Source: Candidatus Kerfeldbacteria bacterium RIFCSPLOWO2_02_FULL_42_19 (GTDB taxonomy: Bacteria > Patescibacteriota > Patescibacteriia > HO2-48-17). Taken from it: a stretch of 64,000 bases of DNA. The notes below the pieces were generated by a model. That model was not told the origin of the DNA. It searched no databases and was given only the letters and a program-made list of their open reading frames with translations. The position numbers were made by a program, and so were the translations under genes. The stretch spans positions 14,612 through 78,611 of the forward strand of contig MHKF01000013.1 of assembly GCA_001818315.1 (NCBI GenBank), in the 5' to 3' direction. This document shows positions 1-64,000 of the stretch, in pieces (position 1 is the stretch's first letter; every line of letters begins with the position of its first letter).

Positions 1-122
1 TTTCCAGTGATGCCTAAATTCATGAGTCGAGCTTCTATTTTGGAAAGAACCGAATGATACTTCGATGCAGCAAGAAATGTATCGTAGAAATAAAAATACA
101 TACCCTTTTGATGTGTATTAGC

Positions 123-611
123 TTAAACTTTACTTGCAACGGTTTGAATATTTTTACGTTTGCGTTCTATTACATCCCCTCCCTGAGATAATACCGTAGC
201 TTTTTCTGTAACGCCTGTTACACATTTGCCTTTGATCATCGCACCTGTTTCCACTGAAATAATTCCAGCTTCAATGTCACCAATGATACGCGCTGAACTT
301 TTGATCTCTATTTTACCGTACACCTTAACGTTACCTTTAATCTCTCCAGCGATGATAATATTCTGCGCTTCAATATCAGCTTGTAATTTTGCCTTGTCGC
401 CTATATACACATCTTTCGTAGTTTTAAGCATTCCCATGATACTACCCTCCACTGTGACATTCCCTTCACCGATGAGTTGTCCCTCAACACGAATACTCGG
501 ACCAATAATCGTTTCCGGAGTAGCACTATGAGATTGGGGAGATTTGAATAACATAGCATTTTTCTCAACAAGAGGATTCAATTGCAAGTATTGGGAATTG
601 ACGTGATTCAT
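123..611 (-). CDS. bactofilin family cytoskeletal protein (DUF583 beta-helix repeats)
   Basis: 162 aa with repeated V/I-x-G-x-V/I beta-helical turns along the whole length (IIGDIEAGIISVETGAMIKGKCVTGV...). AAGAGG RBS upstream of the ATG. Confidence 0.7.
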   Translation of the reverse strand: MNHVNSQYLQLNPLVEKNAMLFKSPQSHSATPETIIGPSIRVEGQLIGEGNVTVEGSIMGMLKTTKDVYIGDKAKLQADIEAQNIIIAGEIKGNVKVYGKIEIKSSARIIGDIEAGIISVETGAMIKGKCVTGVTEKATVLSQGGDVIERKRKNIQTVASKV

Positions 612-874
612 GAACCTCTTAAGATATTGTACCTATGTGTTAAGCCCTTTGTCAAAACATCAAAATTACGATAAAATATGAATACTTTTGATCAAAATAT
701 ATGCAACAACATGAGCTGTTTATTTTGAAACGTGAGTTAATGATACTTGGTTTCCTCTGTGCATTCATTTTTGGGATTCTCATTGGCCTCTTGGCATACG
801 AAACAAAAACCGGCCACGTGACTGCCACGGCGATTTTTGTAGGAAATCAACTCATACAACGTTAAATATTCAAG

Positions 875-949
875 GCCCCGGTAGTTCAACGGATAGAACA
901 CTCCCGTCCTAAGGGAGATATGTAGGTTCAATTCCTGCCTGGGGCACCA
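875..949 (+). tRNA. tRNA-Arg(CCT), CCA encoded
   Basis: Cloverleaf: acceptor GCCCCGG/CTGGGGC, D-arm GTTC..GAAC, anticodon stem CTCCC/GGGAG with loop GTCCTAA, T-arm GGTTCAATTCC, 3' ACCA. Confidence 0.75.
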
Positions 950-1065
950 AATTGAATTTGACATATACTACAAAATATACTAGGTTTACGTGTCAATCAT
1001 GGGCGTGATTGAACCGGTAAGAACAATCCGAAAAAAATCCAAAGCAAAGGAAGAAAGGAGGAAAA

Positions 1066-1272
1066 ATGCTGAAGCGTGGAATGATCTTTGACCTTGATGG
1101 GACATTGTTAGATTCCCAACGGGATTCCATCGAGACTGGGAATTACTTAATATCGCAGAGCCCCATGCGCTCTTTCCACGAGTTGTCGAAACTTTGCAGT
1201 GGCTCCGCACCGGTGGATGGATGGAAACCCAGAGAGGCATCATTCACTAAACTCGGTCTTTACAACGTATAA
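1066..1272 (+). pseudogene. HAD-superfamily hydrolase N-terminal fragment (motif I FDLDGTLLDS), 68 aa only
   Basis: Strong RBS (AAGGAGGAAAAATG) and the HAD motif I, but the ORF stops after 68 aa where HAD proteins run about 200 aa. It may be a truncated remnant, or a small ORF in its own right. Confidence 0.3.
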
Positions 1273-2915
1273 ATAAAGTAGAAAGAATCGCGATCGAAAT
1301 ATTTTCCAGTCCGTTCATCGTAGATAGTCACGGTCCCAAGCCCAAAAAGTGGATAGGTTATATTTCCAACAGAAAATTCATCTTCAGCTGCACCAGTAAG
1401 GGCATCCGTTGCTTCTTCACCTACAAGATCTGCGAGTGGATCGGCAATTTCATCCAGAAAATTACCAAATACATCGAGCGGCTCCAATAACCCAATCAAA
1501 GTTTCTGCCCAAGAAGGAAGTAACATCGAGGGTACCTCCAAATTCAAATCGAGATCTTTGGAAGAACCAGCAGCAAGTGCGTGTTTTTTGTTATAAATCA
1601 CTTTATATCCTGGCAAACTCTTCGCAATATATTCTAAGGTTTTCGAACGCGCAGCCACGTCTTGATCTGAAACCTCATCATCCGCAACGATTGCATCCCA
1701 CCAATTGAATTGCGGAAGACTCAAGGCAACTTTTACCTTCAGGTGATTTTTTGGAACTCCTGGATTTGTGACAAAAACGCGTAACTCCAGATCATCTCCC
1801 TGACTAAATACAGGGAGAGTATTTTGAAGATCCGCGAGTACGCCAGGCAAGACGGGTTCATTGATGAGATTATTCGTCGCATACCCGACCCGATCCCCTT
1901 GCCAAGTCGTGCCGATACCTTCTGGAAATATTCCTGTGAGTATACGAAACGGTTTATTCCCCGACCCGTAATCATTATCGAAAAAATAAATATAATCGAG
2001 TCCTTGTGTAACGTATGAATACTTCCCATTCCGAGAAAGCGCAGCATCGGCTTTGCGACCTTCTTCTAGTGGAAGATGCCATTGCACTTTCCCTTCGGCA
2101 TTCAAAGCCTGAATGTTCCGATTGTCGCCTAAAAGAATAGTCTGTCCGTCGTCAGATATATCCGGCGATGCAGAATGCAGACTTTTTATTGTTTTTGTCC
2201 ACACAGGCTTATTACTTTCTCGTTTGAAAAAATAAACTTTGTCGTAAATAGTTCCAAGAAGATATTTGCCATCAGGAGACATGCGCACGGCGTACGTATC
2301 TTTCCCCAATTCATACCTCCACAAGGGTTCGTTTTGTGTTGTATCAATGAGATAAAAACTTTCATCAGTGCCAAGAAACACATACCGCGCGTCATCAGAG
2401 ATCGCAATAGAATTAATGCCATCTTCTTCGTCAATATCCCACTTCTTGATATATTGCGAAGAATCTTTATCAAACAGATACACATCGGTAAACCGATCGC
2501 CTGCGACAAAGTATTCACCGTCTTGAGTGATTGCTGTTGCATCGAATACACTGACGCCAATCGCCACTTCATATAAAGGTACATTCGACGTGCGTGAAAG
2601 AATCCACACGCGACTTCCTACGACGGAAATATATCGCCCGTCGCCTGAAAAATCCATATCGAAGATTGTCTTATTTGGACTAAACCTCCACTTTGGTTTG
2701 TTACGGTTTTTTTTAAACAATAACACTTCCGGTAAAGGGCTTTTTTGTGTGTCGGTAATAATGGCCATATACTGACCATCATCCGAAAGTTTTGGATCTA
2801 CGAGCACGTCATTCCCGGGTACCCGATATGTCCACGCGTGGGAGGGTTGTGGAAAAAATACAAATATAAAAAACCCTGCCGTAAGGGCGGCTTTCAAAAA
2901 ATATCTTTTATTCAT
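1260..2915 (-). CDS. secreted beta-propeller repeat protein (PD40/WD40-like repeats), signal peptide
   Basis: 551 aa. N-terminal hydrophobic signal sequence, then repeated S/D-DG-x-Y/T motifs (DDGQYMAI, GDGRYISV, DDARYVFL, PDGKYLLG, DDGQTILL, RNGKYSYV) typical of TolB-like propellers. Confidence 0.6.
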   Translation of the reverse strand: MNKRYFLKAALTAGFFIFVFFPQPSHAWTYRVPGNDVLVDPKLSDDGQYMAIITDTQKSPLPEVLLFKKNRNKPKWRFSPNKTIFDMDFSGDGRYISVVGSRVWILSRTSNVPLYEVAIGVSVFDATAITQDGEYFVAGDRFTDVYLFDKDSSQYIKKWDIDEEDGINSIAISDDARYVFLGTDESFYLIDTTQNEPLWRYELGKDTYAVRMSPDGKYLLGTIYDKVYFFKRESNKPVWTKTIKSLHSASPDISDDGQTILLGDNRNIQALNAEGKVQWHLPLEEGRKADAALSRNGKYSYVTQGLDYIYFFDNDYGSGNKPFRILTGIFPEGIGTTWQGDRVGYATNNLINEPVLPGVLADLQNTLPVFSQGDDLELRVFVTNPGVPKNHLKVKVALSLPQFNWWDAIVADDEVSDQDVAARSKTLEYIAKSLPGYKVIYNKKHALAAGSSKDLDLNLEVPSMLLPSWAETLIGLLEPLDVFGNFLDEIADPLADLVGEEATDALTGAAEDEFSVGNITYPLFGLGTVTIYDERTGKYFDRDSFYFIYTL

Positions 2916-2944
2916 ACGTGTATTTTCAATAATTTTGCTGAATT

Positions 2945-3460
2945 TTATTTGACGCTACTTCGTGCAACTACCACAGTCTTTGCCAGTCGATCACCCAGGC
3001 GTTGTTTTTTATCTGATTTCCAAATCAAAATAGCAGCCACAAGATAAAAGAATAGTCCGTCAACAGCGCGTAGGACGTTACGAATCAATGCTGCAAGAAA
3101 ATTCATTTTTTGCCCGTCTTCTTTTACGATTTTCATTCCAAGAATGAGTTTCCCGGGGGTTCCAGCGAGCAGCCATTCAAGTACCAGATAGTAAGCAATT
3201 GCAAAAAGTACGTAGAGCGCTGCGCTACCGCCACAGAGTCCAAAAAAAGAACCATCATCTATATTCGTCGAACCAACACTAGCAAAAGCATTACATCCTG
3301 CTGGGTAACTTCGACCAAAAAGTTTGAAAAAGATCCACAAGACAATCGCTAAAATAATTGTGTCAATAACAATTGCTGCAAACCGAGGACCAACGCCTTT
3401 ATAGACAAGGCCGGCTGTATCAGCTTTTTGAGCTGCGGAAGGAGTTGTAGTATTTGGCAT
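2945..3460 (-). CDS. RDD family membrane protein
   Basis: 171 aa: RFAAIVIDTIILAIV, then GKLILGMKIVKEDG, then a C-terminal LGDRL. This matches the RDD domain architecture. Confidence 0.65.
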   Translation of the reverse strand: MPNTTTPSAAQKADTAGLVYKGVGPRFAAIVIDTIILAIVLWIFFKLFGRSYPAGCNAFASVGSTNIDDGSFFGLCGGSAALYVLFAIAYYLVLEWLLAGTPGKLILGMKIVKEDGQKMNFLAALIRNVLRAVDGLFFYLVAAILIWKSDKKQRLGDRLAKTVVVARSSVK

Positions 3461-3546
3461 ATTTTATTTGATTTAATGTTGAGACGCATTCACCGAATAC
3501 GATGATGAATGTTTTTGTACTATTGTGAGTATAGCATGTTTGAGTG

Positions 3547-4116
3547 TTATTGTTCGATACGTACAGAATCAATCACTGCCATTGCCTTTGACTTGGAAGT
3601 ATCATAAAGATTTTCTGGCGCGGTATAGGTAAAACTGTATGCTTTTGCTTCGAGAATAAACCACATGCCGGTTGCGCGTGCCGTCAGTGTATCATTACTG
3701 AGTGTATACTCAACTGTATACGATGGATAACCAACCGTGGTGCTATCGTATGAATCCAAAAGTTTAAATTCTAATCCGAGATTGCTCAGTCCAGTGATTG
3801 AAGTCGCAGAATAGTCTTCCAGCGCAACACCTTCCACACCTAAATCTTCAACATACATTGTAATATTTGCTCCACTTTTATCTCCGAAACTTATCGCACC
3901 TTCTTCTGATTCTTTTTGAAACCAATCCTTGGGATACTCCAGCGTTAAATCGTTCTCTGCGTCTTCATATATTTTCAATTCTGCAGAAGATGCGAATCGC
4001 GATGAAGAAGTATTGTTCGTATTCTTCATGCGGGGTTGTATGATGAACCAACCACCAAGCAAAATAATGAGTACTACCACAATAATAGCCGTAATTTTGA
4101 GAGTCGCGCTCTTCAT
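3547..4116 (-). CDS. hypothetical membrane-anchored exported protein
   Basis: 189 aa with an N-terminal TM helix (ITAIIVVVLIILLGGWFII) followed by a soluble domain. No family recognised. Confidence 0.45.
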   Translation of the reverse strand: MKSATLKITAIIVVVLIILLGGWFIIQPRMKNTNNTSSSRFASSAELKIYEDAENDLTLEYPKDWFQKESEEGAISFGDKSGANITMYVEDLGVEGVALEDYSATSITGLSNLGLEFKLLDSYDSTTVGYPSYTVEYTLSNDTLTARATGMWFILEAKAYSFTYTAPENLYDTSKSKAMAVIDSVRIEQ

Positions 4117-4383
4117 AGAAAAAAATTAAGAATAAAATAAAAAGCGATGCGCTTGATCGCCCTTGAAAGATTGTTTATTTTTTTGTTTCCTCCGAAAATA
4201 TTATTTTTGTAAAACTCTTGCATTCTATTATAACGATACGCAACAATGTGGTCAAAAAATTCAGGGATGATAGCTTTATTTTTTAAAATTTAATTTTCTC
4301 CCTCAGACTGTCTGAGAATTCGCTTGCAAGTTCGAGGACAGTCTGGGCCGAATCGGTCGGGCAAAAATCGGAAAGTCAGATTT

Positions 4384-4473
4384 TGGTGCCCGAGGCGGGA
4401 CTCGAACCCGCACGGTCGCTAACGGACCACAGCATTTTAAGTGCTGCGCGTCTACCGATTCCGCCACCCGGGC
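4384..4473 (-). tRNA. tRNA-Leu(TAA), long variable arm, CCA encoded
   Basis: The reverse complement reads GCCCGGGTGGCGGAATCGGTAGACGCGCAGCACTTAAAATGCTG...GGGTTCGAGTCCCGCCTCGGGCACCA. Anticodon loop CTTAAAA. Confidence 0.8.
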
Positions 4474-4494
4474 AATAAAAATTCTCCATCCCTA

Positions 4495-5796
4495 TTATGA
4501 ATCTTGTTTGCTTGACTGCGCAACTTGCTCCACAAGAAAATCCACGACTTTTTGGGTGTTGAACATATTGCGTATATAACGTTCGTAGGCTTCACTTTCG
4601 ATATATTTTAAAGTCTTCGAATCGTTTTCATATCTCTTTTTTTGCACATCAATTTCTGCTGTCACTTGTTTTGCATCTACTTGAATTTTTTCCTTCAGAG
4701 CTATTTCTCGCAATACCAAAATACTTTTGACCCGCTGAAGAGCTTGCGGTTGCAAATCTTTCTGTAATTGATCCTGCGTTTTTTTAATCGTCTTCAAATA
4801 ATCATCAAATTTTCCTCCCTGCGATTCTAGCTCGGATTTAAGTTCCGCGAGTATGCGATCAATCTCTGACGTAATCAACACTTCTGGGAGTTCCCCAAAT
4901 TTCGTTCGCTCGACAACTTCGCGTAATACTTCTGTCTCCAAACGCAGACGTTCTTTGTATTCTCCTTCTTTATGGAGATTCACACGAAGTGCCTCACGCA
5001 ATTCAACGAGATTTTTATAATTCCCCAAACTTTGAGCAAAATCATCCTTCAGTTCCGGCAGCATCACTTCATATACTTCATGCACCTGCACGCGAAATTC
5101 TGCTTCTTTTCCTGCAAACTGCTGCGTATGATAGTCTTTGGGAAAACGCAATGAAAAACGTTTTTCCTCTCCACGTTGCATGCCGATGACTTGATCAGAA
5201 AAGCCGGCCACAAACGTGTCGAGATTGAGATCGATTTCTTGTTTGCGAAACGATCCGTTCTCGAGAAGCACGTTGTCTTGGAAAATATCTAAATCCGCAA
5301 GGACTTTATCCCCTTTTTGCACTGCACGCTGGACCAATTTTTGTGAGGCTCGCAATCTGCGTAATGATTCCAATGTTTTTTCTACTTCTTTATCCTGCAC
5401 GTGAATACTTTTTTTCGCAGTGCGAAAGTTGCGATATGCTCCGAGCTCCACTGTTGGATAGACAGAAATGATCGCGTTATATATCAATGGATTGCCGGGT
5501 GCGAGTTTTTCTGGCGTCACATTCGGTGAGCCTATGATTTCAAGACGCTCTTGCGTTAAAGCACGAGGGAGCGTATCCATCACCGCTTCACGAAAAGCCT
5601 CTTCATAGATTTTTACATTTCCAACATGACGCTTTAAGATATCCATCGGCACGTGCCCAGGACGAAAACCGGGAATTTTCACTTCCTGTGACATGTGCTG
5701 CGCGGCTTTTTGCACAAATGGCTCGACTTCTTGAATCGTGAGTTCCACGCGAAGTTCTACTTGCGATTTCGGAAGATTTTTGTGAGTAACATTCAT
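4495..5796 (-). CDS. tig: trigger factor (ribosome-associated chaperone, PPIase)
   Basis: 433 aa. The N-terminal ribosome-binding domain carries the conserved GFRPGHVP motif, and the overall domain order matches Tig. Confidence 0.9.
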   Translation of the reverse strand: MNVTHKNLPKSQVELRVELTIQEVEPFVQKAAQHMSQEVKIPGFRPGHVPMDILKRHVGNVKIYEEAFREAVMDTLPRALTQERLEIIGSPNVTPEKLAPGNPLIYNAIISVYPTVELGAYRNFRTAKKSIHVQDKEVEKTLESLRRLRASQKLVQRAVQKGDKVLADLDIFQDNVLLENGSFRKQEIDLNLDTFVAGFSDQVIGMQRGEEKRFSLRFPKDYHTQQFAGKEAEFRVQVHEVYEVMLPELKDDFAQSLGNYKNLVELREALRVNLHKEGEYKERLRLETEVLREVVERTKFGELPEVLITSEIDRILAELKSELESQGGKFDDYLKTIKKTQDQLQKDLQPQALQRVKSILVLREIALKEKIQVDAKQVTAEIDVQKKRYENDSKTLKYIESEAYERYIRNMFNTQKVVDFLVEQVAQSSKQDS

Positions 5797-5801
5797 GCTG
5801 A

Positions 5802-6332
5802 TTATCGTGAAAATTTCTTGCGATAGAGCGCTTGACTTTCTTTAACGATCGCGAGTGCTTTTTTGCGATCCTCAAATGCCGTTACTTCTACAATTTTGTT
5901 CTGCAAAAGCTTGTAAGTTTCGAAAAAGTGTTTGATTTCTTTCTTGGTGTGCTCACTCACGTCGGATATATCTTTCAAAGTTTCGAAATGAGGATCTTTC
6001 ATTGGCACCGCAATAATTTTATCATCCTGATCGCCGCTATCCGTCATAAGAGCTGCGCCTACGGGGCGCACTTCCGCAAGAATTCCTGGAAACAAGGGAT
6101 AGGTCGTCAAAAGAATGACATCCAACGGATCGTCGTCGTGCCACCAAGTTTGCGGCGCAAATCCATAATCAAAAGGATAGAATTGAGAAGTGTAACTCAC
6201 GCGATCAAGTTTAATCAAACCAGTTTTTTTATCGATTTCATATTTGTTCGTAGAGCCCTTCGGAATTTCTATGACTGCGTAAAACGCTTCCGGCGCTTTT
6301 TCACCTAGGGGGACGTCGTGAAGAAGATTCAT
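5802..6332 (-). CDS. ppa: inorganic pyrophosphatase (family I)
   Basis: 176 aa with the family I signature DGDPLDVL-like block (HDDDPLDVILL) and FDYGFAPQTW. Confidence 0.9.
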   Translation of the reverse strand: MNLLHDVPLGEKAPEAFYAVIEIPKGSTNKYEIDKKTGLIKLDRVSYTSQFYPFDYGFAPQTWWHDDDPLDVILLTTYPLFPGILAEVRPVGAALMTDSGDQDDKIIAVPMKDPHFETLKDISDVSEHTKKEIKHFFETYKLLQNKIVEVTAFEDRKKALAIVKESQALYRKKFSR

Positions 6333-6362
6333 ACGTATCTATTAAGAATAAATGATTCAAAT

Positions 6363-7727
6363 TTACGCCTTGGGCGTTGTATCATCGGTATCACTCACGG
6401 CATCCGAGGTAATCGGTGGAGTTTTTACACCTTCCTCCTTTTGCGTTACGCCGTATTCTGGCGCTTTTTGTGTTGTTGCTCCTTGAGCGGGTTTCCCTTC
6501 TTTGATGATATCAATTTTCCATCCTGTTAACTTTGAAGCAAGTCGTACATTTTGTCCTGCTTTTCCGATCGCAAGTGAAAGTTGATCTTCTTTGACTTCC
6601 GCAAGAGCCGCTTTGTGTTTCTCATCGAGTTTCACGCTCAAAATTTTCGCCGGCGATAAAGCGTGAATGATAAAGCGTACAGGATCATCAGACCATTCCA
6701 CAATGTCAATTTTTTCCCCGCCTAATTCTGAAATCACTGTCTGAACGCGACTCCCGCGTTGACCAACACAAGAGCCAATCGGATCAATATTATCCTCGAG
6801 ACTCTGGACAGCGATTTTTGTGCGACTGCCGGCTTCACGAGCAATGGATTTAATTTCGATGACACCGGATTCAATTTCCGGTACTTCCGTGAAAAAAAGT
6901 TTCGCAACCATGTTTGGATGCGCGCGTGATACTACAATTTCTGGTCCTTTGTTCGTTTTTTGTACGGACACAATATAGATTCGTAGCTTTTGACCGGGTC
7001 GATAATTTTCATAGGGTACTTGCTCTTGCGAAGGCATCAACGCAACCGTTTTGCCAATATCAATGAGGATATTTTTTCCTTCAATACGTTGCACGATTCC
7101 CGAAACAATTTCCCCTATCCGTGATTCAAAATCCTGTAGAATTTGATCCCTCTCTGCTTCTCGCAATTTTTGAATGACTACTTGCTTTGCGGTTTGTGCA
7201 GCCATGCGTCCAAACGTGGCAGCTACATCCAGTTTTGTCCGAATCACATCCCCTATCACAGCATCAGTTTTTATGAGCAATGCATCTTCCAAGCTTATAT
7301 CGGTTTTTGGATTAAATTTACGTTTTGGTTCTTCTCCTTCTCCCTCTTGCTCTTGCTCTTGCTCTTGTTTTTGCGCTGCGTCCCCTTCTGATGGCGCTGC
7401 TTCTGCTTTCATATTTTTCTTTTCCGCTTTTATCTTGACCTTTGTAGCTTCTTGTGGTTGTGATACAGACTCCGCCGGCGACGTAACTTGTGGAGATTTT
7501 TCCTCGAGCGGCTCCAGAGTATTCATATCAACAACAGTTTTTTCGTCATATACTTCTGACTGTCCTGTTTCGGGATGAAAATTTACTTTAATATTCTGAT
7601 TTTTGAGACCGAATTCTTTACGGTACGCGACTGCCATAGCAGCTTCTATCGTTTCCAGTACTGATTCGTATGAAATATTTTTTTCGCTGCAAATTTGCTT
7701 GATAGCTTTTACAATATCCGATGACAT
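6363..7727 (-). CDS. nusA: transcription termination/antitermination factor NusA, with a low-complexity insertion
   Basis: 454 aa: NusA N-terminal domain, an S1 domain, and two KH domains (GQRGSRVQ..., IGKAGQNVRLASKLTGWKIDI). About 90 extra acidic, low-complexity residues (QKQEQEQEQEGEGEE) sit between the N-terminal domain and S1. Confidence 0.9.
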   Translation of the reverse strand: MSSDIVKAIKQICSEKNISYESVLETIEAAMAVAYRKEFGLKNQNIKVNFHPETGQSEVYDEKTVVDMNTLEPLEEKSPQVTSPAESVSQPQEATKVKIKAEKKNMKAEAAPSEGDAAQKQEQEQEQEGEGEEPKRKFNPKTDISLEDALLIKTDAVIGDVIRTKLDVAATFGRMAAQTAKQVVIQKLREAERDQILQDFESRIGEIVSGIVQRIEGKNILIDIGKTVALMPSQEQVPYENYRPGQKLRIYIVSVQKTNKGPEIVVSRAHPNMVAKLFFTEVPEIESGVIEIKSIAREAGSRTKIAVQSLEDNIDPIGSCVGQRGSRVQTVISELGGEKIDIVEWSDDPVRFIIHALSPAKILSVKLDEKHKAALAEVKEDQLSLAIGKAGQNVRLASKLTGWKIDIIKEGKPAQGATTQKAPEYGVTQKEEGVKTPPITSDAVSDTDDTTPKA

Positions 7728-7823
7728 ACAAAAGAATTATGAGTAAAAATGACTAGGCCAACGTGCATCGGACTAGTCATTTATTACGCTATCATACTTT
7801 CAGGAGATGCGCAAATGTATCTT

Positions 7824-9245
7824 CTAATATCCAGAAGCTGGGGGTGGCGGAGGTGGTAATTCTTCATCTTTAGGTTTCCCGGCCGTAGATTCCCCTTCCA
7901 CTGCATTAGATTTTCCCTCTTTACTTTGAGTTTCCAATGATTTTTGAGTACTTTGAGGTGTTGTTGTAGAAGATGGAGAAGAAGATGGAGAAGCAATATC
8001 TTTTTGCTTTTGTTCTGACATTTGCATCACACCTCGCCTGCGAAATAAAATAACAAGGATGACGAGCGCTATCACAAGCCACAACATCCATAGACGATTC
8101 GGTTTTTGAGACGATGTGTCTGCCGCTATTGTTGTCTCGGGAGACGAAGTCGACGTTTCGGATACTTCTGTATTTTTATTCTGAAGATTTGCTGCCTCGG
8201 TTTCCGATTCATTTTTTTCTTCGTTTTCTTCGGTTGCTTTCACAGCAGTAGTGGAGTTCGTATTTTGTTCAACAGATGCTGGTGTTTCCACTGTTGACGA
8301 CGGGGCTTCGGATTCCAGTGTTTCTTCTAACTCTTGCTGTTTTTCTTGTGTTTCTTTTGTATCGGTTGCCTCTTCTGTCTGAATCGTATCAATCTGGACC
8401 TCTGATGGTGCCTTTGGAGTCTCTCCATCCTTATCTTGTTTTCCTGCTTGCTCGGTGACTGTTATATCCGCTTGTACTGCTGCTTTTTGTGCCAACGGTA
8501 GATAAAAATTCTCAACACGCGAGAAGGCGCTTGCTTTCCCAGACGTATCAACTGCGGTTGCATACACACTGTGATTTTTCCCTGCTTCGAGCGGCAAAAA
8601 TGGCTTATAAGCGAAGTCAGTAATTTTTTTCTGATTTTTTGAAGTAACCTCAATTTCACCGTTCAAGTTTCCGTCGATAAAAATTCGGATACGCGCCGGA
8701 ACCCAAGTCAAGCCCACGATCCATGGCTGAACCGATGTCGTCCGTGTATTCACAACCGGTTTCATGAGCGTTGGCGCTGGAAATGCCTTGAGTACTTCGA
8801 AATCAATACGTGTGGATAAAGCGCTTTGTCTTGATCCATCGGGCCATTGTGCACGAACTTGTGCATAATGGAATCCTGGTTTTAAGTGAAGAAAAGGAAT
8901 GTAAGCAAAACTAGCGGTGCCGTTGTTTGCATTTTTTACTTCTGCATAGCCGTAAAATGTATCATTAATATATACCGCGACTCGCGTATTATTCTGAGTG
9001 AGACCGCGCAGAAGCGGCTTTTGATGTGTTGTTTGAAAGAGTTTTTGAGCAGATGGCACGACAAGCGTTGGAATACCAGGGGCGCTTTGCGCATCAGCTG
9101 GTTCCATATAGAAAAAAAGACTGCTGATCAGTAGTAAAAAAAACAGGACGATATGGCGTATAGGAAACAAGACAGAAACATGTTGTATCATAAGATAAAT
9201 TAGCGAGTAAAAAATGGATTTGCTCTTGGAAATAAGGAATCTCAT
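7824..9245 (-). CDS. cell-surface protein: signal peptide, beta-rich repeats, S/T/E-rich linker, C-terminal TM anchor, Pro-rich tail
   Basis: 473 aa. N-terminal hydrophobic segment, a long low-complexity ETSTSSPETT region, the TM helix LWMLWLVIALVILVILF near the C-terminus, and a PPPPPPASGY end. Confidence 0.5.
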   Translation of the reverse strand: MRFLISKSKSIFYSLIYLMIQHVSVLFPIRHIVLFFLLLISSLFFYMEPADAQSAPGIPTLVVPSAQKLFQTTHQKPLLRGLTQNNTRVAVYINDTFYGYAEVKNANNGTASFAYIPFLHLKPGFHYAQVRAQWPDGSRQSALSTRIDFEVLKAFPAPTLMKPVVNTRTTSVQPWIVGLTWVPARIRIFIDGNLNGEIEVTSKNQKKITDFAYKPFLPLEAGKNHSVYATAVDTSGKASAFSRVENFYLPLAQKAAVQADITVTEQAGKQDKDGETPKAPSEVQIDTIQTEEATDTKETQEKQQELEETLESEAPSSTVETPASVEQNTNSTTAVKATEENEEKNESETEAANLQNKNTEVSETSTSSPETTIAADTSSQKPNRLWMLWLVIALVILVILFRRRGVMQMSEQKQKDIASPSSSPSSTTTPQSTQKSLETQSKEGKSNAVEGESTAGKPKDEELPPPPPPASGY

Positions 9246-9270
9246 TATCTTACACTATCACCTTTCACTG

Positions 9271-9636
9271 TCAAATAATGCGCAGATGTGGATGATGTCG
9301 CAGTCGTATGTTGCGTCCAGCTCCATCATACAAAATACTCAGTGCGTCGATACGTACAACGTACCAACGCGGAAACATACGCGCAACTTGCAGTGCCAAA
9401 AAATACAGGCGCCTGCGTTTATGATAAGTAAGACTCTCTTCTGGCCAACCTGCGATGTTACCGCGACGCAATTTTACCTCTACACACATGAGTGTATTTC
9501 CCTTCATCATGACGAGATCAATTTCACCTTCACGAAAGCGTACATTCTTCTTCCAGAGTCGAAATCCGCGTCTTTCAAAATAGCGCTGTGCAACTTGTTC
9601 TCCCCAGTCTCCGAGTGCACGCGTAGAATATTTCAT
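9271..9636 (-). CDS. yraN: YraN family (UPF0102) predicted endonuclease
   Basis: 121 aa: GEQVAQRYFERRGFRLWKKNVRFREGEIDLV...EVK is the UPF0102 signature. Confidence 0.8.
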   Translation of the reverse strand: MKYSTRALGDWGEQVAQRYFERRGFRLWKKNVRFREGEIDLVMMKGNTLMCVEVKLRRGNIAGWPEESLTYHKRRRLYFLALQVARMFPRWYVVRIDALSILYDGAGRNIRLRHHPHLRII

Positions 9637-9640
9637 AAAA

Positions 9641-9803
9641 GGGTCTGTCGCCGAATACGCTTTCGTCTGTGAAATCGTAGAATTTCGTGACAGAATTGCT
9701 GAATAAATTTTGAGGTTTATATGGAATATAAGCTGAAAAATTTTGAAGCGATGCTGGCCGAAATGCTACGATTGCAACAGAAATGGTATTCGGCGACAGA
9801 TCC
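9641..9803 (+). repeat. MITE-like element, type B (163 bp) with 20-bp TIRs GGGTCTGTCGCCGAATACGC / GTATTCGGCGACAGATCC
   Basis: It is more than 97% identical to a second copy at 31955-32118 and shares its terminal inverted repeats with the type-A elements. Confidence 0.8.
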
Positions 9804-9864
9804 TAAAAATAAAAAAACGGATCGCTGTCATATTGAGAGGAGCGCCGCTCTTTTGAGGATATCA

Positions 9865-10422
9865 TTACTCTTTCTGGAAGACAAGAGCGAAATGATACTT
9901 TCCTGGTGAAAAATGCTGGATTAATTTAAAACCGAGCGCTTCTGCATGCTTTTTCACAACATCCGGATCAATACGCGTATCTTTTGAAGGTCCAAAAGGC
10001 GAAGTTGCGCGACTCCAATCCGTTACGAGCAGTTTACCGCCTTTTTTGAGTAATCTCCCTGCTTCTTTGAGAATATTTTCTGGTTGCTTACTTTGATGTA
10101 AAACATTGTTTACATAGGCAAAATCGATTAATTTCTCCGGAATTTTTGCTGCGCCGTAGATTTCTAAATTTGTCCATACTGTCTGGATATTATAAAAACC
10201 TGTAAGATGCGCCTTACTTTCGATAGCTTGCAACACATGTTTTAAAATATCAGCAGCATACACCGTCCCACTTTCACCAATAATTTCAGCGGTCGCGAAG
10301 GTCCACGTACCGGTTCCCCCAACACCTAAATCAGCGACTTTATCCCCGACCGCGACGCCAATTTTTTTTAAAACAGCTGAGACATCGATGAGTGATCGGT
10401 CTGAAAGAATATGTTCCGGCAT
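9865..10422 (-). CDS. class I SAM-dependent methyltransferase
   Basis: Motif I VADLGVGGTGTWTF and a post-I acidic residue, then LLKKGGKLLVTDW. The start is probably M47 of the called ORF (MPEHILSD), because the upstream part of the ORF is a translated repeat TIR. Confidence 0.75.
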   Translation of the reverse strand: MPEHILSDRSLIDVSAVLKKIGVAVGDKVADLGVGGTGTWTFATAEIIGESGTVYAADILKHVLQAIESKAHLTGFYNIQTVWTNLEIYGAAKIPEKLIDFAYVNNVLHQSKQPENILKEAGRLLKKGGKLLVTDWSRATSPFGPSKDTRIDPDVVKKHAEALGFKLIQHFSPGKYHFALVFQKE

Positions 10423-10487
10423 ATTGTTGACTAAAATAAGCGGACGAGCTTTGAAATTTTTGCAAGAAAAATTTTCATTTTTCACAG

Positions 10488-10520
10488 ACGAAAGCGCATT
10501 CGGCGACAGTCCCATTATAC
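10488..10520 (-). repeat. solo TIR remnant of the MITE family (GGGACTGTCGCCGAATGCGCTTTCGTCTGTGAA)
   Basis: Matches the MITE terminal repeat. It lies between the methyltransferase start and the rnhB stop. Confidence 0.6.
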
Positions 10521-11114
10521 CATAACATTTGTAAGAAAACTTCTGCGATGCCAGAGACATGGCCCGTGTTGCTTGAGTCGTCTACGATGTAACAATGTAC
10601 CGTAACCTTTGTGTTGTTCGAATGCGTATTGCGGATAGTGATACGATGCCATACGCATCATAGCATCACGACTGACCTTCGCAATGATAGAAGCCGCAGC
10701 AATACTATATACGTTTTGATCACCATCAACGATGCTTTGTCCTGGGAAAGTAAATTTTTGATCAAGGCCGTCAATGAAAGTAAATTCCGGAATGAGATGC
10801 AACGTTGTCACTGCTTGTATCATAACCTCCCGATTCGCCCAGCTAATACCGCGTGCGTCGATTGTTGTAGCGCTCAGAGAATATACAGACCAAGCAAGCG
10901 CGACTCTCGCGATGCGTTTATAAAGATGCTCACGCTGTTGTGGATTGAGTGACTTTGAATCACGAATGTTACGCAGTCTCGGTGTGCGCGGCAACACAAC
11001 AGCTGCAGCCACAATAGGTCCCGCCAAGGCACCGCGACCGACTTCGTCGACTCCTGCGATATATTGATACCCCTGTTTAAAAAACTTATTTTCGAGTTGC
11101 TGTCTTGGATGCAT
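10515..11114 (-). CDS. rnhB: ribonuclease HII
   Basis: AGVDEVGRGALAGPIVAAAVVL and DSKSL motifs. The start is probably MHPRQQ at 11114, which makes the gene overlap the gdhA 3' end by 29 nt. Confidence 0.85.
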   Translation of the reverse strand: MHPRQQLENKFFKQGYQYIAGVDEVGRGALAGPIVAAAVVLPRTPRLRNIRDSKSLNPQQREHLYKRIARVALAWSVYSLSATTIDARGISWANREVMIQAVTTLHLIPEFTFIDGLDQKFTFPGQSIVDGDQNVYSIAAASIIAKVSRDAMMRMASYHYPQYAFEQHKGYGTLLHRRRLKQHGPCLWHRRSFLTNVMV

Positions 11115-12408
11115 ACGGAGATGAAAGCGTATTCGGCGACAGACCCCATTGCGCTTGCGTTGCCTCAGCAACGCGTTCGAGCGCAACAATATATGCCGCG
11201 GTACGAAGTTCGGTTTGAAATCGTTTGTGTATATCCCAAACATGATCAAATGCTGTGGCCATGACTTCTTCGAGCTTTGCAAAGACAACATCTTTACTCC
11301 AGTGTTCTTTATGTTTGTTTTGTTCCCATTCAAAATAAGAAACAGTCACGCCGCCGGCATTTGCAAGAATGTCTGGCACAACAATGATGCCTTTTCGAGC
11401 AAGTATTTCATCTGCGTCTGGCGTCGTCGGTCCATTAGCAAGTTCCATAATGACCTGCGCGCGGATCCTTTCAGCATTCTCATGTGTAATTTGATTTTCA
11501 ATCGCCGCTGGAATGAGAATATCGCAATCACACTCCAAAAGTTCTGCATTAGAAATCGCCTGATAATGTTCGGCATCCCAACGAGTGCCGTCAAAGTACG
11601 CCCCAGATGCAAATTCTTTTTCCTTTTTCGTGCGTGCAAGATATTCAGCATTCATACCGAGACCTCGCATATCTAGAATACCTCCGTGAGAATCTGACAC
11701 TGCAATCACTCGAAATCCAGCTTCGGTCAGGAGTCGTACCATCGTTGCGCCGGCGTTGCCAAAACCCTGAATAGCAACGCGCGCGTTGTTTGGGAGTTGT
11801 AATTTTTTCCTGAGCGAATGCAGAACGAAAAATCCACCTTGTGCTGTTGCAGTATCTCGACCTTCCGAACCTCCTGCATGTAAAGGCTTGCCCGTGACTA
11901 CAGCCGGTGTCGGCGCACCGACAGAGGTACTGTACTCGTCTGCGATCCATGCCATAATCTCTGGTGTTGTATATACATCCGGCGCTGGAACATCTTTATC
12001 TGGACCAATCACGTCTTGTAACGCTCTGGTAAATCCACGCGACAGTCGCTCAAGTTCGCCTCGAGATAATTGACGTGTATCCACAGTAATCCCGCCTTTT
12101 CCGCCACCGAATGGAATGCCAACAACAGCACATTTCCATGTCATCCACGCCGCGAGAGCCTTGATTTCATCCATATTTGTTTCGGGATGAAAACGTAATC
12201 CCCCTTTGTACGGCCCACGCGCATTATTGTATTGCACACGAAATCCATGAAAAATGCGCGGTTGTCCGTTATCCATACGCACAGGGAAAAAAACTTCAAT
12301 CGTGCGGTTCGGTCGCTTGAGTATTTCGTAGAGATCGTCGTCGATTTTATGAAGTGTTGTAGCCTTTTCCAATTGCTGGAGAGCGTGTTCAAAGGGGTTG
12401 TATGACAT
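11086..12408 (-). CDS. gdhA: NAD(P)-specific glutamate dehydrogenase, with a C-terminal tail derived from a repeat TIR
   Basis: 440 aa with the K-x-GGGKGG catalytic block (GIPFGGGKGGITVD) and the Rossmann motif GFGNAGA. The last 18 aa or so (GLSPNTLSSPYASKTATRK) are encoded by the solo TIR at 11131-11160. Confidence 0.9.
   Translation of the reverse strand: MSYNPFEHALQQLEKATTLHKIDDDLYEILKRPNRTIEVFFPVRMDNGQPRIFHGFRVQYNNARGPYKGGLRFHPETNMDEIKALAAWMTWKCAVVGIPFGGGKGGITVDTRQLSRGELERLSRGFTRALQDVIGPDKDVPAPDVYTTPEIMAWIADEYSTSVGAPTPAVVTGKPLHAGGSEGRDTATAQGGFFVLHSLRKKLQLPNNARVAIQGFGNAGATMVRLLTEAGFRVIAVSDSHGGILDMRGLGMNAEYLARTKKEKEFASGAYFDGTRWDAEHYQAISNAELLECDCDILIPAAIENQITHENAERIRAQVIMELANGPTTPDADEILARKGIIVVPDILANAGGVTVSYFEWEQNKHKEHWSKDVVFAKLEEVMATAFDHVWDIHKRFQTELRTAAYIVALERVAEATQAQWGLSPNTLSSPYASKTATRK
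11131..11160 (+). repeat. solo MITE TIR (GAAAGCGTATTCGGCGACAGACCCC) embedded in the gdhA 3' end
   Basis: Identical to the right-hand TIR of the full-length elements. Confidence 0.65.
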
Positions 12409-12428
12409 ACAACAATTGAAAGGATGAA

Positions 12429-13397
12429 TTATTTTGTAAAGCCCCAGTCAGGAATTACAACACTGCGTTTCCCTTGTCTGAGCTGTATATATTTATAGGC
12501 AGCGAGAGCGGCTTTAGCGCCTTCCCCTGCCGAGATCACAACTTGTTTATATTCGAGTGTTGTGGCATCACCTGCCGCAAAAATTCCGGGTGTTGAAGTT
12601 TCACAATGTTGGTTGACTATAACTTGCTGACGCTTATCTAAAGTCACAAGATCTTTAACCCACGCAGATTTTACGATATACCCCATCTCAACGAAGATGC
12701 CATCGAGATTAATAGTGCGTATTACTGATGCCGCATCTTGTACCTTAATGCCTGCAACTTGCTCCTTACCGAGTATTTCAAGTACACGCGTTTCAAGGTG
12801 TATGGTGATATTGTGAGTCTGTTCCACTTTTGATTTGAGGATGGGATTTCCCGAAAGCGCGGTGCCTTGATGGATGAGATACACTTTTTTACAAAGACGA
12901 CTGAGTGATTCGCTGGCATCCAGTGCGCCGATGCTGCCCCCTGCGACCGCGACAATTTTACCTTTAAAAAACGAGCCATCGCACGTTGGACAATACGAAA
13001 CACCTCGACCGCGCAATTGCGTTTCTCCCGGTACTCCGAGATCTCGTGGCGTCAATCCAAAGGCAAGAATGACTGTGTGCGTTATAAACATCGCGGTTGG
13101 CGTGTGCACGGAAAATGTTTCGTCTTCGCATTTTGTAAGTCCAGTGACTTCCTGAAATTCAAGCCTTGCTCCAAATTTTTGTGCTTGCTTTGCAAAAGCG
13201 TCCATGATGTCGAATCCGTTCATGAGCGGAAGCCCAGGATAATTTTCAATTTCCGGTGTACGCGCCGCTTGTCCGCCAAGATCTTTGGTGACTAAAAGTA
13301 CTTTCAATCCTCGCCTCGCAGCATACAGCGCAGCAGATAATCCTGCTGGTCCACCGCCGACAATAATAACATCGTAAAGTGTCGTATCCGATTGCAT
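12429..13397 (-). CDS. trxB: thioredoxin-disulfide reductase
   Basis: N-terminal FAD motif VIIVGGGPAGLSAA, a redox-active CPTCDG, and a second Rossmann GGS..A. Confidence 0.9.
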   Translation of the reverse strand: MQSDTTLYDVIIVGGGPAGLSAALYAARRGLKVLLVTKDLGGQAARTPEIENYPGLPLMNGFDIMDAFAKQAQKFGARLEFQEVTGLTKCEDETFSVHTPTAMFITHTVILAFGLTPRDLGVPGETQLRGRGVSYCPTCDGSFFKGKIVAVAGGSIGALDASESLSRLCKKVYLIHQGTALSGNPILKSKVEQTHNITIHLETRVLEILGKEQVAGIKVQDAASVIRTINLDGIFVEMGYIVKSAWVKDLVTLDKRQQVIVNQHCETSTPGIFAAGDATTLEYKQVVISAGEGAKAALAAYKYIQLRQGKRSVVIPDWGFTK

Positions 13398-13400
13398 ACA

Positions 13401-13727
13401 TTAGGCCATACTCGCGTCGAGCGATTCTGTGATTTTACTTTTATCTTGGACACCGATCAACTGCTCGAGAACTTTCCCATCTTTAAAAATGAGGAGTGTT
13501 GGAATGCTCATAATACCAAATTGACTCGCAGTTTGAGGATTTTCATCCACATTCAATTTGCCAACTTTTATATTTTTTCCTTCATACTCTTTCGCGACTT
13601 CTTCAACAATCGGTCCAAGAATCTTGCACGGGCCACACCAGGGAGCCCAAAAATCAACCAGTACAGGCGTTTGAGACATGATCACTTCTTTCTCAAAATT
13701 TTGATCAGTGAGTATAAGTTCTGACAT
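13401..13727 (-). CDS. trxA: thioredoxin
   Basis: 108 aa with the WAPWCGPCK active site. Confidence 0.9.
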
Positions 13728-13860
13728 AGTAAAATAAATGCAAAGTTAAGTAGGAGTATTATAGCATAGCTGCTCCTCTTGTCAGCATGCTGCAGTCATA
13801 TTACCATACGTACAACGAACGCACATTTCAATAACCTTCCTACAGAAAAGGAATACAACC

Positions 13861-14622
13861 ATGACGGAACTGATGATTTCTGAAGGTCGAAAAGAAGTTC
13901 AGGATCTCAAATTTTGGAACAGAGCGTCAAGGTGGTTGCCCCGAACTACTGTACTTTTTGTGATTGCGGTGGTGAATTTTCTTATACAAGCGCTCGACGC
14001 ATCGTCTTTTTCACCGTTCAGTTTACACTTGCCGTTTTATTCGACGATCGTTAGCGTGCTCACAGCAATACCCGCGGTGCTCTTTTACCTACAACGGAGC
14101 TCATGTTCACTCCCTTCCTGGATTGTGGATCGAATACCTGAAATTCTTCAGCTCATTCGAACTCACAATGAAGCAGCAAGAGGCTTTACAAGTCTCCTTC
14201 AGGCACAAGCGCTTGCGCATGGTGAGAATCCCGAGATTGTGAGAGATCTGAAACGGCAAAAAAATTTTTTAGAGTTGCGTAAAGTTCGACTCGAACGAGC
14301 GCTCGCTTTTTTAGAAGCTCTGAAAGGTTGTGTTGATAGTACACTTGATCGATTTGAGTCGGCGCTACCACCAACGACGTTTGGTCCAAAAGAACTTCAA
14401 CAGGCATTCGAGGCACTTCTTGACGCATGCCAAATCAAACCTGAAGAAGTTTCGTTACTTATGGATCCTGAGAACCGATCTCTTGACTTCACACGATCGG
14501 ACGTGACACAACTCAGAGCAGTACTGCGCACAGAACGATCACTTCTAAGAGGCCAGACTCTCCTTCACCTTGCAGATGATCTCGATAGTGATGATGCTGA
14601 TGAACCTGATGAGCCAAAGTAA
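13861..14622 (+). CDS. hypothetical membrane protein with an acidic C-terminal tail
   Basis: 253 aa, two N-terminal TM segments, and a D/E-rich C-terminus (DDLDSDDADEPDEPK). Confidence 0.45.
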   Translation: MTELMISEGRKEVQDLKFWNRASRWLPRTTVLFVIAVVNFLIQALDASSFSPFSLHLPFYSTIVSVLTAIPAVLFYLQRSSCSLPSWIVDRIPEILQLIRTHNEAARGFTSLLQAQALAHGENPEIVRDLKRQKNFLELRKVRLERALAFLEALKGCVDSTLDRFESALPPTTFGPKELQQAFEALLDACQIKPEEVSLLMDPENRSLDFTRSDVTQLRAVLRTERSLLRGQTLLHLADDLDSDDADEPDEPK

Positions 14623-14699
14623 GGATCGAAAAGGAGGGTGCTGCATGGACGCGCAATTTCATTAGGGGAGCTTTTGCGTAATAAAGCTTTCCTACTCGT

Positions 14700-14771
<72 letters not shown>

Positions 14772-14872
14772 CATAATATACCTCGTTGTTCATTTGAGAA
14801 TGAAACTGAGTGCATTATAATCTTTCAGCGGTTTACAAAACTGCCTGATAAGATACAATGTTAAAATAATCC

Positions 14873-14944
14873 GCGGGTATCGTATAACGGTCATTATGCA
14901 TCCTTGCCAAGGATGAGAGACGGGTTCAATTCCCGTTACCCGCT
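14873..14944 (+). tRNA. tRNA-Gly(GCC), no encoded CCA
   Basis: GCGGGTA acceptor, anticodon stem CATCC/GGATG with loop TTGCCAA, T-arm GACGGGTTCAATTCCCGT. Confidence 0.8.
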
Positions 14945-15066
14945 CAATTCCAAAGCAGTTCAGCGCATACGATACACTGCTTGTTTTCTGAAAGTTATGA
15001 AGTATTTTTTTACTGCGTTCTTTGTTATACTATAAAAAAGTTGGATTTAATATCTATTTTCCTTTC

Positions 15067-16812
15067 ATGAATTCGAACAACAAAGATACTTATAATAACT
15101 CAGAATCCTCTACTACAAGCGAGGTATCTGACGCCCAAGAGAGTCATGTTGAAATTTCTTCGGATCTCACGAAACAAACACTCACTCGCAAGATGCAAGA
15201 TATAGAGATTCAAAGAAAAGAAGAACTCACCGAAGAGCGAGGCACGCAACTCGGCATGCATTACATTAATCTCCTTGGCTTCCCTATTGGACCAGAGACA
15301 CTTGCCGTCATACCGGAAAAATTCGCCCGCCAATACCGAGTGATTTGTTTTTTTAAAGACGAGGCTCAAATTCGTATTGCCGCTCTTGAACCACAGGATT
15401 CTGGTATTCAAAAAATTGTAAGCGATTTTCAAAAAACCTTCCCGCTTTCCCACATTGAAGTTTATATCTTTTCTGAACACAGCTTCGAAAAAGCGGTCGA
15501 ACTCTATAAAGCACTTCCGAAATTTAAGCCCATTTCAAAGGAACTGGCACTTGATCAAGCAACACTCGAACGATTCCAAAAAGAAATTACAAACTTTGAT
15601 ATTTTTCAAAAACGTTTACAAACCGGCACTGTTTCCGAAAAACTAGCGCTCATTATTGCTGCTGCGATTCGTGCAGAAAGTTCCGATATTCATATTCAAT
15701 CAGAAGCAAACGAAGGTTCTATTCGATTTCGAATTGACGGAGTCTTGCAAATCGTTGGCACGCTCCCTAAAGCAGTCGTAACGAAATTAGTGAATCGCAT
15801 TAAATCAATCGCGGGTTTGAAAATTAACATTACCGATGTACCGCAAGATGGCCGCGTGACAGTGGAATTAGGAAACGAAAAACTTGATGTACGTGTTTCA
15901 AGTCTGCCGAGTGCATACGGCGAAAGTATCGTGATGCGATTACTTCTTGCAAATATCGTCCACCTCAGCTTCCAGGATCTTGGGCTGCGCGGCAAAGCGT
16001 TTGATGATTTGAAACGCGAAATTGGACGACCGAACGGTATGATTCTTACTACCGGTCCTACTGGCTCAGGTAAAACCACAACTATGTATGCTATGCTGCG
16101 GCAACTAAATAAACCAGAAGTGAAGATTGTCACTTTAGAGGACCCGATTGAGTATAAACTACCAGGCATTACACAAAGCCAAGTGAGTTACAGTAAAAAT
16201 TATACGTTCGCCAAAGGTCTTCGGGCTATTCTTCGACAGGATCCTGATATTGTGATGGTGGGAGAAATACGCGATGCGGAGACTGCTGAAATTAGTGTCC
16301 AAGCGGCTCTCACTGGCCATCTTGTACTTTCCACTATCCACACCAATGATGCCTCCGGAGCTGTGCCACGATTTCTCTCTATGGGTGTCAGACCTTTTCT
16401 CCTCGCGCCGGCACTGAATACGATTGTTGGGCAGCGCCTTGTGCGTAAAATTTGTCCGCATTGTAAAGTTCCTGATGATACTTTGAGCGAAGCAACACTT
16501 GAGACGGTACGAAGTATTATTGCAGATATCCCAGAGTCCTCTCAAACACGCGTGGATCTGTCGAATATGAAATTCTATCATGGAAAAGGTTGCGCACAAT
16601 GTCATAATGGACTCCGTGGGCGCATCGGCATTTTTGAGGTCTTGATAATGAATGAGAATATTGAGCGCGTGTTACTTTCTGAAGAAGTTTCAGAATATCG
16701 CATGAAGGATCTTGCTCATGAATACGGCATGATTACAATGGTGCAGGATGGACTCATTAAAGCATTAAATGGCATTACAACTGTTGCCGAAGTATTTCGT
16801 GTTGTACAATAA
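15067..16812 (+). CDS. pilB: type IV pilus / type II secretion assembly ATPase (PilB/GspE family)
   Basis: GspE N-terminal domain, Walker A GPTGSGKTT, the Asp and His boxes, and a tetracysteine motif (CPHC...CAQC). Confidence 0.85.
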   Translation: MNSNNKDTYNNSESSTTSEVSDAQESHVEISSDLTKQTLTRKMQDIEIQRKEELTEERGTQLGMHYINLLGFPIGPETLAVIPEKFARQYRVICFFKDEAQIRIAALEPQDSGIQKIVSDFQKTFPLSHIEVYIFSEHSFEKAVELYKALPKFKPISKELALDQATLERFQKEITNFDIFQKRLQTGTVSEKLALIIAAAIRAESSDIHIQSEANEGSIRFRIDGVLQIVGTLPKAVVTKLVNRIKSIAGLKINITDVPQDGRVTVELGNEKLDVRVSSLPSAYGESIVMRLLLANIVHLSFQDLGLRGKAFDDLKREIGRPNGMILTTGPTGSGKTTTMYAMLRQLNKPEVKIVTLEDPIEYKLPGITQSQVSYSKNYTFAKGLRAILRQDPDIVMVGEIRDAETAEISVQAALTGHLVLSTIHTNDASGAVPRFLSMGVRPFLLAPALNTIVGQRLVRKICPHCKVPDDTLSEATLETVRSIIADIPESSQTRVDLSNMKFYHGKGCAQCHNGLRGRIGIFEVLIMNENIERVLLSEEVSEYRMKDLAHEYGMITMVQDGLIKALNGITTVAEVFRVVQ

Positions 16813-16873
16813 ATTATGAGTAGCGTATTAATCCTATGTTATATGTTTTCTTCAAATACGTTGTCACAATAAA

Positions 16874-17033
16874 GGACTGTCGCCGAATGTTATTTCTTGT
16901 TCAAGACACAAAATAAAGAAGAGGATGACTCTCCTTTCTCAGCACACTGTGCAGTGTTAGTGCTTCGAAAGCGAGAGTCATCCTCTTCTTTTGTTTTGCA
17001 CATTGCATAAGAAACGGCATTCGGCGACAGTCT
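16874..17033 (+). repeat. MITE-like element, type A: TIRs, variable stem, conserved palindromic core
   Basis: TIRs GGACTGTCGCCGAATG...CATTCGGCGACAGTC. Internal perfect 15-bp stem AAGAGGATGACTCTC/GAGAGTCATCCTCTT around the core CTTTCTCAGCACACTGTGCAGTGTTAGTGCTTCGAAAG. Confidence 0.8.
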
Positions 17034-17036
17034 CTA

Positions 17037-18089
17037 TCAATGAGATAATTCCCAATCGGCACGTACTGTGAGTTGCAGAGGATCTGAAAAATTCCCTACA
17101 AGAAAATGATGAATTGCTGCGAGTGCTACCATCGTAGCATTATCGGTACATAAGTGTTTCGGCGGTACAAAAAATGGAATCCCGATTTTTTGACTATGTC
17201 TTCGTAACACAGCCCGTAGTTTTTGATTTGCAGCAACTCCACCGACTAACAAAACAGTTTGTGCCTTCACCTCGCGCACTGCTCGCAAGGTTTTCGTGAC
17301 GAGCAGTTCCACAACAGCATCTTGAAATGCATTACAGATGACAGCACGTTCATGAATACTACGTGGTGGATGTTGTGCGACATAGTAACGCACCGCTGTT
17401 TTTAATCCCGCGAAGCTCATATCGAAACTTTGATCTTCAATCATCGGACGCGGAAATCGCACCGATGATGATGGGCGTGAATGTACGGAGCGTGCGCATT
17501 TCGCAATGGCCGGTCCACCTGGGTATTCTAAATGCAGTATTTTTGCGACTTTATCAAAGGCCTCTCCAACCGCGTCATCTCGTGTTCTACCTACAAGGGT
17601 ATAGACACCAACACGAGGTATCAGAATCAATTCTGTATGCCCACCAGATACTACAAGTGCGAGCGCTGGGAATCGTATGTGTTTCCCAGAAGTAAACGTT
17701 GCAGCAATGTGTGATTCGATGTGATTCATCGCTAGAAGCGGTTTTTTAAAAACAAACGCAATGGTTTTTGCAGTCTCCACTCCCACCATAAGTGATGTAA
17801 TCAATCCAGGTCCGGCAGTAACGGCAATTGCATCAATATCTTCCATGCATTTGCTACCGTGGCGTAGAACGCGATCGATGCAAGGGAGTACTGCCGGCAC
17901 GTGTTGCCGTGCCGCGACTTCTGGTACGACTCCTTGTGTTTTTTGATGCAACGCGATCTGAGACTGGACACTCTGTCCGAGTATATGAATACACCGAGGC
18001 ATTCCATTCACGAATGTTTCTTTTGTAAAAGCGACGATGCTTGCCGCGGTTTCATCACATGAAGTTTCAAGAGCAAGAATATGATACAT
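17037..18089 (-). CDS. tsaD: tRNA N6-adenosine threonylcarbamoyltransferase TsaD (Kae1/Gcp family)
   Basis: MYHILALETSCDETAASIV N-terminus and the HxxxH metal-binding region (NHIESHIAA). About 350 aa. Confidence 0.9.
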   Translation of the reverse strand: MYHILALETSCDETAASIVAFTKETFVNGMPRCIHILGQSVQSQIALHQKTQGVVPEVAARQHVPAVLPCIDRVLRHGSKCMEDIDAIAVTAGPGLITSLMVGVETAKTIAFVFKKPLLAMNHIESHIAATFTSGKHIRFPALALVVSGGHTELILIPRVGVYTLVGRTRDDAVGEAFDKVAKILHLEYPGGPAIAKCARSVHSRPSSSVRFPRPMIEDQSFDMSFAGLKTAVRYYVAQHPPRSIHERAVICNAFQDAVVELLVTKTLRAVREVKAQTVLLVGGVAANQKLRAVLRRHSQKIGIPFFVPPKHLCTDNATMVALAAIHHFLVGNFSDPLQLTVRADWELSH

Positions 18090-18130
18090 ATTTTTCATTT
18101 GCAAAAAGAGAGTGATTAGTTGAGTGTATA

Positions 18131-20224
18131 ATGCTTAGACGTTTGATTTTTACTATTTTTTATGGTACAATGAAAGTAGTTCTAAAAATTAAAATTCATA
18201 AACGTATGCACAATTACGTTAAATCCCTTCTCGTGATCAGTGGGATTCTGTTCATTCCGAGTGTAACACATGCGGCTTTTGGTGACACGTCGACTTACTT
18301 TAGCCGGCAATATAATGCAGAAAATAGTGGTCTGCCTCCTTTGAAATCGTATCTTGATATGTCCCGATCTTTCGCAAAAAGTACCAAAAGCGATATTTTT
18401 ATTGCTGACACACAAAATAATGTCATTCGGTACTGGAAAATAAGACCTGATAAAGTCGCAACCTTTGCTGGTAACGGTCAATACGGCACGACCGATGGCG
18501 CTCGTCTTCTTGCAAATTTCCATAATCCCATGGGGATTACGATCGCGAACAACAATGATATGTATATTGTTGATACTGGAAATAGTACTATTCGCCGTAT
18601 TCGCGCTGCCACAGATAAAGATGGTGATGGATATGGAGACATGGTTGAAACTATTGTTGAAAAAAATGCTGGTTTACGAAGACCTCAGGGTCTTACCATT
18701 CGAGACAATGTTCTTTTTATCACTGATACAGGAAATAATCGAGTAGTACAAACTTCTTTGAATGGCGGGGTTCTGAAAGTTGTAGCCGATCGAATGCCAA
18801 CGCCATCGAAAATTGATTGGTATGGCAATCGCCTTTTCGTCATGCTGGAAGGCAATCAGTCTATCGAAGAATTTCATCTGAACGGAGTGCGAACCACGCA
18901 TAATCGACTTGTTGGTGGATTCCAGGACCTTGGTGCCATGCGCGTAGATGGCCGCTTCCTCTATGTTGCTGCCGGACGACAAGGAGTTTGGAATGAAATT
19001 TGGAAAATCGATCTTTTGGGTCCAAGGAATAAAAAACGACTTCTTGAAAGGCGTCGAGAAACAGAAATGCTTAATGATGCTTCCGACATGCTCTTCCGAA
19101 AAAATAAAGGTAAGAAAGAGCTCCTTATGCTCTTTAAAGGCGGCTCAAGTATTTTCCGCTTTGACGCAAAAGACGGCGCTAACGAAAAAATAGTCGTTGG
19201 TAAACAGCGGTACATGCATGAAATGGGGAGTAAATCGAATACACTCATCGGCAGACCAATTGACCTCATTCTTTCTCCTGATAAAACTCGCCTTCTCATG
19301 ACTGCGAATGACCGCATCCTCGAATTTAACCTGCTCACCGAAAAGTCACGTTTTATTGCTGGAAGCCCAATGGATAATTATGAAGAGGGTACGGGCGCTG
19401 AGGTACGCATGTCTGATCCTACGCAAATTGTCATGAAATCTGATGGAAAAACGCTCTACTTCGTGGACAGAAATAATCATCGCATTCGGAGTATCAATAC
19501 TTCGACAGGCGCAACTAAGTATCTGACTGGCGCTGGAGAAATCAATGCTTTTCGTTCCAATAATGGCTACCAAGAAGGTGGTCCATGCCCAACGACCTTT
19601 AAACCAAAAGCGAAGGGATGTGCATATTTTAATCGTCCTACGGGTATTGCACTCTCCAAAGATCAAAAGACACTCTATATTGCTGACGGTTCAAACAACC
19701 GAATCCGTATGGTGACTATTGCCACAGGGAAAACGAAACTCATTGCGGGTTCAGGAGTTGCCGGCTTTAAAGATGGTATGGGTGCTAGTGCCAAGTTTAA
19801 TGGCCCATATACTTTAGCGCTTTCTAGCGATGGCAAATTCCTCTTTACAGCGGATAAATACAATCATGCCATTCGAAAAATTGATCTCAGCAATAATAAC
19901 GTCACAACATTGGTAGGTAAAGGCAAAGCAGGATACCGCGATGGCAATCTTGTGGATGCTTACTTGAATATTCCAGAATATCTACACATGGGCTCTGATG
20001 GAAAATTGTATTTTACCGAAGCTGGTAATTTCCGCATTCGAGTTATTGATTTTACCGCTGGCAAAACATATCTTGTCTCTGGTATCGGGGATCGCGGAGT
20101 AGCTGATGGTAACATAAGTGTCGCCACATGGGGACAACCTAAAGGTATAGTTCTGAAAGGCACAACATTGTTTGTTGCGGATTATCTCAACGACAAAGTC
20201 CGGAAGATTGATGTAGGACAATAA
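18131..20224 (+). CDS. secreted NHL-repeat beta-propeller protein
   Basis: Signal peptide, then at least 8 NHL-type repeats (IADTQNNVIRYW, VDTGNSTIRRI, ITDTGNNRVVQ, VDRNNHRIRSI, IADGSNNRIRMV, TADKYNHAIRKI, TEAGNFRIRVI, VADYLNDKVRKI). Confidence 0.75.
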   Translation: MLRRLIFTIFYGTMKVVLKIKIHKRMHNYVKSLLVISGILFIPSVTHAAFGDTSTYFSRQYNAENSGLPPLKSYLDMSRSFAKSTKSDIFIADTQNNVIRYWKIRPDKVATFAGNGQYGTTDGARLLANFHNPMGITIANNNDMYIVDTGNSTIRRIRAATDKDGDGYGDMVETIVEKNAGLRRPQGLTIRDNVLFITDTGNNRVVQTSLNGGVLKVVADRMPTPSKIDWYGNRLFVMLEGNQSIEEFHLNGVRTTHNRLVGGFQDLGAMRVDGRFLYVAAGRQGVWNEIWKIDLLGPRNKKRLLERRRETEMLNDASDMLFRKNKGKKELLMLFKGGSSIFRFDAKDGANEKIVVGKQRYMHEMGSKSNTLIGRPIDLILSPDKTRLLMTANDRILEFNLLTEKSRFIAGSPMDNYEEGTGAEVRMSDPTQIVMKSDGKTLYFVDRNNHRIRSINTSTGATKYLTGAGEINAFRSNNGYQEGGPCPTTFKPKAKGCAYFNRPTGIALSKDQKTLYIADGSNNRIRMVTIATGKTKLIAGSGVAGFKDGMGASAKFNGPYTLALSSDGKFLFTADKYNHAIRKIDLSNNNVTTLVGKGKAGYRDGNLVDAYLNIPEYLHMGSDGKLYFTEAGNFRIRVIDFTAGKTYLVSGIGDRGVADGNISVATWGQPKGIVLKGTTLFVADYLNDKVRKIDVGQ

Positions 20225-20275
20225 GAAAGTTTTGGTAAACGATCTTCTCGATTCAGTCTCCGGTTCCACAGCTTA

Positions 20276-20312
20276 CAAAAACTGCCAATAACGGCAGTTT
20301 TTGTATTTCGAG
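20276..20312 (+). terminator. rho-independent terminator after the NHL gene
   Basis: ACTGCC-AATAAC-GGCAGT hairpin followed by TTTTTGTATTT. Confidence 0.5.
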
Positions 20313-20323
20313 TTGTATTTTAA

Positions 20324-20483
20324 GATAGTCGCCGAAGATCGTTTCTTATCCAAAGTAAAAAATAAAAGAGGAGGAAGACTCTTGCTTTCGAAGCACTCAC
20401 ACTGCATAGTGTGCTGAGAAAGGAGAGTCTGCCCCCTCTTTTGTTATGCGCATTGCACAGGAAACGATATTTGGCGACTATCT
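20324..20483 (+). repeat. MITE-like element, type A, divergent copy
   Basis: Degenerate TIRs GATAGTCGCCGAAG...TTTGGCGACTATC, stem AAGAGGAGGAAGACTCT/AGAGTCTGCCCCCTCTT, conserved core CTTTCGAAGCACTCACACTGCATAGTGTGCTGAGAAAG. Confidence 0.65.
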
Positions 20484-20604
20484 CATTTTGTGAGATAAGC
20501 TCGAGTTATTGCCCTTGCGGCGATGACGCCAAAAATTCATCTTTGACACCTGTATGAAAAATTGTTATATTTTGCTTACTTAGGCTTGAAAATGCCTTGA
20601 TCAA

Positions 20605-20676
20605 GGCCCCATCGTCTAGTGGTTAGGACATCAGGTTTTCATCCTGGAAACGGGGGTTCGACTCCCCCTGGGGTCG
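20605..20676 (+). tRNA. tRNA-Glu(TTC)
   Basis: GGCCCCA acceptor, anticodon loop TTTTCAT, T-arm GGGGGTTCGACTCCCCC. Confidence 0.8.
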
Positions 20677-20677
20677 C

Positions 20678-21142
20678 CTACATCAACTTTTTTTGAAAAA
20701 GTTTCACCCAATAGCCCAGGACTCCAGCAACCACCGCAACATTCAGAGATGTTTTGCTTCCGAACATAGGAATGTGTACTACGGCGTCAGCGAGTTCGAG
20801 AATTTTGTTATGATGTCCTTCACGTTCAGGACCAAATACGAGCGCAACACGGTTCGGCCAAACTATATTTCGCATATCAATACTTGAATCTGTTTTTTCT
20901 GCCGCAAAAATTTTCACGCCTTGAGCTCGCAGTTCCTTAAACACGACACCCAGTTCCCATGATTTTTCCCATGCAACGAAATTTTCCGCACCTAAGGCAG
21001 TCTTGTGAATTTCCGGATGCGGTGGAATCGGTGTAATTCCACATAAATAAACGTATGCTACCGAAAGAGCATCTGCGGTGCGAAAAATAGAACCCACATT
21101 GAATCGACTACGAATATTATCGAGAATAAAATAGAGTTCCAT
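20678..21142 (-). CDS. SPOUT-family RNA 2'-O-methyltransferase (TrmH/TrmL-like)
   Basis: 154 aa. The N-terminal NIRSRFNVGSIFRTADA motif and the C-terminal knot region match SpoU. Confidence 0.7.
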   Translation of the reverse strand: MELYFILDNIRSRFNVGSIFRTADALSVAYVYLCGITPIPPHPEIHKTALGAENFVAWEKSWELGVVFKELRAQGVKIFAAEKTDSSIDMRNIVWPNRVALVFGPEREGHHNKILELADAVVHIPMFGSKTSLNVAVVAGVLGYWVKLFQKKLM

Positions 21143-21224
21143 AAAATTTGAACTCGAATAGCCTTCACTTTACCTATACTATGCGCGAGTTGTATAATAA
21201 TGACAAGAGTTTTATTTCAAAACA

Positions 21225-21773
21225 ATGTCAGAAGAAAAACAAACATTTGTTCAGCGTTTACAATCTTTGAGTGAAGTTGACTTTGATGATGTCGAAGACG
21301 CTGAAGACTTTTTTAGTAGACAAGCAGCTGAGACTGCTCAAGCAAATCTCAGTGCGCAAACAGTAAAAACCTCAGGTCAGGCATCCGAACCTCAAGATGA
21401 AGGACTTGAACGTTGGCTTTCGGAGACAAGTTTTGATGGCCAACTTGCGGTCGATGTATTCCAAACATCGCAACACATCGTCATTCAATCAACTATTGCC
21501 GGAGTACATCCTGAAGACGTTGATATTTCCTTCCATAATGACACACTCACGATCAAGGGTTTACGCAGAAAACCTGTAACTATTCCGGAAGAAGATTATC
21601 TCTATAGTGAATGCTACTGGGGAGGTTTTTCACGTTCCATTATTCTACCAGTTGATGTTCATGAAGATAAAATTGCGGCGCAGATGGAAAATGGCGTGTT
21701 GACAATCACTATTCCAAAAAAAGAAACTGCAGATTCACGTAAAATTCGAGTGAAAGAAATTCCTCTTACATGA
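21225..21773 (+). CDS. Hsp20/alpha-crystallin family small heat-shock protein
   Basis: Alpha-crystallin domain (LAVDVFQT..., I-x-I block ENGVLTITIPK) with an acidic N-terminal extension. Confidence 0.85.
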   Translation: MSEEKQTFVQRLQSLSEVDFDDVEDAEDFFSRQAAETAQANLSAQTVKTSGQASEPQDEGLERWLSETSFDGQLAVDVFQTSQHIVIQSTIAGVHPEDVDISFHNDTLTIKGLRRKPVTIPEEDYLYSECYWGGFSRSIILPVDVHEDKIAAQMENGVLTITIPKKETADSRKIRVKEIPLT

Positions 21774-22036
21774 GTACCACACCCAATCATCTTCCGTATA
21801 CTCTCCATGTTACTGTTGAATCAGAGACTGTACAGAAAGTGATTCTTATCACAGAAGACGGTGATCGCATTGAATGGCCGAAACATGCTTTTCCACAAGC
21901 AATATTGAAAGGCGCAAAACTTACGATTGCGATCGTCAGCGATGAGATCAATCAGAAGGAGAGAGAAAAAATGGCGAAACAAATTTTGAATACGCTCCTA
22001 AAAACTCAGGAGGAGCCGCCGACGTCCCATCAATGA
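21770..22036 (+). CDS. small hypothetical protein, start overlaps the Hsp20 stop
   Basis: 88 aa. The ATGA overlap with the upstream gene suggests co-translation. No family recognised. Confidence 0.4.
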   Translation: MSTTPNHLPYTLHVTVESETVQKVILITEDGDRIEWPKHAFPQAILKGAKLTIAIVSDEINQKEREKMAKQILNTLLKTQEEPPTSHQ

Positions 22037-22070
22037 GAAAGAGGGTGAGAGATATACTGAAAAATAATGT

Positions 22071-23996
22071 ATGACAGCAAAAAAAGACCGTCAACACAGT
22101 CGAAAGTTTCATATTTGGTTAGGCACCCGTATTCTTATATGCGTTGCGATATGTATCGTCATCGCTCTTATCATCGCTACCGCATATTTTATTTTTTTTC
22201 AGAATTATCAACAGAAAATTTTTCCAGGCGTACAAGTTGCTGATTACCAACTCACTGGCTTTACGGCAAAAGAGGCGCTTGAAATGCTTGAGGTTCCAAC
22301 TGAAATCATACAAACACAGGGTTTGAAATACCAATGGCAAGATTATCAAGTGGCTGTCACTCCAACGATTGGCGGCGCTGATGAAGGTTCTTTTTCCTAT
22401 GATTTTATTACTTTCGACCTCAATACCACCGTGGCTCACGCCTATGCTGTTGGACGCAAGGGAACGTGGTCACAGAATATTCAAGAACAGTTACAAAGTT
22501 TGCTTTTTAGAAAAGCAATCCCTTTGGAATATACGATGGATCAAAAAGAACTTGTGAATATTCTCACAGAAAATTTTCAAGAATTTGAACAGCCGGCGAA
22601 AGACGCGCAACTTATTTTCGTTGATCATGAAGCGCGTGTACAGGAGGAATTTATTGGCAAAACTTTTGATTATCCGGCGCTTGTCATGACAACGAACGAA
22701 CATCTTCAGGACCTGAATACAGAACCTATCTTTCTTTCTTACATCGACGACGCACCACGTATCAAAACTAACGAAGCAAAAGAGCTTCTGACCGAAGCTC
22801 AAACGCTCGTGACCCTTGCACCCCTCACTCTCCATCATGAAGATCGTTCTTGGTCTATAACACAAGATAATTTAGAAAAGGCATTAGCGTTTCGATATAA
22901 TTCGAATGCGGAGATTTCACTCACGCTTGATTCTGTATTTTTTCGAGATTATCTGCAGAATATAGCGAAAGAAGTTTATGTGTCCGCGAAAGAAGGGAAA
23001 TTCGAAATTCGAGATGGAACTATGGTACAAATTCAGGAAAGTCAACTTGGAAAAGAAGTTGATATTGAAGCGAGTCTTGAAAAAATTTCCCAAGTTGTGA
23101 CACAAGAAAAACAATCTGACATTCAACTCGTGATGAAGGAAACAAAACCAAAAGTTACGGCCGAAAATGTCGATGATCTTGGTATTGTAGAAAAAATTGG
23201 AGAGGGTCGTTCCAATTTTGCAGGAAGTCCACGCAATCGCATTCTCAATATTAAGCACGGGGCTTCGAAACTCCACGGCATTTTGATAGCGCCCGAGGAA
23301 GAATTTTCTCTTGTTCGTGCCCTGCAGCCGTTTACTTTAGAAGATGGCTGGCTTCCCGAACTCGTTATTAAAGGAAATAAAACTGTGCCGGAAATTGGCG
23401 GTGGGGGGTGTCAACTTGGTACGACTACGTTTCGTGCGACGATGGGCAGCGGACTTCCTGTGACTGAAAGGCGAAGTCATTCATATGCTGTTTCCTATTA
23501 TTTTGAAAAATTCGATGCTGGGAAAGCAGTGCCAGGTACTGATGCAACGATCTACGAACCTTCTCCTGATTTTCGTTTTGTGAATGATACCGGTAATTAT
23601 ATTCTTTTCCAAACACGCGTCGAAGGGACCGAGCTGATTTTTGAATTCTGGGGTAAAAACGATGGACGTACGTCAGCGCGCACCAAACCAGTCATCTCGA
23701 ATTGGACCGCCCCGCCGCCGCGGAAAGAAATTCCCACCCCTGATCTTGCCCCGGGAGAAGTGAATTGTATTGAAAAACCGCACGCCGGTCTGAATGCGAC
23801 GTTTGATTACTTTGTAACGCTTACGAATGGAGAAACACGAAAGCAAACTTTTGATAGTCGTTATAAGGCTTGGCAGGAAGTGTGTCTTGTTGGCGTGACG
23901 CCTGCAGAAAAACCTCAATCTCAGTCTCAAGAGACTCCTAAGAACAATAATAACAACACGAATAAAAACCAGAATAACAATGCAAAAAAACAATAA
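22071..23996 (+). CDS. VanW-family protein (N-terminal TM anchor, low-complexity N/Q tail)
   Basis: 641 aa. The VanW core signature GGGGCQLGTTTFRATMGSGLPVTERRSHSY is present. Confidence 0.7.
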   Translation: MTAKKDRQHSRKFHIWLGTRILICVAICIVIALIIATAYFIFFQNYQQKIFPGVQVADYQLTGFTAKEALEMLEVPTEIIQTQGLKYQWQDYQVAVTPTIGGADEGSFSYDFITFDLNTTVAHAYAVGRKGTWSQNIQEQLQSLLFRKAIPLEYTMDQKELVNILTENFQEFEQPAKDAQLIFVDHEARVQEEFIGKTFDYPALVMTTNEHLQDLNTEPIFLSYIDDAPRIKTNEAKELLTEAQTLVTLAPLTLHHEDRSWSITQDNLEKALAFRYNSNAEISLTLDSVFFRDYLQNIAKEVYVSAKEGKFEIRDGTMVQIQESQLGKEVDIEASLEKISQVVTQEKQSDIQLVMKETKPKVTAENVDDLGIVEKIGEGRSNFAGSPRNRILNIKHGASKLHGILIAPEEEFSLVRALQPFTLEDGWLPELVIKGNKTVPEIGGGGCQLGTTTFRATMGSGLPVTERRSHSYAVSYYFEKFDAGKAVPGTDATIYEPSPDFRFVNDTGNYILFQTRVEGTELIFEFWGKNDGRTSARTKPVISNWTAPPPRKEIPTPDLAPGEVNCIEKPHAGLNATFDYFVTLTNGETRKQTFDSRYKAWQEVCLVGVTPAEKPQSQSQETPKNNNNNTNKNQNNNAKKQ

Positions 23997-24215
23997 AAAG
24001 CCGGAAAACAGCAGACAAGGATGCATTCTTAAGAGAAACGTTGAGCGCAAAGCCCGACATAACCTTTAAAAATGATCCCGCTTGTCGTGTCTGCTGGTTT
24101 CCAGCCTTTTTTATGAGGAACTGTGCAATTTCTGTGAATGACAAACAAGCATAACATACATGTTATTTTTTGTCAAGATTTCGAAAAAACCCTCAATTTG
24201 GTATCCTCACAACAT

Positions 24216-25235
24216 ATGGATGATCCTGTTATTATGCCTCTCGAACAAGAGGAAGACAAAACTTTAGAACGAACTCTTCGTCCGAAAACAATCCGTGACT
24301 ATTTTGGACAAGAACGTGTCAAAGAAAATCTCCGTATCTTTATGGAAGCAGCGAGACAGCGAAAAGATGTTCTTGAGCATGTTCTATTGTATGGCCCACC
24401 GGGTTTAGGGAAAACAACACTTGCATATATTATTGCTCGGGAAATGAGCGTGAATATCAAGGTGACTTCTGGACTTGCTATTGAGCGGTCTGGGGATCTT
24501 GCCGCTATCCTAACGAGTCTTGAGAAAGGCGATGTTTTGTTTATTGATGAAATTCATCGTTTACGACGCCTCATTGAAGAAGTACTCTATCCCGCTATGG
24601 AGGAATTTTCCCTTGATCTTGTGGTAGGTAAAGGTCCTGGAGCAAAAACGCTCCGTCTCGATCTTCAAAAATTTACCCTCATCGGTGCTACGACGCGCAT
24701 GAGCTTATTATCTTCTCCGCTCCGTGATCGCTTTGGCAATATTTTTCGTATAGAATATTATGAAGATAAAGAAATAACGCAGATTCTTAAACGCTCGGCT
24801 CGGATTCTGAAAGTCGAATTGCCAGAAGATGTTGCGGCGTTACTTGCAAAGCGCTCGCGGAAGACGCCTCGAGTTGCGAATCGTCTCCTCAAACGCGTAA
24901 GAGACTACGCGCAAATTCGAAACAATGGAAAAATCATACGCGCGCTGGCTGAGGAAGCTCTCTCAAAACTTGCGATCGACCACATGGGTCTGGATTTTAC
25001 CGATAGGAAAATTTTGCAGACGATTATTGAAAATTTTCAAGGCGGACCTGTAGGGCTCGAGACAATTGCCGCAATAACCGCCGAAGAATTGGAAACGATT
25101 GCTACGGTGCATGAGCCATTTCTTCTGCAAATGGGCCTCTTAGCTCGAACGACGCGAGGAAGAATTGCAACACATGCAGCTTACGCTCATTTACATAAAA
25201 TCGCGCCTGTTGAACTTCAAACAAAACTTTTATAA
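24216..25235 (+). CDS. ruvB: Holliday junction branch-migration helicase RuvB
   Basis: [13 protein letters not shown], Walker [10 protein letters not shown], Walker [10 protein letters not shown], and the sensor and winged-helix regions are collinear with RuvB. Confidence 0.9.
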
Positions 25236-25239
25236 ACCC

Positions 25240-25509
25240 ATGGAAATACCTGCTTTTATCATCCTTATTGTTTACGGGGTCATCGTTTTCCTTTTTTGTA
25301 TACTCGCCTTCTTTAATATCTATCATGCCATCCGTTTCGGGATTTTCGATACTGCTGTAAAATTCGTCACACTTATTTTTATTCTTGTATCCTTGGGGAT
25401 ATTCTTTATTACAGGACTTTTTCTTGCTGAAAGTCATTGGAGAGACGCGAAATTCTTTATTGATATCCCTACCTTTTCTGCGGATACTTCCAAAAATGTA
25501 CGTAACTAG
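25240..25509 (+). CDS. small membrane protein (two TM helices)
   Basis: About 89 aa. The start falls 5 nt after the ruvB stop. No family recognised. Confidence 0.4.
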   Translation: MEIPAFIILIVYGVIVFLFCILAFFNIYHAIRFGIFDTAVKFVTLIFILVSLGIFFITGLFLAESHWRDAKFFIDIPTFSADTSKNVRN

Positions 25510-25510
25510 T

Positions 25511-26080
25511 ATGTCAAACATACAGAAAATACACTTTCCAGGACAACACCACAATGAACGTATCTTCCTTGTGATTCGTAGACACTGGCTCATGTTTGCA
25601 AAACATGTTTTTTGGCTTCTCTTTATGGCGGCTCTCCCGATTCTTATTTTGCTGCTTATTAATATTTTTCTGACTGATTTTTTTGTGCCCGATGATTTTT
25701 TTACTATACTCATCGTTTGTGGCGTCTCGACTTATTATTTATTTATCTGGGTGTTTTTCTTTCGTGATTTTCTTGATTTTTATCTCGATGTTTGGATTCT
25801 CACTGATGAACGTATTGTGAGTATTGAACAATTAGGTCTTTTCCACCGAGTTGTTTCTGAGGTCAATCTTACAAAGATTCAAGATGTTACGAGTATCGTC
25901 AGAGGAGCGTTTGCAACCTTCTTTAATTATGGCGAAACACATATCCAATCCGCTGGCTCTGAAAAGCGTTTTATTTTCCGACAAATACCGGACCCTAACG
26001 GCATTGCTCGTACGATCTTAACTTTGCATGATAGCGCTCGCCAAAGTTCCGATCAATACCATGAAACTCGCCCTCTTTAA
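25511..26080 (+). CDS. membrane protein with a bacterial PH domain (YdbS/YdbT-like, bPH_2)
   Basis: Two N-terminal TM helices, then a PH-like domain with a pattern like that of the YdbT family (TDERIVSIEQLGLFHRVVSEV...ETHIQSAGSE...FRQIPDPNGI). Confidence 0.5.
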   Translation: MSNIQKIHFPGQHHNERIFLVIRRHWLMFAKHVFWLLFMAALPILILLLINIFLTDFFVPDDFFTILIVCGVSTYYLFIWVFFFRDFLDFYLDVWILTDERIVSIEQLGLFHRVVSEVNLTKIQDVTSIVRGAFATFFNYGETHIQSAGSEKRFIFRQIPDPNGIARTILTLHDSARQSSDQYHETRPL

Positions 26081-26095
26081 TTATCAATTTTTCTA

Positions 26096-26135
26096 TGATC
26101 AAAATGTATTTTTCACAGACGAAAGCGTATTCGGT
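26096..26135 (-). repeat. solo MITE TIR remnant (TTCACAGACGAAAGCGTATTCGGTGACATC)
   Basis: Matches the TIR in the reverse-complement orientation. It sits in the convergent intergenic region. Confidence 0.5.
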
Positions 26136-26192
26136 GACATCTCCAAAATAATTTCGCTTTTATTTTTGGGACACGGTGCTTACCAAAACAAC

Positions 26193-28124
26193 TTACCAAC
26201 CTCCACCGCCGCCACCGCCACCTCCTCCAGACCCACCGCTACCGCCAAAACCAGATGAACTACTCGGTGCGTGCGATGCCGAAGCAATTGAAGACGAAAA
26301 ACTATTGCCGAGCGAAGATGCAAACAGCGCAGGGTTTATCGCCTGAAAGTTTGCGCCTGCATACCACATAGGAGTGTAGGTTGCTTCTTCCTGACTTGCT
26401 TTTACAAGGACATCGGTAAATTGTTCTGCCCACGCATGTTCGACATCGAGCGCAATGGCATACGGTAAGTATTTTTCAAAAAGTTCAGGGGTACGCTCCG
26501 GTGGATTATGAAAATTCAGACGATCCTTTTCGGTCATCGAAAGGAAAAGTCTAAAACCTTCAATTTCATCAACAAGCTTTCGACCTGCAAATGTTCGTTG
26601 TCGCAACACTCGGTAAAAAATCGCGTGTATTCCGACGCTTGCGAAAACAACGAATCCAAGCCACAGCGATGCTTCTTGGTAGAACGCAACAATGAGAATA
26701 ATACCTACCCCCGTGAGTACAAGGTTCAAACAACCCGAAGCGAAAACTGCAAATATGTAATGCCGACGCTTTGCTTTTTGAAATCGGGCGAGCCGGATGA
26801 GCCTCAAACTTTGTTTGATGAGTAGTGCGTTTATAAAAATGAATGCGATGATGATTCCACTTCCGAATGCTGTAAGATTTCCCTGTGAGGTTAACATAAA
26901 TCCGATAACGGAAGTGCTGAGAGAAATAAAAACTCCTAAGAGAAACCACGGGATGTTGAGTCGAAAAAATTCTGATTGTAAGCGATCTCGTAAAATCTTT
27001 TTGAGTGTTTTTTGAGCCTCGCTGATAATAAGATGATTGGTGTTTTTGAGTTTTAAAGAGCGATGTCCGCTTGGAAAAAGTTTATCCAAAAATTTTTGCT
27101 CTTCTTCATACAGCTTCGCGATGTCGTCACGTATGCGATGAACGGTATATGTGTGCTGTTTTTCTTCGATTCTGAGTATTCCCTTGACGCACAGATCAAT
27201 AAGAGTGGCAGCGAAAATTTTGTTATCATAGCGCATATGTGCCACAAAGCGTAATGCGGCTGGAGAGAATTGTTGCGGTGGAGTATACTGTGGCACGATT
27301 ATATTACGACGTGGATCGCGTCCAACACATACCCACGCAATAATATAATAAATAACGAGGATAAGAAAACCGACACCGGCAATGAGGAGTCCACGATTGT
27401 CAGTGAGAAAATATTGCCAACGCAATTGCTGTGAAGGTTCTGCTATAAAACCTTTAGGCCATCCTACGACGATAGTCAAACCTTCTCCGTTATGCAACAT
27501 GCGTATTGCAGTAAAATGGAGTGTATTGTCCGCTGCTTTTTCAAATGTATAATCTGTGCCGCGATCACCCGTTGATCCTGTATAGGCAGTAGTCGTGATC
27601 TTTTCGAACGGCACTGCAGAAGGTAGGTGCACAAAAGCTTCAGCTTTTTCAATAGGGAATGCCCAATCATTCCCTGTAACGTTCCAATACAGTTCATCGT
27701 GCGTTTCAAAAAATCCCAATTGTCTGTCAGTCGCATATGTGATGCTGTAAGTATAAACTCCTGGTTTCAAAAAAACGTTTTCTTCTCCGATATACAGCCG
27801 TTTTCCATTTGCAAGTGTCTCGAGAAAATAAGGTTCTGGCTTATTATCTTTGAGAACTTTTTGAACCTGGAAACTCACGCTTTTATGAAAGCCACGATCA
27901 CGATACAACGTGGGGAAATCACGAAAAATTCCTCGCTTGATACTGTCACCGATCGCAAATACTTGTATCGTTTCCGTTACAATCATCGAGCCATCTTCCT
28001 GAACGGTAATGTCACTTGTAAAGGAAAAGATACGTTCAGAAATAGCGTGCGCTTGCGAAATCAAAAGGAATACAAAGAAAACAAGACTCAATAGAACAGA
28101 TATTTTATAACCCTGTTTCAACAT
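26193..28124 (-). CDS. DUF2207 family membrane protein with a Gly-rich C-terminus
   Basis: 643 aa: signal peptide, DUF2207 N-terminal domain ([20 protein letters not shown]), multiple TM helices, and a [19 protein letters not shown] tail. Confidence 0.75.
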
Positions 28125-28127
28125 ATT

Positions 28128-30407
28128 TTAATACCATTCTTGTAACGCTACGCCAGTGTAATAATACGTAAGGATCCAATCCCAACTTTTTCCCTCGTTT
28201 GCAAAATGGCGTGCTCCAGCTGCGCTCATGCCAATCCCGTGACCGAGTAATTCTTTTTCTGTACAACAAGGATCCGGTACAGAAACAAGCCACGGTTTTG
28301 GTCCGCCAGCCCACACTTCTTCCCATGCTCGTGTACGCCCATCGCTTTGTGAAAAATAAGGAGTTACGACTACTTCACCTTGATATGTTACGACTCTGCC
28401 ACTTGTTTCTTTCGCGGCTTTGGCAATATTCGATGCGCGACTCTCGAATCCAAAGCCACGGTATAATTGATCTGCGGCCGTTGCAGTGAGTAAAAAAGGT
28501 GCACCGGCATATTTTGTTGGATTTTGATAATGATACAGTGCGTATGTTCGCGCAGCAGTCATGAGTGCTTTGAGATAATCCACGTCGTTTTCATTACCTG
28601 CTTCTGCAATGCCGTAGAGATAGGATTCAAGCGGAAGTTCATTCACAACCCACAATGTTTGCGTTTTATTATTCACAACAAGTTCGAGAGCGCCTCGAAA
28701 AGTATTATCATTCAATGCCGCATTCCAAGGTGGCCGATTTTCATAATTCACAATTTCGATGACTCCCTTTTTCGCTTCACTCGTCACTCGAAAAGGTTGC
28801 GGATCACTATAGCTGCGATCAGCGATACTTGCGGTATAGACTGCGTTCTGATAATTCAATACAACGATAGTGTCCTCTGAGAACGTCTCGAGGATTTCAC
28901 CGTTTGTTCTTTGTAACGTCAATGTACCGTAAAAACTTTTCATCTGCACTGAATTTTGTGGTTCATAAAGTCCAATGCGAATATTTGGTTCATTCGCTGC
29001 TTTTTTCGTGTTGCCTGGTTTTTGTTTGACGATGACAGGTAATCTTACATGCCCACCGGAAATCCATGTGAGATTTTCACTCACGATGTGAAAATTTTCA
29101 ACATAGTTTCCTTGCGTTTCTGGTGCTTTGAGTGCGGAAGTAAATCGTCCAATTTCTCCTGGCGTTACTTTTTTCTGATCAAGCCGTGTTGGACGATAAG
29201 GAAATTCTTTCCAGGATTCGTGCTGAAAGGGACTCGTTCGACCGCTTGGATCAGCAACATTTAACGCGATAAAATTTTCGCCGTCATTATACCATGGAGA
29301 ACGACCGGTATTTTTGAACTCGACCCAAAATGTAAATGCCTGACCAGGTGTAATATTCATGGTATCGAAACTCTGACTCACCTTTTTTGCGCTATAGAGT
29401 GGCGGTGGATCGTTTACTTTAATTTTGAGTGTTACTTCCCCTCCCGGGATCCAAAGGAGGTTTTCAGCAACGAGTGCAAATGATTCTTCAAAAGTACCGC
29501 CCGCATCCGGCGCTTGGAGTGCAAAAAAAATACGCGTCGTTTTCCCTGGAGGTACTTCGTTATCTTTCATTATTGCCGGCCGAAAAGATTTTGGCCAAAA
29601 CATATGATGAAAAAAACTTTCACGACCGGCTGGGTTTGTGACATTCAGTGCGATAAAATGCTTTCCGGTAGATCGCCATGTTTCGGTGCCAGTATTTTGA
29701 AAATCCACCCAAAATGTTGCTGCTTTCCCGGCATCAATGTGGAGAGTCTTGTAACTTTCTGCGATTTTTTTTGACTGCCATTTTTTTGATGTGACGGCAG
29801 CTTTGTTTTGTATATTATTTTGAGTATGTTTCGTTTTGCTTGGCTGTGTTCTATTGTGTTGGAGCTGGGGTTTTTTTTGAGACTGTGGAAACGTGACTGA
29901 AGTCAATAAAACATGTGTGGCATAGGTATGCGCGAGATTTTCCCAATCTGCGCGAGCGAGCGGGAGCGTAGATTCATGTGAGTTAGGTTCACTGGATCGT
30001 GTTGGTTTATTTCTTTGTACATCCAAGGGTCTGAGTGAACGTTGTTCCTGAATACGTATGAGAGGAAGTGCCGGCGGCGCGCCATATGTTCCAATATATC
30101 CTTGCGAGAGAATATCGGAAATTTGTTTGTCAGTAGTGATGTTTGGACGAGTATTTTTATTGTTTGTGGAATGAGCGATAGAGGGCTCGACGCTCATTGC
30201 TTCAAAAGAATTTTTTGCCAAGGACTCATGTTGCAACCCCAGCACAATGCTTACAAGACTTATAACACCAAAACAGGCTATAAAAAAAGAAAGAACATGC
30301 CCAAAAACATTGAGTTGCGGTTGAAGCACTCGGCGTCTTCGAAAATTTTTCTGCCGGTGCGGCCACACACAAACTGCACGAACAACAAGTTTGTGTTTCT
30401 CTTGCAT
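28128..30407 (-). CDS. SpoIID/LytB-domain protein with two tandem N-terminal ~115-aa repeat domains
   Basis: 759 aa. The C-terminal SpoIID domain runs YRGFGFESRASNIAKAAKETSGRVVTYQGEVVVTPYFSQSDGRTRAWEEVW. The two upstream repeats are visibly similar to each other (FWVDFQNTG... and FWVEFKNTG...). Confidence 0.8.
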   Translation of the reverse strand: MQEKHKLVVRAVCVWPHRQKNFRRRRVLQPQLNVFGHVLSFFIACFGVISLVSIVLGLQHESLAKNSFEAMSVEPSIAHSTNNKNTRPNITTDKQISDILSQGYIGTYGAPPALPLIRIQEQRSLRPLDVQRNKPTRSSEPNSHESTLPLARADWENLAHTYATHVLLTSVTFPQSQKKPQLQHNRTQPSKTKHTQNNIQNKAAVTSKKWQSKKIAESYKTLHIDAGKAATFWVDFQNTGTETWRSTGKHFIALNVTNPAGRESFFHHMFWPKSFRPAIMKDNEVPPGKTTRIFFALQAPDAGGTFEESFALVAENLLWIPGGEVTLKIKVNDPPPLYSAKKVSQSFDTMNITPGQAFTFWVEFKNTGRSPWYNDGENFIALNVADPSGRTSPFQHESWKEFPYRPTRLDQKKVTPGEIGRFTSALKAPETQGNYVENFHIVSENLTWISGGHVRLPVIVKQKPGNTKKAANEPNIRIGLYEPQNSVQMKSFYGTLTLQRTNGEILETFSEDTIVVLNYQNAVYTASIADRSYSDPQPFRVTSEAKKGVIEIVNYENRPPWNAALNDNTFRGALELVVNNKTQTLWVVNELPLESYLYGIAEAGNENDVDYLKALMTAARTYALYHYQNPTKYAGAPFLLTATAADQLYRGFGFESRASNIAKAAKETSGRVVTYQGEVVVTPYFSQSDGRTRAWEEVWAGGPKPWLVSVPDPCCTEKELLGHGIGMSAAGARHFANEGKSWDWILTYYYTGVALQEWY

Positions 30408-30514
30408 ATTTTTTTATTTTTGTTTTCCGAATCAAACTAATTTAATTTTAGCATAAAAATGCTTAAGAGTCAAAGTAATCATAGGTACATTCAAATCCCT
30501 CTGCATCATATTTT

Positions 30515-30698
30515 GGGACTGTCGTCGAATACGCTTTCGTCTGTGAAAGTGAATTTCAATCATAGAAAAAAGAGGAGGAAGACTCTCGCTTTCGAAGCAC
30601 TGACAGGGCACAGTGTGCTGAGAAAGGAGAGTCTTCCTCCTCTTTTGATGATCACGATTTCTTTTTCACAGAAGAAAGCGTATTCGGCGACAGACCCC
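30515..30698 (+). repeat. MITE-like element, type A, full length
   Basis: TIRs GGGACTGTCGTCGAATACGCTTTCGTCTGTGAAA...TTTCACAGAAGAAAGCGTATTCGGCGACAGACCCC, an 18-bp stem AAGAGGAGGAAGACTCTC, and the conserved core. Confidence 0.85.
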
Positions 30699-30761
30699 AT
30701 GAATACATTTCTGTCATTTTTTTCGACATTATTTATAATATAGATATCACGCTGTCGTGTA

Positions 30762-30777
30762 TGTTCCACGTGGAACA
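30762..30777. promoter_or_regulatory. perfect 16-bp palindrome TGTTCCACGTGGAACA (copy 1 of 4)
   Basis: Exact palindrome 170 bp upstream of the TrmB-family gene. Confidence 0.5.
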
Positions 30778-30947
30778 TTGAGTACCATGAAATTGGTTTA
30801 GCAACTAGCCCCAGGGAATGAAATTTTTTGTGCGCATGTTGAATGACCCTATGCTAAGAGCGTAAGGAAAAAACAAGTGATATGCGCTGATCAATTTCAT
30901 GGTGCACTTCAATTGTAAATTTTTAGAGAATATCGAATTGAAATACT

Positions 30948-31676
30948 ATGGATCTCGAAGTTGTACTCAAAACTCTCGGTCTTTCTGCGAAGGAGGCCAA
31001 AATTTATCTCGCTTGTTTACAGTATGGGGAGTTGAATGTATCAAAAATTGCACAGTTTTCTGGACTCAAACGTTCAACATGCTATGCAATTCTCGAGGGA
31101 CTTGTTACGAAAAAGCTTGTTATAAGTCCTACGATGTCTGACAAAAAGCGATATCATGCTGTTGAACCAGCCGAGCTTTTGTTCCACGTGGAACATCAGA
31201 AACAACTTCTCGAGCAATATCTTCCAACGTTCAATTCACTTGCATTCCAAGAGGCACCTCACTTTGGAATTCTATCTGGATCGAGTGGACTGCCGTTTCT
31301 TCAAAAACAGATAGAATCCCAATCGCTTGTGTATATTGTCGGTTCATTTCACACTGTGACTCCATTGCTGCGCAATCTGATGCTTGGATTATTCTCCCAA
31401 ATGAAGACGGGTGCCGGAAAAATACATCTGTACCTTCCTCCATTACCTCATGACATTGCTTTTTCTGAACAGCATGCCGACAATTTTCAAATACGTTTTG
31501 TTCCACGTGGAACAATTTTTGACAGTTTTAGTATTATTTCCGAATTTTTTTGCGCAACATTTATTACAAATAAAAGTGACATGCAGATCATTTTTTTAGA
31601 ACATAAAGGAATTATGAAAACATGGTGGCAGATGCTTCAGCTCATGGATAATGTTTTGTCTGTAAAAAAGGCTTAG
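30948..31676 (+). CDS. TrmB-family (winged-HTH) transcriptional regulator
   Basis: An N-terminal domain that looks TrmB-like to me (GLSAKEAKIYLACLQYGELNVSKIAQFSGLKRSTCYAILEGLVTKKLV) and a C-terminal effector domain. Confidence 0.7.
   Translation: MDLEVVLKTLGLSAKEAKIYLACLQYGELNVSKIAQFSGLKRSTCYAILEGLVTKKLVISPTMSDKKRYHAVEPAELLFHVEHQKQLLEQYLPTFNSLAFQEAPHFGILSGSSGLPFLQKQIESQSLVYIVGSFHTVTPLLRNLMLGLFSQMKTGAGKIHLYLPPLPHDIAFSEQHADNFQIRFVPRGTIFDSFSIISEFFCATFITNKSDMQIIFLEHKGIMKTWWQMLQLMDNVLSVKKA
31180..31195. promoter_or_regulatory. palindrome TGTTCCACGTGGAACA (copy 2, inside the TrmB CDS, encodes FHVEH)
   Basis: Exact 16-mer. Confidence 0.5.
31499..31514. promoter_or_regulatory. palindrome TGTTCCACGTGGAACA (copy 3, inside the TrmB CDS in a different codon phase, encodes VPRGT)
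   Basis: Exact 16-mer. Confidence 0.5.
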
Positions 31677-31702
31677 AAATATGCCATGTTTCGGAAAACT
31701 AA

Positions 31703-31872
31703 GGGACTGTCGTCGAATGTTATTTCTTGTTCAATATACAAAACAAAGGAGGCGGATGAGAACTTTCGAAGCACTGACAATGCACAGTGTGCTTCGAAAG
31801 TTCTCATCCGCCTCCTCTTTTGCTTATGACTAAAATTCATTTTCACGAGTGAAAGCGCATTCGGTGACAGTC
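31703..31872 (+). repeat. MITE-like element, type A
   Basis: TIRs GGGACTGTCGTCGAATG...GCGCATTCGGTGACAGTCC. Stem AAGGAGGCGGATGAGAAC/GTTCTCATCCGCCTCCTCTT around the core CTTTCGAAGCACTGACAATGCACAGTGTGCTTCGAAAG. Confidence 0.85.
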
Positions 31873-31954
31873 CACTCAAGGATACCGCGAAGCAATGCAA
31901 TCTCATTTGAGTTGATTCGATATATTCAACGAGTGCCGAAGGTGTTTTGCAATA

Positions 31955-32118
31955 GGGGTCTGTCGCCGAATACGCTTTCGTCTGTGAAATCGTAGAATTT
32001 CGTGACAGAACCGCTGAATAAATTTTGAGGTTTATATAGAATATAAGCTGAAAAATTTTGAAGCGATGCTGGCCGAAATGCTACGATTGCAACAGAAATG
32101 GTATTCGGCGACAGACCC
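31955..32118 (+). repeat. MITE-like element, type B (second copy)
   Basis: Differs from the 9641-9803 copy at only a few positions. Confidence 0.85.
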
Positions 32119-32253
32119 AATAGGGAGATATTGAGCTTTGATATCAATGAACCTTCGCGCAAAAAGCTGATGCTGTATTCTCAACTTCAAAACGCATATT
32201 TTTTACATTTGTGGCAAAAAATTGTTTTGTATCGTATTCATTTCAAACAGATT

Positions 32254-32269
32254 GTTCCACGTGGAACAT
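32254..32269. promoter_or_regulatory. palindrome TGTTCCACGTGGAACA (copy 4)
   Basis: Exact 16-mer, 580 bp downstream of the TrmB gene. Confidence 0.5.
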
Positions 32270-32761
32270 TGCAGGAATAAAATCATTCAATTGTGTGTTT
32301 ATTGCATTGGGAATTGCGCATTTCACTGAATTTCTATCGCAAAAGTTTGATACACATCGCTGTGTGAGTAGGAAATGCAATTTATTTCACTCTTCGCCTT
32401 TTCCACGAACTTTGCTGCAATGTGTAAATCATGTGTGGTTGATTTTAGAAAACTACTCTCCATGAGTTATGAGAGTTCTTGACCTTGGAATTCTCAATAA
32501 TACATAATCAACGATAATGGGGATTTTTAATTATTATAGCATAAAATTTACAGAAATACAATTTTGTAGTATAAAATGTTATTATGGTTGACAAAATTCT
32601 ATTTTTGGAGTATAATTTATAGTCTTAAAAGTACCTTTAAATAAACTAACACGGGTAGGTGTGGAGTGCCTCTATCTGACCCCCCACCTCCCACTTGTGT
32701 AAGCGTCGCTGTCTGTACATCGAAACAGATAAAGCGATGCGACCGAAGAAAGGATAAAGAG

Positions 32762-33589
32762 ATGAAAAATTTCGCAGGAATCGTGTTTTTCTTTTTGTAT
32801 TTTTTGGTTTCGGTTACCGCCCCAATGGCGCAGGAAGAAGAAGTGCGACCTGCTGGGTATGCGGAGGTTGGAGGGGGTATCGATAGTTATGCAGGCACCC
32901 ACGCGTTTTTCATTGACGCGGACGGTTGTTTGATGGGTTGGTGCTTGGGTCTCCGCGCGGGCGTCCCACCGAAGACAGCCGAGGTGGCGGGCGTTTATGT
33001 CCAAACCGTCAATATTTACGGCGGTTTCCACCTCATTAACATGGTGGAAGGGCATGACCGCGCTGCGCTTCGGATTATGGGTGGCGTTGCATCGTTCCCG
33101 CTTCCGGACACCGAGGAGTGGAACTACGACGAAGTTAAAACCGGTGAGGCCTGGAGCGATGCCGTGCTCCGGTTGAACGCCTTCGAGGTCGGCGGGAAAT
33201 TCGGTCGGCGTTGGTTCCCTGGCGAAGTTGCGCCGCATGTCTTCCTCTGGGAAGGCGAGGGAAAATTGTATCTTTCAAACAATTTTTCCTTCGGGGCGCG
33301 GATTGGCTCGCCGGAGCTCCCTCGCATCACGTTGAAAAATCAAAATTTTGTCCATCCTGGACATCAGATTGATTTTTCGATCAATATCGGGCAGCCGTAT
33401 TGGGGATTTTGGGGGGCGGAACTCTTCGGCGGATTCCAACCCTCTGATGAGGGCGGCGGCCACTTCGGGTTTCGGCTGCACCTCCGGTATCCATTCAAAC
33501 CGGAGTGGAAAGATTCGAAGCGAGAGGGACCGAAAAAACCGAAAATCCGACCGAGTTATCCTCCGCCCAGCGGCCCCGCTCCCAGATGA
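32762..33589 (+). CDS. GC-rich exported beta-rich protein (outer-membrane beta-barrel-like), likely horizontally acquired
   Basis: About 58% GC against about 40% for the rest of the window. Signal peptide MKNFAGIVFFFLYFLVSVTAPMA, alternating hydrophobic beta-strand pattern, Gly/aromatic-rich, and a Pro-rich tail. The upstream extension of the called ORF is not supported. Confidence 0.5.
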   Translation: MKNFAGIVFFFLYFLVSVTAPMAQEEEVRPAGYAEVGGGIDSYAGTHAFFIDADGCLMGWCLGLRAGVPPKTAEVAGVYVQTVNIYGGFHLINMVEGHDRAALRIMGGVASFPLPDTEEWNYDEVKTGEAWSDAVLRLNAFEVGGKFGRRWFPGEVAPHVFLWEGEGKLYLSNNFSFGARIGSPELPRITLKNQNFVHPGHQIDFSINIGQPYWGFWGAELFGGFQPSDEGGGHFGFRLHLRYPFKPEWKDSKREGPKKPKIRPSYPPPSGPAPR

Positions 33590-33783
33590 TTTCAACAATG
33601 TTGCGCTCCCGTGTAGCACAAAAAAACACGTGAGGTGCAACAAAATATTCGAGTTCATTTACGAAAACCTCTCTTGATTTCCATGCAGCATTTCTACCTT
33701 CTATATGGAATCAGAGAGGTTTTTTCGTTACAAAAAAATACCTTGTAGTCGCTCTCTGTTCGGTATATTTGTTCATTCAATGA

Positions 33784-33912
33784 GACGCTGTCGCTGGATA
33801 ACGTTTCTTATACAATAAAAAAAGAGGGGGAAGATTCTCCCTTTCGAAGCACTAACACTGCACAGTGTGCTGAGATAGGGAGAATCTTCCCCCTCGTTGT
33901 TATTATGACAAG
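33784..33912 (+). repeat. MITE type A, degenerate copy (eroded TIRs, intact stem and core)
   Basis: Stem GAGGGGGAAGATTCTCCC/GGGAGAATCTTCCCCCTC flanks the core CTTTCGAAGCACTAACACTGCACAGTGTGCTGAGATAG. Confidence 0.55.
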
Positions 33913-33962
33913 TTAATTTTTCCAAGTCATCTACATCTTCTCATAGAGCAACTCTGAAGAGT

Positions 33963-34487
33963 TTAATAAATAGCGACGGTCGTTGCTTTGCGCCCGAATT
34001 GCCGCGCTTCATTACAGGTTGGAAACCAGAGATCTACTGCGTGCCAGAAGCGGGGATTCATGCGATCGCCAACGATAAATTTCTTTTTCTCAAACCCTCT
34101 CAACTCGGGGAATGCTACTTCTGTATTAAAGCGCAAAAAATTCGCGGCAATAATCTCTGGCGCTACATGTTGCCCTGATGCAGTAATAAATGGACTGCTA
34201 TCGGTATAGGCGGGATGACTGCAATAAGCGGTAGCCCACACTCTCAGCAGTTGCTTGGGTTGTGGCGGTTCAGGCTCTTTTGGTAATGGAGTCACGGGTA
34301 TCGCCGGACCGTAACTTATGAGATCTACTGCCTCACGATATTCTTGTATGAGCGAAACCTCAGAGACTTTTTGTGTTTCTGGTTTGTTCGTTTCGCTTCC
34401 ACCGATACTCGACAGTTGCATTAAAAAGGAAAAAAATAAACTCAATGGAAGTGATGTACTGCTCGCAATCGGAATATCACCGATCAT
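33963..34487 (-). CDS. 3D-domain protein (MltA-type lytic transglycosylase-like, YuiC-like), signal peptide
   Basis: RVWATAYCSHPAYTDSSPFITASGQHV...IVGDRMNPRFWHAVDLWF. I recognise this as the 3D (three-aspartate) domain of the YuiC group. Confidence 0.7.
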   Translation of the reverse strand: MIGDIPIASSTSLPLSLFFSFLMQLSSIGGSETNKPETQKVSEVSLIQEYREAVDLISYGPAIPVTPLPKEPEPPQPKQLLRVWATAYCSHPAYTDSSPFITASGQHVAPEIIAANFLRFNTEVAFPELRGFEKKKFIVGDRMNPRFWHAVDLWFPTCNEARQFGRKATTVAIY

Positions 34488-34834
34488 AGCGCTCGATCAA
34501 TAATAAGTACGTGCAATAGATGATATACTCGTCAAGCTTCTTTATGCTCCATAGAAATGAGGCATTTTACAAAAAAATTTTGTAAAACGCGCATTCTATT
34601 GCGTAAGCGATGCGACGAATGTATATATCAATGCACATAGACCCTCACCTGCCGCGCTCCAACGGAAATCAAAAAATTCAGCAAGAATACGCTGAATTTT
34701 TGTGTTGGAGTATCAAAGCAGTATAGCGCAGAAGTTGTTTTTGGTCAAGGGTAACGCGTTACATAGAAGCGACTGAACAATGCTATACTGCAATGAGAAC
34801 ACATCGACTTTATTTTTCATTTTAACCTATACCT

Positions 34835-35788
34835 ATGTTTCTTTTTGCCCCTATTACTTTCATAACCGCTGCTTTCACTTTTGTTATCAGCATTGCCATG
34901 CTTGTCATCGCCCTTTCGCAGGATACGCCCGTCATCGGACGTCCTCAGGCCGTACGGCACGCCTTCTTTTCCATATTAACACTACTCTCGCTCATGACCT
35001 CGGCGGCAAGCATTGTGTTTCTTACCCATGTTGGTTTCCGTATCTGGGTATTTCCGGACGCGCAGTATGAGCAATTTGGCTATAATTATCCACCGGGGCT
35101 TTATATCAATGCGCCAGAAAACGGTGTGCCTATAAAAATTGATTGCAAAATCCAAGAAACATGCACCCTCACCGATAATCAAAAAGATAGTATAAAAACA
35201 TGGATGGAAGATTATAAAAATTGGAGATCACAAAACGAAATTACTATTCGCAATCGCACTCACGCAATTAATGCGCTCTCTATACTCATCGTTGCCCTAC
35301 CGATCTTTTTTCTGAGTTATACTATCATGACACGCTCTTTTGCAACGACACAAAAAAAGAGCGCAACGCAACACGTCTATTATTATGGCGTTTCGTTCAC
35401 AACACTAGTGATGATACTCGTATCGGTCGGCCTTCTTGTGAATGCTTTAATGAATCAGTTATTGTTGCCGGAAAAAAAGGGGAACAATCCGCCCTTTCGA
35501 CCCTATGATACGACAGCGATCGCGAATGTGGAAAATGTCGTTGCTTGCACTGAAGAGTGTTCATTGCCAGCAGAATATAAAGATTTGGCAACGCAGTGGC
35601 AAAAAGATACGCAAATGTTTACAGACAGACAAAATACTCTTAATCGCTATCACACAACGTACGCCGTAACACTTCCCATCATGTTGATTGCGAGTCTTAT
35701 ATTCAGCTGGCACGCATCTCTCATTCGCAAACGTAATCAAGAAGAAGTATCTCCAACGACGGCGCCTACAAAAAAGACGAGTGTTTAA
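34835..35788 (+). CDS. hypothetical polytopic membrane protein
   Basis: 317 aa, at least 5 TM helices. No family recognised. Confidence 0.45.
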   Translation: MFLFAPITFITAAFTFVISIAMLVIALSQDTPVIGRPQAVRHAFFSILTLLSLMTSAASIVFLTHVGFRIWVFPDAQYEQFGYNYPPGLYINAPENGVPIKIDCKIQETCTLTDNQKDSIKTWMEDYKNWRSQNEITIRNRTHAINALSILIVALPIFFLSYTIMTRSFATTQKKSATQHVYYYGVSFTTLVMILVSVGLLVNALMNQLLLPEKKGNNPPFRPYDTTAIANVENVVACTEECSLPAEYKDLATQWQKDTQMFTDRQNTLNRYHTTYAVTLPIMLIASLIFSWHASLIRKRNQEEVSPTTAPTKKTSV

Positions 35789-35791
35789 TTT

Positions 35792-35866
35792 TGGAGCGGG
35801 TAACGGGATTCGAACCCGTCTCATCTGCTTGGAAGGCAGATATAATAGCCCCTATACGATACCCGC
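35792..35866 (-). tRNA. tRNA-Gly(TCC), CCA encoded
   Basis: Reverse complement GCGGGTATCGTATAGGGGCTATTATATCTGCCTTCCAAGCAGATGAGACGGGTTCGAATCCCGTTACCCGCTCCA. Anticodon loop CTTCCAA. Confidence 0.8.
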
Positions 35867-35944
35867 GACATGACACATCTTCACGGAACTCGCGCTGAAG
35901 ATGTATGAGCAATCATACTATAAGCGTCCGTCGTTCTCAAACTT

Positions 35945-36517
35945 TCAGGAAGTTGATTTTGGTGTCATCTCCCGAAGTTTTTTATAGACAGCAAGAGTTG
36001 CATGCGCATCCGAAAGAGCTTCGTGTTCTTTATTCAGTGGCACATGAAAATATGTCGTCAATTCTTTCAGACTAAATTTTTTCAATTCTGGAACATCATG
36101 CAGTACCAGAAATGCCATGGACATGATATCGAGACGATGATAGTGTAACGTATCTTCGAGCCCTTCGCTGGATAAAGCCCTCCGCAAAAACGCCCAATCA
36201 AATGAAATATTCTGCCCGATGAGCAGTCCATCATTTGCGTCTTCTAAAAACTGCGCGAGAGCTTGACGCAGAGGCATAGCATCCGACCAATCCCGTTTCT
36301 CATATTGAATAATCGAAAGCGCAAACGGATCAGCTGTTTCGAGATGTTTTACCTGCACTTGCAAAGATTTTTCTTTCAGGATACGCAGCGTGTGTTGATC
36401 AGCCACAACGTATGCGAGTTCTATAATTTCATGTTGCTCGGGGATAATGCCTGTTGTTTCAATATCAAAAAATACGAGCGGATGATTTCGCATATTGACG
36501 AGCTGCTGTTTGCGCAT
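35945..36517 (-). CDS. DEDDh 3'-5' exonuclease (DnaQ/epsilon-like)
   Basis: Exo I VFFDIETTG, Exo II ISFDWAFL, Exo III HEALSDAHATLAVYKKL. Confidence 0.8.
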   Translation of the reverse strand: MRKQQLVNMRNHPLVFFDIETTGIIPEQHEIIELAYVVADQHTLRILKEKSLQVQVKHLETADPFALSIIQYEKRDWSDAMPLRQALAQFLEDANDGLLIGQNISFDWAFLRRALSSEGLEDTLHYHRLDIMSMAFLVLHDVPELKKFSLKELTTYFHVPLNKEHEALSDAHATLAVYKKLREMTPKSTS

Positions 36518-36565
36518 ACATTGTGCAGTTAAAAAGTCTATCGGCCTCTCCCGTGCAAGAAGGCG

Positions 36566-38770
36566 TTATACAAGAGGCTCTTCAAAATCACCCTCCTCAT
36601 CAGACGCATTTGCATTGGTAGTATGTGTATTTGATCCGTTTCCAATCTTATCCATCTCGGCGATTTCTTTTTCTACATCTGTTGTTGGAGTTGCGTACTT
36701 CGTGCGACTTGCGGTCATCATTTTTTGACGGAGTTCGGCGGGGAAGACCGGATCTGGAACATCGATCGTCTTTGCAGAAAAGGCAGGAGTCACAACACCG
36801 TCGATAGACATCTTGAGATACATTTCGCGAATTCCAAGATTAATAATATCATATCCACTGAATCGCGGAGCAAATTCGTTGGCAATGTAATTGGCGTCAT
36901 CGGCGCCCATGCGCAGGGTAATAAGCGAACCTACATTCCCAAACACCGTCTCGCGCGTGGAAGCAAGTAACTGCCCAAGATACTGATGTGAAATCGTGAG
37001 GTTCAAGCGATATTTACGAGCTTCCGAGAGAATGTTATCAAATGTTTTTGTCGCAAAATTCTGAAATTCATCAACATAGAGATAAAAATCTTTCCGTTTT
37101 TCTGCGCTTAAAAATGCACGTGCCATGGCGGCTTGTTCGATTTTGGTGATGATGAGCGAACCAAGGAGCGCTGCATTTTCTTCACCGAGTTTTCCTTTTG
37201 AAAGTTCCACAAGCAGAATCTTTTCGTTATTCATAATTTCTTCAAGATCCACCTTGTTTTTGGATTGTGCTACGATATTCCGTACCATTTCGTTAGAGAG
37301 GAATTGTCCTAATTTGTTGACGAGCGGCACGATTGCTTCGTTATCAAATTTTTCCGACCAACTCGAAAATTCATTTGCCCAGAATTTTTTGACGACATGA
37401 TCTTGGATGACTGTAATCACTTGCTGGCGATACGCGCGATCTGTAAGCATCTTTTGAATGCCCATAATCGTCGCTTTCGGATAATCCAATAGCGCAAGAA
37501 CAGTAAATCGGAATACATGCTCAATTTTCGGTGACCAATCAGCGCCGAAAAATTTTTTAAACACTTCAATTAACCCCTGCGTTGTTTGTTGTTTGAATTC
37601 TCGCGACACGTTTGCTACAGGGTTAAAGGCAATCGGATAATCTAAATCCGCTGGACTAAAGAGTACGAGATCACTGATGCGCCTTTCCGGAACATGCGCG
37701 AGTACCGCCTGCACGAGATCACCGTGAGGATCAATCACACACACGCCTTTGTGCATCTTGATATCATCGGCAATAAGTTTTTCAAGGAGTTTGGATTTTC
37801 CGGTGCCGCTTTTACCTACAACATACAGATGCCGACGACGATCTTCGCGTTTAATTCCGAATTCCATCTGCTGTCCACGAAAATTTGTGACACCGAAAAT
37901 CGAAATATCCTGTGTCGGTGTATTTTCCGTAGAAGGTAAATGCATAGGCGGTTCAGCACGTCGAGAATAAAGCCAGTTCACGCCACTGATCTTGGACGCA
38001 GCATCTGGCGCGTGAAAGAGTGCTGCGATTTCGTCAGTGTTAAATACGCCAGTGGGTTGCTCTGAGTGACTAAAATAAGCATCGACCGCCGTCTGCACAG
38101 CAGGAGCCGTCTTTACAACGATTTGGAGTTGTTCTGTAGAAAACGGACTAAAAATGCTTTCAAAAGAAGCGTTGTGCATGTCAATGTGCGATGCGTTATT
38201 TGGAAAATAGAGGATGCGAATTGTCGTATTAAACTTCGGTTTTACTACCTGAATCTCCTGTTTTTCTGCAAAGCCATATAGACCGCTCGCGCGTGTGCCT
38301 TCGCCGGTGAGTGATTCATCTACTGTGCGGAGAATCAGCTGAAAAAAAACTGCATCCGTAGCTGGAATCTGACCCAAGACATTGAAAAAAGCATTCAGGG
38401 GATCCGCGCTCATCGTGCGCGCCGAGCGCAGTGAAAAAGCTTCGCTGCCTTTGAGTTGGACTTGAAAACCGACCGCTTGCGATGGAAGTCGGCTGAGTTG
38501 ATCATAATCGTCCATTGCTTCGAGCGAAGCATCTGGGAAGAGTGCATAAAAAAATGACCGTACCGTCGCAACGAGTACGTTGGGAGCGATCATATAAAAA
38601 TTCATGATGCCGCGAATTTGCACAATTTCGAGGCCGAGTGTTTCTTTATGATCCGACAGCGGCAAAAAAATACTGTAAAAAAAAGTTTCAAATTTTTCGA
38701 TTTGATTCAGAACGTTGGTATGCGCGCTCTCAAAAGGAAAACGCACACGAAGCATGACGGGTTGTTTCAT
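36566..38770 (-). CDS. large soluble ATPase of the VirD4/TraG/TrwB (DUF87/AAA_10) family
   Basis: About 735 aa. Walker A VVGKSGTGKSKLLEKL, then CVIDPHGDL, Walker B YLYVDEFQNF, and a C-terminal TraG-D_C-like region. No N-terminal TM helices. Confidence 0.6.
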   Translation of the reverse strand: MKQPVMLRVRFPFESAHTNVLNQIEKFETFFYSIFLPLSDHKETLGLEIVQIRGIMNFYMIAPNVLVATVRSFFYALFPDASLEAMDDYDQLSRLPSQAVGFQVQLKGSEAFSLRSARTMSADPLNAFFNVLGQIPATDAVFFQLILRTVDESLTGEGTRASGLYGFAEKQEIQVVKPKFNTTIRILYFPNNASHIDMHNASFESIFSPFSTEQLQIVVKTAPAVQTAVDAYFSHSEQPTGVFNTDEIAALFHAPDAASKISGVNWLYSRRAEPPMHLPSTENTPTQDISIFGVTNFRGQQMEFGIKREDRRRHLYVVGKSGTGKSKLLEKLIADDIKMHKGVCVIDPHGDLVQAVLAHVPERRISDLVLFSPADLDYPIAFNPVANVSREFKQQTTQGLIEVFKKFFGADWSPKIEHVFRFTVLALLDYPKATIMGIQKMLTDRAYRQQVITVIQDHVVKKFWANEFSSWSEKFDNEAIVPLVNKLGQFLSNEMVRNIVAQSKNKVDLEEIMNNEKILLVELSKGKLGEENAALLGSLIITKIEQAAMARAFLSAEKRKDFYLYVDEFQNFATKTFDNILSEARKYRLNLTISHQYLGQLLASTRETVFGNVGSLITLRMGADDANYIANEFAPRFSGYDIINLGIREMYLKMSIDGVVTPAFSAKTIDVPDPVFPAELRQKMMTASRTKYATPTTDVEKEIAEMDKIGNGSNTHTTNANASDEEGDFEEPLV

Positions 38771-38796
38771 ATACATTACTTAACAAGAAAAATAGT

Positions 38797-38975
38797 GGAC
38801 TGTCAATGAATGCGTTAATGCAGTGCGACTATCGCCGAATACTATTTCTTGTCCAATGCACAAAGCAAAAGAGGAGGAAGACTCTCCTTTCTCAGCACAC
38901 TGTGCAGTGTCAGTGCTTCGAAAGCGAGCGTCTGCCTCCTCTTTTTTCTATGATTCACATTCATTGCTTACAATT
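38797..38975 (+). repeat. MITE type A, copy with degenerate or duplicated TIRs
   Basis: Left end GGACTGTCAATGAATGCG plus a second partial GACTATCGCCGAATAC. Stem AAGAGGAGGAAGACTCTCC, conserved core, eroded right TIR. Confidence 0.65.
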
Positions 38976-39107
38976 CGGCTCCCAGTACGGAACGCGTCAT
39001 TTCTCAACACAAAGACCCTTCCTGTATTGAGTCCTGAGACTTGCTACAAGAAGGGTCTTAAAAATTACATACTCTCACTTAGGTTATCCGAAACATTTTT
39101 GCGTACA

Positions 39108-41489
39108 TCACGATTTTTTTACGATCTTCGCGATGAGCGCTTGCGTTTCCGGAGTGCCCACAAGCGAGAGAAAAGCTTCGCGTTCGAGATCAAGTAGATC
39201 CTGTTCAGTGACGAATCTACCGAGGTGGGTAGTCCCGCCACAGAGAATGTATGCAAGTCGACGGATGATGGTTGCTGAATGCGAGTCAAACGGAACCTCG
39301 AGCGCGATGATCACCCCTTCTGCGAGCGGCTGAGAGAGTGAGCATCCCGGCAGGTTGAAAAGAAACGGTTTCCGCGGCAGGTATAGCTGCTGTCCATTGA
39401 GCCAAAGCGCTTCTTGGCAAGCACGAAACAACACGTGCTCCTGACCGAGTCCACGCGAATGCACGATGAGATCATCGCATCGCAAGAATCCAAGATCTCG
39501 CGCGTGCACTGCGTGTTTGGAGCGAGCACACATTACGTGCAGCAGAAGCACTGGCTTTATGAACTGCCACGCCACCTCAACTGTCCAACCCGCGCCTGTC
39601 ATCACCTGAAACGGAATTCCCTCCAGTGCGTTCCGCAACGTACGCATGCATCCGCCCGCTGCCGCTACCAGACCCACATCCTTTTCCGGTTGACCCTGAA
39701 ACAGCCAGAAGTTTGCGACTGTGCGAGTACTTGCAAGGATGAGCTCACTACCAAGACCAAGTGCGAGGCTATGCGGTGCGACGACGACAGGCACTCTCGC
39801 ATAGGTCATCCTCTGCGTGAGATCCTGTGCCGTCACCAAAAACCGTTCGATCTCGGCGAAGTTTCCTGCCTGAGCCTGCTCCAGTAGCCACAAAAGATTT
39901 GCACCTGCAGAAAACGCCTTCTTGTGCGCATGTCCGACTATCACCGGGAGGTCGTCTGCTTCGGCAATGTTGAGTGCATCTTCTAACACATCAACGCATT
40001 GGAGAGTGAACGGATTCACCACACCCGAGTGGAATTCTACCAGCACCACATCGAGATCACCCAGACGGTATGCTGTCGCATCATTATTTTGACTGATGAT
40101 GTTTCCTCCATCCTCCCTTCGCAGTTCTTCGAGATCGATTATTTCTTCAGTCTCGGGAATGGACTGCCATACGCCATTACTTTGTCGTACACTCTGTGGT
40201 TTCTGTGGGGTACTATAGATGTGCACGCCAGCTTCTCGATACCAATCAGGTATCGCTGTCGCTGTAAAATAACCGACCTGCTCTGCACCGGCAATCACTG
40301 CAACACGCCCTATCATTTCACAGATCTGCAGAGGGCCGATGGGCCAGTTGAACCCCCATCGCATAGCCTTGTCAATGGAAAGTAGATCCTCACAGACTTT
40401 CCCCACGAGCCAGAGCGCGTAGGTAAGGACCGGGTAAAAGCAGTTCCGAGCAAATTCGGCTGCTGCATCTGGCCCCTGTAGAAGATGCTGGCGCGCTTTG
40501 TGAGCATCGCCCTGCTGCGTGAGTAGCGATGCTTCGCTCAGAGACGGGTACCTGTTCGAAGGTTGTTCAGGAAGGTACGGAACGTACATGTTGCTCTCAA
40601 AGTCGAAGACGAACTTCTGCTTGCCCTCACGAGCGTAGAACCCACGCTGATTCAGAGCGTTGCGACCCGTATGACAGAGCTTCACAAGTCGCTCGACGAA
40701 TTCGATGGGGTGGAAGTAGTGAAGGAACGGGTCGGGCTCGAGGTGCTCATAGTCGAACACGTTACTCGCGACCGGTTCCAGTAACTGCAGACCGACGATG
40801 TCTGCCGTGTTGAGCGGTTTCCAACCGAACAGTACCTGGAACACCGCATCAACATCATTGACCAGCATGCCCTTTGGCCAGTGAAAGAAAGGAATCTGCA
40901 TGGCCATGACGCCAAGTCGGTTCCCGATGAAGTTCGGCGTGTTAAAAACTTCTATAACTCCTTTCTGTAACACATCACGCCCGAACTCCATGAAGGCTGT
41001 GAAGAGTTGCGGATCTGTTGCAGTCCCCGCACAGACCTCGAGTAACGGCAGAACGGCAACTGGATTGAAGAAATGCGTGACGAACGTATTTTCACGCAAG
41101 TCTTGTGAAGTGCCCGCAACGATCTCATCAATGTTGAGGCCGCTCGTGTTGGAGCTCACGATAGCTTCTGCTCTGCGGTGCTGATCGATGAGTCTGAAGA
41201 CACCTTGCTTCACCTTGAGCTCTTCATAGACTGCCTCGACGATCCAATTGGCATCCGCGAGTCGCTTGTCATCAACACCGATTGTACACGGTCGAATGCG
41301 AAGCAGGTCTTGCGCAGAGAATACTGCACCGCGTTCAAGTAACTTCTCCCATGCGAGTTGAGAAACTTGCACGTCACCTTGCTGGACATCGAAGAGATCC
41401 ACATCAAACCACTGGGCAAGCCAGCCGGCAATCTGTGATCCCATCGTGCCCGCGCCGATAACGGCGACACGACGAATGTTGAGTTTCAA
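39108..41489 (-). CDS. fused 3-hydroxyacyl-CoA dehydrogenase (N-terminal) / enoyl-CoA hydratase (C-terminal), GC-rich
   Basis: 793 aa. N-terminal NAD Rossmann motif VAVIGAGTMGSQIA and HCDH core (EAVYEEL..SNTSGL..HFFNP..NRLG). C-terminal crotonase fold with KKAFSAGANL. GC is about 55%. Confidence 0.8.
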   Translation of the reverse strand: MKLNIRRVAVIGAGTMGSQIAGWLAQWFDVDLFDVQQGDVQVSQLAWEKLLERGAVFSAQDLLRIRPCTIGVDDKRLADANWIVEAVYEELKVKQGVFRLIDQHRRAEAIVSSNTSGLNIDEIVAGTSQDLRENTFVTHFFNPVAVLPLLEVCAGTATDPQLFTAFMEFGRDVLQKGVIEVFNTPNFIGNRLGVMAMQIPFFHWPKGMLVNDVDAVFQVLFGWKPLNTADIVGLQLLEPVASNVFDYEHLEPDPFLHYFHPIEFVERLVKLCHTGRNALNQRGFYAREGKQKFVFDFESNMYVPYLPEQPSNRYPSLSEASLLTQQGDAHKARQHLLQGPDAAAEFARNCFYPVLTYALWLVGKVCEDLLSIDKAMRWGFNWPIGPLQICEMIGRVAVIAGAEQVGYFTATAIPDWYREAGVHIYSTPQKPQSVRQSNGVWQSIPETEEIIDLEELRREDGGNIISQNNDATAYRLGDLDVVLVEFHSGVVNPFTLQCVDVLEDALNIAEADDLPVIVGHAHKKAFSAGANLLWLLEQAQAGNFAEIERFLVTAQDLTQRMTYARVPVVVAPHSLALGLGSELILASTRTVANFWLFQGQPEKDVGLVAAAGGCMRTLRNALEGIPFQVMTGAGWTVEVAWQFIKPVLLLHVMCARSKHAVHARDLGFLRCDDLIVHSRGLGQEHVLFRACQEALWLNGQQLYLPRKPFLFNLPGCSLSQPLAEGVIIALEVPFDSHSATIIRRLAYILCGGTTHLGRFVTEQDLLDLEREAFLSLVGTPETQALIAKIVKKS

Positions 41490-41769
41490 TGTGCACCTCC
41501 TTATATTCAGACTGTCTGAGAACTGCCAGTGTGGCGATTCTTGAAAATTTCGTTAACTAACCTTAGTCTCGAAATATTCAAAAAGTAATTGTCAGACAGT
41601 CTGTGCGAGATTCTGTAAATAACCTGCTCAAAAAACATCAGTACAACTTTAGGACTCTTCTTACAAAAAAAGAGGCCGTACACAAAGCTGACTGTCTGTC
41701 TTTAAAGACATGGCTATCCTACTAAAGAAATAGATTGTGTGCAAGATCACCTCATGGAGTCGAAAAACA

Positions 41770-41815
41770 GACAGAGACCTCGAGAAAAAAATTCTACGAG
41801 GTCTCTCTGAGATCT
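41770..41815 (-). terminator. rho-independent terminator after the 41842-43869 gene
   Basis: On the minus strand, AGAGACCTCG...CGAGGTCTCT hairpin followed by GTCTGTTTTTCG. Confidence 0.5.
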
Positions 41816-41841
41816 CTTATGATACCTTTCGCTCATCGACC

Positions 41842-43833
41842 TTACCGCTGCCTGAGTAAAAAGTTAATGCCTTTGGTTTGTTCATCTGCTTTTACCGTGA
41901 CTCCGGCTGCAGAAGAAGCATCTGATGCGTCGTTGTAATATTCTGTTTCGTATCCAGTACTTGCCACATATAGTTTATAGGTCCCCGCAGCCAGGCCATC
42001 CAAAATATAATATCCATTCTCATCCGTATACGCATAGTTCGATTTACCATACACCCTCACAGGGTATCCGGAAAGCGGCAGATTATTTGCTTCATCCCAA
42101 ACATATCCACTCACAGAACCTGCTAGTACAAGCTGCATATCCACTTGTCTTTGTTTACCGGCATCCAAAGTCTTCGTCACAATACGCTCTACATAATCAG
42201 TTGTCTGTACCCGAATCCGATATTTTCCTGCTTTCAACCCTTGCATCAGATAATATCCGTCGCTGTCCGTTGTTGTCGTTGTATACCCTTCGTCTTTTTC
42301 TGTATCGACAGAATATATCGTTACCGTCGCATTATCTACTGGCGCATTTTGAGAGGTCACGCGCCCAAATACCGCAGATGCCGTCTTTAAAGTATATTTT
42401 TTATCGGAAATGTTTGCATCAATCGTTACACTTTCCTTTTTCAAAACAATATACCCATCTTTCATAATTGTCAGTCGGTATTTTCCTAAAGCGATTTCAG
42501 AAAAATTAAAATTTCCGTTGCCATCGCTTGTTGCTTTTGCAACCCACGTATTCGTTCGAGGTGTATTCCGACTGTAAAGATACAGTGTCGCGTTATCGAG
42601 ACCCGCGTTATTTTTATCTCGGACTTGTCCACTGAAACTAAAACTTGAATCAAGACTAAAATTTCGACCCGATGTCGTTTCTCCAGACTTCACGACAATA
42701 TTGTACCGTTTTTCCGTCACAAACCCGGTTTTTGAAACCGTCAGTTTGTAACGCTTATTCGGACGCAAATTGGAAAAAGTATATGCGCCGTTATTGCCCG
42801 ACGTTGTGGTATATGTGTGTCCACTGCCATCATTAGCTGTCATCGTCGCATTAGCGATCGCGGTTGTTCCGTCATCTTCATATACAAATCCCGTGATGCT
42901 TCCACTTCGAGCTAGTGACACGTTACCTGCGCTCACCGTCGATTCGTCAGCGGTAATGCTTACGAGTCTTTTCTTCGCAATGTATCCGTTGGTACTTACT
43001 TCTAATGTATACGTGCCAACTGCCGTGCCATTGTAATCTGTAATATCAAAGACGGAGAGAGTAAAATCACCGTTTGCATCCGTTGTTGCTGTGTAGGTAT
43101 AGTAGGTTGAATTTTGATCCGACATCACAACTGTTGCGCCAGACAGTGGATTACTATTTTTATCCGTCACTTTCCCCGTTACACGACTTGCGCCTGTGAG
43201 TGTTACATTCTGCGTGTAGGTCTGTCCATCTTGTACGAGATTGATATCGTTGAGGATTTTTCCAAAATATCCTTGTCGGATCACATACATATCATACAAA
43301 CCTGTGGCTGTTCCTACGCCTGTGCCATAGGGAGTAGGCGCTACATAATACGAACCATCGGGTGTGCTTATTGAACCTCCAGAGCTGCGTATGGATCCAT
43401 CGACATTGTAGAGCGTCACACTCGCTTCATAGATCGGCGTCGTACCATTGGAAGCATACACATGACCCGTGAGCAGTGCGCGACGCGTCAAGGTAAAATT
43501 CACTCCAGTTTTATTTTCGCCGCTAGCGACCGTGACTGATTGTTCTGAAACAATAAACGTTGCTGTCGGTTCATCAGCGGTACTGCGGTAATTGTATACG
43601 GTATACGTACCGGCATTATCAACGGTAATAGAGTAGGCTCCGGCTGCATCGGTCGAATCGCCATCAGTCGTGCCGAGCGTTGCATCCTTCGCAAATATAA
43701 ACATGGTCGTGACTGGAGTTCCATCGGTGTGAGTGACGGTGCCTGAAATACTGATTGCGAGAACGTCGTGCCAGAAAAATATACCAACGAGGGTGAAAAA
43801 ACTAAAAAAAGTAGAAAGTAAAAATCTTTTCAT
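41842..43833 (-). CDS. secreted protein with tandem carboxypeptidase-regulatory-like / Cna-B-like beta-sandwich domains
   Basis: Signal peptide MKRFLLSTFFSFFTLVGIFF, then at least 6 repeats of roughly 90 aa rich in T/G/Y/V with a G-x-V/Y-x-F periodicity (ISGTVTHTDGTPV, LTGHVYASNGTPI, VTGKVTDKNSNPL, ITGFVYEDDGTAI, FSGQVRDKNNAGL, VFGRVTSQNAPV, VSGYVWDEANNLPL). Confidence 0.6.
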   Translation of the reverse strand: MKRFLLSTFFSFFTLVGIFFWHDVLAISISGTVTHTDGTPVTTMFIFAKDATLGTTDGDSTDAAGAYSITVDNAGTYTVYNYRSTADEPTATFIVSEQSVTVASGENKTGVNFTLTRRALLTGHVYASNGTTPIYEASVTLYNVDGSIRSSGGSISTPDGSYYVAPTPYGTGVGTATGLYDMYVIRQGYFGKILNDINLVQDGQTYTQNVTLTGASRVTGKVTDKNSNPLSGATVVMSDQNSTYYTYTATTDANGDFTLSVFDITDYNGTAVGTYTLEVSTNGYIAKKRLVSITADESTVSAGNVSLARSGSITGFVYEDDGTTAIANATMTANDGSGHTYTTTSGNNGAYTFSNLRPNKRYKLTVSKTGFVTEKRYNIVVKSGETTSGRNFSLDSSFSFSGQVRDKNNAGLDNATLYLYSRNTPRTNTWVAKATSDGNGNFNFSEIALGKYRLTIMKDGYIVLKKESVTIDANISDKKYTLKTASAVFGRVTSQNAPVDNATVTIYSVDTEKDEGYTTTTTDSDGYYLMQGLKAGKYRIRVQTTDYVERIVTKTLDAGKQRQVDMQLVLAGSVSGYVWDEANNLPLSGYPVRVYGKSNYAYTDENGYYILDGLAAGTYKLYVASTGYETEYYNDASDASSAAGVTVKADEQTKGINFLLRQR

Positions 43834-43982
43834 ATGAACGCGCTTAATGATCTGAATGATAAAATACATCGAAAATTTAATAATGACACAAAATTTTATT
43901 TTTCTCTGGAGTTTACGTATACTAAAACTATAATCAGTATAATACTCTATGATGGAATTGCAAATCGGTGTAAAAGCGCTTT

Positions 43983-44479
43983 TTACACCGTCTCAAGAGG
44001 GCTACTTTTAAAAATAGTGTGATAATTTTTGAGGCAATTTTTAAGACACTGCCTATATGTTTCTTCGATATACTGATAACCTTCGTCTTTTAAGTGCTGC
44101 ACGACGATCGGACGAATCTTCGCAAGCATGCGATTCGAAAGTTTTGGAAAGAGGTGATGTTCAATGTGACACTCGATAAAGGCATTGCCGCCCATGCCTT
44201 GTTCCAGAAGCGCGATTCTACAAACGCATTGTGTCGTGTTTCGTGCGTTCCGGTGATTCCGATGCCGTAGTAGGCGTAGGAAATAATGATTATGCCAAAG
44301 ATTTTGAATAAGATTCCGGTTTGTGCAAATATAAGGAATCCGCTCGCAAAGAGCAGTATGCGTAGCAGAAGATATACAAATTCCATGCCGTGCCGTTGCC
44401 ACCAATTTTGAGTTTTTACGATATTGTGGACTTTTTCCGAAAGCGCTTCGAAATTTTTTTGTGAAAGCTGAATTTCCAT
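43983..44479 (-). pseudogene. membrane fatty-acid desaturase remnant (internal deletion plus frameshift)
   Basis: One frame (44479 down to about 44200) encodes the N-terminal TM region and His box 1 HETRHNAF. A second frame (about 44190 down to 43983) encodes His box 3 and the C-terminus (NAFIECHIEHHLFPKLSNRMLAKIRPIVVQHLKDEGYQYIE). The central part of the protein, about 150 aa including His box 2, is absent. Confidence 0.55.
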
Positions 44480-44828
44480 AGTTCAAAAAAATGGAATCAG
44501 TAAACTTGCCTGTTAGAAACGCAAAATAACTTTTACCATATTCATATTATCAACTATACCGGTTGTATAATCAATATGCCAGTATTGACGCAATAGGGAA
44601 GAATTGCTACGTTAGGCATGCTGACGAAACATGCGGCAAGAGAGTTTTTTTTCTTCAATGAAATTGTTTCTTAATTTTGACATGCTCACATATTATTATT
44701 GCTGATGCCCACCAGCCGATATATACTATAATAAGTTGTTTTTACAATCGAAAAAGCAAACTTTTATAACCGTCGGCAGTGTCATGCTTTGCTGATTGCT
44801 CGCCGATAAATAATTTTGAATACTTTCT

Positions 44829-45608
44829 ATGAATAAACGCATCCTCTTTCTCCTTGCAGGTATTATTGTGATTGAGTTGATCGGCTTGTCTCTTGGTCTT
44901 ATCCGAATCAAACAGTCACAGAATCAAACGAACCAAGAAGCTGGCGGTAACTGCGGCGGGATCGCAGGTCTTGAATGTCCCGAAAATTATGTGTGCTATT
45001 ATCCCGAAGATGCGAATTTTCCAGATGCCATGGGCGAATGCATTCCTCAATACGTTGACAGAGGCAGTGTCAATACGGGTGTTTCCGACTGGCCAACATA
45101 TACGAACGAACAATACAACTTTTCTATTCAGTACCCCAATGATTGGGGCGTGACTACTTATTCACCAGTGGAAACTCATTTTACTCCTTTGAGTGGAGAA
45201 TCCATGAAGTTTATTGTTTTCGATTATAGTGACGCGCCAGCAACGGCTACTGAAATGACTGGCCTAGGTTTTACAAAACAAGAACTCGATCAGAAAAAAA
45301 CTGAAATTACAACGAATGCCGCTACACAAAATATCAATGATGCACCGGTTTACATGAGCGGTGCGTATGATAAATCAGCGGCTACGCTTATTCGGAAGGC
45401 TGAATTTTTTGTTGGTGATGATTATGTGCTTTTTACTATGCCAGTTATGAGCAATCTGCTACCAGATAGTAAGTATGTTGTTGATTTTGGATCGCCCGAA
45501 CAATTAGATGCAATGATTGCTCAGATTGAACGCGGAGAAGCAGGAAGTGATGCAACACAAAAAGTTGAAATGTTTGACGCAATGCTTCGCACATTGCAAG
45601 TGCAATAA
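44829..45608 (+). CDS. hypothetical exported protein (N-terminal TM/signal anchor)
   Basis: 259 aa. No family recognised. Confidence 0.45.
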   Translation: MNKRILFLLAGIIVIELIGLSLGLIRIKQSQNQTNQEAGGNCGGIAGLECPENYVCYYPEDANFPDAMGECIPQYVDRGSVNTGVSDWPTYTNEQYNFSIQYPNDWGVTTYSPVETHFTPLSGESMKFIVFDYSDAPATATEMTGLGFTKQELDQKKTEITTNAATQNINDAPVYMSGAYDKSAATLIRKAEFFVGDDYVLFTMPVMSNLLPDSKYVVDFGSPEQLDAMIAQIERGEAGSDATQKVEMFDAMLRTLQVQ

Positions 45609-45626
45609 TCCACTACAATGAATCAA

Positions 45627-45809
45627 CTATGATAGATTTTGACCGATCGTTTCAATTTCAAAGTGTACAAAATCTCCCTTTTCAATATGCCATGCTTTCG
45701 TAAAGCCCCATCCGTTCCATTTCCAAATAGCAACATGTTTCGTCACATCATGGCCTTTGTGAATAATCTCCTTCGATGACGATAAGGTCATTTTTTCCGT
45801 CATTATCAA
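45627..45809 (-). CDS. small hypothetical protein, possibly co-transcribed with the upstream AAA ATPase
   Basis: 60 aa, Trp-rich (WKWNGWGF). Weak support. Confidence 0.25.
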   Translation of the reverse strand: MIMTEKMTLSSSKEIIHKGHDVTKHVAIWKWNGWGFTKAWHIEKGDFVHFEIETIGQNLS

Positions 45810-45864
45810 TATCCGCGATACTCAATTATTCAAATAAAGGTCTATTTTTTACATTTCACATTCT

Positions 45865-47094
45865 TTACCCCAATAAATACACGGGGTGAATATTTTCTCC
45901 TTTTATTTTATTTTCTTTATCAGCGTAACTTAACAGCACATCTATCTTTGGGTATGTTTTTTTGAAATGCTTCATGCTTTTTGTTTCTGTTTTGTTCAGA
46001 TACTTTTTTGTTTCTATAGCTACCATTTTTTCATCGCCAAGATTTATCACAAAATCCATTTCATTTTTCTGCTTATCACGCCAGAAGTTGAATGCTTTAT
46101 GGGCTTTTATCAACTCCATCGCGAGACCATTTTCTAATACTGCGCCGCTATCATTTCTGTTTGAAAGTTTTCGAAAATCCTTTGCAATCACGTTACGAAG
46201 GCCTGTATCAAAAAAATAGACCTTGGGATTTTTGATGATTTCTTTTCTTCTGTTGCTGAAGAACGGGCGAATGAATCGACAGATATATGTTTTTTCTAAC
46301 AAATTGAGATATCTTTTGAGCGCCTGATAAGGAAACTCTGATAGTCGCGAGAGTTCCTGGTATTCGATGAGATCACCAATCTGCAGAGCAAGTGCTTTCA
46401 TGAGATTCTGTAATTTATAGTCATCGATTAAGCCTACAATATCGCGCACTTCTCTTAAGAAGTAGGTGTTCATGATATTGGTAAGGATGGTTTTTTTTAT
46501 TTCAGGATTTGATGCAAGGACGACTTCCGGATATCCACCAAATATGAGATATTCTTCATAGAATCTTGAGAAAATTTTATGAATTTCATCTGAAGGGTCT
46601 TTTATATTTTCTCTATCAGCGAGTCTATTTTTTTTATATTCTTCATATACTCCCAGATAGTCGGGATTCCGTGCGCGCAGGAATTCTTCAAAATTAAATG
46701 GAAAGAGTTCCAAGATGAACACCCTGCCTACAAGATATTTCACAGCTCGAATAGTAATGTCTATTGCACTTGATCCTGAAATAATGATTTTAATTTTTTC
46801 GGTATCGTAAATATATTTGAGAATTCGCCCACCCTCTTTTGCATACTGAAATTCATCGATAAAGAGAATTTTTTTTCCTTTCACGTGAACACTGATGAAT
46901 GTGTCGGGATCTTTTTCGAATGTGTTCAGAACCTCTCTATCATCAAAGGAGAGGGTATGAACACTTTCTTGGTCCTTGAGGATATGTTGGATCATTGTAC
47001 TTTTTCCTGATCGTCGTGGACCTACAATGGCAAGAATCTCAGGTGCGTGGAGATATTGAAAAATGTTATGTTCTAAATTACGCTGAATATACAT
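45865..47094 (-). CDS. AAA+ superfamily ATPase with a C-terminal DUF4143 domain (COG1373-like)
   Basis: Walker A GPRRSGKST, Walker B ILFIDEFQ, and a C-terminal region typical of the DUF4143 family. Confidence 0.8.
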   Translation of the reverse strand: MYIQRNLEHNIFQYLHAPEILAIVGPRRSGKSTMIQHILKDQESVHTLSFDDREVLNTFEKDPDTFISVHVKGKKILFIDEFQYAKEGGRILKYIYDTEKIKIIISGSSAIDITIRAVKYLVGRVFILELFPFNFEEFLRARNPDYLGVYEEYKKNRLADRENIKDPSDEIHKIFSRFYEEYLIFGGYPEVVLASNPEIKKTILTNIMNTYFLREVRDIVGLIDDYKLQNLMKALALQIGDLIEYQELSRLSEFPYQALKRYLNLLEKTYICRFIRPFFSNRRKEIIKNPKVYFFDTGLRNVIAKDFRKLSNRNDSGAVLENGLAMELIKAHKAFNFWRDKQKNEMDFVINLGDEKMVAIETKKYLNKTETKSMKHFKKTYPKIDVLLSYADKENKIKGENIHPVYLLG

Positions 47095-47227
47095 ATATTT
47101 TTAGAATTTCTTCTAAAATTATTTTCATTGTAATTTTAGTTCTAACTAGAATTTTTGTCAAGAGAATTTTAGTTAGTACACAAAAATTTCATTTAAGATG
47201 AGAGCTTTTAGCCATGTCTCTTTGTTG

Positions 47228-47301
47228 TCGGGGATGTGGGACTTGAACCCACGACCTCCTGCTCCCAAAGCAGGCGCGCTAGCCAGCTGCGCCAATCCCC
47301 G
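47228..47301 (-). tRNA. tRNA-Pro(TGG)
   Basis: Reverse complement CGGGGATTGGCGCAGCTGGCTAGCGCGCCTGCTTTGGGAGCAGGAGGTCGTGGGTTCAAGTCCCACATCCCCGA. Anticodon loop TTTGGGA. Confidence 0.8.
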
Positions 47302-47442
47302 TCAAAATCAACTGGATTGAAAAAGTATAACATTTTTTCTCGTCTTCCTGAAGTTTTTTAAAAAACCCTTTATTTTCGCTTAAAAAATTGTTTGTTGGTT
47401 CCATAATGAGAGGAGAGTATTTTAATATTGTCGAATAAAACT

Positions 47443-47472
47443 TGACAATTTTTTTATCTTTAATAAAATGAA
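47443..47472 (+). promoter_or_regulatory. sigma70-like promoter candidate (TTGACA-N16-TAAAAT)
   Basis: CTTGACAatttttttatctttaaTAAAAT. Confidence 0.35.
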
Positions 47473-47709
47473 AATAGAATATGTACGTTTACACAAATTG
47501 ACAAAATTGAGCTAGTCCCTACGCGGCCCAAATTTTCAGAACTCTTTAGTGAGCTTGTGATCTCACAAATCTCTTTCATCATGTACCTTTTCATTCAGAG
47601 ATCACCAACTCCCTGAAGGGTTCGCTAGCAGTCCGAAAAGGTCGCTGAAGGTCTCGTCACCCTTCAGGCTTAAGAATCCTTCAGCACCTCAACCGTTAAC
47701 TTCACAGCT

Positions 47710-47925
47710 ATGATGTACCCCACAAAGTACACAAAAGGCAATAAGAAGTACGGGAGGAGCCTAGGATCTGCGGCTCTCAGCATCATGCTGATAGCAGGGA
47801 TTCTGGCCGGGCTACTGGCAGGGGAGGGCGATTACGATCACACGGAGGTGGAGCCTCTCCGAGTGATGTACCTTTTAAACCAGGCGCAACACAACATGCG
47901 CCGAACGGAGGTGTTACAATGCTAA
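47710..47925 (+). CDS. small hypothetical membrane protein ORF inside a structured, GC-richer leader region
   Basis: 71 aa, no SD. It lies between the promoter candidate and the terminator at 47940. Confidence 0.25.
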   Translation: MMYPTKYTKGNKKYGRSLGSAALSIMLIAGILAGLLAGEGDYDHTEVEPLRVMYLLNQAQHNMRRTEVLQC

Positions 47926-47939
47926 CGCATTGCTACACA

Positions 47940-47972
47940 AGGCCAGAAAGCATTCGCTTTCTGGCCTTTTCA
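47940..47972 (+). terminator. rho-independent terminator
   Basis: GGCCAGAAAGC-ATTC-GCTTTCTGGCC followed by TTTT. Confidence 0.55.
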
Positions 47973-48122
47973 CATACATACAAAACTTGCATTTTTTACA
48001 AAAGACAAGTAAGTTCGAAGTGCTTGAAACATGCTTACCGAAAAAAGACAGAGGAAAGAGCAACAGAAAATTCCGAAAAACACACAAGATGCTTTCGGAA
48101 TCAAGCAACATAGAAAGGAGAA

Positions 48123-48692
48123 GTGATGAAAAAGAGAGATTGGCACCTTATTATTCTGTTTACCGCGAGCTTGCTGCTTGGGATACTCATCGGCATGACA
48201 CTCGCCACCGTGAAAAGCTCCGCAGCAGACAACGAAGTAGAGCATTTGAAAGCGGCGCGCAGTGCTGGAGATGGTGAATCACAAATCAGTTGGAGTTGTA
48301 CGGTTGGAAATGTTGAGTTGAAAATCACCCCCAGCACGATCAAGTTCGTCAACCGACAAGCGCTCAATGTCTGGGTTCACATCTTTCTCAAAACAGGGGA
48401 CAAAGACGACAACTGGGCTTTGATCGCCAAGTTCCATCTTGGTAACCCAATGCAGAAGACTCGTATTGGATCGTTGGGAAACCCACAGCAGTTCGTGCAA
48501 CTCGATCAAGTGATCGGGTTACGGAAACTTGCGTCCGGCGATGTGCTGTGGATTCAAGTAGAAACGTTTGAGCAGAAAACTCAAAAGCTGTTCAAACGAA
48601 TTTTGCCCTCGGAACCGCGCACAAAGCGGGAGAAGCCAACTGATGCTACGAGTACCAGCTTTCTTGGGAATGCGCAGACAGCTTTGGAATAG
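48123..48692 (+). CDS. hypothetical membrane-anchored protein
   Basis: 189 aa, N-terminal TM helix. No family recognised. GC is somewhat elevated. Confidence 0.45.
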   Translation: MMKKRDWHLIILFTASLLLGILIGMTLATVKSSAADNEVEHLKAARSAGDGESQISWSCTVGNVELKITPSTIKFVNRQALNVWVHIFLKTGDKDDNWALIAKFHLGNPMQKTRIGSLGNPQQFVQLDQVIGLRKLASGDVLWIQVETFEQKTQKLFKRILPSEPRTKREKPTDATSTSFLGNAQTALE

Positions 48693-48915
48693 GTACTTCA
48701 ACATCCTACTCTCTCGAGAGAATTCGCCCTGCTCCTGAAAGTTAAAGTTCACTGGACTTTCTTTTTCCTACTCGAAAGAGTATCGAGTAATCGAGATGAC
48801 ATAGCTCTGAGGAGGCTATAAAAATCCATCATCTCTTTTACTCAGATGCTCTTTTTTCTTTTCTTGCATTTTTCATAATCATTCGATATAATCCTAGTAC
48901 AGAACTAGGATTTAT

Positions 48916-49359
48916 ATGCGTACGTCACTCAAAATTTCAGAGCGACTCCACTATGCGTTTTTACTGATGACCGCTCTTGCAAGTGTGCATGAACGCAATA
49001 TTTGGTTGAATCTCAATCAAATAGCCGAGTACTTTCGACTGTCGCAAGGCTACCTCGAAGAAATCGTCGCGCCGCTCCGTAAACACAAACTTGTGAAAAG
49101 CAGGCGGGGTGGCAAAGGAGGTTATCGACTCGCCAAAGCACCGCAACGTATTGATTATCAAAGTATCGTGCGCGCTATTGAAGGACCGACTGAAATTATG
49201 CAGTGCGAAAGTTGTTTCCTTCACTTGGATTGTATTACTGAACCTGTGTGGCAGGAAATGCAAAACATGATTGCCACCTATCTCAGTAAAAAAACACTCC
49301 GTGACACACTTGCACACCCAAAGTATTCCAGTATTGCGAAAATTTTTCTGCCTTCATAA
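48916..49359 (+). CDS. Rrf2-family transcriptional regulator (IscR/SufR-like), first gene of the suf cluster
   Basis: N-terminal wHTH (LNLNQIAEYFRLSQGYLEEIVAPLRKHKLVKSRRGGKGGYRLAK). Confidence 0.8.
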   Translation: MRTSLKISERLHYAFLLMTALASVHERNIWLNLNQIAEYFRLSQGYLEEIVAPLRKHKLVKSRRGGKGGYRLAKAPQRIDYQSIVRAIEGPTEIMQCESCFLHLDCITEPVWQEMQNMIATYLSKKTLRDTLAHPKYSSIAKIFLPS

Positions 49360-49377
49360 TTTTTATCTCTTATTTTC

Positions 49378-50154
49378 ATGACACCTCTTCTCAATATACG
49401 TAATCTTGAAGTCACGTCGGATCGCAAAAAAATCATTCAACAATGTTCCCTGCATATCCGCAAGGGAGAAGTGCACATTATTATGGGACCAAACGGTTCG
49501 GGAAAATCAACCCTCTGTCACACGATTATGGGGCACCCACAATACCGTGTCACTCGAGGCTCGATGAAATTCAATGATGTGAATCTTCAAAAACTTTCAC
49601 CAACAGAGCGTGCAAAACTCGGCCTCTTCCTTGCATTTCAGTATCCTCAAGCTCTTCCCGGTGTAAGTCTTGGGCAAGTGATGCGAGCTACTGCTCACAG
49701 TATGCCGCTTCCCAAATTGAAACAAGCACTCCAAAACGCTCTTCAGAGTATGCAACTTGCGGAAGAATTTGCGACTCGATCACTCAATGAACATGCGTCC
49801 GGTGGAGAAAAAAAACGTTTAGAAATGGTGCAACTCATGCTTTTGAAACCGAAACTTGCGATTCTCGACGAAATTGATTCCGGTATTGACATCGACGCGC
49901 TTAAACTCATTACACAAGCAATTAACGAACAACGCGCTCAACAGAAAACAAGTTTTCTCATTATCACTCACTATCCGCGATTGTTGCAACATCTCACGCC
50001 AGATCGTGTGCACATTATGATGCACGGACGCATTGTTCATAGTGGCGATAGCACGCTCGGAAAGCAACTGGAACAAGAAGGTTATGCTGCATTCGAATAT
50101 ACACACAAACTCACTCGAACTCTCCGAAAGAAACAGACTACGCAACGCGACTGA
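49378..50154 (+). CDS. sufC: Fe-S cluster assembly ATPase SufC
   Basis: Walker [13 protein letters not shown] signature LSGGEKKR, Walker B ILDEIDSG. Confidence 0.9.
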
Positions 50155-50167
50155 TTCATTTCACCCT

Positions 50168-51580
50168 ATGTCGAAAACGAAACCTCATACAATACAACAC
50201 CCTCAAGAAAATTACACGGCTGGATTTCGCATGCCGGAACGTGCGGTTTTTAAAGCTCGCAAGGGACTGAACGAAAAAATCATTCAACAGATTTCACAGC
50301 ATAAACAGGAACCGCAATGGATGCGCGAGTTTCGTTTGCAAGCGTATGCTCTTTTTCAAAAGAAACCCATGCCACGTTGGGGCGCGGATCTTTCGGCGAT
50401 TGATTTTAGCGACATTTATTATTACCTCAAACCTACACGGCAGTCCGAAAAACGCTGGGAAGATGTGCCTTCTGAAATCAAAACAACGTTTGATCGTTTA
50501 GGAATTCCACAAGCGGAACGAAAATACTTAGCTGGCGTTGGTGCGCAGTATGAATCTGAGGTTGTGTATCATAGCTTACAAAAACACCTTGAAAAAAAGG
50601 GTGTGATTTTTGTGGATACGGATACGGGTTTGCGGAAGTATTCGAAAATTTTCAAAAAATATTTCGGTACTGTTGTGCCGCCAGGGGATAACAAATTTGC
50701 TGCGCTCAATTCCGCTGTGTGGTCTGGAGGAAGTTTCTTGTATGTTCCGCAAGGGGTCCACGTGGACTTGCCGCTGCAAGCGTACTTTCGCATCAACGCA
50801 GAAAAAATGGGTCAGTTCGAGCGGACGCTCATCATCGCAGAAGAGGGGAGTTCCGTGCACTATGTAGAGGGTTGTACGGCTTCAACCTACAGCTCTGGAT
50901 CACTCCATAGTGCGGTCGTTGAAATCATCGTTAAGCGTGGCGCACACGTACGGTACACGACGATCCAAAATTGGGCGAAGAATGTTTATAATCTCGTCAC
51001 GAAACGTGCGGTGGCGTATCAAGATGCTGTTATGGAATGGGTGGACGGCAATCTTGGTAGTTTTAAAACTATGAAGTACCCGTCAGTGTATCTTATGGAA
51101 CCGGGCGCGCGAGCGGAAATTCTTTCTCTTGCTTTTGCTGCTGACGGACAACATCAAGACGCGGGCGGCAAAGTCATTCATGTTGCGCCTCATACGAGTT
51201 CACGCATCATTTCAAAATCAATCAGTAAAGGAACTGGACGTACGAGTTATCGAGGCTTATTGAAGGTCCATCGCGGCGCGACCGATGTAAAATCTCGTGT
51301 TGTATGTGATGCGTTGATGTTTGGAAAATATGCACGATCCGATACCTATCCGACAATAAAAATCGACGAGCTGCAAACGCAGATTGAACACGAAGCAAGT
51401 GTGAGTAAAATCCGGGACGAACAATTATTTTATTTGACGAGTCGCGGGGTGACTGAAGATGAAGCGCGCGGTTTGATTGTCAACGGTTTCATCGAGCCGA
51501 TCGTAAAGGAACTGCCGATGGAATACGCAGTCGAACTCAACCGACTTATTGAAATGGAAATGGAGGGCTCGGTAGGCTAG
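50168..51580 (+). CDS. sufB: Fe-S cluster assembly scaffold SufB
   Basis: About 470 aa, collinear with SufB. The start MSKTKPH falls 14 nt after the sufC stop, and the longer called ORF overlaps sufC. Confidence 0.9.
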
Positions 51581-51617
51581 CGGTGAATAATGAATAAATG
51601 ACAACAGATATACTTTC

Positions 51618-52244
51618 ATGCAATTGAACGGAACAAAAATTATCATACGCAAAGAAAGTCGGTCAGAGTGTTTCCACCTTACTTCTGGCGAATCTTTACT
51701 CTACGTTGTTTTTTATACGCCACGAACGCAAACACAGAAGATAGAATTTTGTCTTGAAGGCCTAGGTGCGAACGTGACGATTATTGGTTGGGATATACAT
51801 ACGCAAGGCAAGACACAGATTCAGCATCATGTGAGTCACCGAGCTCCGGATACAGTGAGCCGAACCTACGTGCGTTCACTCATCGGCGGTGCGGCAGAGA
51901 GTGTGTTTCATGGACTCATTCACATACAGAAAAAAGCGCATGGGAGCGATGGAATTTTTGTGCATAACACTCTGCTTGCTTCTCATCGAGCGCGAGGCAG
52001 AGCAGAGCCAACCCTTGAAATCGAAACAAGCGATGTCGTACAAGTGAAGCACGCGGCAACTGTTTCGACATTTGACGCAGAACAGCTGTATTATCTCGCG
52101 AGTCGCGGCCTACACGAAATCGATGTGAAGAAACTCCTTATGGAAGGATTTGCAGAAGAGTTATTGCAACATCTGCCAACTGAAGTGTGCAAGCAGATTC
52201 GCCCGCTCATCGACAAAAAACTTCAAGGGATTATCGCCGAGTAG
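51618..52244 (+). CDS. sufD: SufD-like protein (short form, SufBD C-terminal beta-helix)
   Basis: 208 aa. A beta-helix with ASHRARGRAEPTLEI and a C-terminal helix bundle similar to the SufB C-terminus. Confidence 0.7.
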   Translation: MQLNGTKIIIRKESRSECFHLTSGESLLYVVFYTPRTQTQKIEFCLEGLGANVTIIGWDIHTQGKTQIQHHVSHRAPDTVSRTYVRSLIGGAAESVFHGLIHIQKKAHGSDGIFVHNTLLASHRARGRAEPTLEIETSDVVQVKHAATVSTFDAEQLYYLASRGLHEIDVKKLLMEGFAEELLQHLPTEVCKQIRPLIDKKLQGIIAE

Positions 52245-52276
52245 ACTTTCGCTTGTAAGAGACGAGTTTTGATCAT

Positions 52277-52350
52277 ACACATAGAAGAAGGAAGATTGTG
52301 CTTTCGAAACACACTGTGCAGTGTTAGTGCCTCGACAGTGATAATCCTCC
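52277..52350 (+). repeat. fragment of a MITE type A core (CTTTCGAAACACACTGTGCAGTGTTAGTGCCTCGAC) with a degenerate stem
   Basis: Matches the conserved core of the repeat family. No TIRs. Confidence 0.45.
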
Positions 52351-52394
52351 TCGTATGACTTGCTCATAAAACGTATCGTCACTCAAAAATCGAA

Positions 52395-52432
52395 AAGGGC
52401 TATAACCAACAGGTCAGCCCTTTCCACAATGT
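52395..52432 (-). terminator. minus-strand rho-independent terminator
   Basis: On the minus strand, AAAGGGCTGACCTGTTGGTTATAGCCCTTT followed by TCGATTTTTG. The plus-strand side has no T-run. Confidence 0.5.
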
Positions 52433-52439
52433 GCGGTTT

Positions 52440-52900
52440 TTTTAACCGCTGCTCTGCACCCTGCAGAGCGCGTACCCCCGAAGGAGTCTGAAGGAATTCA
52501 TGTCTCATCCTCAGGACTTTCGCACGATTTATGCGTCTATCCCTCGGCTGAGTTTATGTTAGTCTACTCACAACCAACCTGCAAGTGGCGCTACTCGATG
52601 GCGCCGAGCCCACGGACATTGCCGAGTTGATGCCAGCGGGCCAAATCCCGCCCCTTCTGCTTGAGCTCCTCGATACGGTCTGTTCGCCCTTGCACAGAAA
52701 GTACCGCGCCTTCGCGGACCTGTCTGGGTGAGAGGACTGCTTTGTAAGAGGGACGACTTCCATACCCCTCTTGCACAATATGCAAGGAGATTGGGACGAC
52801 TCCAAGATTCATTTCTTACTCCTCCAAAAAATCGTCTAGGTCTTCCCTTCCTCCGCAAGAGGAATTACCATAATATAGAGGAAGACCGCCATGCCACCGA
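52440..52900 (-). ncRNA. candidate structured RNA of unknown class. GC-rich ORF-free island inside the suf operon.
   Basis: About 58% GC in an AT-rich genome. All three minus-strand frames are open only for 70-95 aa, as expected for GC-rich non-coding DNA. There are nested hairpins (GGCGC...GCGCC, CCGCG-CCTT-CGCGG, GGTCTTCC...GGAAGACC) and a dedicated minus-strand terminator. I could not confirm RNase P or tmRNA signature motifs. Confidence 0.3.
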
Positions 52901-52987
52901 AATTACCTGAAAGATTCTCATTTGTCAATACATTTTGACGGAAGTCTATCTTTTTAGCTTACTTACAAGTAAAATATTCTTCATCCT

Positions 52988-53308
52988 ATGCAAAAAATTC
53001 TCATTGGCACGACGCGCGAATTTGCAAAATATCCCACCAAACGTTACTCAGTCAAAGGACACGATATTTTGGTAAGTCACGTTGGCGACAAATTTTTTGC
53101 TACGGACGCGCTTTGTACTCATGAAGAAGTATCGCTTTCCGAAGGCACCCTCGAAGGGCCGATCATCACCTGCGCAGCGCACGGCGCGCAATTTGATGTA
53201 CGTACCGGTGAAGCGCAACGTTTCCCGGCAGTCGAAGGGCTCCGAACATATCCACTTGTCGTCGAAGGAGAACATATTTACATCCTCTTCGAAGCTGCAG
53301 AGAAGTAA
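52988..53308 (+). CDS. Rieske [2Fe-2S] ferredoxin-like protein
   Basis: CTHEEVSLSEG...CAAHGAQFD gives the CxH...CxxH Rieske ligands. 106 aa. Confidence 0.8.
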   Translation: MQKILIGTTREFAKYPTKRYSVKGHDILVSHVGDKFFATDALCTHEEVSLSEGTLEGPIITCAAHGAQFDVRTGEAQRFPAVEGLRTYPLVVEGEHIYILFEAAEK

Positions 53309-53363
53309 TGTATATGCGCAGGCATTTTTCAAATCTCACATCATACTCTCTTAGCCATCAAAT

Positions 53364-54584
53364 ATGACATCACAACTTACCGATATCAAAAAACAATTTC
53401 CTATTTTCCAGAATCACCCAAAACTTGTATATCTCGATAATGCTTCCACAACGCAAAAGCCACAGCGCGTCATCGATGCGCTCAATCATTTTTACACGCA
53501 TGCGAATGCGAATGTTCATCGCGGAGTATACAAACTCAGTGAAACTGCCACTGAACTTTTTGAACGCACACGCGATACGATCGCGAAATTTATTAACGCG
53601 CGTCATCCGCACGAAATTATTTTTACGAAAGGCACAACTGAAAGCATTAACGCGATTGCATATACATGGGGTGAGCAAAATATCACCGCAGGGAATGAGA
53701 TTGTTGTGAGTTTACTCGAACATCATTCCAACTTCGTACCTTGGCAACAGCTTGCGCACCGCAAAAAAGCAGTATTCAAAGTTATCCCGCTTACTGATGA
53801 AGGACTGATCACACAAGCGGCTCTTCGAGCAACTATCACGGAACGCACGAAGTTGGTCGCTGTGACCTATGTCTCTAATGTGTTAGGTATTATGCCACCG
53901 CTGGAACAGATTATTGGACAGGCGCATAAAGTTGGCGCGAAAGTTCTTGTTGATGCAGCTCAAGCGGTCGCGCATCTTCCTGTTGATGTGCAGAAACTCG
54001 ACTGCGATTGGCTTGTGTTTTCCGGTCACAAAATGTATGGGCCCACGGGAGTCGGTGTGTTGTACGGTAAAGAAGCGTTGTTAGAATCTATGCCACCGTT
54101 TTTGTACGGCGGAGGCATGATCGATGAAGTGCAAATTCAAGATACAAGCTTCGCACGGTTGCCAGAAAAGTTTGAAGGTGGCACTCCGCCAATTGCGGAA
54201 ATTGTCGCATTGCATGATGCAGTGCATTTCTTACAAACGTTGGAAATGCACGAAATCCAATCGCATGAGAAAATTTTACTTCAAAAAGCATTCAAGGCTC
54301 TGCAAAAAATTCCACATATCCAAATTCATGGCCCGCACAATACTAAACATTGTTTGGGAGTCATATCGTTCCAAATAGAAGGCATCCATGCCCATGACGT
54401 TGCAACGCTCGCCGACGAAAAAGACGTTGCACTCCGCGTTGGACATCACTGCGCACAACCTCTTATGCAGCATTTACGCGTTCCTTCTACGTGCCGCGTG
54501 AGTTTCGGCGTTTACAACAACGAACATGATATTGAAATACTCTGTGAGGCGCTTCGTTATGCGAAAACAGTATTTCATCTCTAA
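53364..54584 (+). CDS. sufS: cysteine desulfurase SufS (class V aminotransferase, group II)
   Basis: PLP lysine in the SGHKMYGPTGVGVLYGK block. The active-site loop and C-terminus are collinear with SufS. Confidence 0.9.
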   Translation: MTSQLTDIKKQFPIFQNHPKLVYLDNASTTQKPQRVIDALNHFYTHANANVHRGVYKLSETATELFERTRDTIAKFINARHPHEIIFTKGTTESINAIAYTWGEQNITAGNEIVVSLLEHHSNFVPWQQLAHRKKAVFKVIPLTDEGLITQAALRATITERTKLVAVTYVSNVLGIMPPLEQIIGQAHKVGAKVLVDAAQAVAHLPVDVQKLDCDWLVFSGHKMYGPTGVGVLYGKEALLESMPPFLYGGGMIDEVQIQDTSFARLPEKFEGGTPPIAEIVALHDAVHFLQTLEMHEIQSHEKILLQKAFKALQKIPHIQIHGPHNTKHCLGVISFQIEGIHAHDVATLADEKDVALRVGHHCAQPLMQHLRVPSTCRVSFGVYNNEHDIEILCEALRYAKTVFHL

Positions 54585-54614
54585 AAATTTCAATTGCATT
54601 TCTCATGAACATCT

Positions 54615-55001
54615 ATGCATAATCTCTATCGCGAATACATTCTGGAACATTATAAACACCCGCAAAATTTTGGTCATCTTCACAAAAAAGACATCTCTGT
54701 TGATGAACGCAATTCGACGTGTGGCGATACACTTCATCTGGAAATTCGCTTTAACACACAAGGGAGTGTAGAGGATATTGCGTTCACGGGCGATGGATGC
54801 GCGATCAGCCGCGCATCTACATCGCTCCTTACCGAAGCGGTTAAGCAAAAAACAAAAAAAGAAATCGCGCAACTCACGCACAAAGAAGTGTATGATTTGT
54901 TGGGCGTGCCTATCAGTCCAGGCCGAGCACAGTGTGCATTGCTTCCGCTTCAGGCACTCAGAAAAGTTTTGCAAGTTGACCCTCAAAGGAAAAAACTATG
55001 A
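54615..55001 (+). CDS. sufU: SUF-system NifU-like sulfur acceptor SufU
   Basis: Conserved Cys residues in the CGDTLHLEIRF and GDGCAISRAS motifs. Confidence 0.8.
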   Translation: MHNLYREYILEHYKHPQNFGHLHKKDISVDERNSTCGDTLHLEIRFNTQGSVEDIAFTGDGCAISRASTSLLTEAVKQKTKKEIAQLTHKEVYDLLGVPISPGRAQCALLPLQALRKVLQVDPQRKKL

Positions 55002-55318
55002 ATACCCCAAAGAAAAAAATTCAGGAGATCAAAAATCAACTCAAACAGGTTTTGGATCCGGAATTAAAAGTGAATATTGTTGATCTTGGACTCGTGTATA
55101 ATATTGCTTATGACCTTGCGCAACGCAAAGTGCATATCCAAATGACGCTCACGACGATCGGCTGTCCTTTGGGTCCTATGATTGAAAAAGAAGTCAAAGA
55201 AAAACTTAAAGATATTGAGGGTATCAAAGAAATTGAAGTTGAACTTGTCTGGGAACCGGCGTGGAATCAAAATATGATCACAGAAGAGGGGAAACAACAA
55301 CTTAAATTCGGTTGGTAA
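54998..55318 (+). CDS. DUF59/MIP18-family Fe-S assembly protein (SufT-like)
   Basis: VNIVDLGLVY...LTTIGCPLGPMI motif. Confidence 0.75.
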   Translation: MNTPKKKIQEIKNQLKQVLDPELKVNIVDLGLVYNIAYDLAQRKVHIQMTLTTIGCPLGPMIEKEVKEKLKDIEGIKEIEVELVWEPAWNQNMITEEGKQQLKFGW

Positions 55319-55377
55319 ACAGGCCCCTTACCCTGTTCCAAAAACGTAAATACGCCGCGCTTCCTATGCGCGGCGAC

Positions 55378-56322
55378 TTATATAACACCAAAAAGTTTCA
55401 CAGTAAACACGATGTACAATAAAATGTAGAATAATCCCTCCCAAATATGGAGACGCTTCGAAATACCGGAAATAGCAAAAAGGAGAGTCGTAATAATGAG
55501 TACTGGCAATCCGATCGCGTAGGTCTTTTCGTCGACATTTAAATCGGCGAAAAGACCTGGGATACCCACAACGACAAAAGCATTGAAAACATTCGAACCA
55601 AAAATATTTCCGAGGGCAATATCTGCCTTTTTTTGTAAACCTGCTTTGACTGAAACTGCGAGTTCTGGTAGCGATGTGCCGGCCGCTACCGCTGTCACCG
55701 TAATAACACCCGTGGCTATATTAAGTAGAGTAGAAAGTTCGATCACCGATCGCACCAAAAATTTGGCGCCGAGGATTAAAGCAGCAAAACCCAATATCAG
55801 AATGACGATATCGAGCGCACGGATCTGCGGGCGTTTGGATTTTTGATTTTTTAGTTCATCCGAATTTTGATCATCATGATACAGGACTGTATACGCAAGA
55901 TAAATCCCGTATCCAACGAGAAGCAAAATCGCTTCTGCAAAATTTACTTGTTTATCATAACTCATCAGAATCAAAAAAACGGTGCTGATAAAAATCAATG
56001 GGATGTCAAGATCAACAATATCTTTCGTGACCGCAAGTTTTTTTGCAACGACCGCAGATGCACCTGCGATAATGAGAATATTAAAAAGATTTGAACCAAC
56101 GGCATTGGCTACAGGAACGTCCAGTGCACCTTCGAAAACTGCAATGAGTGAAGACGCAAGTTCTGGTAGTGATGTTCCTGCACCAACGATAGTAACTCCT
56201 ACAATAAAAGGAGTGAGTCCTAACGCCAGACCTATCTTTTCGCTACTCGTCAGCAGCCAATCTGCGCCTTTCACTATGGCGGCAAGTGAAAAAAGGAACA
56301 CGATGATCCAAAAAATGAGCAT
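55378..56322 (-). CDS. Ca2+/Na+ antiporter (CaCA family, YrbG-like)
   Basis: Duplicated alpha-repeats GTSLPELASSL and GTSLPELAVSV. About 10 TM helices. Confidence 0.85.
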   Translation of the reverse strand: MLIFWIIVFLFSLAAIVKGADWLLTSSEKIGLALGLTPFIVGVTIVGAGTSLPELASSLIAVFEGALDVPVANAVGSNLFNILIIAGASAVVAKKLAVTKDIVDLDIPLIFISTVFLILMSYDKQVNFAEAILLLVGYGIYLAYTVLYHDDQNSDELKNQKSKRPQIRALDIVILILGFAALILGAKFLVRSVIELSTLLNIATGVITVTAVAAGTSLPELAVSVKAGLQKKADIALGNIFGSNVFNAFVVVGIPGLFADLNVDEKTYAIGLPVLIITTLLFAISGISKRLHIWEGLFYILLYIVFTVKLFGVI

Positions 56323-56350
56323 ATTTTGTTTTTAAATTTTATATTCGATC

Positions 56351-56424
56351 GGTGGCTGGGGGCAGGATCGAACTGCCGACGCCAGGATTTTCAGTCCTGC
56401 GCTCTACCACTGAGCTACCCAGCC
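56351..56424 (-). tRNA. tRNA-Phe(GAA)
   Basis: Reverse complement GGCTGGGTAGCTCAGTGGTAGAGCGCAGGACTGAAAATCCTGGCGTCGGCAGTTCGATCCTGCCCCCAGCCACC. Confidence 0.8.
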
Positions 56425-56431
56425 AAGCGCG

Positions 56432-56505
56432 TGGGCATACCTGGAGTTGAACCAGGGACCTCAGTCTTATCAGGACTGCGCTCTAACCAACTGAGCTATA
56501 TGCCC
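56432..56505 (-). tRNA. tRNA-Ile(GAT)
   Basis: Reverse complement GGGCATATAGCTCAGTTGGTTAGAGCGCAGTCCTGATAAGACTGAGGTCCCTGGTTCAACTCCAGGTATGCCCA. Confidence 0.8.
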
Positions 56506-56726
56506 GAGAGTACACTCAAAGTAACAAAAAAAATATATTTTGTAAACGATCAGAAAAAGAGCCTTCCGGCTCTTTTTCTTTTTTTTATCAACTGAAAGTG
56601 ATAGAATCCTTTTCCCAATAATGGGTTCAAACATCGATTCATTCCATCAATGAAGTAAACTTGCATTGATGTCGACCACGACTTGTAAGCATACTTCGAG
56701 AGTATGCTCCAAGTATTACTCCTTAG

Positions 56727-58730
<2,004 letters not shown>

Positions 58731-58949
58731 AAGCATAACCTTTGAGATTATGCTCAATACACCAGAATATCCTTAAGCATTGCTTAAGGAGAATTGACGT
58801 TTGAAATTTTGAATCTTTAATGGTGCACTTAAAGATCCACCGTACAAAAATGTACGGAGATTCTATCACGTTTCAATTGACAAAGTCCGAGCATTTTGCC
58901 CACAACAACAACTCAAAATCAAGCGGTCATCATTTTCGAGAGTAACTCT

Positions 58950-58978
58950 ATAATAATGTGAAAGGCTGTGCATGTCAA
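58950..58978 (-). promoter_or_regulatory. rRNA promoter: consensus TTGACA-N17-TATTAT
   Basis: Minus strand CCTTGACATGCACAGCCTTTCACATTATTATAGAG, about 220 nt upstream of the 16S 5' end. Confidence 0.6.
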
Positions 58979-59119
58979 GGAAAAATGGAAGGTAAAAAGC
59001 GAAGGGGTCGCTGCACCTGCGGAGGTGAATGCAACAACTCTCTTCGCTTCTTTTCTTCGTAACAAAATTACGATGTACAATCAAGTTGTGTGTTTGTTGT
59101 CGAAGGTGCGGGAGATTCT

Positions 59120-59593
59120 TCAGCGCACGTGTGTTCTCTGAAAGAAGAGCTTCGCACGGAGACGGAGAACGTCATCAAGCGCAATGAACGTGGGTGCGAA
59201 TATGCTCAGCGCGGTCGTGAGTGCTACAGAAATCACGAACACTAAAGGTATGCGCGTTTCCTTATGCAACAAGCCGATAATAATAACCTCTGCGATAGCC
59301 GCGAGGATTACTGGTAGACCTGCGGGCATGAGAGCGAGTAAAATCAGTGGCCAATTCTGCTGGGCTTCTTCCTTCATGAGATACATCGGCGCCGAAAGTC
59401 CGCATGCGACGAAAGCTGAGAGTGTAATGCTTGCAACGTGCAAATTCCCGAGCGCAAGCGCAAGCACACTCGATACGCTGCAGAATAGTACTGTTGCGTA
59501 CAAAGTCAGAGTCGGCCTGCTTTTGTAGAAGCAAAAAAAGATCGTGAGTATCAATGCGGTCGTGACTGCCGCTGTGCTTATCATGAAAATCAT
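59120..59593 (-). CDS. hypothetical membrane protein (4-5 TM helices)
   Basis: 157 aa. No family recognised. Confidence 0.4.
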   Translation of the reverse strand: MIFMISTAAVTTALILTIFFCFYKSRPTLTLYATVLFCSVSSVLALALGNLHVASITLSAFVACGLSAPMYLMKEEAQQNWPLILLALMPAGLPVILAAIAEVIIIGLLHKETRIPLVFVISVALTTALSIFAPTFIALDDVLRLRAKLFFQRTHVR

Positions 59594-59714
59594 GATGCAC
59601 CTCCTTTCTCGAAAATGGATAGAAACGAAAACCCTTCAACGAACTTTGATACCGTCGCAATGTTGTTACGACCCTGTTGCTCAATGCCATTACTATTATC
59701 ATTTAATTCCGTGA

Positions 59715-59745
59715 CAAAAGCGCATTCGTCGACAGTCCTGTTACG
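59715..59745 (-). repeat. solo MITE TIR remnant (GTGACAAAAGCGCATTCGTCGACAGTCC)
   Basis: Matches the TIR. It lies just downstream of the trmD stop. Confidence 0.5.
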
Positions 59746-59748
59746 AAA

Positions 59749-60408
59749 TCACCCTACGATTCGTTTTCTTTTTGCAGCGCGCCATGTGGCGATTTTTTTG
59801 TGATCTCCTGAAAGCAACACTTTTGGTACTTTCAAGTTCTCCCAGACCGCTGGACGAGTGTACTGTGGATACTCCAAAAAACCCTCTTCCGAAAATGACT
59901 CGTCTTGCGTCGACTCGTTTTTTCCTAATACACCAGGGATAAGCCTCGTTACTGCATCAAGAATAATCAGTGCTGGAAGTTCTCCTCCGGTGAGGACATA
60001 GTGCCCGATAGAAATTTCTTCGTCAACAAACTTTACGACACGTTCATCAACGCCTTCGTAATGGCCGCATATTAAAATCAGTTGATGATATTTTGAAAGT
60101 GTCTGTGCTTTTTTTTGTGTGAATATTTTTCCACGAGCCGAGAGCAAAATCACTCGCGAAGATTTTTTCCTTGGCACAGCACGAAGCGCGCATGCGATCG
60201 GCTCCACTTTCATTACCATTCCTGGTCCGCCGCCGTACGGAGTATCATCAACGATTTTGTGTTTATCGAACGCAAAGTCTCGAATGTTATGAACGTAAAA
60301 ACGCACAAGTTTTTTTGCTTGCGCACGTTTCATGATGCTTTCATCAAGATAAGAATCAAAAATATTTGGAAATATCGTGAGGAGATCAAAACGTTTGAAT
60401 GTTGGCAT
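59749..60408 (-). CDS. trmD: tRNA (guanine37-N1)-methyltransferase TrmD
   Basis: F-x-LTIFP N-terminus, and the YGGGPGMV and ILICGHYEGVDERV SPOUT knot motifs. Confidence 0.9.
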   Translation of the reverse strand: MPTFKRFDLLTIFPNIFDSYLDESIMKRAQAKKLVRFYVHNIRDFAFDKHKIVDDTPYGGGPGMVMKVEPIACALRAVPRKKSSRVILLSARGKIFTQKKAQTLSKYHQLILICGHYEGVDERVVKFVDEEISIGHYVLTGGELPALIILDAVTRLIPGVLGKNESTQDESFSEEGFLEYPQYTRPAVWENLKVPKVLLSGDHKKIATWRAAKRKRIVG

Positions 60409-60526
60409 AAATGAAAGTATACAATCTCATTGACGGCTAGAGCTTAACTTAAAAATTTTAGATGAATTCTAACCAAAATCCCCCAGAAATGGGGGAGTTT
60501 GGATTTTTTGAGAACGATGCGAAATT

Positions 60527-60859
60527 TTAAAGTTTCAGATCGTCCATTCCACTTTCATCCATTCCTGCGCTTTCATGAGAAGATGGACGATTACCGCCCT
60601 TACGATCTCCTTCTGGTTCGAGAATCTTGAGATTCACTCGAGCTTGGTGTTTGGCACCAACGACACGGAGGAGAGTTCTGATGGCTTTGGCTGTTTGACC
60701 TTGCCGACCAATCACTTGACCTAAGTCAGTCGGATTCACTTTCAGGGTGATGAGTACACCCATTTCATCGACCGTACGGACTGCTTCAACGGCGTCAGGA
60801 TTATCTACGATCGATTTCACAACGTAATCAACGAATTCCTGATCTTTGTATTGAGACAT
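60527..60859 (-). CDS. KH-domain RNA-binding protein (YlqC/KhpA-like), sits where rimM normally lies in the rpsP-trmD operon
   Basis: 110 aa. KH GxxG loop VIGRQGQTAKAIRTLL. C-terminal Gly/Asp-rich tail. Confidence 0.75.
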   Translation of the reverse strand: MSQYKDQEFVDYVVKSIVDNPDAVEAVRTVDEMGVLITLKVNPTDLGQVIGRQGQTAKAIRTLLRVVGAKHQARVNLKILEPEGDRKGGNRPSSHESAGMDESGMDDLKL

Positions 60860-61068
60860 AAGGTGGTATTAAGAGTTATATGTGTAGGTCACCCATCCGT
60901 AAGTTACCCTGACAAACGCTCTCACTTCGACCTTTACATAGTATTTCAAAAGCGTTGATTCAGGTTTTGTAAAGTACGAACGAGAGACTCAATGATTGAG
61001 ATTATACCTTATTTCTGCAAAAAGTCAAACGCGACGTTTTCGTATTTTTACGGCTGAAATAAAAAAAA

Positions 61069-61422
61069 TTATGCTTTTGTTGCCTGAGTTTCGTTCTTTG
61101 TAGTTTTGAGAGCAGGAGCGGCGCTCGCAGAAGGAGTTGTTTTAGCTGTTTTCTTTTTTGAACCTACGACACGCATTTTCTTACCCGTCAATAGACCAAA
61201 ATTTATAAAAAAATTATGCATCGTAGCTGAAGGTTTGGCGCCCTTCGAGAGCCAGTACTGAATCCGATCTTTCTTCACATGAGCAGTCTGCTGTTGATGT
61301 GGATTATAAAATCCCAAAATCTCACGCGCAGCAGAGGTCGCGGCTTGCGTTTTTTCCTGCAGAACGATACGAAATTGAGGATTGTTTCTTTTACCGATGC
61401 GCGAGAGGCGAATAGTGAGCAT
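61069..61422 (-). CDS. rpsP: 30S ribosomal protein S16 with a basic C-terminal extension
   Basis: MLTIRLSRIGKRNNPQFRIVL...YNPHQQ is the classic bS16 N-terminus. Confidence 0.9.
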   Translation of the reverse strand: MLTIRLSRIGKRNNPQFRIVLQEKTQAATSAAREILGFYNPHQQQTAHVKKDRIQYWLSKGAKPSATMHNFFINFGLLTGKKMRVVGSKKKTAKTTPSASAAPALKTTKNETQATKA

Positions 61423-61604
61423 AGAGAGTAAAATGCTGAAAAGAATAAAGAATAGTGCACAGCAACAGAACTTGTTTGATTGTATAAAAAAGAGTTGTAT
61501 TGGTCAAGGTTTGCATTCGTCGATTAACACCTGTATACGTAACGAGCCCCTTGATGCAGAGGCTCGGCTTTCAAAAGAGAGTTGAAATTGCAGTTGACTC
61601 TCGT

Positions 61605-62252
61605 TCAAATTTCCAGAAGTTCCAAGAGGTTTTCGATATTAGCGATAACGACGTCAGCTCCTGAAGCACGCAAATGAGTGTGATCAACTGTATTGCTGAT
61701 GCCAATCGCCAAAATCTTATTGCGGGTGGCGATGACCATATCGTGTGGCCCGTCACCTATGTACGCTGCTGCTCTACAGAATTCGGGCAGTGGAATGTCA
61801 ACAAATTCTGCAAATCGCTGGATGTGCTGATCTCCCTTCGGGATCTCGTCTGAACCAATAATAAGATCACAGGGAATTTCATATCCCCGAAATAGCACCT
61901 CGAGATCGGGTGTTCGAGATCCACTCGTTGCAAAGATCAAACAACCAGCCTTTTGTATCTTACAAAATGTCTCTCGAACTCCAGGAAAAAGCGGCGCCTC
62001 TGCTCCATTCGCGAGATGAAAAAAATCATGTACGAGTGTCTGAAGTTGCTGCGTCGAAAAACTGATCTTGTGTTTCTTCAAGACCTCCTCAAATTGCTGC
62101 GTAATAGGCGCCCCGGAGGTATGCAGATAATAACGCTGCGCTGCCTCAGTAGAGATTCCGAAAACTGCGACGAGGTCACTGAAGTTACGGGTATAGAGCG
62201 GCATGCGATCAAATACAACACCATCTACATCCGTAATGAGGTACTTCGTCAT
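61605..62252 (-). CDS. HAD-superfamily hydrolase
   Basis: Motif I ITDVDGVVFD, motif II FATSGS, motif IV GDGPHD. Confidence 0.75.
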   Translation of the reverse strand: MTKYLITDVDGVVFDRMPLYTRNFSDLVAVFGISTEAAQRYYLHTSGAPITQQFEEVLKKHKISFSTQQLQTLVHDFFHLANGAEAPLFPGVRETFCKIQKAGCLIFATSGSRTPDLEVLFRGYEIPCDLIIGSDEIPKGDQHIQRFAEFVDIPLPEFCRAAAYIGDGPHDMVIATRNKILAIGISNTVDHTHLRASGADVVIANIENLLELLEI

Positions 62253-62425
62253 GTCTTACCTCCTTTCCGGCATATACCGTACTTACTCTGATTGTGTTTA
62301 TCATACGAAAACAGTAGTACGATTGCTCTGATGGTAACGTAGAGACATGTGCTGAGTCAAATACATTTTTTGAACACATAGAAAATTTATGTTATTCTTC
62401 TTTCGGTTCAATTTGAACCTTCATA

Positions 62426-62660
62426 AAGGACTTGCCTCAAGACCTATATGGACACACATGTGCAACAGCCTTGGAGATATGCGCCGAAAGCGAGTGTTAC
62501 GGTTTTGCCAGAATTGATTTCGTCCTGGACACAAAAAAGCGCCCTTATGTGCTTGAAATGAATACGATTCCAGGATTGCAGAAGGATAGTAATTTTTTTT
62601 GTGCGCCGAAGCGGCAGGGATAACGCCTGGAACGGTCTTGCTTTCTTTACTTTACCGTGC
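62426..62660 (+). pseudogene. ddl: D-alanine--D-alanine ligase (ATP-grasp) C-terminal remnant with a homopolymer frameshift
   Basis: Only the last ~80 aa are present (GFARIDFVLDTKKRPYVLEMNTIPGL...). After a T8 run at 62593-62600 the reading shifts, and the +1 frame continues AEAAGITPGTVLLSLLYRALQ*. I read this as the Ddl C-terminus. Nothing lies upstream. Confidence 0.55.
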
Positions 62661-62897
62661 CTTGCAGTGAATCCAAACGATTGATAAATTGGGGAGACCC
62701 TATGGAAAGAATCGTCTCGCAATATCAAGTTCCGCTCATCCGCCAGCGAATGACCAAAGAGGAGGGGTTCCCTACGGAAGAAGAAGCTAGAACAAACGCA
62801 TATATTTCGTATATCCTGAATCAAAATGAAAATTGCCAGAGCGAAATTTCAAATTGCGACAACAAGATTATTATGAAACAAGTCTCATAATCTCTCC

Positions 62898-64000
62898 TTA
62901 GCCCTGCGCATGAGCTAAAGTTTGTGCGTGTCTGTGCGTGAGAGCGTCTTCAAGTCTAAGACTTAAAATGCGTGAGGCTCCATTGTGACTGAGAGTCACA
63001 CCGTACAACGTATTGGCGTGATGCATAGTGACACGATTGTGTGTAATCACAATGAACTGTATTTTTTGTGAAAGCTTTTTTAGGATAGCGGCGAATGTTT
63101 CAGAATTCGCTTCATCGAGTGCAGCTTCGACTTCATCCAGTACTACGAACGGTGCGGGATTTGTTTCCAAGATCGCAGCAAGTAATGCTAAAGCAGTTAA
63201 TGCTTTTTCTCCGCCAGAGAGTGCTTGTACGTTTTTCGTCTTTTTGCCCGGCGGGATTGCGAAAATTTCGATACCTGAGATAATTTTTTTCTGTTTGTTA
63301 AGAATTTTCTGCACAAGAGGGAGATGTTCTGCATCGAGTGTGGCTTCTTGCTTTGCCTGTTCTACAAGCGCATGGCTCGTTGGATTTTCGCCCTCTCCAA
63401 AAGTCACACTAGGCACTGCATTCTCTGCAGCTTCATTTTCTTTTGCATCTTTTTCTTCGGTGACTAACTTCAACTGTGCTTCGCCTCCGCCAAACAGAAC
63501 TTTAAAATATGTATGAAAATGTTTGTCTATGAAACGGAACGATTGAGAAAATTGTTTGTGGATCGTCACATCGAGTTCTTCGATAATATGTTCCAAATCT
63601 TTAAGCGCAGTCTGCAGATCATCCAGCTGTTTTGAGAGGAATTCGTAACGCTCATGAGTATCGTTATATTCTTTCGTGATATCCGGATCAATACCGCCAA
63701 TAAGCTCGAGTTGATGCGCGAGATGCTTTATATCACTCTCGAGTTCATGAAAATTTTCGATTGTTTTCTGAAATTTTTGTGCGGCGTGGAGAGTAGCTTC
63801 CGTAAGTTCCCGACGCATTTCTTCTAGTAAGTCTTCCTTTTTTGTGAGGATGCGTGTGTGTTCTATGCGTGCAGCTTCCAATTTCTGATTGACGGCATTC
63901 AAAGCATTTTGCACATCACGCGCTTCTTGCTGCAATGCAATCAACATATCTTTTTTCTCCTGTTCTTTTGTATGGAACTTGTCGATTTCCTTATACAATT
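62898..64000 (-). CDS. smc: chromosome segregation protein SMC, C-terminal part (gene continues beyond the window end)
   Basis: Coiled-coil region, then the ABC signature LSGGEKALTALALLAAI, Walker B VVLDEVEAALD, and H-loop ITHN. Confidence 0.8.
   Translation of the reverse strand, partial: LYKEIDKFHTKEQEKKDMLIALQQEARDVQNALNAVNQKLEAARIEHTRILTKKEDLLEEMRRELTEATLHAAQKFQKTIENFHELESDIKHLAHQLELIGGIDPDITKEYNDTHERYEFLSKQLDDLQTALKDLEHIIEELDVTIHKQFSQSFRFIDKHFHTYFKVLFGGGEAQLKLVTEEKDAKENEAAENAVPSVTFGEGENPTSHALVEQAKQEATLDAEHLPLVQKILNKQKKIISGIEIFAIPPGKKTKNVQALSGGEKALTALALLAAILETNPAPFVVLDEVEAALDEANSETFAAILKKLSQKIQFIVITHNRVTMHHANTLYGVTLSHNGASRILSLRLEDALTHRHAQTLAHAQG

What the first reader, a model, noticed from the sequence alone, without database searches (positions are those of the whole stretch)
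16874..17033. Family of ~160-bp MITE-like elements with shared TIRs, a conserved palindromic core and a lineage-specific stem
Seven copies carry the conserved ~38-bp near-palindromic core, at 16874, 20324, 30515, 31703, 33784, 38797 and 52277. The core is CTTTCGAAGCACTGACAGGGCACAGTGTGCTGAGAAAG, read in either orientation. In the six copies other than 52277 it is embraced by a perfect 15-18 bp stem whose sequence differs from copy to copy but always stays self-complementary. Examples are AAGAGGATGACTCTC, AAGAGGAGGAAGACTCTC, AAGGAGGCGGATGAGAAC and GAGGGGGAAGATTCTCCC. The 52277 copy is a TIR-less core fragment with only a degenerate, partial stem. Outside the stem sit ~30-bp terminal inverted repeats, GGGTCTGTCGCCGAATRCGCTTTCGTCTGTGAAA. 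Compensatory stem variation around an invariant loop means something is selecting for the hairpin itself. That could be RNA structure or a cruciform substrate for a transposase or recombinase. This architecture differs from CRISPR repeats, REP/BIME elements and the Correia elements I know.
Basis: seen in the sequence. Interest (0 to 1): 0.75.

Follow-up and report, generated by a model that had tools for sequence, protein, structure and literature searches.

The report
Hairpin-carrying MITE family in a CPR bacterium
These seven loci are copies of a small non-coding jumping element (a MITE) that is widespread in Patescibacteria, here carrying a long central hairpin with a very conserved tip. 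It is a new family of a familiar kind of element, and the role of the hairpin is still open.

Summary
The repeat family is real. A covariance model finds exactly seven hairpin copies in the window.

**What it is.** The copies are a lineage-restricted variant ("type A") of a large MITE superfamily in Patescibacteria. The superfamily is defined by the terminal repeat GGGWCTGTCGCCGAAT. It makes exact 5-bp target duplications in AT-rich DNA: 52 of 108 elements have a perfect duplication, against 2.3% expected by permutation. The window, from a Kerfeldbacteria MAG, also holds two core-less 163-bp "type B" copies and four solo or truncated ends.

**The stems.** They do covary: 92.9% of cells pair and 17 of 31 pairs changed on both sides. 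But they are not always perfect; 20322 and 38825 each carry mismatches.

**Why covariation does not prove selection for a hairpin.**
- The terminal repeats and arms of the core-less relatives covary too.
- The core is flipped relative to the arms in some copies.
- Some stems are chimeric.
- One subfamily has had the core's asymmetry erased.

These are footprints of recombination and template switching in DNA palindromes.

**What remains unexplained.** The core is much more conserved than anything around it. No transposase was found. The ends and the 5-bp duplication resemble Tn3, but membership is unproven.

**Verdict.** A new member of a known kind, of moderate interest.

The parts
16873..17034 (-). 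Type A element, complete, 162 bp. Ends 16873-16888 and 17019-17034; hairpin 16907-16998; core 16934-16971. The core is in F orientation on the minus strand.
   Evidence: 103.6 bits. The stem is a perfect 20 bp and carries two compensated substitutions relative to the family consensus. There is no target duplication (AATAA versus TATCA). It lies between convergent pilB-like and tsaD genes.
20322..20484 (+). Type A element, 163 bp, with variant ends (AAGATAGTCGCC / GAGATAGTCGCC). Hairpin 20358-20449; core 20385-20422.
   Evidence: 99.1 bits. A 5-bp target duplication ATTTT sits at 20317-20321 and 20485-20489 (read). The stem has two internal mismatches and a mismatch next to the core.
30515..30697 (+). 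Type A element, complete, 183 bp, with the same arm type (T2) on both sides.
   Evidence: 105.9 bits; DNA fold -64.5 kcal/mol, z = -13.1. It is 96% identical to a paralog on another contig of the same genome, L127 10003-10185.
31703..31874 (+). Type A element of subfamily A2, 172 bp, with arms T1|T2. Hairpin 31736-31828; core 31763-31800. The base of the core is fully palindromic and there is no bulged G.
   Evidence: 28 consecutive pairs; 92.7 bits.
33784..33906 (+). Type A element with a degenerate left end (GACGCTGTCGCTGGAT) and no right end. Hairpin 33814-33906; core 33841-33878.
   Evidence: 92.3 bits. The stem is perfect although the ends have decayed.
38825..38975 (-). Type A element with one end (38825-38840) and the other end lost. 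Hairpin 38860-38951; core 38887-38924. An extra solo end sits at 38796-38813.
   Evidence: (101.7 bits). The stem has two mismatches. One arm carries the GGCAGAC variant that is also seen on the opposite arm of the 20322 copy, which suggests chimeric arms.
52227..52365 (-). Degenerate type A (A2-like) element. One end at 52227-52242; hairpin 52274-52365; core 52301-52338.
   Evidence: 65.2 bits. The end overlaps the last codons of a SufBD-like gene (51618-52244).
9641..9803 (+). Type B element, 163 bp. It has the same ends, no 38-nt core, and a small central hairpin.
   Evidence: target duplication TAAAA; DNA fold z = -10.5.
31956..32118 (+). Type B element, 163 bp, 98% identical to 9641-9803.
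   Evidence: target duplication AATAG.
10480..10516 (-). Solo or truncated element end (T2 arm plus terminal repeat).
11119..11149 (-). Solo terminal repeat.
26086..26150 (+). Truncated right half of an element (arm plus degenerate terminal repeat).
   Evidence: repeat families D1, D5 and D10.
59712..59742 (-). Solo degenerate terminal repeat.

Best explanation
**What it is.** The loci are copies of a non-autonomous transposon with terminal inverted repeats (a MITE). It belongs to a superfamily spread through Patescibacteria (CPR) genomes. All members share the terminal repeat GGGWCTGTCGCCGAAT(AC).

**How it moves.**
- Shown: the elements insert into AT-rich pentanucleotides (roughly W-T-W-A-W) and duplicate exactly 5 bp.
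- Inferred: they are moved in trans by a DDE transposase that makes 5-bp staggered cuts. The best candidate, unproven, is a Tn3-like enzyme.

**Size classes.** The commonest form is about 161-163 bp (type B). Deletion derivatives go down to 37 bp, which is two abutted 18-bp ends.

**The type A variant.** The finding concerns type A, so far seen only in this Kerfeldbacteria genome and a few groundwater relatives. Its centre is a rod hairpin of about 90 nt with these parts:
- an A-run;
- a stem of about 20 bp that is purine-rich on the 5' arm (AAAAGAGGAGGAAGACTCTC);
- a bulged G;
- CTTTC/GAAAG;
- a GA/GA internal loop;
- AGCAC/GTGCT;
- a 14-nt loop, TNACANNGCACAGT;
- a T-run.

**Why the stems differ yet pair (inferred).** The stem differences between copies, mostly matched on both arms, are best explained by DNA-level palindrome dynamics rather than stepwise compensatory evolution. 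One arm is recopied from the other by template switching or quasi-palindrome correction. The loop is occasionally inverted. Copies recombine at the shared core, which shuffles the two arm types and sometimes creates mismatched stems.

**Why the core is conserved (inferred).** The core is under a separate, stronger constraint. It is most likely needed by the element, or it was kept by the host because a transcript through it gets a stable 3' hairpin followed by a U-run on either strand.
For: **Family and mobility**
- There are seven hairpin copies plus two type B copies and four solo or truncated ends in 64 kb.
- The same ends occur in at least 108 stretches of GTDB genomes, nearly all Patescibacteria MAGs. 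Many sit at contig ends, as expected of a high-copy repeat.
- Size classes are 37, 44, 53, 75, 85 and 161-163 bp.
- The target duplication is exactly 5 bp. It is perfect in 52 of 108 elements against 2.3% by permutation, and in 0 of 108 in an offset control or at 6-9 bp. Targets are AT-rich.
- Type A copies with duplications are 20322 (ATTTT), L127a (TTTAT) and L002 (ATAAT).
- Neighbouring genes are housekeeping genes, and no transposase lies in the window.

**Resemblance to Tn3**
- A verified Tn3 in phage P7 has ends GGGGTCTGACGC... and a 5-bp duplication, TGAAA.
- Our end matches 12 of 16 positions in register. A random window 16-mer does this with P about 1e-4.

**Hairpin**
- All 14 distinct copies fold to the same rod, at -29 to -62 kcal/mol.
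- The whole element folds with z = -13.

**Palindrome dynamics**
- The arms and terminal repeats of type B relatives also covary.
- The core orientation relative to arm type is T1|F|T2 in 31703 but T2|F|T1 in 38825, L001a and L002.
- 38825 and 20322 carry the same GGCAGAC variant on opposite single arms.
- In subfamily A2 (31703, L001b, 52277) the right side CTGAGAAAG has become CTTCGAAAG, the exact complement of the left side, and the bulged G is gone.
- PMC8794818 documents that template switching makes perfect stems, multi-base compensations and loop inversions.

**Constraint on the core**
- Variability is 0.6% at 11 loop positions and 2-6% at the core base. It is 23% in the inner stem and 40% at 3 loop positions.
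- Two young paralogs differ at 7 sites, none of them in the 92-nt hairpin.
- Copies that have lost both ends still keep the core.
Against: - No autonomous element was found. All widely spaced end pairs enclose housekeeping genes. A tblastn search with Tn3 TnpA finds nothing in about 0.9 Mb of loci that carry the ends.
- The 37-bp elements have only 18-bp ends, whereas Tn3-family transposases recognise a 38-bp repeat (PMC9579193).
- Copy number is high, which is not what Tn3-type target immunity predicts (PMC4133298).
- The IS26 end matches almost as well, at 10 of 16 positions.
- No clean empty site was found. All other contigs of this organism are at least 99.98% identical over the aligned stretch and carry the same elements wherever they overlap them. 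The only syntenic relative is too distant.
- Four of the eight type A copies that keep both ends lack a target duplication.
- Template switching was not demonstrated. With 14 copies and no tree it cannot be separated from selection on an RNA hairpin.
- The strong and position-specific conservation of the loop is not explained by palindrome dynamics.
Confidence: 0.75

Rival explanations
1. The hairpin works as RNA, and its stem is kept paired by selection. When read through from the upstream gene, it would act as a bidirectional intrinsic terminator, a 3' stabiliser, or an RNase III site. This is what REP, ERIC and Correia elements do in other bacteria. The MITE would only be the vehicle.
For: - The stem of about 20 bp is flanked by an A-run and a T-run on both strands.
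- Six of the seven window copies lie just downstream of a gene's 3' end.
- The core strand bearing the tandem G-A and bulged G is in the mRNA sense of the upstream gene in 6 of 7 unambiguous tandem contexts.
- Perfect stems and the core persist in copies whose terminal repeats are gone: 33784, L003, L001b.
- The core is much more conserved than its surroundings.
Against: - The orientation bias is not significant (P about 0.06).
- Mismatches in imperfect stems are not preferentially G-U (A-C, A-G, C-T and G-A are seen).
- A terminator does not need a conserved 38-nt tip.
- The 20322 copy sits right after a native terminator-like hairpin at 20281-20303. The 3' location may therefore simply reflect insertion into T-rich targets.
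- 30515 lies between divergent gene starts.
- No Rfam family matches above threshold.
- No expression data could be examined.
Confidence: 0.3
2. The conserved core is a protein recognition site used as DNA, either as a hairpin or cruciform or as a duplex operator. Possible binders are an accessory site for the transposase, a recombinase or invertase site that flips the core, or a nicking (HUH-type) origin. Such origins typically have an invariant loop on a variable stem.
For: - Eleven loop positions are nearly invariant while three are free to vary.
- The two half-sites CTTTCGAAGCAC and GTGCTGAGAAAG are inverted repeats 14 bp apart, and there is an invariant GCACAGTGTGC palindrome.
- The core is found in both orientations relative to the arms.
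- Sequence conservation holds across organisms whose flanking genes are only about 67% identical.
Against: - No recombinase, HUH or transposase gene lies in the window or next to any copy.
- Type B and the 37-bp elements transpose without the core.
- Loop inversion needs no enzyme, because inverted-repeat recombination or template switching can produce it.
Confidence: 0.15
3. The stem plus core is a separate small palindromic element that invaded the centre of a type B-like MITE. It now also exists on its own.
For: - Hairpins occur without any terminal repeat (L003, L001b, L127b).
- Other MAGs show GC-rich hairpins inserted inside 161-bp elements (L087, L113, L117, L055, L101, L017).
Against: - The copies without terminal repeats still carry remnants of the arm sequences next to the stem, so they look like decayed or truncated full elements.
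- No duplication or boundary marks a nested insertion. The palindrome runs on continuously into the arms.
- No hairpin was found in 585 kb of loci from other genomes.
Confidence: 0.08

Closest known systems
[quoted passage not shown]
   Same: Both are non-coding elements with terminal inverted repeats. Both make 5-bp target duplications in AT-rich DNA. Both can fold into a long stem-loop (PMC4133298). The outer end GGGTCTGTCGC matches the Tn3 end GGGTCTGACGC.
   Different: Similarity to Tn3 ends stops after about 16 nt, whereas TIMEs share the whole 38-bp repeat. Functional copies here can have only 18-bp ends. There are dozens of copies per small genome, against 1-4 for TIMEs. No Tn3-family transposase was found. 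The host is Patescibacteria, not Pseudomonas or enterobacteria.
Correia elements (NEMIS) of Neisseria, and ERIC/IRU elements
   Same: These are intergenic MITEs of about 100-160 bp whose transcripts form long hairpins, with known effects on termination and RNase III processing (my own knowledge, not tested here).
   Different: Correia elements duplicate TA and have 26-bp ends of unrelated sequence with an IHF site in the centre. They have no conserved structured tip on a variable stem.
REP/BIME elements with RAYT transposases
   Same: These are abundant intergenic palindromes, often just after genes, that stabilise upstream mRNA (my own knowledge).
   Different: REPs have no terminal inverted repeats and no target duplication, and are tied to a Y1 (HUH) transposase gene. 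Here there are terminal repeats and exact 5-bp duplications.
Quasi-palindrome correction and template-switch mutation in hairpins
   Same: It produces perfect stems, multi-base changes on both arms at once, loop inversion, and erasure of asymmetries (PMC8794818).
   Different: This is a mutational process, not an element family. Its action here is inferred from footprints in 14 copies, not shown.

Membership tests
MITE (non-autonomous transposon with terminal inverted repeats) | Terminal inverted repeats at both ends | tested here: met
   GGGWCTGTCGCCGAAT is present in inverted orientation at both ends of 16873-17034, 20322-20484, 30515-30697, 31703-31874, 9641-9803 and 31956-32118.
MITE (non-autonomous transposon with terminal inverted repeats) | Target-site duplication of fixed length | tested here: met
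   The duplication is exactly 5 bp. It is perfect in 52 of 108 elements against 2.3% by permutation, and absent in the offset control and at 6-9 bp.
MITE (non-autonomous transposon with terminal inverted repeats) | Small, non-coding, many copies | tested here: met
   Elements are 37-235 bp. The only ORFs across them are incidental. There are 13 copies or fragments in 64 kb, and at least 108 stretches elsewhere.
MITE (non-autonomous transposon with terminal inverted repeats) | A cognate autonomous element with the same ends | tested here: inconclusive
   None was found in the window or in about 0.9 Mb of loci. The complete genomes could not be searched.
MITE (non-autonomous transposon with terminal inverted repeats) | Presence/absence polymorphism (empty sites) | tested here: inconclusive
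   The other contigs of this organism are at least 99.98% identical over the aligned stretch and carry the same copies wherever they overlap them. The syntenic relative L128 lacks the elements, but at 51% protein identity it is too distant to show a clean empty site.
TIME / Tn3-family derived MITE | A terminal repeat of about 38 bp homologous to Tn3-family ends (box A GGGGT, inner box) | tested here: inconclusive
   12 of 16 outer positions match verified Tn3 ends, and nothing matches beyond. The 37-bp members have only 18-bp ends. PMC9579193 states a 38-bp recognition sequence.
TIME / Tn3-family derived MITE | 5-bp (or 6-bp) duplication in AT-rich targets | tested here: met
   compare PMC4133298 and the Tn3 copy in phage P7 (TGAAA).
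TIME / Tn3-family derived MITE | A Tn3-family transposase present in the host to mobilise it | tested here: inconclusive
   tblastn with Tn3 TnpA gave only a spurious hit in a BipA gene. Only loci carrying the ends were available.
IS6/IS26-derived MITE | 8-bp target duplication (my knowledge of the family); ends GGCACTGTTGCAAA | tested here: not met
   The duplication is 5 bp, never 8. The IS26 ends, verified in NC_002090.1, match 10 of 16 positions.
Correia / NEMIS | TA target duplication and Correia-type 26-bp ends (my knowledge) | tested here: not met
   The duplication is 5 bp and of varied sequence. The ends are unrelated.
REP/BIME | No terminal repeats or target duplication; linked to a RAYT gene | tested here: not met
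   Terminal repeats and duplications are present. No Y1 transposase is among the window proteins scanned.
Curated structured RNA family (Rfam 15) | Score at or above a family's gathering threshold | tested here: not met
   No match at the loci at gathering thresholds. In the sensitive search only generic long-hairpin models hit, far below threshold: MIR2646 at 52 versus 245 bits and a plastid psbA 3'UTR at 43 versus 56 bits.
Intrinsic (bidirectional) terminator | A stable hairpin followed directly by a U-run on the transcribed strand | tested here: inconclusive
   The sequence fits on both strands (A4-6 ... T4-6 around a stem of about 20 bp). The simple scanner cannot score loops longer than 8 nt. 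Termination itself cannot be tested with these tools.
CRISPR array | Regularly spaced direct repeats with unique spacers | tested here: not met
   Copies are 1-14 kb apart, in both orientations, and separated by genes.

The most novel reading that the evidence does not exclude
The 38-nt core on its variable stem may be a functional module that the MITE spreads around small CPR genomes and that is kept by selection after the transposon ends decay. It could be a sequence-specific hairpin read by a host or element protein, or it could act as RNA (terminator, RNase III site or stabiliser). Eleven invariant loop bases, a conserved tandem G-A and a bulged G would then be recognition features. The flip-flop of the core could switch which strand carries the active form.
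Probability: 0.25. Interest if true: 0.65.

Novelty: new member of a known kind. Interest (0 to 1): 0.42.

Why it matters
- **A gap in what has been described.** CPR/Patescibacteria genomes are tiny and are thought to hold few mobile elements. This analysis finds a high-copy MITE superfamily shared by several CPR lineages: Kerfeldbacteria, Magasanikbacteria, Falkowbacteria, Uhrbacteria and Parcubacteria-group MAGs. I found no description of it in the searchable literature.
- **Practical use.** It breaks assemblies, since many contigs end in it. It also offers a marker for strain dynamics and for gene flow between CPR lineages.
- **The 37-bp members.** They would be among the smallest mobile DNA elements known. 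They set an upper limit of 18 bp on what the unknown transposase needs at each end.
- **A caution for genome scans.** The type A hairpin shows that stem covariation in a transposon palindrome does not by itself demonstrate a selected structure.
- **An open lead.** The unusually conserved core suggests a possible regulatory module in organisms that cannot be cultured.

Tried and rejected
1. **Core pattern in GTDB species genomes:** 0 hits. In JGI metagenomes there were only 5 stretches. Type A is therefore rare.
2. **Three scans of viral contigs** with end and core patterns gave only chance hits in coding DNA.
3. **Spurious ORFs over MITE copies, used to pull more copies from the protein database.** The 94-aa ORF 30459-30743 is on record. 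Its search returned a single relative. That relative led to one more contig of the same genome, L127.
4. **Hunt for the transposase.**
   - All widely spaced end pairs enclose tRNA synthetases, glycosyltransferases and similar genes.
   - Only two spurious long pairs share a 5-bp flank.
   - 155 unpaired ends are truncated copies or copies at contig ends.
   - tblastn with Tn3 TnpA was negative.
   - Two ORFs in L099 (441 and 1001 aa) between ends have no Pfam match and were not pursued.
5. **Empty sites.** The other contigs of this organism are at least 99.98% identical over the aligned stretch, and the only ortholog-bearing relative is too distant.
6. **Rfam**, at gathering and at sensitive thresholds, found nothing real.
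7. **The promoter/terminator scanner** was not informative for hairpins with a 38-nt tip.
8. **Terminal-repeat decay as a neutral clock for the core** was rejected. Both ends of 20322 share the same variant (GATAGTCGCC), so some end variation is inherited from subfamily founders rather than decay.
9. **An apparent rule that the purine arm always comes first on the plus strand** was considered and dropped. It is a trivial property of any palindrome.
10. **The FEMS review** that tabulates IS-family ends and duplication lengths is not held. Statements about families other than Tn3 and IS26 rest on my own knowledge.
Full report

Yes, in the main. The quoted 38-mer is exact at 30589-30626. With up to 3 mismatches it matches at three places where 0.00 are expected. 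A 14-nt end motif matches 15 times against 0.76 expected.

I built a covariance model from 14 copies and ran it over the window with filters off. It finds exactly seven hairpins at 65-106 bits, and nothing else scores above 18 bits. The positions are 16907-16998(-), 20358-20449(+), 30562-30653(+), 31736-31828(+), 33814-33906(+), 38860-38951(-) and 52274-52365(-).

Four details need correcting:
- The stems of 20322 and 38825 are not perfect. Each has two internal mismatches and a mismatch next to the core.
All copies share just the first 16 nt, GGGWCTGTCGCCGAAT, and then carry one of two arm types.
- 52277 does keep one end, at 52227-52242.
There are two 163-bp elements with the same ends but no core (9641-9803 and 31956-32118, 98% identical). 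There are also solo or truncated ends at 10480-10516, 11119-11149, 26086-26150, 38796-38813 and 59712-59742.

**2. Where the window comes from**

The genes are housekeeping genes: pilB-like ATPase, tsaD, ruvB, nusA, trigger factor, the suf operon, trmD, a 16S rRNA and tRNAs. No transposase, integrase or recombinase is present.

The TrmB-like protein is 100% identical to a protein of [quoted passage not shown]. Contigs of the same organism occur in several groundwater assemblies. They are at least 99.98% identical to the window over the aligned stretch and carry the same element copies wherever they overlap them, so they give no empty sites.

**3. The elements are MITEs of a CPR-wide superfamily**

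Almost all are from Patescibacteria MAGs: Kerfeldbacteria, Magasanikbacteria, Falkowbacteria, Uhrbacteria and Parcubacteria-group. Many lie at contig ends, which is typical of a repeat that breaks assemblies.

Pairing the ends gives discrete size classes:
- 37 bp, which is simply two 18-bp ends joined by one base;
- 44, 53, 75 and 85 bp;
- a dominant class of 161-163 bp, which is the window's type B.

The flanks show an exact 5-bp direct duplication in 52 of 108 elements, and 4 of 5 matches in another 20. Permutation of flanks gives 2.3% perfect. An offset control gives none, and no element has a 6-9 bp duplication. The duplicated sites are AT-rich, roughly W-T-W-A-W.

The window copies with a clean duplication are:
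- 9641 (TAAAA);
- 31956 (AATAG);
- 20322 (ATTTT at 20317-20321 and 20485-20489, read).

Type A copies elsewhere give TTTAT (L127a), ATAAT (L002) and 4 of 5 (L004).

Terminal inverted repeats, a fixed-length target duplication, small non-coding size and high copy number are the defining marks of a MITE. I found no paper describing MITEs in Patescibacteria/CPR in the searchable library.

**4. Which transposase?**

This remains unknown. No autonomous element was found:
- All end pairs 0.5-5 kb apart enclose ordinary genes.
- The 155 unpaired ends are truncated copies or copies cut by contig ends.
- tblastn with a verified Tn3 transposase found only a spurious hit.

The best lead is the Tn3 family:
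- A Tn3 copy annotated in phage P7 has ends GGGGTCTGACGCTCAG... and a 5-bp duplication.
- Our end matches 12 of 16 positions in register. A random 16-mer from the window does so with P about 1e-4.
- Non-coding Tn3 derivatives (TIMEs) with 5-bp duplications in AT-rich DNA are known (PMC4133298).

Three things argue against simple membership:
- The similarity ends after 16 nt.
- Tn3-family transposases recognise a 38-bp repeat (PMC9579193), whereas the 37-bp elements here move with 18-bp ends.
- The copy number is high, whereas TIMEs are single or few, attributed to target immunity.

The IS26 end matches nearly as well, at 10 of 16 positions, but IS6-family duplications are 8 bp (my own knowledge). 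I therefore file the elements as MITEs with Tn3-like ends, family unproven.

**5. Anatomy of type A**

Fourteen distinct copies were collected:
- 7 from the window;
- 2 from another contig of the same genome (L127);
- 5 from three other metagenome contigs whose flanking genes are unrelated or only about 67% identical.

Oriented by the core, all fold into the same rod: A-run, stem of about 20 bp, bulged G, CTTTC/GAAAG, GA opposite GA, AGCAC/GTGCT, a 14-nt loop TNACANNGCACAGT, then a T-run.

The whole 183-bp element folds at -64.5 kcal/mol as DNA, with z = -13.1. Type B also folds end to end, with z = -10.5.

The two arm types of type A correspond to the two different ends of type B. Type A copies occur as T2|T2, T1|T2 and T2|T1 around a core held in a fixed orientation.

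Type A is lineage-restricted. The model finds no hairpin in 585 kb of loci from other Patescibacteria that carry the same ends, and the core pattern has no hit in the GTDB species genomes.

**6. The covariation, and what it does and does not show**

On the 14-copy alignment, 92.9% of cells pair, against 83.6% in shuffles. Seventeen of 31 pairs have changes on both sides, in 37 cells. None of 500 shuffles, and no slid register, comes close.

Four results argue that this is not, by itself, evidence of selection for a hairpin.

- **The core-less relatives covary along their whole length.** This includes the terminal repeats. Columns 4/162 are T-A in 13 sequences and A-T in 11. Columns 17/149 are A-T in 13 and G-C in 11. 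Fifteen of 42 pairs changed on both sides. In a transposon, the two ends co-vary because one protein reads both, or because one half is copied from the other.
- **The core is flipped relative to the arms.** It is T1|F|T2 in 31703 and T2|F|T1 in 38825, L001a and L002.
- **The imperfect stems look like chimeras.** 38825 and 20322 carry the same GGCAGAC variant, each on one arm only and on opposite arms. This is what recombination between copies at the shared core would give.
- **One subfamily has had its asymmetry erased.** In 31703, L001b and 52277 the right side CTGAGAAAG reads CTTCGAAAG, the exact complement of the left side. The bulged G is gone and the pairing is uninterrupted.

Several stems also differ by blocks of consecutive base-pair flips, for example CTCTC/GAGAG versus CGAGA/TCTCG. 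Such flips cannot pass through wobble intermediates.

Perfect stems, multi-base changes on both arms at once, loop inversion and correction of asymmetries are the documented footprints of template switching in DNA hairpins (PMC8794818). The mismatches that do occur are not preferentially G-U.

**7. What still needs explaining: the core**

Variability is very uneven:

| Region | Non-consensus |
|---|---|
| 11 loop positions | 0.6% |
| Two sides of the core base | 2.4% and 6.0% |
| Outer stem | 14-17% |
| Inner stem | 23% |
| 3 loop positions | 40% |

Further observations point the same way:
- Two young paralogs (30515 and L127a) differ at 7 sites, none of them within the 92-nt hairpin.
- Copies that have lost both terminal repeats keep the core, and some keep a perfect stem.
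- The core strand with the tandem G-A is in the mRNA sense of the upstream gene in 6 of 7 unambiguous contexts. This is suggestive only, at P about 0.06.

A young family would show uniformly low divergence, so some constraint on the core is likely. It could act at the level of the element (only copies with an intact core multiply) or at the level of the host.

The sequence fits a bidirectional terminator or a 3' stabilising hairpin. However, the 20322 copy lies directly after a native terminator-like hairpin (20281-20303). The preference for gene 3' ends may therefore just reflect T-rich target sites. Rfam has no matching family.

**8. Verdict**

It is a new family, within a previously undescribed CPR-wide superfamily, of a well-known kind of element.

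The claim that stem covariation shows selection on the hairpin is not established, and DNA palindrome dynamics is the more economical account. The conserved core remains an open and moderately interesting question.

My confidence in each part is as follows:
- MITE with 5-bp duplication: about 0.9.
- The overall account, including palindrome dynamics: about 0.75.
- Tn3-family origin: about 0.35.

Noticed in passing
L040 1316-1352, L047 6900-6936, L043 2371-2407, L035 956-992 and about 20 others: There are 37-bp elements made of two abutted 18-bp terminal repeats (GGGTCTGTCGCCGAATAC-G-GTATTCGGCGACAGACCC). Each has its own 5-bp target duplication. If they are mobile, they are among the smallest transposable elements known.
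   Followed up: partly
L087 180-403, L113 4963-5147, L117 1125/2301, L055 1052-1286, L101 5841-6021, L017 7187-: In some MAGs the 161-bp elements carry extra GC-rich hairpins inserted at several internal positions, for example CCCCGCATTTGCGGGG and ATCCCGC...GCGGGAT. This may be a second layer of small palindromic insertions.
   Followed up: no
window 38796-38813 with 38825-38840; L037 7008/7034; L047 4538/4565; L079 1901/1928: Terminal repeats occur in tandem, in the same orientation and about 27-30 nt apart. This suggests repeated insertion at one spot just inside an older element's end.
   Followed up: no
window 20281-20303: A native terminator-like hairpin (CTGCC-AATAA-CGGCAG followed by T5) lies directly upstream of the 20322 element. 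The element landed in the T-rich stretch after it.
   Followed up: partly
window 20605-20676 (tRNA); L009 from position 12544: One assembly of the same organism departs from the window right after the 3' end of this tRNA gene and carries different genes there. This looks like strain-specific DNA inserted next to a tRNA.
   Followed up: no
window 56975-57057 (-) and 57259-58730 (-): Rfam reports a group II intron D1-D4 match (55.5 bits) between the 16S rRNA gene and two tRNAs, with no intron ORF nearby. The 16S match spans only 1472 nt for the full 1533-position model.
   Followed up: no
window 31498-31515 and 32253-32268; L128 about 2905-2925 and 3955-3975: The palindrome TGTTCCACGTGGAACA recurs around the TrmB-like regulator gene. 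The same motif is found in the syntenic locus of a distant relative. It is probably that regulator's operator.
   Followed up: no
L001 1531-1619: An unrelated perfect palindrome with 33-bp arms and an 8-nt loop lies in an intergenic region of another groundwater contig. The hairpin model picked it up at 40.8 bits.
   Followed up: no
L099 1150-2475 and 2481-5486: Two adjacent ORFs (441 and 1001 aa) with no Pfam match lie between a solo terminal repeat and a 66-bp mini-element in a Magasanikbacteria MAG. They are probably ordinary CPR proteins of unknown function, but they were not examined as transposase candidates beyond Pfam.
   Followed up: partly

What the first reader, a model, noticed from the sequence alone, without database searches (positions are those of the whole stretch)
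30762..32269. Four exact copies of a 16-bp palindrome TGTTCCACGTGGAACA clustered in and around a TrmB-family regulator gene
A perfect 16-mer palindrome should essentially never recur by chance in 64 kb. Here it occurs four times within 1.5 kb, at 30762, 31180, 31499 and 32254, and each copy has a conserved extra flank (ttGTTCCACGTGGAACAt). Two copies lie inside the regulator's coding sequence, in two different codon phases. That means the DNA site is what is conserved, not the peptide it encodes. The other two flank the gene, and each lies 60-140 bp from a MITE copy. The array could be an autoregulatory operator set for the TrmB-like protein. It could be a set of recombination or partition sites. 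It could also be the ends of a small mobile unit that carries its own regulator.
Basis: seen in the sequence. Interest (0 to 1): 0.65.

Follow-up and report, generated by a model that had tools for sequence, protein, structure and literature searches.

The report
Chromosome partition (parS) site cluster
The four identical 16-base palindromes match the known bacterial centromere site parS, here clustered in and around a small DNA-binding-protein gene of an uncultivated groundwater bacterium; this is a known kind of element in a little-studied lineage.

Summary
TGTTCCACGTGGAACA occurs exactly four times (30762, 31180, 31499, 32253), and nothing within 3 mismatches occurs elsewhere in the 64 kb. 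The 16-mer is identical to the experimentally defined parS2/parS3 of Pseudomonas aeruginosa and to the P. putida parS. It fits the general chromosomal parS consensus.

In a scan of 185,579 species genomes, close pairs of this exact 16-mer occur in many phyla. In 40 of 98 non-CPR hits a Pfam-verified ParB gene lies in the same 8-kb block, usually within about 1.2 kb.

The window comes from a Candidatus Kerfeldbacteria (CPR) chromosome. An orthologous locus whose protein is only 51% identical (dS about 1.4) keeps all four sites exactly, the two intragenic ones at the same codons.

The best reading is a parS centromere: ParB loading sites. It is not an operator set of the TrmB-like protein and not the ends of a mobile element.

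Two things are unusual. No parA, parB or dnaA lies within about 40 kb. A TrmBL2-like gene sits in or beside the parS cluster in ten distinct CPR loci.

I could not verify that this genome encodes ParB. Verdict: new member of a known kind, moderate interest.

The parts
30762..30777 (.). parS-1. An exact TGTTCCACGTGGAACA, intergenic, 186 nt upstream of the ATG of the TrmB-like gene.
   Evidence: exact match. An exact site lies at the corresponding position in L011, 148 nt upstream of the ATG.
31180..31195 (.). parS-2. Lies inside the TrmB-like coding sequence (codons 78-83, read as LFHVEH, phase 1).
   Evidence: L011 has a site at the same offset (+232). L212 and L213 have one at the same aligned codons. 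In the AF2 model it falls at the start of the long helix 75-99.
31499..31514 (.). parS-3. Lies inside the TrmB-like coding sequence (codons 184-189, read as FVPRGT, phase 2).
   Evidence: L011 has a site at the same offset (+551). In the model it falls at the end of strand 181-184 and the loop that follows.
32253..32268 (.). parS-4. Intergenic, 577 nt downstream of the stop codon. It has been pushed away from the gene by two MITE insertions.
   Evidence: In L011 the fourth site lies 173 nt after the stop and there are no MITEs between.
30948..31676 (+). Gene for a 242-aa TrmB-family protein with TrmBL2-like architecture: winged helix, long helix, then an alpha/beta C-terminal domain. It hosts two parS sites and is flanked by the other two.
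   Evidence: Pfam PF01978, E = 3e-14. PDB profile search gives TrmB 3QPH at 1.9e-9 and TrmBL2 at 2e-7. The AF2 model has pLDDT 89. Foldseek's best match is TrmBL2 at 1e-12 over the full length. dN/dS is 0.29 against the L011 orthologue.
30515..30700 (.). MITE copy upstream of parS-1. It is an insertion, not part of the centromere function.
   Evidence: Terminal inverted repeats 30515-30553 / 30659-30697 (I3). The family recurs about 10 times in the window and is absent from the L011 locus.
31703..31877 (.). MITE copy between the gene's stop codon and parS-4.
   Evidence: D1, D2, D4, I5. Absent from L011.
31955..32121 (.). Second MITE copy between the gene's stop codon and parS-4.
   Evidence: I6: arms 31956-31979 / 32095-32118. 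Absent from L011.
62898..63998 (-). The 3' part of an SMC-family gene, 921 aa in full on longer contigs. It is a candidate condensin that would be loaded at ParB-parS. It lies 31 kb from the cluster, and the functional link is only inferred.
   Evidence: Pfam SMC_N on the window fragment and on the full-length protein in L017 (E = 5e-71). Its neighbour is rnc.

Best explanation
The four palindromes are chromosomal parS sites, and together they form the centromere-like region of a Candidatus Kerfeldbacteria (CPR/Patescibacteria) chromosome.

Inferred mechanism, from established ParABS biology: dimers of the CTP-dependent clamp ParB recognise each 16-bp site through their helix-turn-helix domains, close around the DNA and slide onto the flanks. 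Four sites within 1.5 kb would then nucleate one dense partition complex. That complex marks the chromosome for segregation (by ParA, if the genome has one) and for loading of SMC condensin.

Two sites happen to lie inside the coding sequence of a TrmB/TrmBL2-like gene. The protein tolerates the encoded peptides (LFHVEH at the start of a long helix, VPRGT in a strand-loop). The gene is caught inside the centromere and has stayed linked to it.

Shown here: sequence identity to a proven parS; clustering and local uniqueness; exact conservation at near-saturated synonymous divergence; association of the same 16-mer clusters with parAB in other phyla.

Inferred, not shown: ParB binding in this organism, proximity to the origin, and SMC loading.
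For: 1. Identity to proven sites. The 16-mer equals P. aeruginosa parS2/parS3 and the P. putida parS, and fits TGTTNCACGTGAAACA (PMC4368675 Table 1; PMC7022226 Table 1).

2. Clustering and local uniqueness. There are four exact copies in 1.5 kb and no other copy within 3 mismatches in the 64 kb. There is none within 2 mismatches in about 20 kb of extensions on both sides.

3. Selection on the DNA. In L011 the orthologous protein is 51% identical, dS is 1.43 and dN/dS is 0.29. All four 16-mers are nonetheless exact, and the two intragenic ones are at identical offsets.

4. Same 16-mer next to parAB elsewhere. A scan of GTDB species genomes for two exact copies 290-318 nt apart hit at least 120 blocks in many phyla. 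A local ParB HMM found ParB in 40 of 98 non-CPR blocks and ParA in 32 of 98, mostly within about 1.2 kb of the sites. The seed proteins were verified as ParB_N + HTH_ParB + ParB_C and as ParA by Pfam.

5. Shared flank preference. CPR and non-CPR sites both prefer A at -2 and A/T at -1, which suggests one reader protein.

6. Chromosomal context. The window carries a 16S rRNA gene, tRNAs and housekeeping genes. An SMC-family gene lies nearby.
Against: No ParB, ParA or DnaA gene was found in the window or in 10 kb on either side. The cognate protein is therefore unverified for this genome.

None of 22 CPR blocks that hold such arrays has ParB or ParA in the same 8 kb, against 40 of 98 in other phyla (Fisher p = 8e-5).

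I found no paper on ParB or parS in CPR, and a ParB profile search gave no CPR-labelled hit.

Origin proximity is untested. Cumulative GC skew falls across the window without a turning point. This suggests only that oriC lies beyond the right end, more than 40 kb from the cluster.

A TrmB-like gene recurs beside the cluster in ten CPR loci. Passive linkage can explain this, but it does not have to.
Confidence: 0.85

Rival explanations
1. The sites are parS, and the TrmBL2-like gene embedded among them is functionally coupled to the centromere. Its transcription might be set by ParB occupancy and spreading, so that it reports chromosome or partition status. Alternatively its product might be an accessory DNA-binding or chromatin protein of the partition complex.
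For: A TrmB-family gene lies inside or within about 1 kb of the parS cluster in ten distinct CPR loci: the window, L011, L212, L213, L214, L215, L216, L217, L020 and L022.

Seven of 267 family proteins carry parS-encoded peptides, against 0.015 expected from shuffling.

One locus was picked without regard to parS (P0162, L217). It still has 3 sites within 2 kb of the gene and none elsewhere in 20.7 kb.

The module sits in different neighbourhoods in the window, L212 and L217.

The protein's best structural match is TrmBL2, an archaeal chromatin protein.
Against: A gene flanked by sites of a compact centromere stays linked to it without any functional tie.

The family is large (3634 representatives), and most members show no parS peptide.

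L012 and L013 have no sites nearby.

Thirteen of 142 ORFs near CPR arrays match Wzy_C, the gene that holds the arrays in those blocks, and only 2 of the 142 match TrmB.
Confidence: 0.12
2. The palindromes are the binding sites (operators) of the TrmB-like protein itself, either as classical autoregulation or as a CPR-specific centromere-binding protein that replaces ParB.
For: Genes for centromere-binding proteins and autoregulators usually sit beside their sites, and here the gene sits within them.

No ParB was found near any CPR array.

The linkage recurs in ten loci.
Against: The 16-mer is exactly the canonical ParB site of distant phyla, with the same flank preference. A winged-helix protein converging on the identical 16 bp is unlikely.

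The site-to-ATG distance varies from 18 to 186 nt among the loci that have an upstream site. In L217 all sites are downstream, and in L020 all lie 480-1849 nt upstream.

Arrays of 6-17 sites occur in Wzy_C genes with no TrmB-like gene in the block.

From general knowledge, the known TrmB operator (TGM, TATCAC-N5-GTGATA) is unrelated.
Confidence: 0.04
3. The palindromes are recombination sites or the ends of a small mobile unit that carries the regulator gene.
For: The gene plus its sites occur in different neighbourhoods in different genomes. MITEs lie close by.
Against: The sites do not bound a repeated unit, and there are four to six per locus, two of them inside the gene.

No transposase or integrase lies next to the locus.

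The locus is syntenic between the window and L011.

The MITEs have their own, unrelated terminal repeats and are absent from L011.
Confidence: 0.01

Closest known systems
parS2/parS3 of Pseudomonas aeruginosa, part of the cluster of four parS closest to oriC, and the parS of P. putida (ParABS system)
   Same: The 16-bp sequence TGTTCCACGTGGAACA is identical (PMC4368675 Table 1; PMC7022226 Table 1). A small cluster of four sites acts as the centromere.
   Different: In Pseudomonas the four sites are the ones closest to oriC (PMC4368675 title), and weaker sites occur elsewhere on the chromosome. Here no parAB or dnaA lies within about 40 kb, all four sites are perfect, and two lie inside one small gene. 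ParB binding is proven there and only inferred here.
Bacillus subtilis parS (TGTTNCACGTGAAACA), including the site inside the spo0J coding sequence
   Same: A parS embedded in a protein-coding gene. The sites recruit ParB (Spo0J), which loads SMC. The consensus is from PMC7022226. The intragenic spo0J site is from my own knowledge (Lin and Grossman 1998).
   Different: In B. subtilis the sites are spread over the origin-proximal part of the chromosome, and the host gene is parB itself. Here four sites are packed into 1.5 kb and the host gene is a TrmB-like regulator.
Dense parS clusters of Myxococcus xanthus (22 sites) and Corynebacterium glutamicum (10 sites)
   Same: Many near-identical parS sites grouped in one region (PMC7022226 Table 1). 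The M. xanthus consensus TGTTCCACGTGGAACG differs from this one by one base.
   Different: In the review's table all of those sites are counted in the ori domain. Adjacency to parAB is absent here.
TrmBL2 / TrmB of Thermococcales (for the host gene only)
   Same: Same architecture and size: a winged helix-turn-helix, a long helix and an alpha/beta C-terminal domain. Foldseek gives E = 1e-12 to 5BQT/5BPD/5BOX and 4e-9 to 3QPH. The PDB profile search agrees.
   Different: Sequence identity is only 12-16%, and TM-scores are low (about 0.35) because the domains are oriented differently. This is a bacterial (CPR) family. No DNA-binding data exist, and nothing ties TrmB proteins to parS in the literature I searched.

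Membership tests
Chromosomal parS (centromere of the ParABS system) | A 16-bp inverted repeat that matches the consensus TGTTNCACGTGAAACA | tested here: met
   All four copies are TGTTCCACGTGGAACA. This is identical to published, mutationally tested parS2/parS3 of P. aeruginosa and to the P. putida parS.
Chromosomal parS (centromere of the ParABS system) | Few copies, clustered, and rare elsewhere in the genome | tested here: inconclusive
   Four copies lie in 1.5 kb. No other copy within 3 mismatches occurs in the 64 kb, and none within 2 mismatches in about 20 kb of flanking extensions. The rest of the genome, roughly 1 Mb by my estimate, could not be read.
Chromosomal parS (centromere of the ParABS system) | A cognate ParB (usually with ParA) encoded in the same genome | tested here: inconclusive
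   None was found in the window or within 10 kb on either side, by motif search, Pfam and a local ParB/ParA HMM. That covers only about 84 kb. Attempts to sample the rest of the genome failed.
Chromosomal parS (centromere of the ParABS system) | Location in the origin-proximal part of the chromosome | tested here: inconclusive
   No dnaA lies within about 40 kb. Cumulative GC skew falls across the window without a minimum. The 16S gene and many other genes are on the minus strand. Together these suggest that the origin lies beyond the right end. The distance is unknown.
Chromosomal parS (centromere of the ParABS system) | Sites conserved in relatives beyond the neutral expectation | tested here: met
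   L011 keeps all four exactly, with dS = 1.43 and 51% protein identity. L212 and L213, whose proteins are 26% identical, have a site at the same aligned codons.
Chromosomal parS (centromere of the ParABS system) | The same sequence is associated with parAB genes in other bacteria | tested here: met
   Of 98 non-CPR blocks that hold clustered exact copies, 40 carry ParB and 32 carry ParA, mostly within about 1.2 kb of the sites. Seed proteins were verified by Pfam.
Chromosomal parS (centromere of the ParABS system) | Specific binding and CTP-dependent loading of ParB at the site | not testable with these tools
   This needs EMSA, DAP-seq, ChIP-seq or clamp-loading assays with the organism's ParB.
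Operator of a TrmB-family regulator | Sites at a fixed position relative to the regulated promoter, found wherever the regulator family occurs | tested here: not met
   The upstream site lies 186, 148, 28, 182 or 18 nt from the ATG in different loci. In L217 the sites are only downstream. Homologues L012 and L013 have no site. Arrays exist without any TrmB-like gene nearby.
MITE or transposon termini | Inverted repeats that bound a unit repeated in the genome, with target-site duplications | tested here: not met
   The palindromes are not at the ends of any repeated unit. The true MITEs nearby have different terminal repeats. The locus is syntenic in L011.
TrmB / TrmBL2 family (host gene) | An N-terminal TrmB winged helix followed by a long helix and a C-terminal alpha/beta domain | tested here: met
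   PF01978, E = 3e-14. 3QPH at 1.9e-9. AF2 pLDDT 89. Full-length Foldseek match to TrmBL2 at 1e-12.

The most novel reading that the evidence does not exclude
In a set of CPR/Patescibacteria lineages the centromere is not organised around parAB. It is organised around a TrmBL2-like winged-helix gene that sits inside the parS cluster. Under this reading the protein is a dedicated centromere factor: an accessory chromatin protein of the partition complex, a regulator whose expression is gated by ParB loading on its own gene, or in the extreme case the parS reader itself. More broadly, CPR bacteria would place their parS arrays inside coding sequences as a rule. Here that is two sites in a regulator gene. 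In Moraniibacteriota and relatives it is 6-17 sites inside a Wzy_C-type membrane-protein gene, read in all three frames.
Probability: 0.15. Interest if true: 0.7.

Novelty: new member of a known kind. Interest (0 to 1): 0.4.

Why it matters
The element itself is ordinary: parS sites are the best-known bacterial centromeres. Three things give it modest value.

First, it shows that an uncultivated CPR bacterium (Kerfeldbacteria) uses the canonical parS sequence, letter for letter. I found no paper in the searchable library on ParB or parS in this radiation. Canonical parS sites can serve as a landmark in fragmented metagenome assemblies and as a ready-made handle for ParB-based labelling.

Second, it is a clear example of selection acting on DNA inside a coding sequence. 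The same 16 bp is kept in two reading frames while the rest of the gene has diverged to saturation at synonymous sites.

Third, two patterns suggest that centromere organisation in CPR may differ from the textbook arrangement. One is the repeated linkage of the cluster to a TrmBL2-like gene. The other is the absence of parAB next to any CPR parS array in my sample (0 of 22 blocks, against 40 of 98 in other phyla). Both can be tested directly on complete genomes.

Tried and rejected
1. A search of the species-genome collection with the TrmB-like protein found no relative. The source species is not among the representatives.

2. I extended the window by 10 kb on each side by looking up the edge genes. 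The left side holds IF2, RbfA, NrnA, ClpP, RNase Y, HU and L19. The right side holds SMC, RNase III, NusB, L32, TIM and GyrA. There is no parA, parB, dnaA or further parS.

3. I used the window's MITE terminal repeat as a genome-specific probe in metagenome contigs (72 loci, 471 kb) to sample the rest of the genome. A ParB/ParA HMM and motif searches found no ParB. The one dnaA-dnaN contig (L196) belongs to a distant relative, with trigger factor only 37% identical, so it says nothing about this genome's origin.

4. A ParB core-profile search of the 5.8-billion-protein database returned only unnamed fragments and no CPR-labelled hit.

5. Five literature searches for ParB, parS or chromosome partitioning in Patescibacteria, CPR, Saccharibacteria or Parcubacteria gave nothing usable (passages read).

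6. Readings considered and rejected:
- Noc-binding site. Its consensus, ATTTCCCGGGAAAT from my own knowledge, is unrelated.
- Restriction-site palindrome. Only the CACGTG core would be explained, not 16 conserved bases.
- Terminator hairpin. Two copies are inside a coding sequence, and the palindrome has no loop.
- Chance.

7. A 38-nt block identical between the window and L011 extends parS-2. Given that 61% of same-residue codons are identical, the extra 7 codons have a chance probability of about 0.03. I did not build on it.
Full report
**1. Observation**

A search for TGTTCCACGTGGAACA allowing up to 3 mismatches finds exactly four matches in the 64-kb window. All four are exact: 30762-30777, 31180-31195, 31499-31514 and 32253-32268. 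None of 100 dinucleotide-preserving shuffles gave four matches even at up to 3 mismatches (mean 0.32).

The ORF 30948-31676(+) encodes a 242-aa protein. Its residues 7-74 match Pfam TrmB (PF01978, E = 3e-14). Sites 2 and 3 lie inside it in different phases. Site 2 reads LFHVEH at codons 78-83, and site 3 reads FVPRGT at codons 184-189. Sites 1 and 4 are intergenic, 186 nt before the ATG and 577 nt after the stop.

Three MITE copies lie in the region (30515-30700, 31703-31877, 31955-32121). They have their own terminal inverted repeats, unrelated to the palindrome.

**2. What the sequence is**

A full-text search shows that this exact 16-mer is in the literature as parS. It is the wild-type sequence of parS2 and parS3 of Pseudomonas aeruginosa, two of the four origin-nearest sites that were mutated and tested (PMC4368675 Table 1). 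It is also the parS listed for P. putida, and it is one base from the Myxococcus xanthus consensus. The general chromosomal consensus is TGTTNCACGTGAAACA (PMC7022226).

**3. Context**

The window is chromosomal. It carries a 16S rRNA gene, nine tRNAs, NusA, trigger factor, RuvB, TsaD, TrmD and the SUF genes. The TrmB-like protein is identical to a protein of Candidatus Kerfeldbacteria bacterium RIFCSPHIGHO2_02_FULL... (GCA_001818335.1), so this is a CPR/Patescibacteria genome.

No ParA, ParB or DnaA is encoded in the window. None is encoded in the 10 kb beyond either end, and no further parS-like site occurs there. The window's right end cuts an SMC-family gene, which is 921 aa in full and lies next to rnc. 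Cumulative GC skew falls across the window without a turning point. The origin is therefore probably not in the window. This is a weak inference.

**4. Conservation**

Only one close homologue of the protein exists among 5.8 billion proteins: P0002, at 51% identity. Its contig, L011, is syntenic, with a SpoIID-like gene upstream and a DUF5671 gene downstream. It carries four exact copies of the 16-mer:
- one 148 nt upstream of the ATG;
- two inside the gene at exactly the same offsets (+232 and +551);
- one 173 nt downstream of the stop.

The larger downstream distance in the window is mostly accounted for by the two MITE insertions, which L011 lacks.

The two genes have dN/dS = 0.29, with pS = 0.64 and dS = 1.43. 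The gene is therefore real, and synonymous sites are close to saturation. The 16-mers stand out as islands of complete identity in an alignment with 71% mean identity. In more distant homologues the corresponding peptide stretches are ordinary and variable. This shows that the DNA, not the peptide, is under selection.

**5. Is this 16-mer really tied to ParB?**

I scanned one genome for each of 185,579 species for two exact copies 290-318 nt apart. These came from many phyla: Acidobacteriota, Planctomycetota, Bdellovibrionota, Bacillota, Bacteroidota, Myxococcota, Patescibacteria and others.

I built local HMMs from the neighbouring ORFs. They detect ParB in 40 of the 98 non-CPR blocks and ParA in 32 of 98, mostly within about 1.2 kb of the nearest site. 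Five ParB seeds and two ParA seeds were confirmed by Pfam as ParB_N + HTH_ParB + ParB_C and as AAA_31/CbiA.

The positions flanking the 16-mer show the same preference in CPR and non-CPR sites: A at -2 and A or T at -1. This fits a single kind of reader protein.

**6. Unusual aspects**

(a) None of the 22 CPR blocks has ParB or ParA in the same 8 kb (Fisher p = 8e-5).

(b) A TrmB-family gene accompanies the cluster repeatedly.
- Seven of 267 family proteins gathered by two searches carry parS-encoded peptides (FHVE[HQ], VPRGT, CSTWN), against 0.015 expected.
- Their contigs show 2-6 exact sites in and around the gene (L212, L213, L214, L215, L216).
- In L212 and L213, whose proteins are 26% identical to the window's, one site lies at the same aligned codons as site 2.
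- A family member chosen without regard to parS (P0162, L217) has three sites within 2 kb downstream and none elsewhere in 20.7 kb.
- Another Kerfeldbacteria genome (L020) has four sites just upstream of a TrmB-family gene.
- A Moraniibacteriota genome (L022) has such a gene about 0.7 kb from a gene that holds ten sites.
- The module lies in different neighbourhoods in the window, L212 and L217.

(c) The protein models well (pLDDT 89). Its best structural match over the full length is TrmBL2, an archaeal chromatin protein, followed by TrmB. The two parS-coded peptides fall at the start of the long helix and in a strand-loop.

**7. Interpretation**

The simplest account of all this is a parS centromere. 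The cluster is bound by ParB, which loads at the four sites, spreads and organises segregation and SMC loading. These steps are inferred from established ParABS biology and are not shown here.

The TrmB-like gene is most economically explained as a gene trapped between the sites of a compact centromere. The repeated linkage keeps open a functional tie, which I put at about 0.15.

The operator reading is disfavoured for four reasons. The sequence is the canonical ParB site. The sites' positions relative to the gene vary widely. Arrays exist without any TrmB-like gene. Other family members have no sites.

The mobile-element reading fails on anatomy and synteny.

The main gap is that I could not show a ParB gene in this organism or in any CPR genome. 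The literature I could search is silent on the point.

**8. Verdict**

This is a real feature, and it is parS: a new member of a known kind in a lineage where it has not been described. Interest is moderate (0.4) because of the conserved intragenic placement and the CPR-specific organisation. Confidence in the parS reading is 0.85.

Noticed in passing
L022, L043, L056, L064, L071, L072, L086, L087, L097, L122, L123, L124, L130 (for example L071:1907-4021, minus strand): In Moraniibacteriota, Parcubacteria and Minisyncoccota genomes, arrays of 6-17 exact parS sites lie inside one long ORF of 560-720 aa that matches Pfam Wzy_C, an O-antigen-ligase-like membrane protein. In L071 the sites are read in all three frames as MFHVEH, VPRGT and CSTWN, apparently between hydrophobic segments.
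   Followed up: partly
L020-L139 (genome contigs blocks): ParB or ParA genes lie beside clusters of the exact 16-mer in 40 and 32 of 98 non-CPR blocks, but in 0 of 22 CPR blocks (Fisher p = 8e-5). Genes that recur near the CPR arrays are RbfA, NrnA-like DHH, CCA-adding enzyme, FtsH, GyrA, NusA and trigger factor.
   Followed up: partly
L119 (Granulosicoccaceae, 47-4851); L134 (Planctomycetota, 2081-3199); L060 (Bdellovibrionota, 4518-6013): Very large parS arrays. L119 has about 60 sites within 1 mismatch in 5 kb, L134 has 24 sites in 1.1 kb, and L060 has 25 sites in 1.5 kb.
   Followed up: no
window 9641, 10480, 11113, 26111, 30515, 30664, 31841, 31956, 32085, 59706: A MITE family with the terminal repeat GGGTCTGTCGCCGAATACGCTTTCGTCTGTGAAA has about ten terminal-repeat copies in the window. 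The copy at 11113-11146 overlaps the last roughly 20 codons of the glutamate dehydrogenase ORF (11086-12408, minus strand). That ORF is longer here (440 aa) than in relatives (414-423 aa).
   Followed up: partly
window 30566-30646, 31740-31820, 33818-33898: An 81-nt internal palindromic module sits inside the MITEs, and once on its own at 33795-33924. Its core, TTTCGAAGCACTGACA..GCACAGTGTGCT, is conserved while its stem arms differ between copies yet stay complementary within each copy. It could be a structured RNA or REP-like element.
   Followed up: no
window 62898-63998 (minus strand) and L017:6590-9355: The SMC-family protein is only 921 aa, and Pfam finds no hinge domain: the SMC_N match spans residues 4-897. 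It lies next to rnc, as smc does in Bacillus.
   Followed up: partly
window 56975-57057 (minus strand) and 56351-58730: An Rfam group II intron D1-D4 match (55.5 bits) lies just downstream of the 16S rRNA gene. The 16S gene is followed by tRNA-Ile and tRNA-Phe but not by a 23S gene, so the rRNA genes appear unlinked.
   Followed up: no
window 38000-42000: G+C rises to 0.49-0.50, against 0.41-0.44 elsewhere, over a 793-aa fused 3-hydroxyacyl-CoA dehydrogenase / enoyl-CoA hydratase gene (39108-41489, minus strand). It may have been acquired horizontally.
   Followed up: no
L212:1483, L213:1257, L214:10781: In three TrmB-like/parS modules one parS begins at the very next base after the gene's TAA stop codon (TAA|TGTTCCACGTGGAACA).
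   Followed up: no
L006 compared with window 31499-32253: Strain-level length variation occurs between parS-3 and parS-4: 816 nt in L006 against 754 nt in the window and in L001-L005. The difference lies in the MITE-bearing spacer.
   Followed up: no

What the first reader, a model, noticed from the sequence alone, without database searches (positions are those of the whole stretch)
39108..41489. GC-rich 3-hydroxyacyl-CoA dehydrogenase / enoyl-CoA hydratase fusion gene: a probable horizontal acquisition with no metabolic context in the window
The 793-aa ORF has about 55% GC against a ~40% background. It fuses an N-terminal NAD-dependent HCDH to a C-terminal crotonase, which is the reverse of the FadB/FadJ domain order and is the order I recall from archaeal and some actinobacterial fusions. 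No acyl-CoA dehydrogenase, thiolase or acyl-CoA synthetase lies nearby. CPR organisms are generally thought to lack beta-oxidation. The gene sits just downstream of a MITE copy. Roughly 2.5 kb on its other side lies a decayed fatty-acid desaturase. Together these suggest an imported lipid-metabolism island that has partly decayed.
Basis: partly seen in the sequence, partly recalled or inferred. Interest (0 to 1): 0.6.

Follow-up and report, generated by a model that had tools for sequence, protein, structure and literature searches.

The report
Imported orphan fatty-acid oxidation gene
A tiny symbiotic (CPR) groundwater bacterium carries one intact, foreign-looking gene for two middle steps of fatty-acid breakdown, apparently picked up from an unrelated bacterium without the partner gene it normally travels with; this is an ordinary enzyme family in an unusual host, not a new kind of system.

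Summary
The 793-aa ORF at 39108-41489 (-) is real. It is a FadN-type fusion: an N-terminal NAD-dependent 3-hydroxyacyl-CoA dehydrogenase and a C-terminal enoyl-CoA hydratase. All catalytic residues are present, the Shine-Dalgarno site is strong, and the AF2 model is confident (pLDDT 90).

GC is 53.4% against 43.1% for the rest of the window, and GC3 is 0.57 against about 0.39. The GC steps fall exactly at the ORF ends.

The window comes from a Candidatus Kerfeldbacteria (CPR) MAG. The same junctions occur in at least 5 independent assemblies, so a chimera is unlikely.

The gene belongs to a rare 8-member subfamily (100% NJ bootstrap). Its nearest relatives are only 37-43% identical. One host is Riflebacteria/Wallbacteria-like; none can be shown to be CPR.

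All seven relatives sit directly after a thiolase, and their GC tracks their host's. The window copy has no thiolase, no thiolase remnant and no other beta-oxidation gene within 64 kb.

Horizontal acquisition is therefore well supported. The "decayed lipid island" is not supported:
- The GC anomaly is the gene alone.
- The MITE-like repeat sits in about one spacer in five.
- The desaturase wreck 2.5 kb away has host-like GC.

A sibling MAG carries a nonsense allele (E448*). The gene's physiological role is unknown. Overall this is a new member of a known kind, of modest interest.

The parts
39108..41489 (-). [quoted passage not shown] This is the GC-rich segment.
   Evidence: ORF list; Pfam and NCBIfam; GC 0.534 vs 0.431; GC steps at the ORF ends; AF2 pLDDT 90.3, pTM 0.88.
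40947..41468 (-). NAD-binding Rossmann domain of the dehydrogenase (residues 8-181). It holds the GAGTMG motif, Ser116, catalytic His139 and Glu151.
   Evidence: PF02737, 128.5 bits. S116, H139 and E151 are invariant in the 48-sequence alignment and align with the SNTS / HFFNP / E motifs of solved HBD/HAD enzymes.
40260..40937 (-). Helical C-terminal dehydrogenase domains (about residues 185-410), including Asn190.
   Evidence: PF00725, two stretches. Foldseek superposes the N-terminal ~450 residues on 3MOG, 1ZCJ and the dehydrogenase halves of MFE-1 and M. tuberculosis FadB.
40080..40259 (-). Inter-domain linker (about residues 411-470), with lower model confidence. It contains codon 448 (GAA, first base at 40148), which reads TAA in a sibling MAG.
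   Evidence: pLDDT 64-78 in this stretch. G>T at window position 40148 in L097 gives E448*.
39111..40079 (-). Crotonase-fold enoyl-CoA hydratase module (about residues 471-793). It has the oxyanion-hole motif FSAGAN (F526, G529) and catalytic Glu582 and Glu602.
   Evidence: PF00378 31.7 bits and PF16113 29.9 bits. Alignments to solved crotonases show GxGxE and QPE conserved. These residues are invariant in 48 sequences. The C-terminal 170 residues fold confidently.
41494..41502 (-). Shine-Dalgarno sequence AAGGAGGTG. The GGAGG core ends 6 nt before the TTG start codon.
   Evidence: Read directly from the sequence. The N-terminus aligns with those of the homologues.
41765..41810 (-). Terminator-like hairpin followed by a U-run after the upstream CarboxypepD_reg gene. 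It insulates the FadN gene as its own transcription unit (inferred).
   Evidence: RNA fold of 41755-41845(-): -33.1 kcal/mol, z = -3.55, 0 of 200 shuffles fold as well. Inverted repeat I21.
39012..39059 (-). 22-nt-arm hairpin 50-95 nt after the stop codon. Possible terminator (inferred, no strong U-run).
   Evidence: Inverted repeat I2.
38822..38963 (.). Copy of a palindromic MITE-like intergenic repeat, 3' of the gene. It is adjacent, but no link to the acquisition is shown.
   Evidence: Repeat families D4/D5 and inverted pairs I2, I3, I8 and I9. Similar copies lie in about 10 spacers of the window.
43983..44486 (-). Fatty-acid desaturase pseudogene remnant, frameshifted and internally deleted. 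It is nearby but compositionally native (GC 0.41), and is not part of the GC-rich segment.
   Evidence: PF00487 27.7 bits, below the 29.7 cutoff, matching only the profile's C-terminal end. Three-frame translation shows HETRH and HIEHH in different frames. It matches only itself in the protein database.

Best explanation
The gene encodes an intact FadN-type bifunctional beta-oxidation enzyme. A Kerfeldbacteria (CPR) lineage acquired it horizontally from a non-CPR donor of higher GC content, as a single gene detached from the thiolase that precedes it in every known relative.

Mechanism, inferred from conserved residues and established knowledge of the two superfamilies:
- The C-terminal crotonase module (Glu582 and Glu602, with the oxyanion hole at F526-G529 and G578-G580) hydrates 2-trans-enoyl-CoA to (S)-3-hydroxyacyl-CoA.
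- The N-terminal module (GAGTMG NAD site, Ser116, the His139-Glu151 dyad, Asn190) oxidises that product with NAD+ to 3-ketoacyl-CoA. The pair could also run in reverse.

What is shown: the architecture, the residues, the fold confidence, the foreign composition, the phylogenetic isolation within CPR, and the missing partners within 64 kb.

What is inferred: catalytic competence, and the transfer itself.

Physiological role: unknown. My best guess is a fairly recent acquisition that is not embedded in a full beta-oxidation cycle. It would be either neutral or of marginal use, for example interconverting C4 acyl-CoA intermediates or working on scavenged host acyl-CoAs.
For: Identity and integrity
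- Domain calls, and a full-length collinear match to NF052272.
- Invariant catalytic residues are retained.
- AF2 pLDDT 90.3, with fold matches to HCDH and MFE enzymes.
- Strong Shine-Dalgarno site.
- The protein deviates from family-conserved columns no more than its subfamily mates do: 63 vs 65-68 at the 80% threshold, 19 vs 17 at 90%.

Foreign origin
- GC 0.534 vs 0.431 and GC3 0.572 vs 0.391, with steps at the ORF ends and the top tetranucleotide outlier in the window.
- The organism is CPR.
- The best non-self hits among 5.8 billion proteins and 1.84 billion cluster representatives are 37-43% identical.
- The subfamily of 8 has 100% bootstrap support.
- One relative's host is Riflebacteria/Wallbacteria-like.
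- No CPR genome is among the best 80 GTDB loci.
- In six other subfamily loci with DNA, the gene's GC lies within 0.03 of the locus GC.

Detachment from partners
- All 7 relatives follow a thiolase at a gap of -1 to 63 nt.
- The window has no thiolase and no remnant of one.

Not an artefact
- 14 contigs carry the gene, and five loci from independent assemblies were compared. All five are 100% identical to the window wherever they align, three over the full 22 kb fetched and two over 13 kb and 8 kb; all five include the upstream junction, and four also reach the downstream ATPase gene.

Background
- Beta-oxidation is reported as absent from nearly all CPR (PMC9166423), and was first reported in one exceptional Parcubacterium (PMC5220378).
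- HGT of lipid-degrading genes into Patescibacteria has been described (PMC12455944).
Against: - The nearest relative is only about 40% identical, so no donor is identified. The transfer cannot be dated, and an old transfer should have ameliorated further.
- Three subfamily members sit on short contigs of unknown taxonomy. Two of these have GC of about 0.42-0.43, so a CPR or otherwise low-GC source cannot be excluded.
- Three other small ORFs in the window have similar GC3 (0.56-0.58), so high GC3 is not unique to this gene.
- No mobility gene, tRNA target or bracketing repeat marks an insertion.
- Related CPR loci lack the gene, but they also lack synteny, so there is no clean empty site.
- There is no expression or activity evidence.
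- The rest of the genome could not be searched for partner enzymes.
Confidence: 0.75

Rival explanations
1. The gene is a functionless passenger. It was acquired, or left behind after loss of its thiolase partner, now drifts neutrally towards loss, and contributes nothing to the cell.
For: - It lacks the thiolase that accompanies all 7 relatives, and there is no other beta-oxidation gene in 64 kb.
- A sibling MAG from the same site carries a nonsense allele (E448*). This is one of only 2 differences in 6025 nt.
- A lipid gene 2.5 kb away is already a pseudogene.
- CPR are generally reported to lack beta-oxidation (PMC9166423).
Against: - The window copy is full length, keeps every catalytic and family-invariant residue, has a strong RBS and shows no excess of substitutions at conserved columns.
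- Five other assemblies carry the intact allele.
- Both differences in the sibling MAG are G>T on the same strand, a pattern also produced by oxidative damage or consensus error.
- Intactness is also what a very recent transfer would show, so this rival is hard to separate from the best explanation.
Confidence: 0.3
2. The gene is part of a larger imported lipid-metabolism island (about 38.9-44.5 kb) that includes the desaturase and was delivered or marked by the MITE, and that has since partly decayed.
For: Two lipid-related sequences lie within 5 kb of each other in a genome type that normally has none. A MITE-like copy lies in the adjacent spacer.
Against: - GC falls to background within 100-200 nt of both ORF ends.
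- The gene between the two (41842-43869) has native-like composition, GC 0.439 and GC3 0.398.
- The desaturase remnant has GC 0.41 and no traceable relatives.
- The MITE-like element occupies about 1 spacer in 5, so a copy next to any given gene is expected about a third of the time.
- No repeats bracket the region.
Confidence: 0.07
3. The gene was inherited vertically within CPR, and its high GC reflects gene-specific codon or amino-acid selection, not foreign origin.
For: - The hosts of three subfamily members are unknown, and two of these have GC similar to this genome.
- Other small ORFs in the window also have high GC3.
- Castelle et al. argued that the beta-oxidation genes of one Parcubacterium are divergent and not recently acquired (PMC5220378).
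Against: - No CPR-labelled homologue appears among the best hits of three large searches.
- Eight related CPR loci carrying the neighbouring ATPase lack the gene.
- Within the family, the gene's GC tracks host GC, so the family has no intrinsic GC bias.
- GC2 is normal while GC1 and GC3 are shifted.
Confidence: 0.07
4. It is an assembly or binning chimera: a fragment of another organism's genome joined into a CPR contig.
For: The sharp compositional boundaries are what a chimeric join would also produce.
Against: - The same junctions, identical to the base, occur in contigs from at least 5 independent assemblies and samples (ENA, NCBI and Logan). All five include the upstream junction and four reach the downstream ATPase gene.
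- The foreign segment is exactly one ORF with its own RBS.
- Both flanks, and a 16S rRNA gene, lie on the same contig.
Confidence: 0.02

Closest known systems
FadN of Bacillus subtilis (YusL) / 'FadB' of Staphylococcus aureus (NCBIfam NF052272): about 750-800-aa 3-hydroxyacyl-CoA dehydrogenase/crotonase fusions
   Same: - Same domain order, dehydrogenase then hydratase.
- Same length class.
- Collinear over residues 4-792 against profile positions 2-746 of 752.
- Same catalytic residues in both modules.
- About 29-33% identity to Bacillales members.
   Different: - It scores 263 bits against a cutoff of 999, so it is not an equivalog of the staphylococcal protein.
- It belongs to a separate, deep 8-member subfamily.
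- It is not in a fad operon, with no adjacent thiolase or acyl-CoA dehydrogenase.
- Its host is a CPR bacterium.
FadB/FadJ alpha subunits of the bacterial trifunctional enzyme, and peroxisomal MFE-1
   Same: They have the same two catalytic modules and chemistry. The dehydrogenase half superposes on them (Foldseek E about 1e-17), and the crotonase motifs align.
   Different: The domain order is opposite, hydratase first. No solved chain covers the whole model (TMq at most 0.40). The NCBIfam FadB and FadJ models match only the dehydrogenase half and score far below their cutoffs.
Thiolase-FadN gene pairs of the same subfamily in uncultured bacteria (P0002-P0004, P0246-P0249), one of them in a Riflebacteria/Wallbacteria-like genome
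   Same: These are the closest sequences known (37-43% identity). They form a clade with 100% bootstrap support and share subfamily-specific departures from the family consensus.
   Different: All of them lie immediately after a thiolase and have GC equal to their host's. The window copy is alone and 10 GC points above its host.
Beta-oxidation gene cluster of 'Candidatus Parcunitrobacter nitroensis' (the CPR exception; PMC5220378)
   Same: It is a precedent for fatty-acid oxidation enzymes in a Parcubacteria-group CPR genome.
   Different: That genome has a complete, co-localised pathway: separate hydratases and a dehydrogenase, plus thiolases, acyl-CoA dehydrogenases, ETF and ligases. Its authors interpret it as not recently acquired. 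Here there is a single fused gene with foreign composition and no partners in view. I did not compare the sequences directly.

Membership tests
FadN-type dehydrogenase-hydratase fusion (HCDH at the N-terminus, crotonase at the C-terminus) | N-terminal Rossmann NAD-binding 3HCDH_N domain with a GxGxxG motif | tested here: met
   PF02737, 128.5 bits, residues 8-181. G12-A-G14-T-M-G17 is conserved.
FadN-type dehydrogenase-hydratase fusion (HCDH at the N-terminus, crotonase at the C-terminus) | Dehydrogenase catalytic His-Glu dyad with substrate-binding Ser and Asn | tested here: met
   S116, H139, E151 and N190 are invariant in 48 sequences and align with the SNTS / HFFNP / E / N motifs of solved HBD/HAD enzymes. 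The assignment of roles rests on established HAD/HBD enzymology.
FadN-type dehydrogenase-hydratase fusion (HCDH at the N-terminus, crotonase at the C-terminus) | C-terminal crotonase fold with two catalytic glutamates and an oxyanion hole | tested here: met
   PF00378, 31.7 bits (cutoff 27). E582 (GSE) and E602 (QPE), together with F526, G529, G578 and G580, are invariant or nearly so and align to solved crotonases. The whole module folds confidently.
FadN-type dehydrogenase-hydratase fusion (HCDH at the N-terminus, crotonase at the C-terminus) | Full-length collinearity with family members (about 750-800 aa, same order) | tested here: met
   NF052272 aligns residues 4-792 to profile positions 2-746 of 752. 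Hundreds of full-length hits have 98-100% query coverage.
FadN-type dehydrogenase-hydratase fusion (HCDH at the N-terminus, crotonase at the C-terminus) | Encoded in a fad operon next to a 3-ketoacyl-CoA thiolase (fadA) | tested here: not met
   All 7 subfamily relatives follow a thiolase. The window has none, and no remnant in the flanking spacers. This is a feature of genomic context, not of the protein.
FadN-type dehydrogenase-hydratase fusion (HCDH at the N-terminus, crotonase at the C-terminus) | Measured hydratase and NAD-dependent dehydrogenase activities | not testable with these tools
   This needs an enzyme assay.
NCBIfam NF052272 Staph_FadB (exception-type model) | Score at or above the curated cutoff (999 bits) | tested here: not met
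   263.2 bits. It is a homologue, not an equivalog.
FadB/FadJ trifunctional-enzyme alpha subunit | Hydratase module N-terminal to the dehydrogenase module, and scores above the TIGR02437 / NF008727 / NF008363 cutoffs | tested here: not met
   The domain order is reversed. Scores are 108-139 bits against cutoffs of 869-934, and only the dehydrogenase half matches.
Horizontally acquired gene or genomic islet | Composition differs from the host genome, with sharp boundaries | tested here: met
   GC +0.10, GC3 +0.18, tetranucleotide z = 3.9, with steps at the ORF ends. Control: relatives match their hosts' GC.
Horizontally acquired gene or genomic islet | Phylogenetic incongruence: nearest relatives lie outside the host lineage | tested here: inconclusive
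   The nearest relatives are 37-43% identical. One host is Riflebacteria/Wallbacteria-like. Others are unplaced short contigs. No CPR genome is among the top hits. No close donor was found.
Horizontally acquired gene or genomic islet | Empty site in sister genomes, or mobility signatures (integrase, tRNA target, flanking repeats) | tested here: not met
   Eight related CPR loci lack the gene but are not syntenic. No bracketing repeats were found. No mobility gene is adjacent.

The most novel reading that the evidence does not exclude
A CPR episymbiont has recruited a stand-alone hydratase/dehydrogenase from a rare, deep-branching FadN subfamily. It uses the enzyme without a thiolytic cycle. 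Possible uses are to modify or partly oxidise acyl-CoA or 3-hydroxyacyl intermediates scavenged from its host, or to re-oxidise NADH through crotonyl-/acetoacetyl-CoA. This would be an early, observable step in the assembly of lipid metabolism in CPR by gene transfer.
Probability: 0.12. Interest if true: 0.5.

Novelty: new member of a known kind. Interest (0 to 1): 0.25.

Why it matters
CPR bacteria are thought to lack both fatty-acid synthesis and beta-oxidation, and how they obtain and process lipids is an open question.

This is a clean case of a single foreign beta-oxidation gene fixed in a CPR population. The gene is intact, it has been stripped of its operon partner, and a possible knockout allele is segregating in the same population.

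It is a small but concrete data point on how metabolic genes enter, and perhaps leave, these reduced genomes. It also flags a rare FadN subfamily, always paired with its own thiolase, that has no characterised or structurally solved member.

It does not reveal a new mechanism or a new class of system.

Tried and rejected
1. **Selection test (pN/pS).** The 90% cluster holds only identical sequences. They differ in the called start or in being split. Five assemblies are 100% identical to the window. There is no variation to analyse.
2. **Empty-site test.** I used the flanking TraG/HerA-like ATPase as an anchor. Eight related metagenome loci (58-75% identity) have no FadN within 10 kb, but synteny is poor. 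Only L089 shares two other genes. The result is therefore weak.
3. **Origin of the desaturase remnant.** A merged conceptual translation matched only its own annotated fragment.
4. **Thiolase remnants.** Relaxed tblastn against the two flanking spacers gave only noise, and nothing was found in the whole window at E <= 1.
5. **Promoter scan.** Sigma-70-like sites were no more frequent than in shuffles, and none lay in the upstream spacer on the coding strand. The consensus may not apply to CPR.
6. **Bracketing repeats.** I found only short chance matches, with no target-site duplication or other insertion signature.
7. **GTDB species-representative scan.** It did not return the closer subfamily or the source genome itself, so it cannot count as exhaustive evidence of absence from other CPR.
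8. **Taxonomy of the short contigs** carrying P0246, P0248 and P0249. They hold no tRNA or marker genes and no protein searches remained.
9. **Accelerated evolution after transfer.** Rejected. Identity to outgroups is 31.7%, against 30.5-30.9% for the relatives. Root-to-tip distance is no longer than theirs, and deviations at conserved columns are similar.
10. **A degenerate crotonase half,** suggested by the weak, partial Pfam match. Rejected on catalytic residues and the confident AF2 fold.
Full report
**1. The observation**

The window has a 793-codon ORF at 39108..41489 on the minus strand. Pfam finds:
- a 3-hydroxyacyl-CoA dehydrogenase NAD-binding domain at residues 8-181 (128.5 bits);
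- the dehydrogenase C-terminal domain (40.5 bits, two stretches);
- a crotonase/enoyl-CoA hydratase domain at residues 481-619 (31.7 bits, just above the cutoff).

The ORF's GC is 0.534 against 0.431 for the rest of the window. GC3 is 0.572 against a mean of 0.391 (sd 0.065) for 42 other ORFs, and GC1 is the highest of all 43. GC2 is ordinary. A 200-nt profile shows GC rising from about 0.43 to 0.52 at 39.1 kb and falling from 0.54 to 0.375 at 41.5 kb, which is exactly at the ORF ends. The segment is the strongest tetranucleotide outlier in the window (z = 3.9), ahead of the 16S rRNA gene.

**2. Whose genome this is, and whether the join is real**

The protein is 100% identical to a hypothetical protein of Candidatus Kerfeldbacteria bacterium RIFCSPHIGHO2_02_FULL, a CPR/Parcubacteria-group MAG.

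The window otherwise carries ordinary housekeeping genes: trigger factor, NusA, RuvB, TsaD, PilB-type ATPase, the SUF system, cysteine desulfurase, nine tRNAs and a 16S rRNA gene.

The gene was found on 14 contigs. Five loci from independent assemblies (ENA, NCBI, Logan) are 100% identical to the window wherever they align: three over the full 22 kb fetched, and two over 13 kb and 8 kb. All five include the upstream junction, and four reach the downstream ATPase gene. An assembly chimera is therefore very unlikely.

**3. What the protein is**

The best full-length profile match is NCBIfam NF052272, '3-hydroxyacyl-CoA dehydrogenase/crotonase FadB' of staphylococci. It is collinear over residues 4-792 but scores 263 bits against a cutoff of 999. 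This is the FadN architecture, with the dehydrogenase first and the hydratase last. It is the reverse of FadB/FadJ and MFE-1.

The arrangement is common. Full-length relatives at 27-33% identity occur in Bacillales, Chloroflexota, Myxococcota, Desulfobacterota, Acidobacteriota, Cyanobacteria, Marinimicrobia, Acidimicrobiia and others.

In a 48-sequence alignment the residues that define both active sites are invariant, and the window protein keeps all of them:
- Dehydrogenase: Ser116, His139, Glu151 and Asn190.
- Hydratase: Phe526 and Gly529 (oxyanion-hole motif FSAGAN), Gly580 and Glu582, and Glu602.

The functional roles of these residues are taken from established enzymology of the HAD/HBD and crotonase families.

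An AlphaFold2 model built on that alignment is confident throughout (mean pLDDT 90.3, pTM 0.88). This includes the last 170 residues, which Pfam does not cover. Only the inter-domain linker is softer. Foldseek places the N-terminal ~450 residues on PaaH, MFE-1 and M. tuberculosis FadB dehydrogenase halves. No solved chain spans the whole model, consistent with the permuted order. No FadN-type protein appears in the PDB by sequence either.

The TTG start is preceded by AAGGAGGTG, with the GGAGG core 6 nt upstream. The N-terminus aligns with those of homologues. The upstream gene ends in a strong hairpin plus U-run (z = -3.55), so the gene is probably its own transcription unit.

**4. Relatives and origin**

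The word-indexed search of 5.8 billion proteins found, after the self hit, three proteins at 37-40% identity. Below these came a broad plateau at about 33%. An exhaustive HMMER pass over 1.84 billion cluster representatives added one at 43% (39% by BLASTP) and three at 34-37%.

In NJ trees these seven plus the window protein form a clade with 100% bootstrap support, well separated from all other FadN-type sequences. The branching inside the clade is unresolved.

The window protein is not on an accelerated branch. Its mean identity to outgroups is 31.7%, against 30.5-30.9% for its relatives, and its root-to-tip distance is no longer than theirs. It departs from family-conserved columns about as often as its subfamily mates do: 63 vs 65-68 at the 80% threshold, 19 vs 17 at 90%. 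Those departures are subfamily traits, not decay.

The 341-kb contig holding the relative P0002 encodes a Lon protease 85-89% identical to those of Candidatus Riflebacteria/Wallbacteria MAGs. It also carries SelB and other genes atypical of CPR. The other contigs are either non-CPR-looking (Ser/Thr kinase, sigma factors, a PBP) or too short to place.

No CPR genome appears among the named top hits of any search.

**5. Two internal controls**

First, in the six other subfamily loci with DNA, the gene's GC lies within 0.03 of its locus GC, across hosts from 0.42 to 0.67. Only the Kerfeldbacteria copy stands 0.10 above its surroundings. The family has no built-in GC bias, so the excess is a property of this copy's history.

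Second, all seven relatives lie immediately downstream of a thiolase, with a gap of -1 to 63 nt. The window copy has no thiolase and no recognisable remnant in the 352-nt upstream or 331-nt downstream spacer. There is no thiolase, acyl-CoA dehydrogenase, ligase or ETF anywhere in the 64 kb (and the Pfam inventory).

The simplest reading is that only the distal gene of a thiolase-FadN pair was captured or retained.

**6. The 'island' idea**

The MITE-like repeat is real. It is a palindromic element of about 160 nt with GACTGTCGCCGAAT-type ends, and one copy lies at 38822-38963. Copies or fragments occupy about 10 of the roughly 50 spacers in the window. One would therefore expect a copy next to any given gene about a third of the time.

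The desaturase is a true wreck. An N-terminal frame carries transmembrane segments and HETRH. A frameshift then joins it, about 20 residues later, to a C-terminal piece with HIEHH. Intact desaturases have well over 100 residues between these boxes. Pfam matches only profile positions 177-251 of 253, below its cutoff.

The remnant's GC (0.41) is native-like, as is that of the CarboxypepD_reg gene lying between it and FadN (GC 0.44). It has no detectable relatives other than itself. No repeats bracket the region, and no mobility gene is adjacent.

The evidence supports a one-gene insertion, not a multi-gene island.

**7. Function and fate**

The chemistry can be stated with reasonable confidence. 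The protein hydrates 2-enoyl-CoA and carries out NAD-dependent oxidation of (S)-3-hydroxyacyl-CoA, or the reverse reactions.

Its role in this cell cannot be stated. Surveys report no beta-oxidation in CPR (PMC9166423), with one exceptional Parcubacterium that has a complete, co-localised pathway (PMC5220378). HGT of lipid-degrading genes into Patescibacteria has been described (PMC12455944).

A sibling MAG from the same site (GCA_001818335.1) differs from the window at only 2 of 6025 bases. One is G>T at 40148, which turns Glu448 in the linker into a stop and splits the gene into 432-aa and 313-aa ORFs. The other is a Q102H change in the neighbouring RNase T gene. This hints at dispensability. 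However, both changes are G>T on the same strand, a pattern that oxidative damage or consensus errors also produce.

I rate 'horizontally acquired, intact, catalytically competent FadN-type enzyme, orphaned from its pathway' at about 0.75. Within that reading, I give about 0.3 to the view that it is already a functionless passenger.

**8. Verdict**

The horizontal-transfer interpretation is supported. The island, MITE and desaturase linkage is not supported.

The gene is a new, divergent member of a known enzyme family in an unusual host. It is of interest mainly to people studying CPR metabolism and gene flow. I score interest at 0.25.

Noticed in passing
window 9638-9817, 10455-10519, 16870-17033, 20319-20477, 26086-26150, 30509-30711, 31700-31880, 31956-32132, 33795-33924, 38822-38963, 52282-52359: A family of palindromic MITE-like intergenic elements (about 80-160 nt). 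They have GACTGTCGCCGAAT-type terminal inverted repeats and a central long hairpin, occur in both orientations, and share 63-98% identity. About one spacer in five holds a copy. There was no Rfam match at gathering threshold.
   Followed up: partly
window 32666-33589 (+): A second sharply bounded GC-rich segment (GC 0.55-0.58, against 0.29-0.40 just upstream) holds an ORF of 275-307 aa with no Pfam or NCBIfam match. MITE-like copies flank it on both sides (31700-32132 and 33795-33924). It may be another foreign insertion.
   Followed up: partly
window 48123-48692 (+) and 59120-59593 (-): Two further small ORFs have GC3 of 0.56-0.57 and no family match. The first has a 28%-identical counterpart in a related CPR locus (L089), so high GC3 alone does not prove foreign origin in this genome.
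   Followed up: partly
L097 2013 (= window 40148) and window 36212: The sibling MAG GCA_001818335.1 differs from the window at 2 of 6025 bases. Both are G>T on the coding strand: E448* in the FadN gene and Q102H in the RNase T gene. This is either a real knockout allele or a damage/consensus artefact.
   Followed up: partly
window 56975-57057 (-), next to the 16S rRNA gene at 57259-58730 (-): Rfam finds a group II intron D1-D4 domain (55.5 bits) about 200 nt 3' of the 16S rRNA gene. It is followed by tRNA-Ile and tRNA-Phe and then a Na/Ca exchanger gene. No 23S rRNA gene lies in the window, so the rRNA genes appear unlinked.
   Followed up: no
window 36566-38776 (-); L091, L092, L094, L096: The gene just downstream of FadN encodes a 736-aa HerA/TraG/VirD4-like ATPase (weak DUF87, TrwB_AAD_bind and TraG-D_C matches). 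It is conserved at 58-75% identity in related CPR contigs, several of which carry a second paralogue upstream of it.
   Followed up: partly
window 43983-44486 (-): A fatty-acid desaturase pseudogene with HETRH and HIEHH boxes in different frames and a large internal deletion. Its GC is native-like and it has no database relatives other than its own annotated fragment.
   Followed up: yes
L001, L003, L098, L099, L100, L102: A rare FadN subfamily has 8 clusters in the searched databases. It is always encoded directly after a dedicated thiolase, in hosts spanning 42-67% GC, one of them Riflebacteria/Wallbacteria-like. It has no characterised or structurally solved member.
   Followed up: partly
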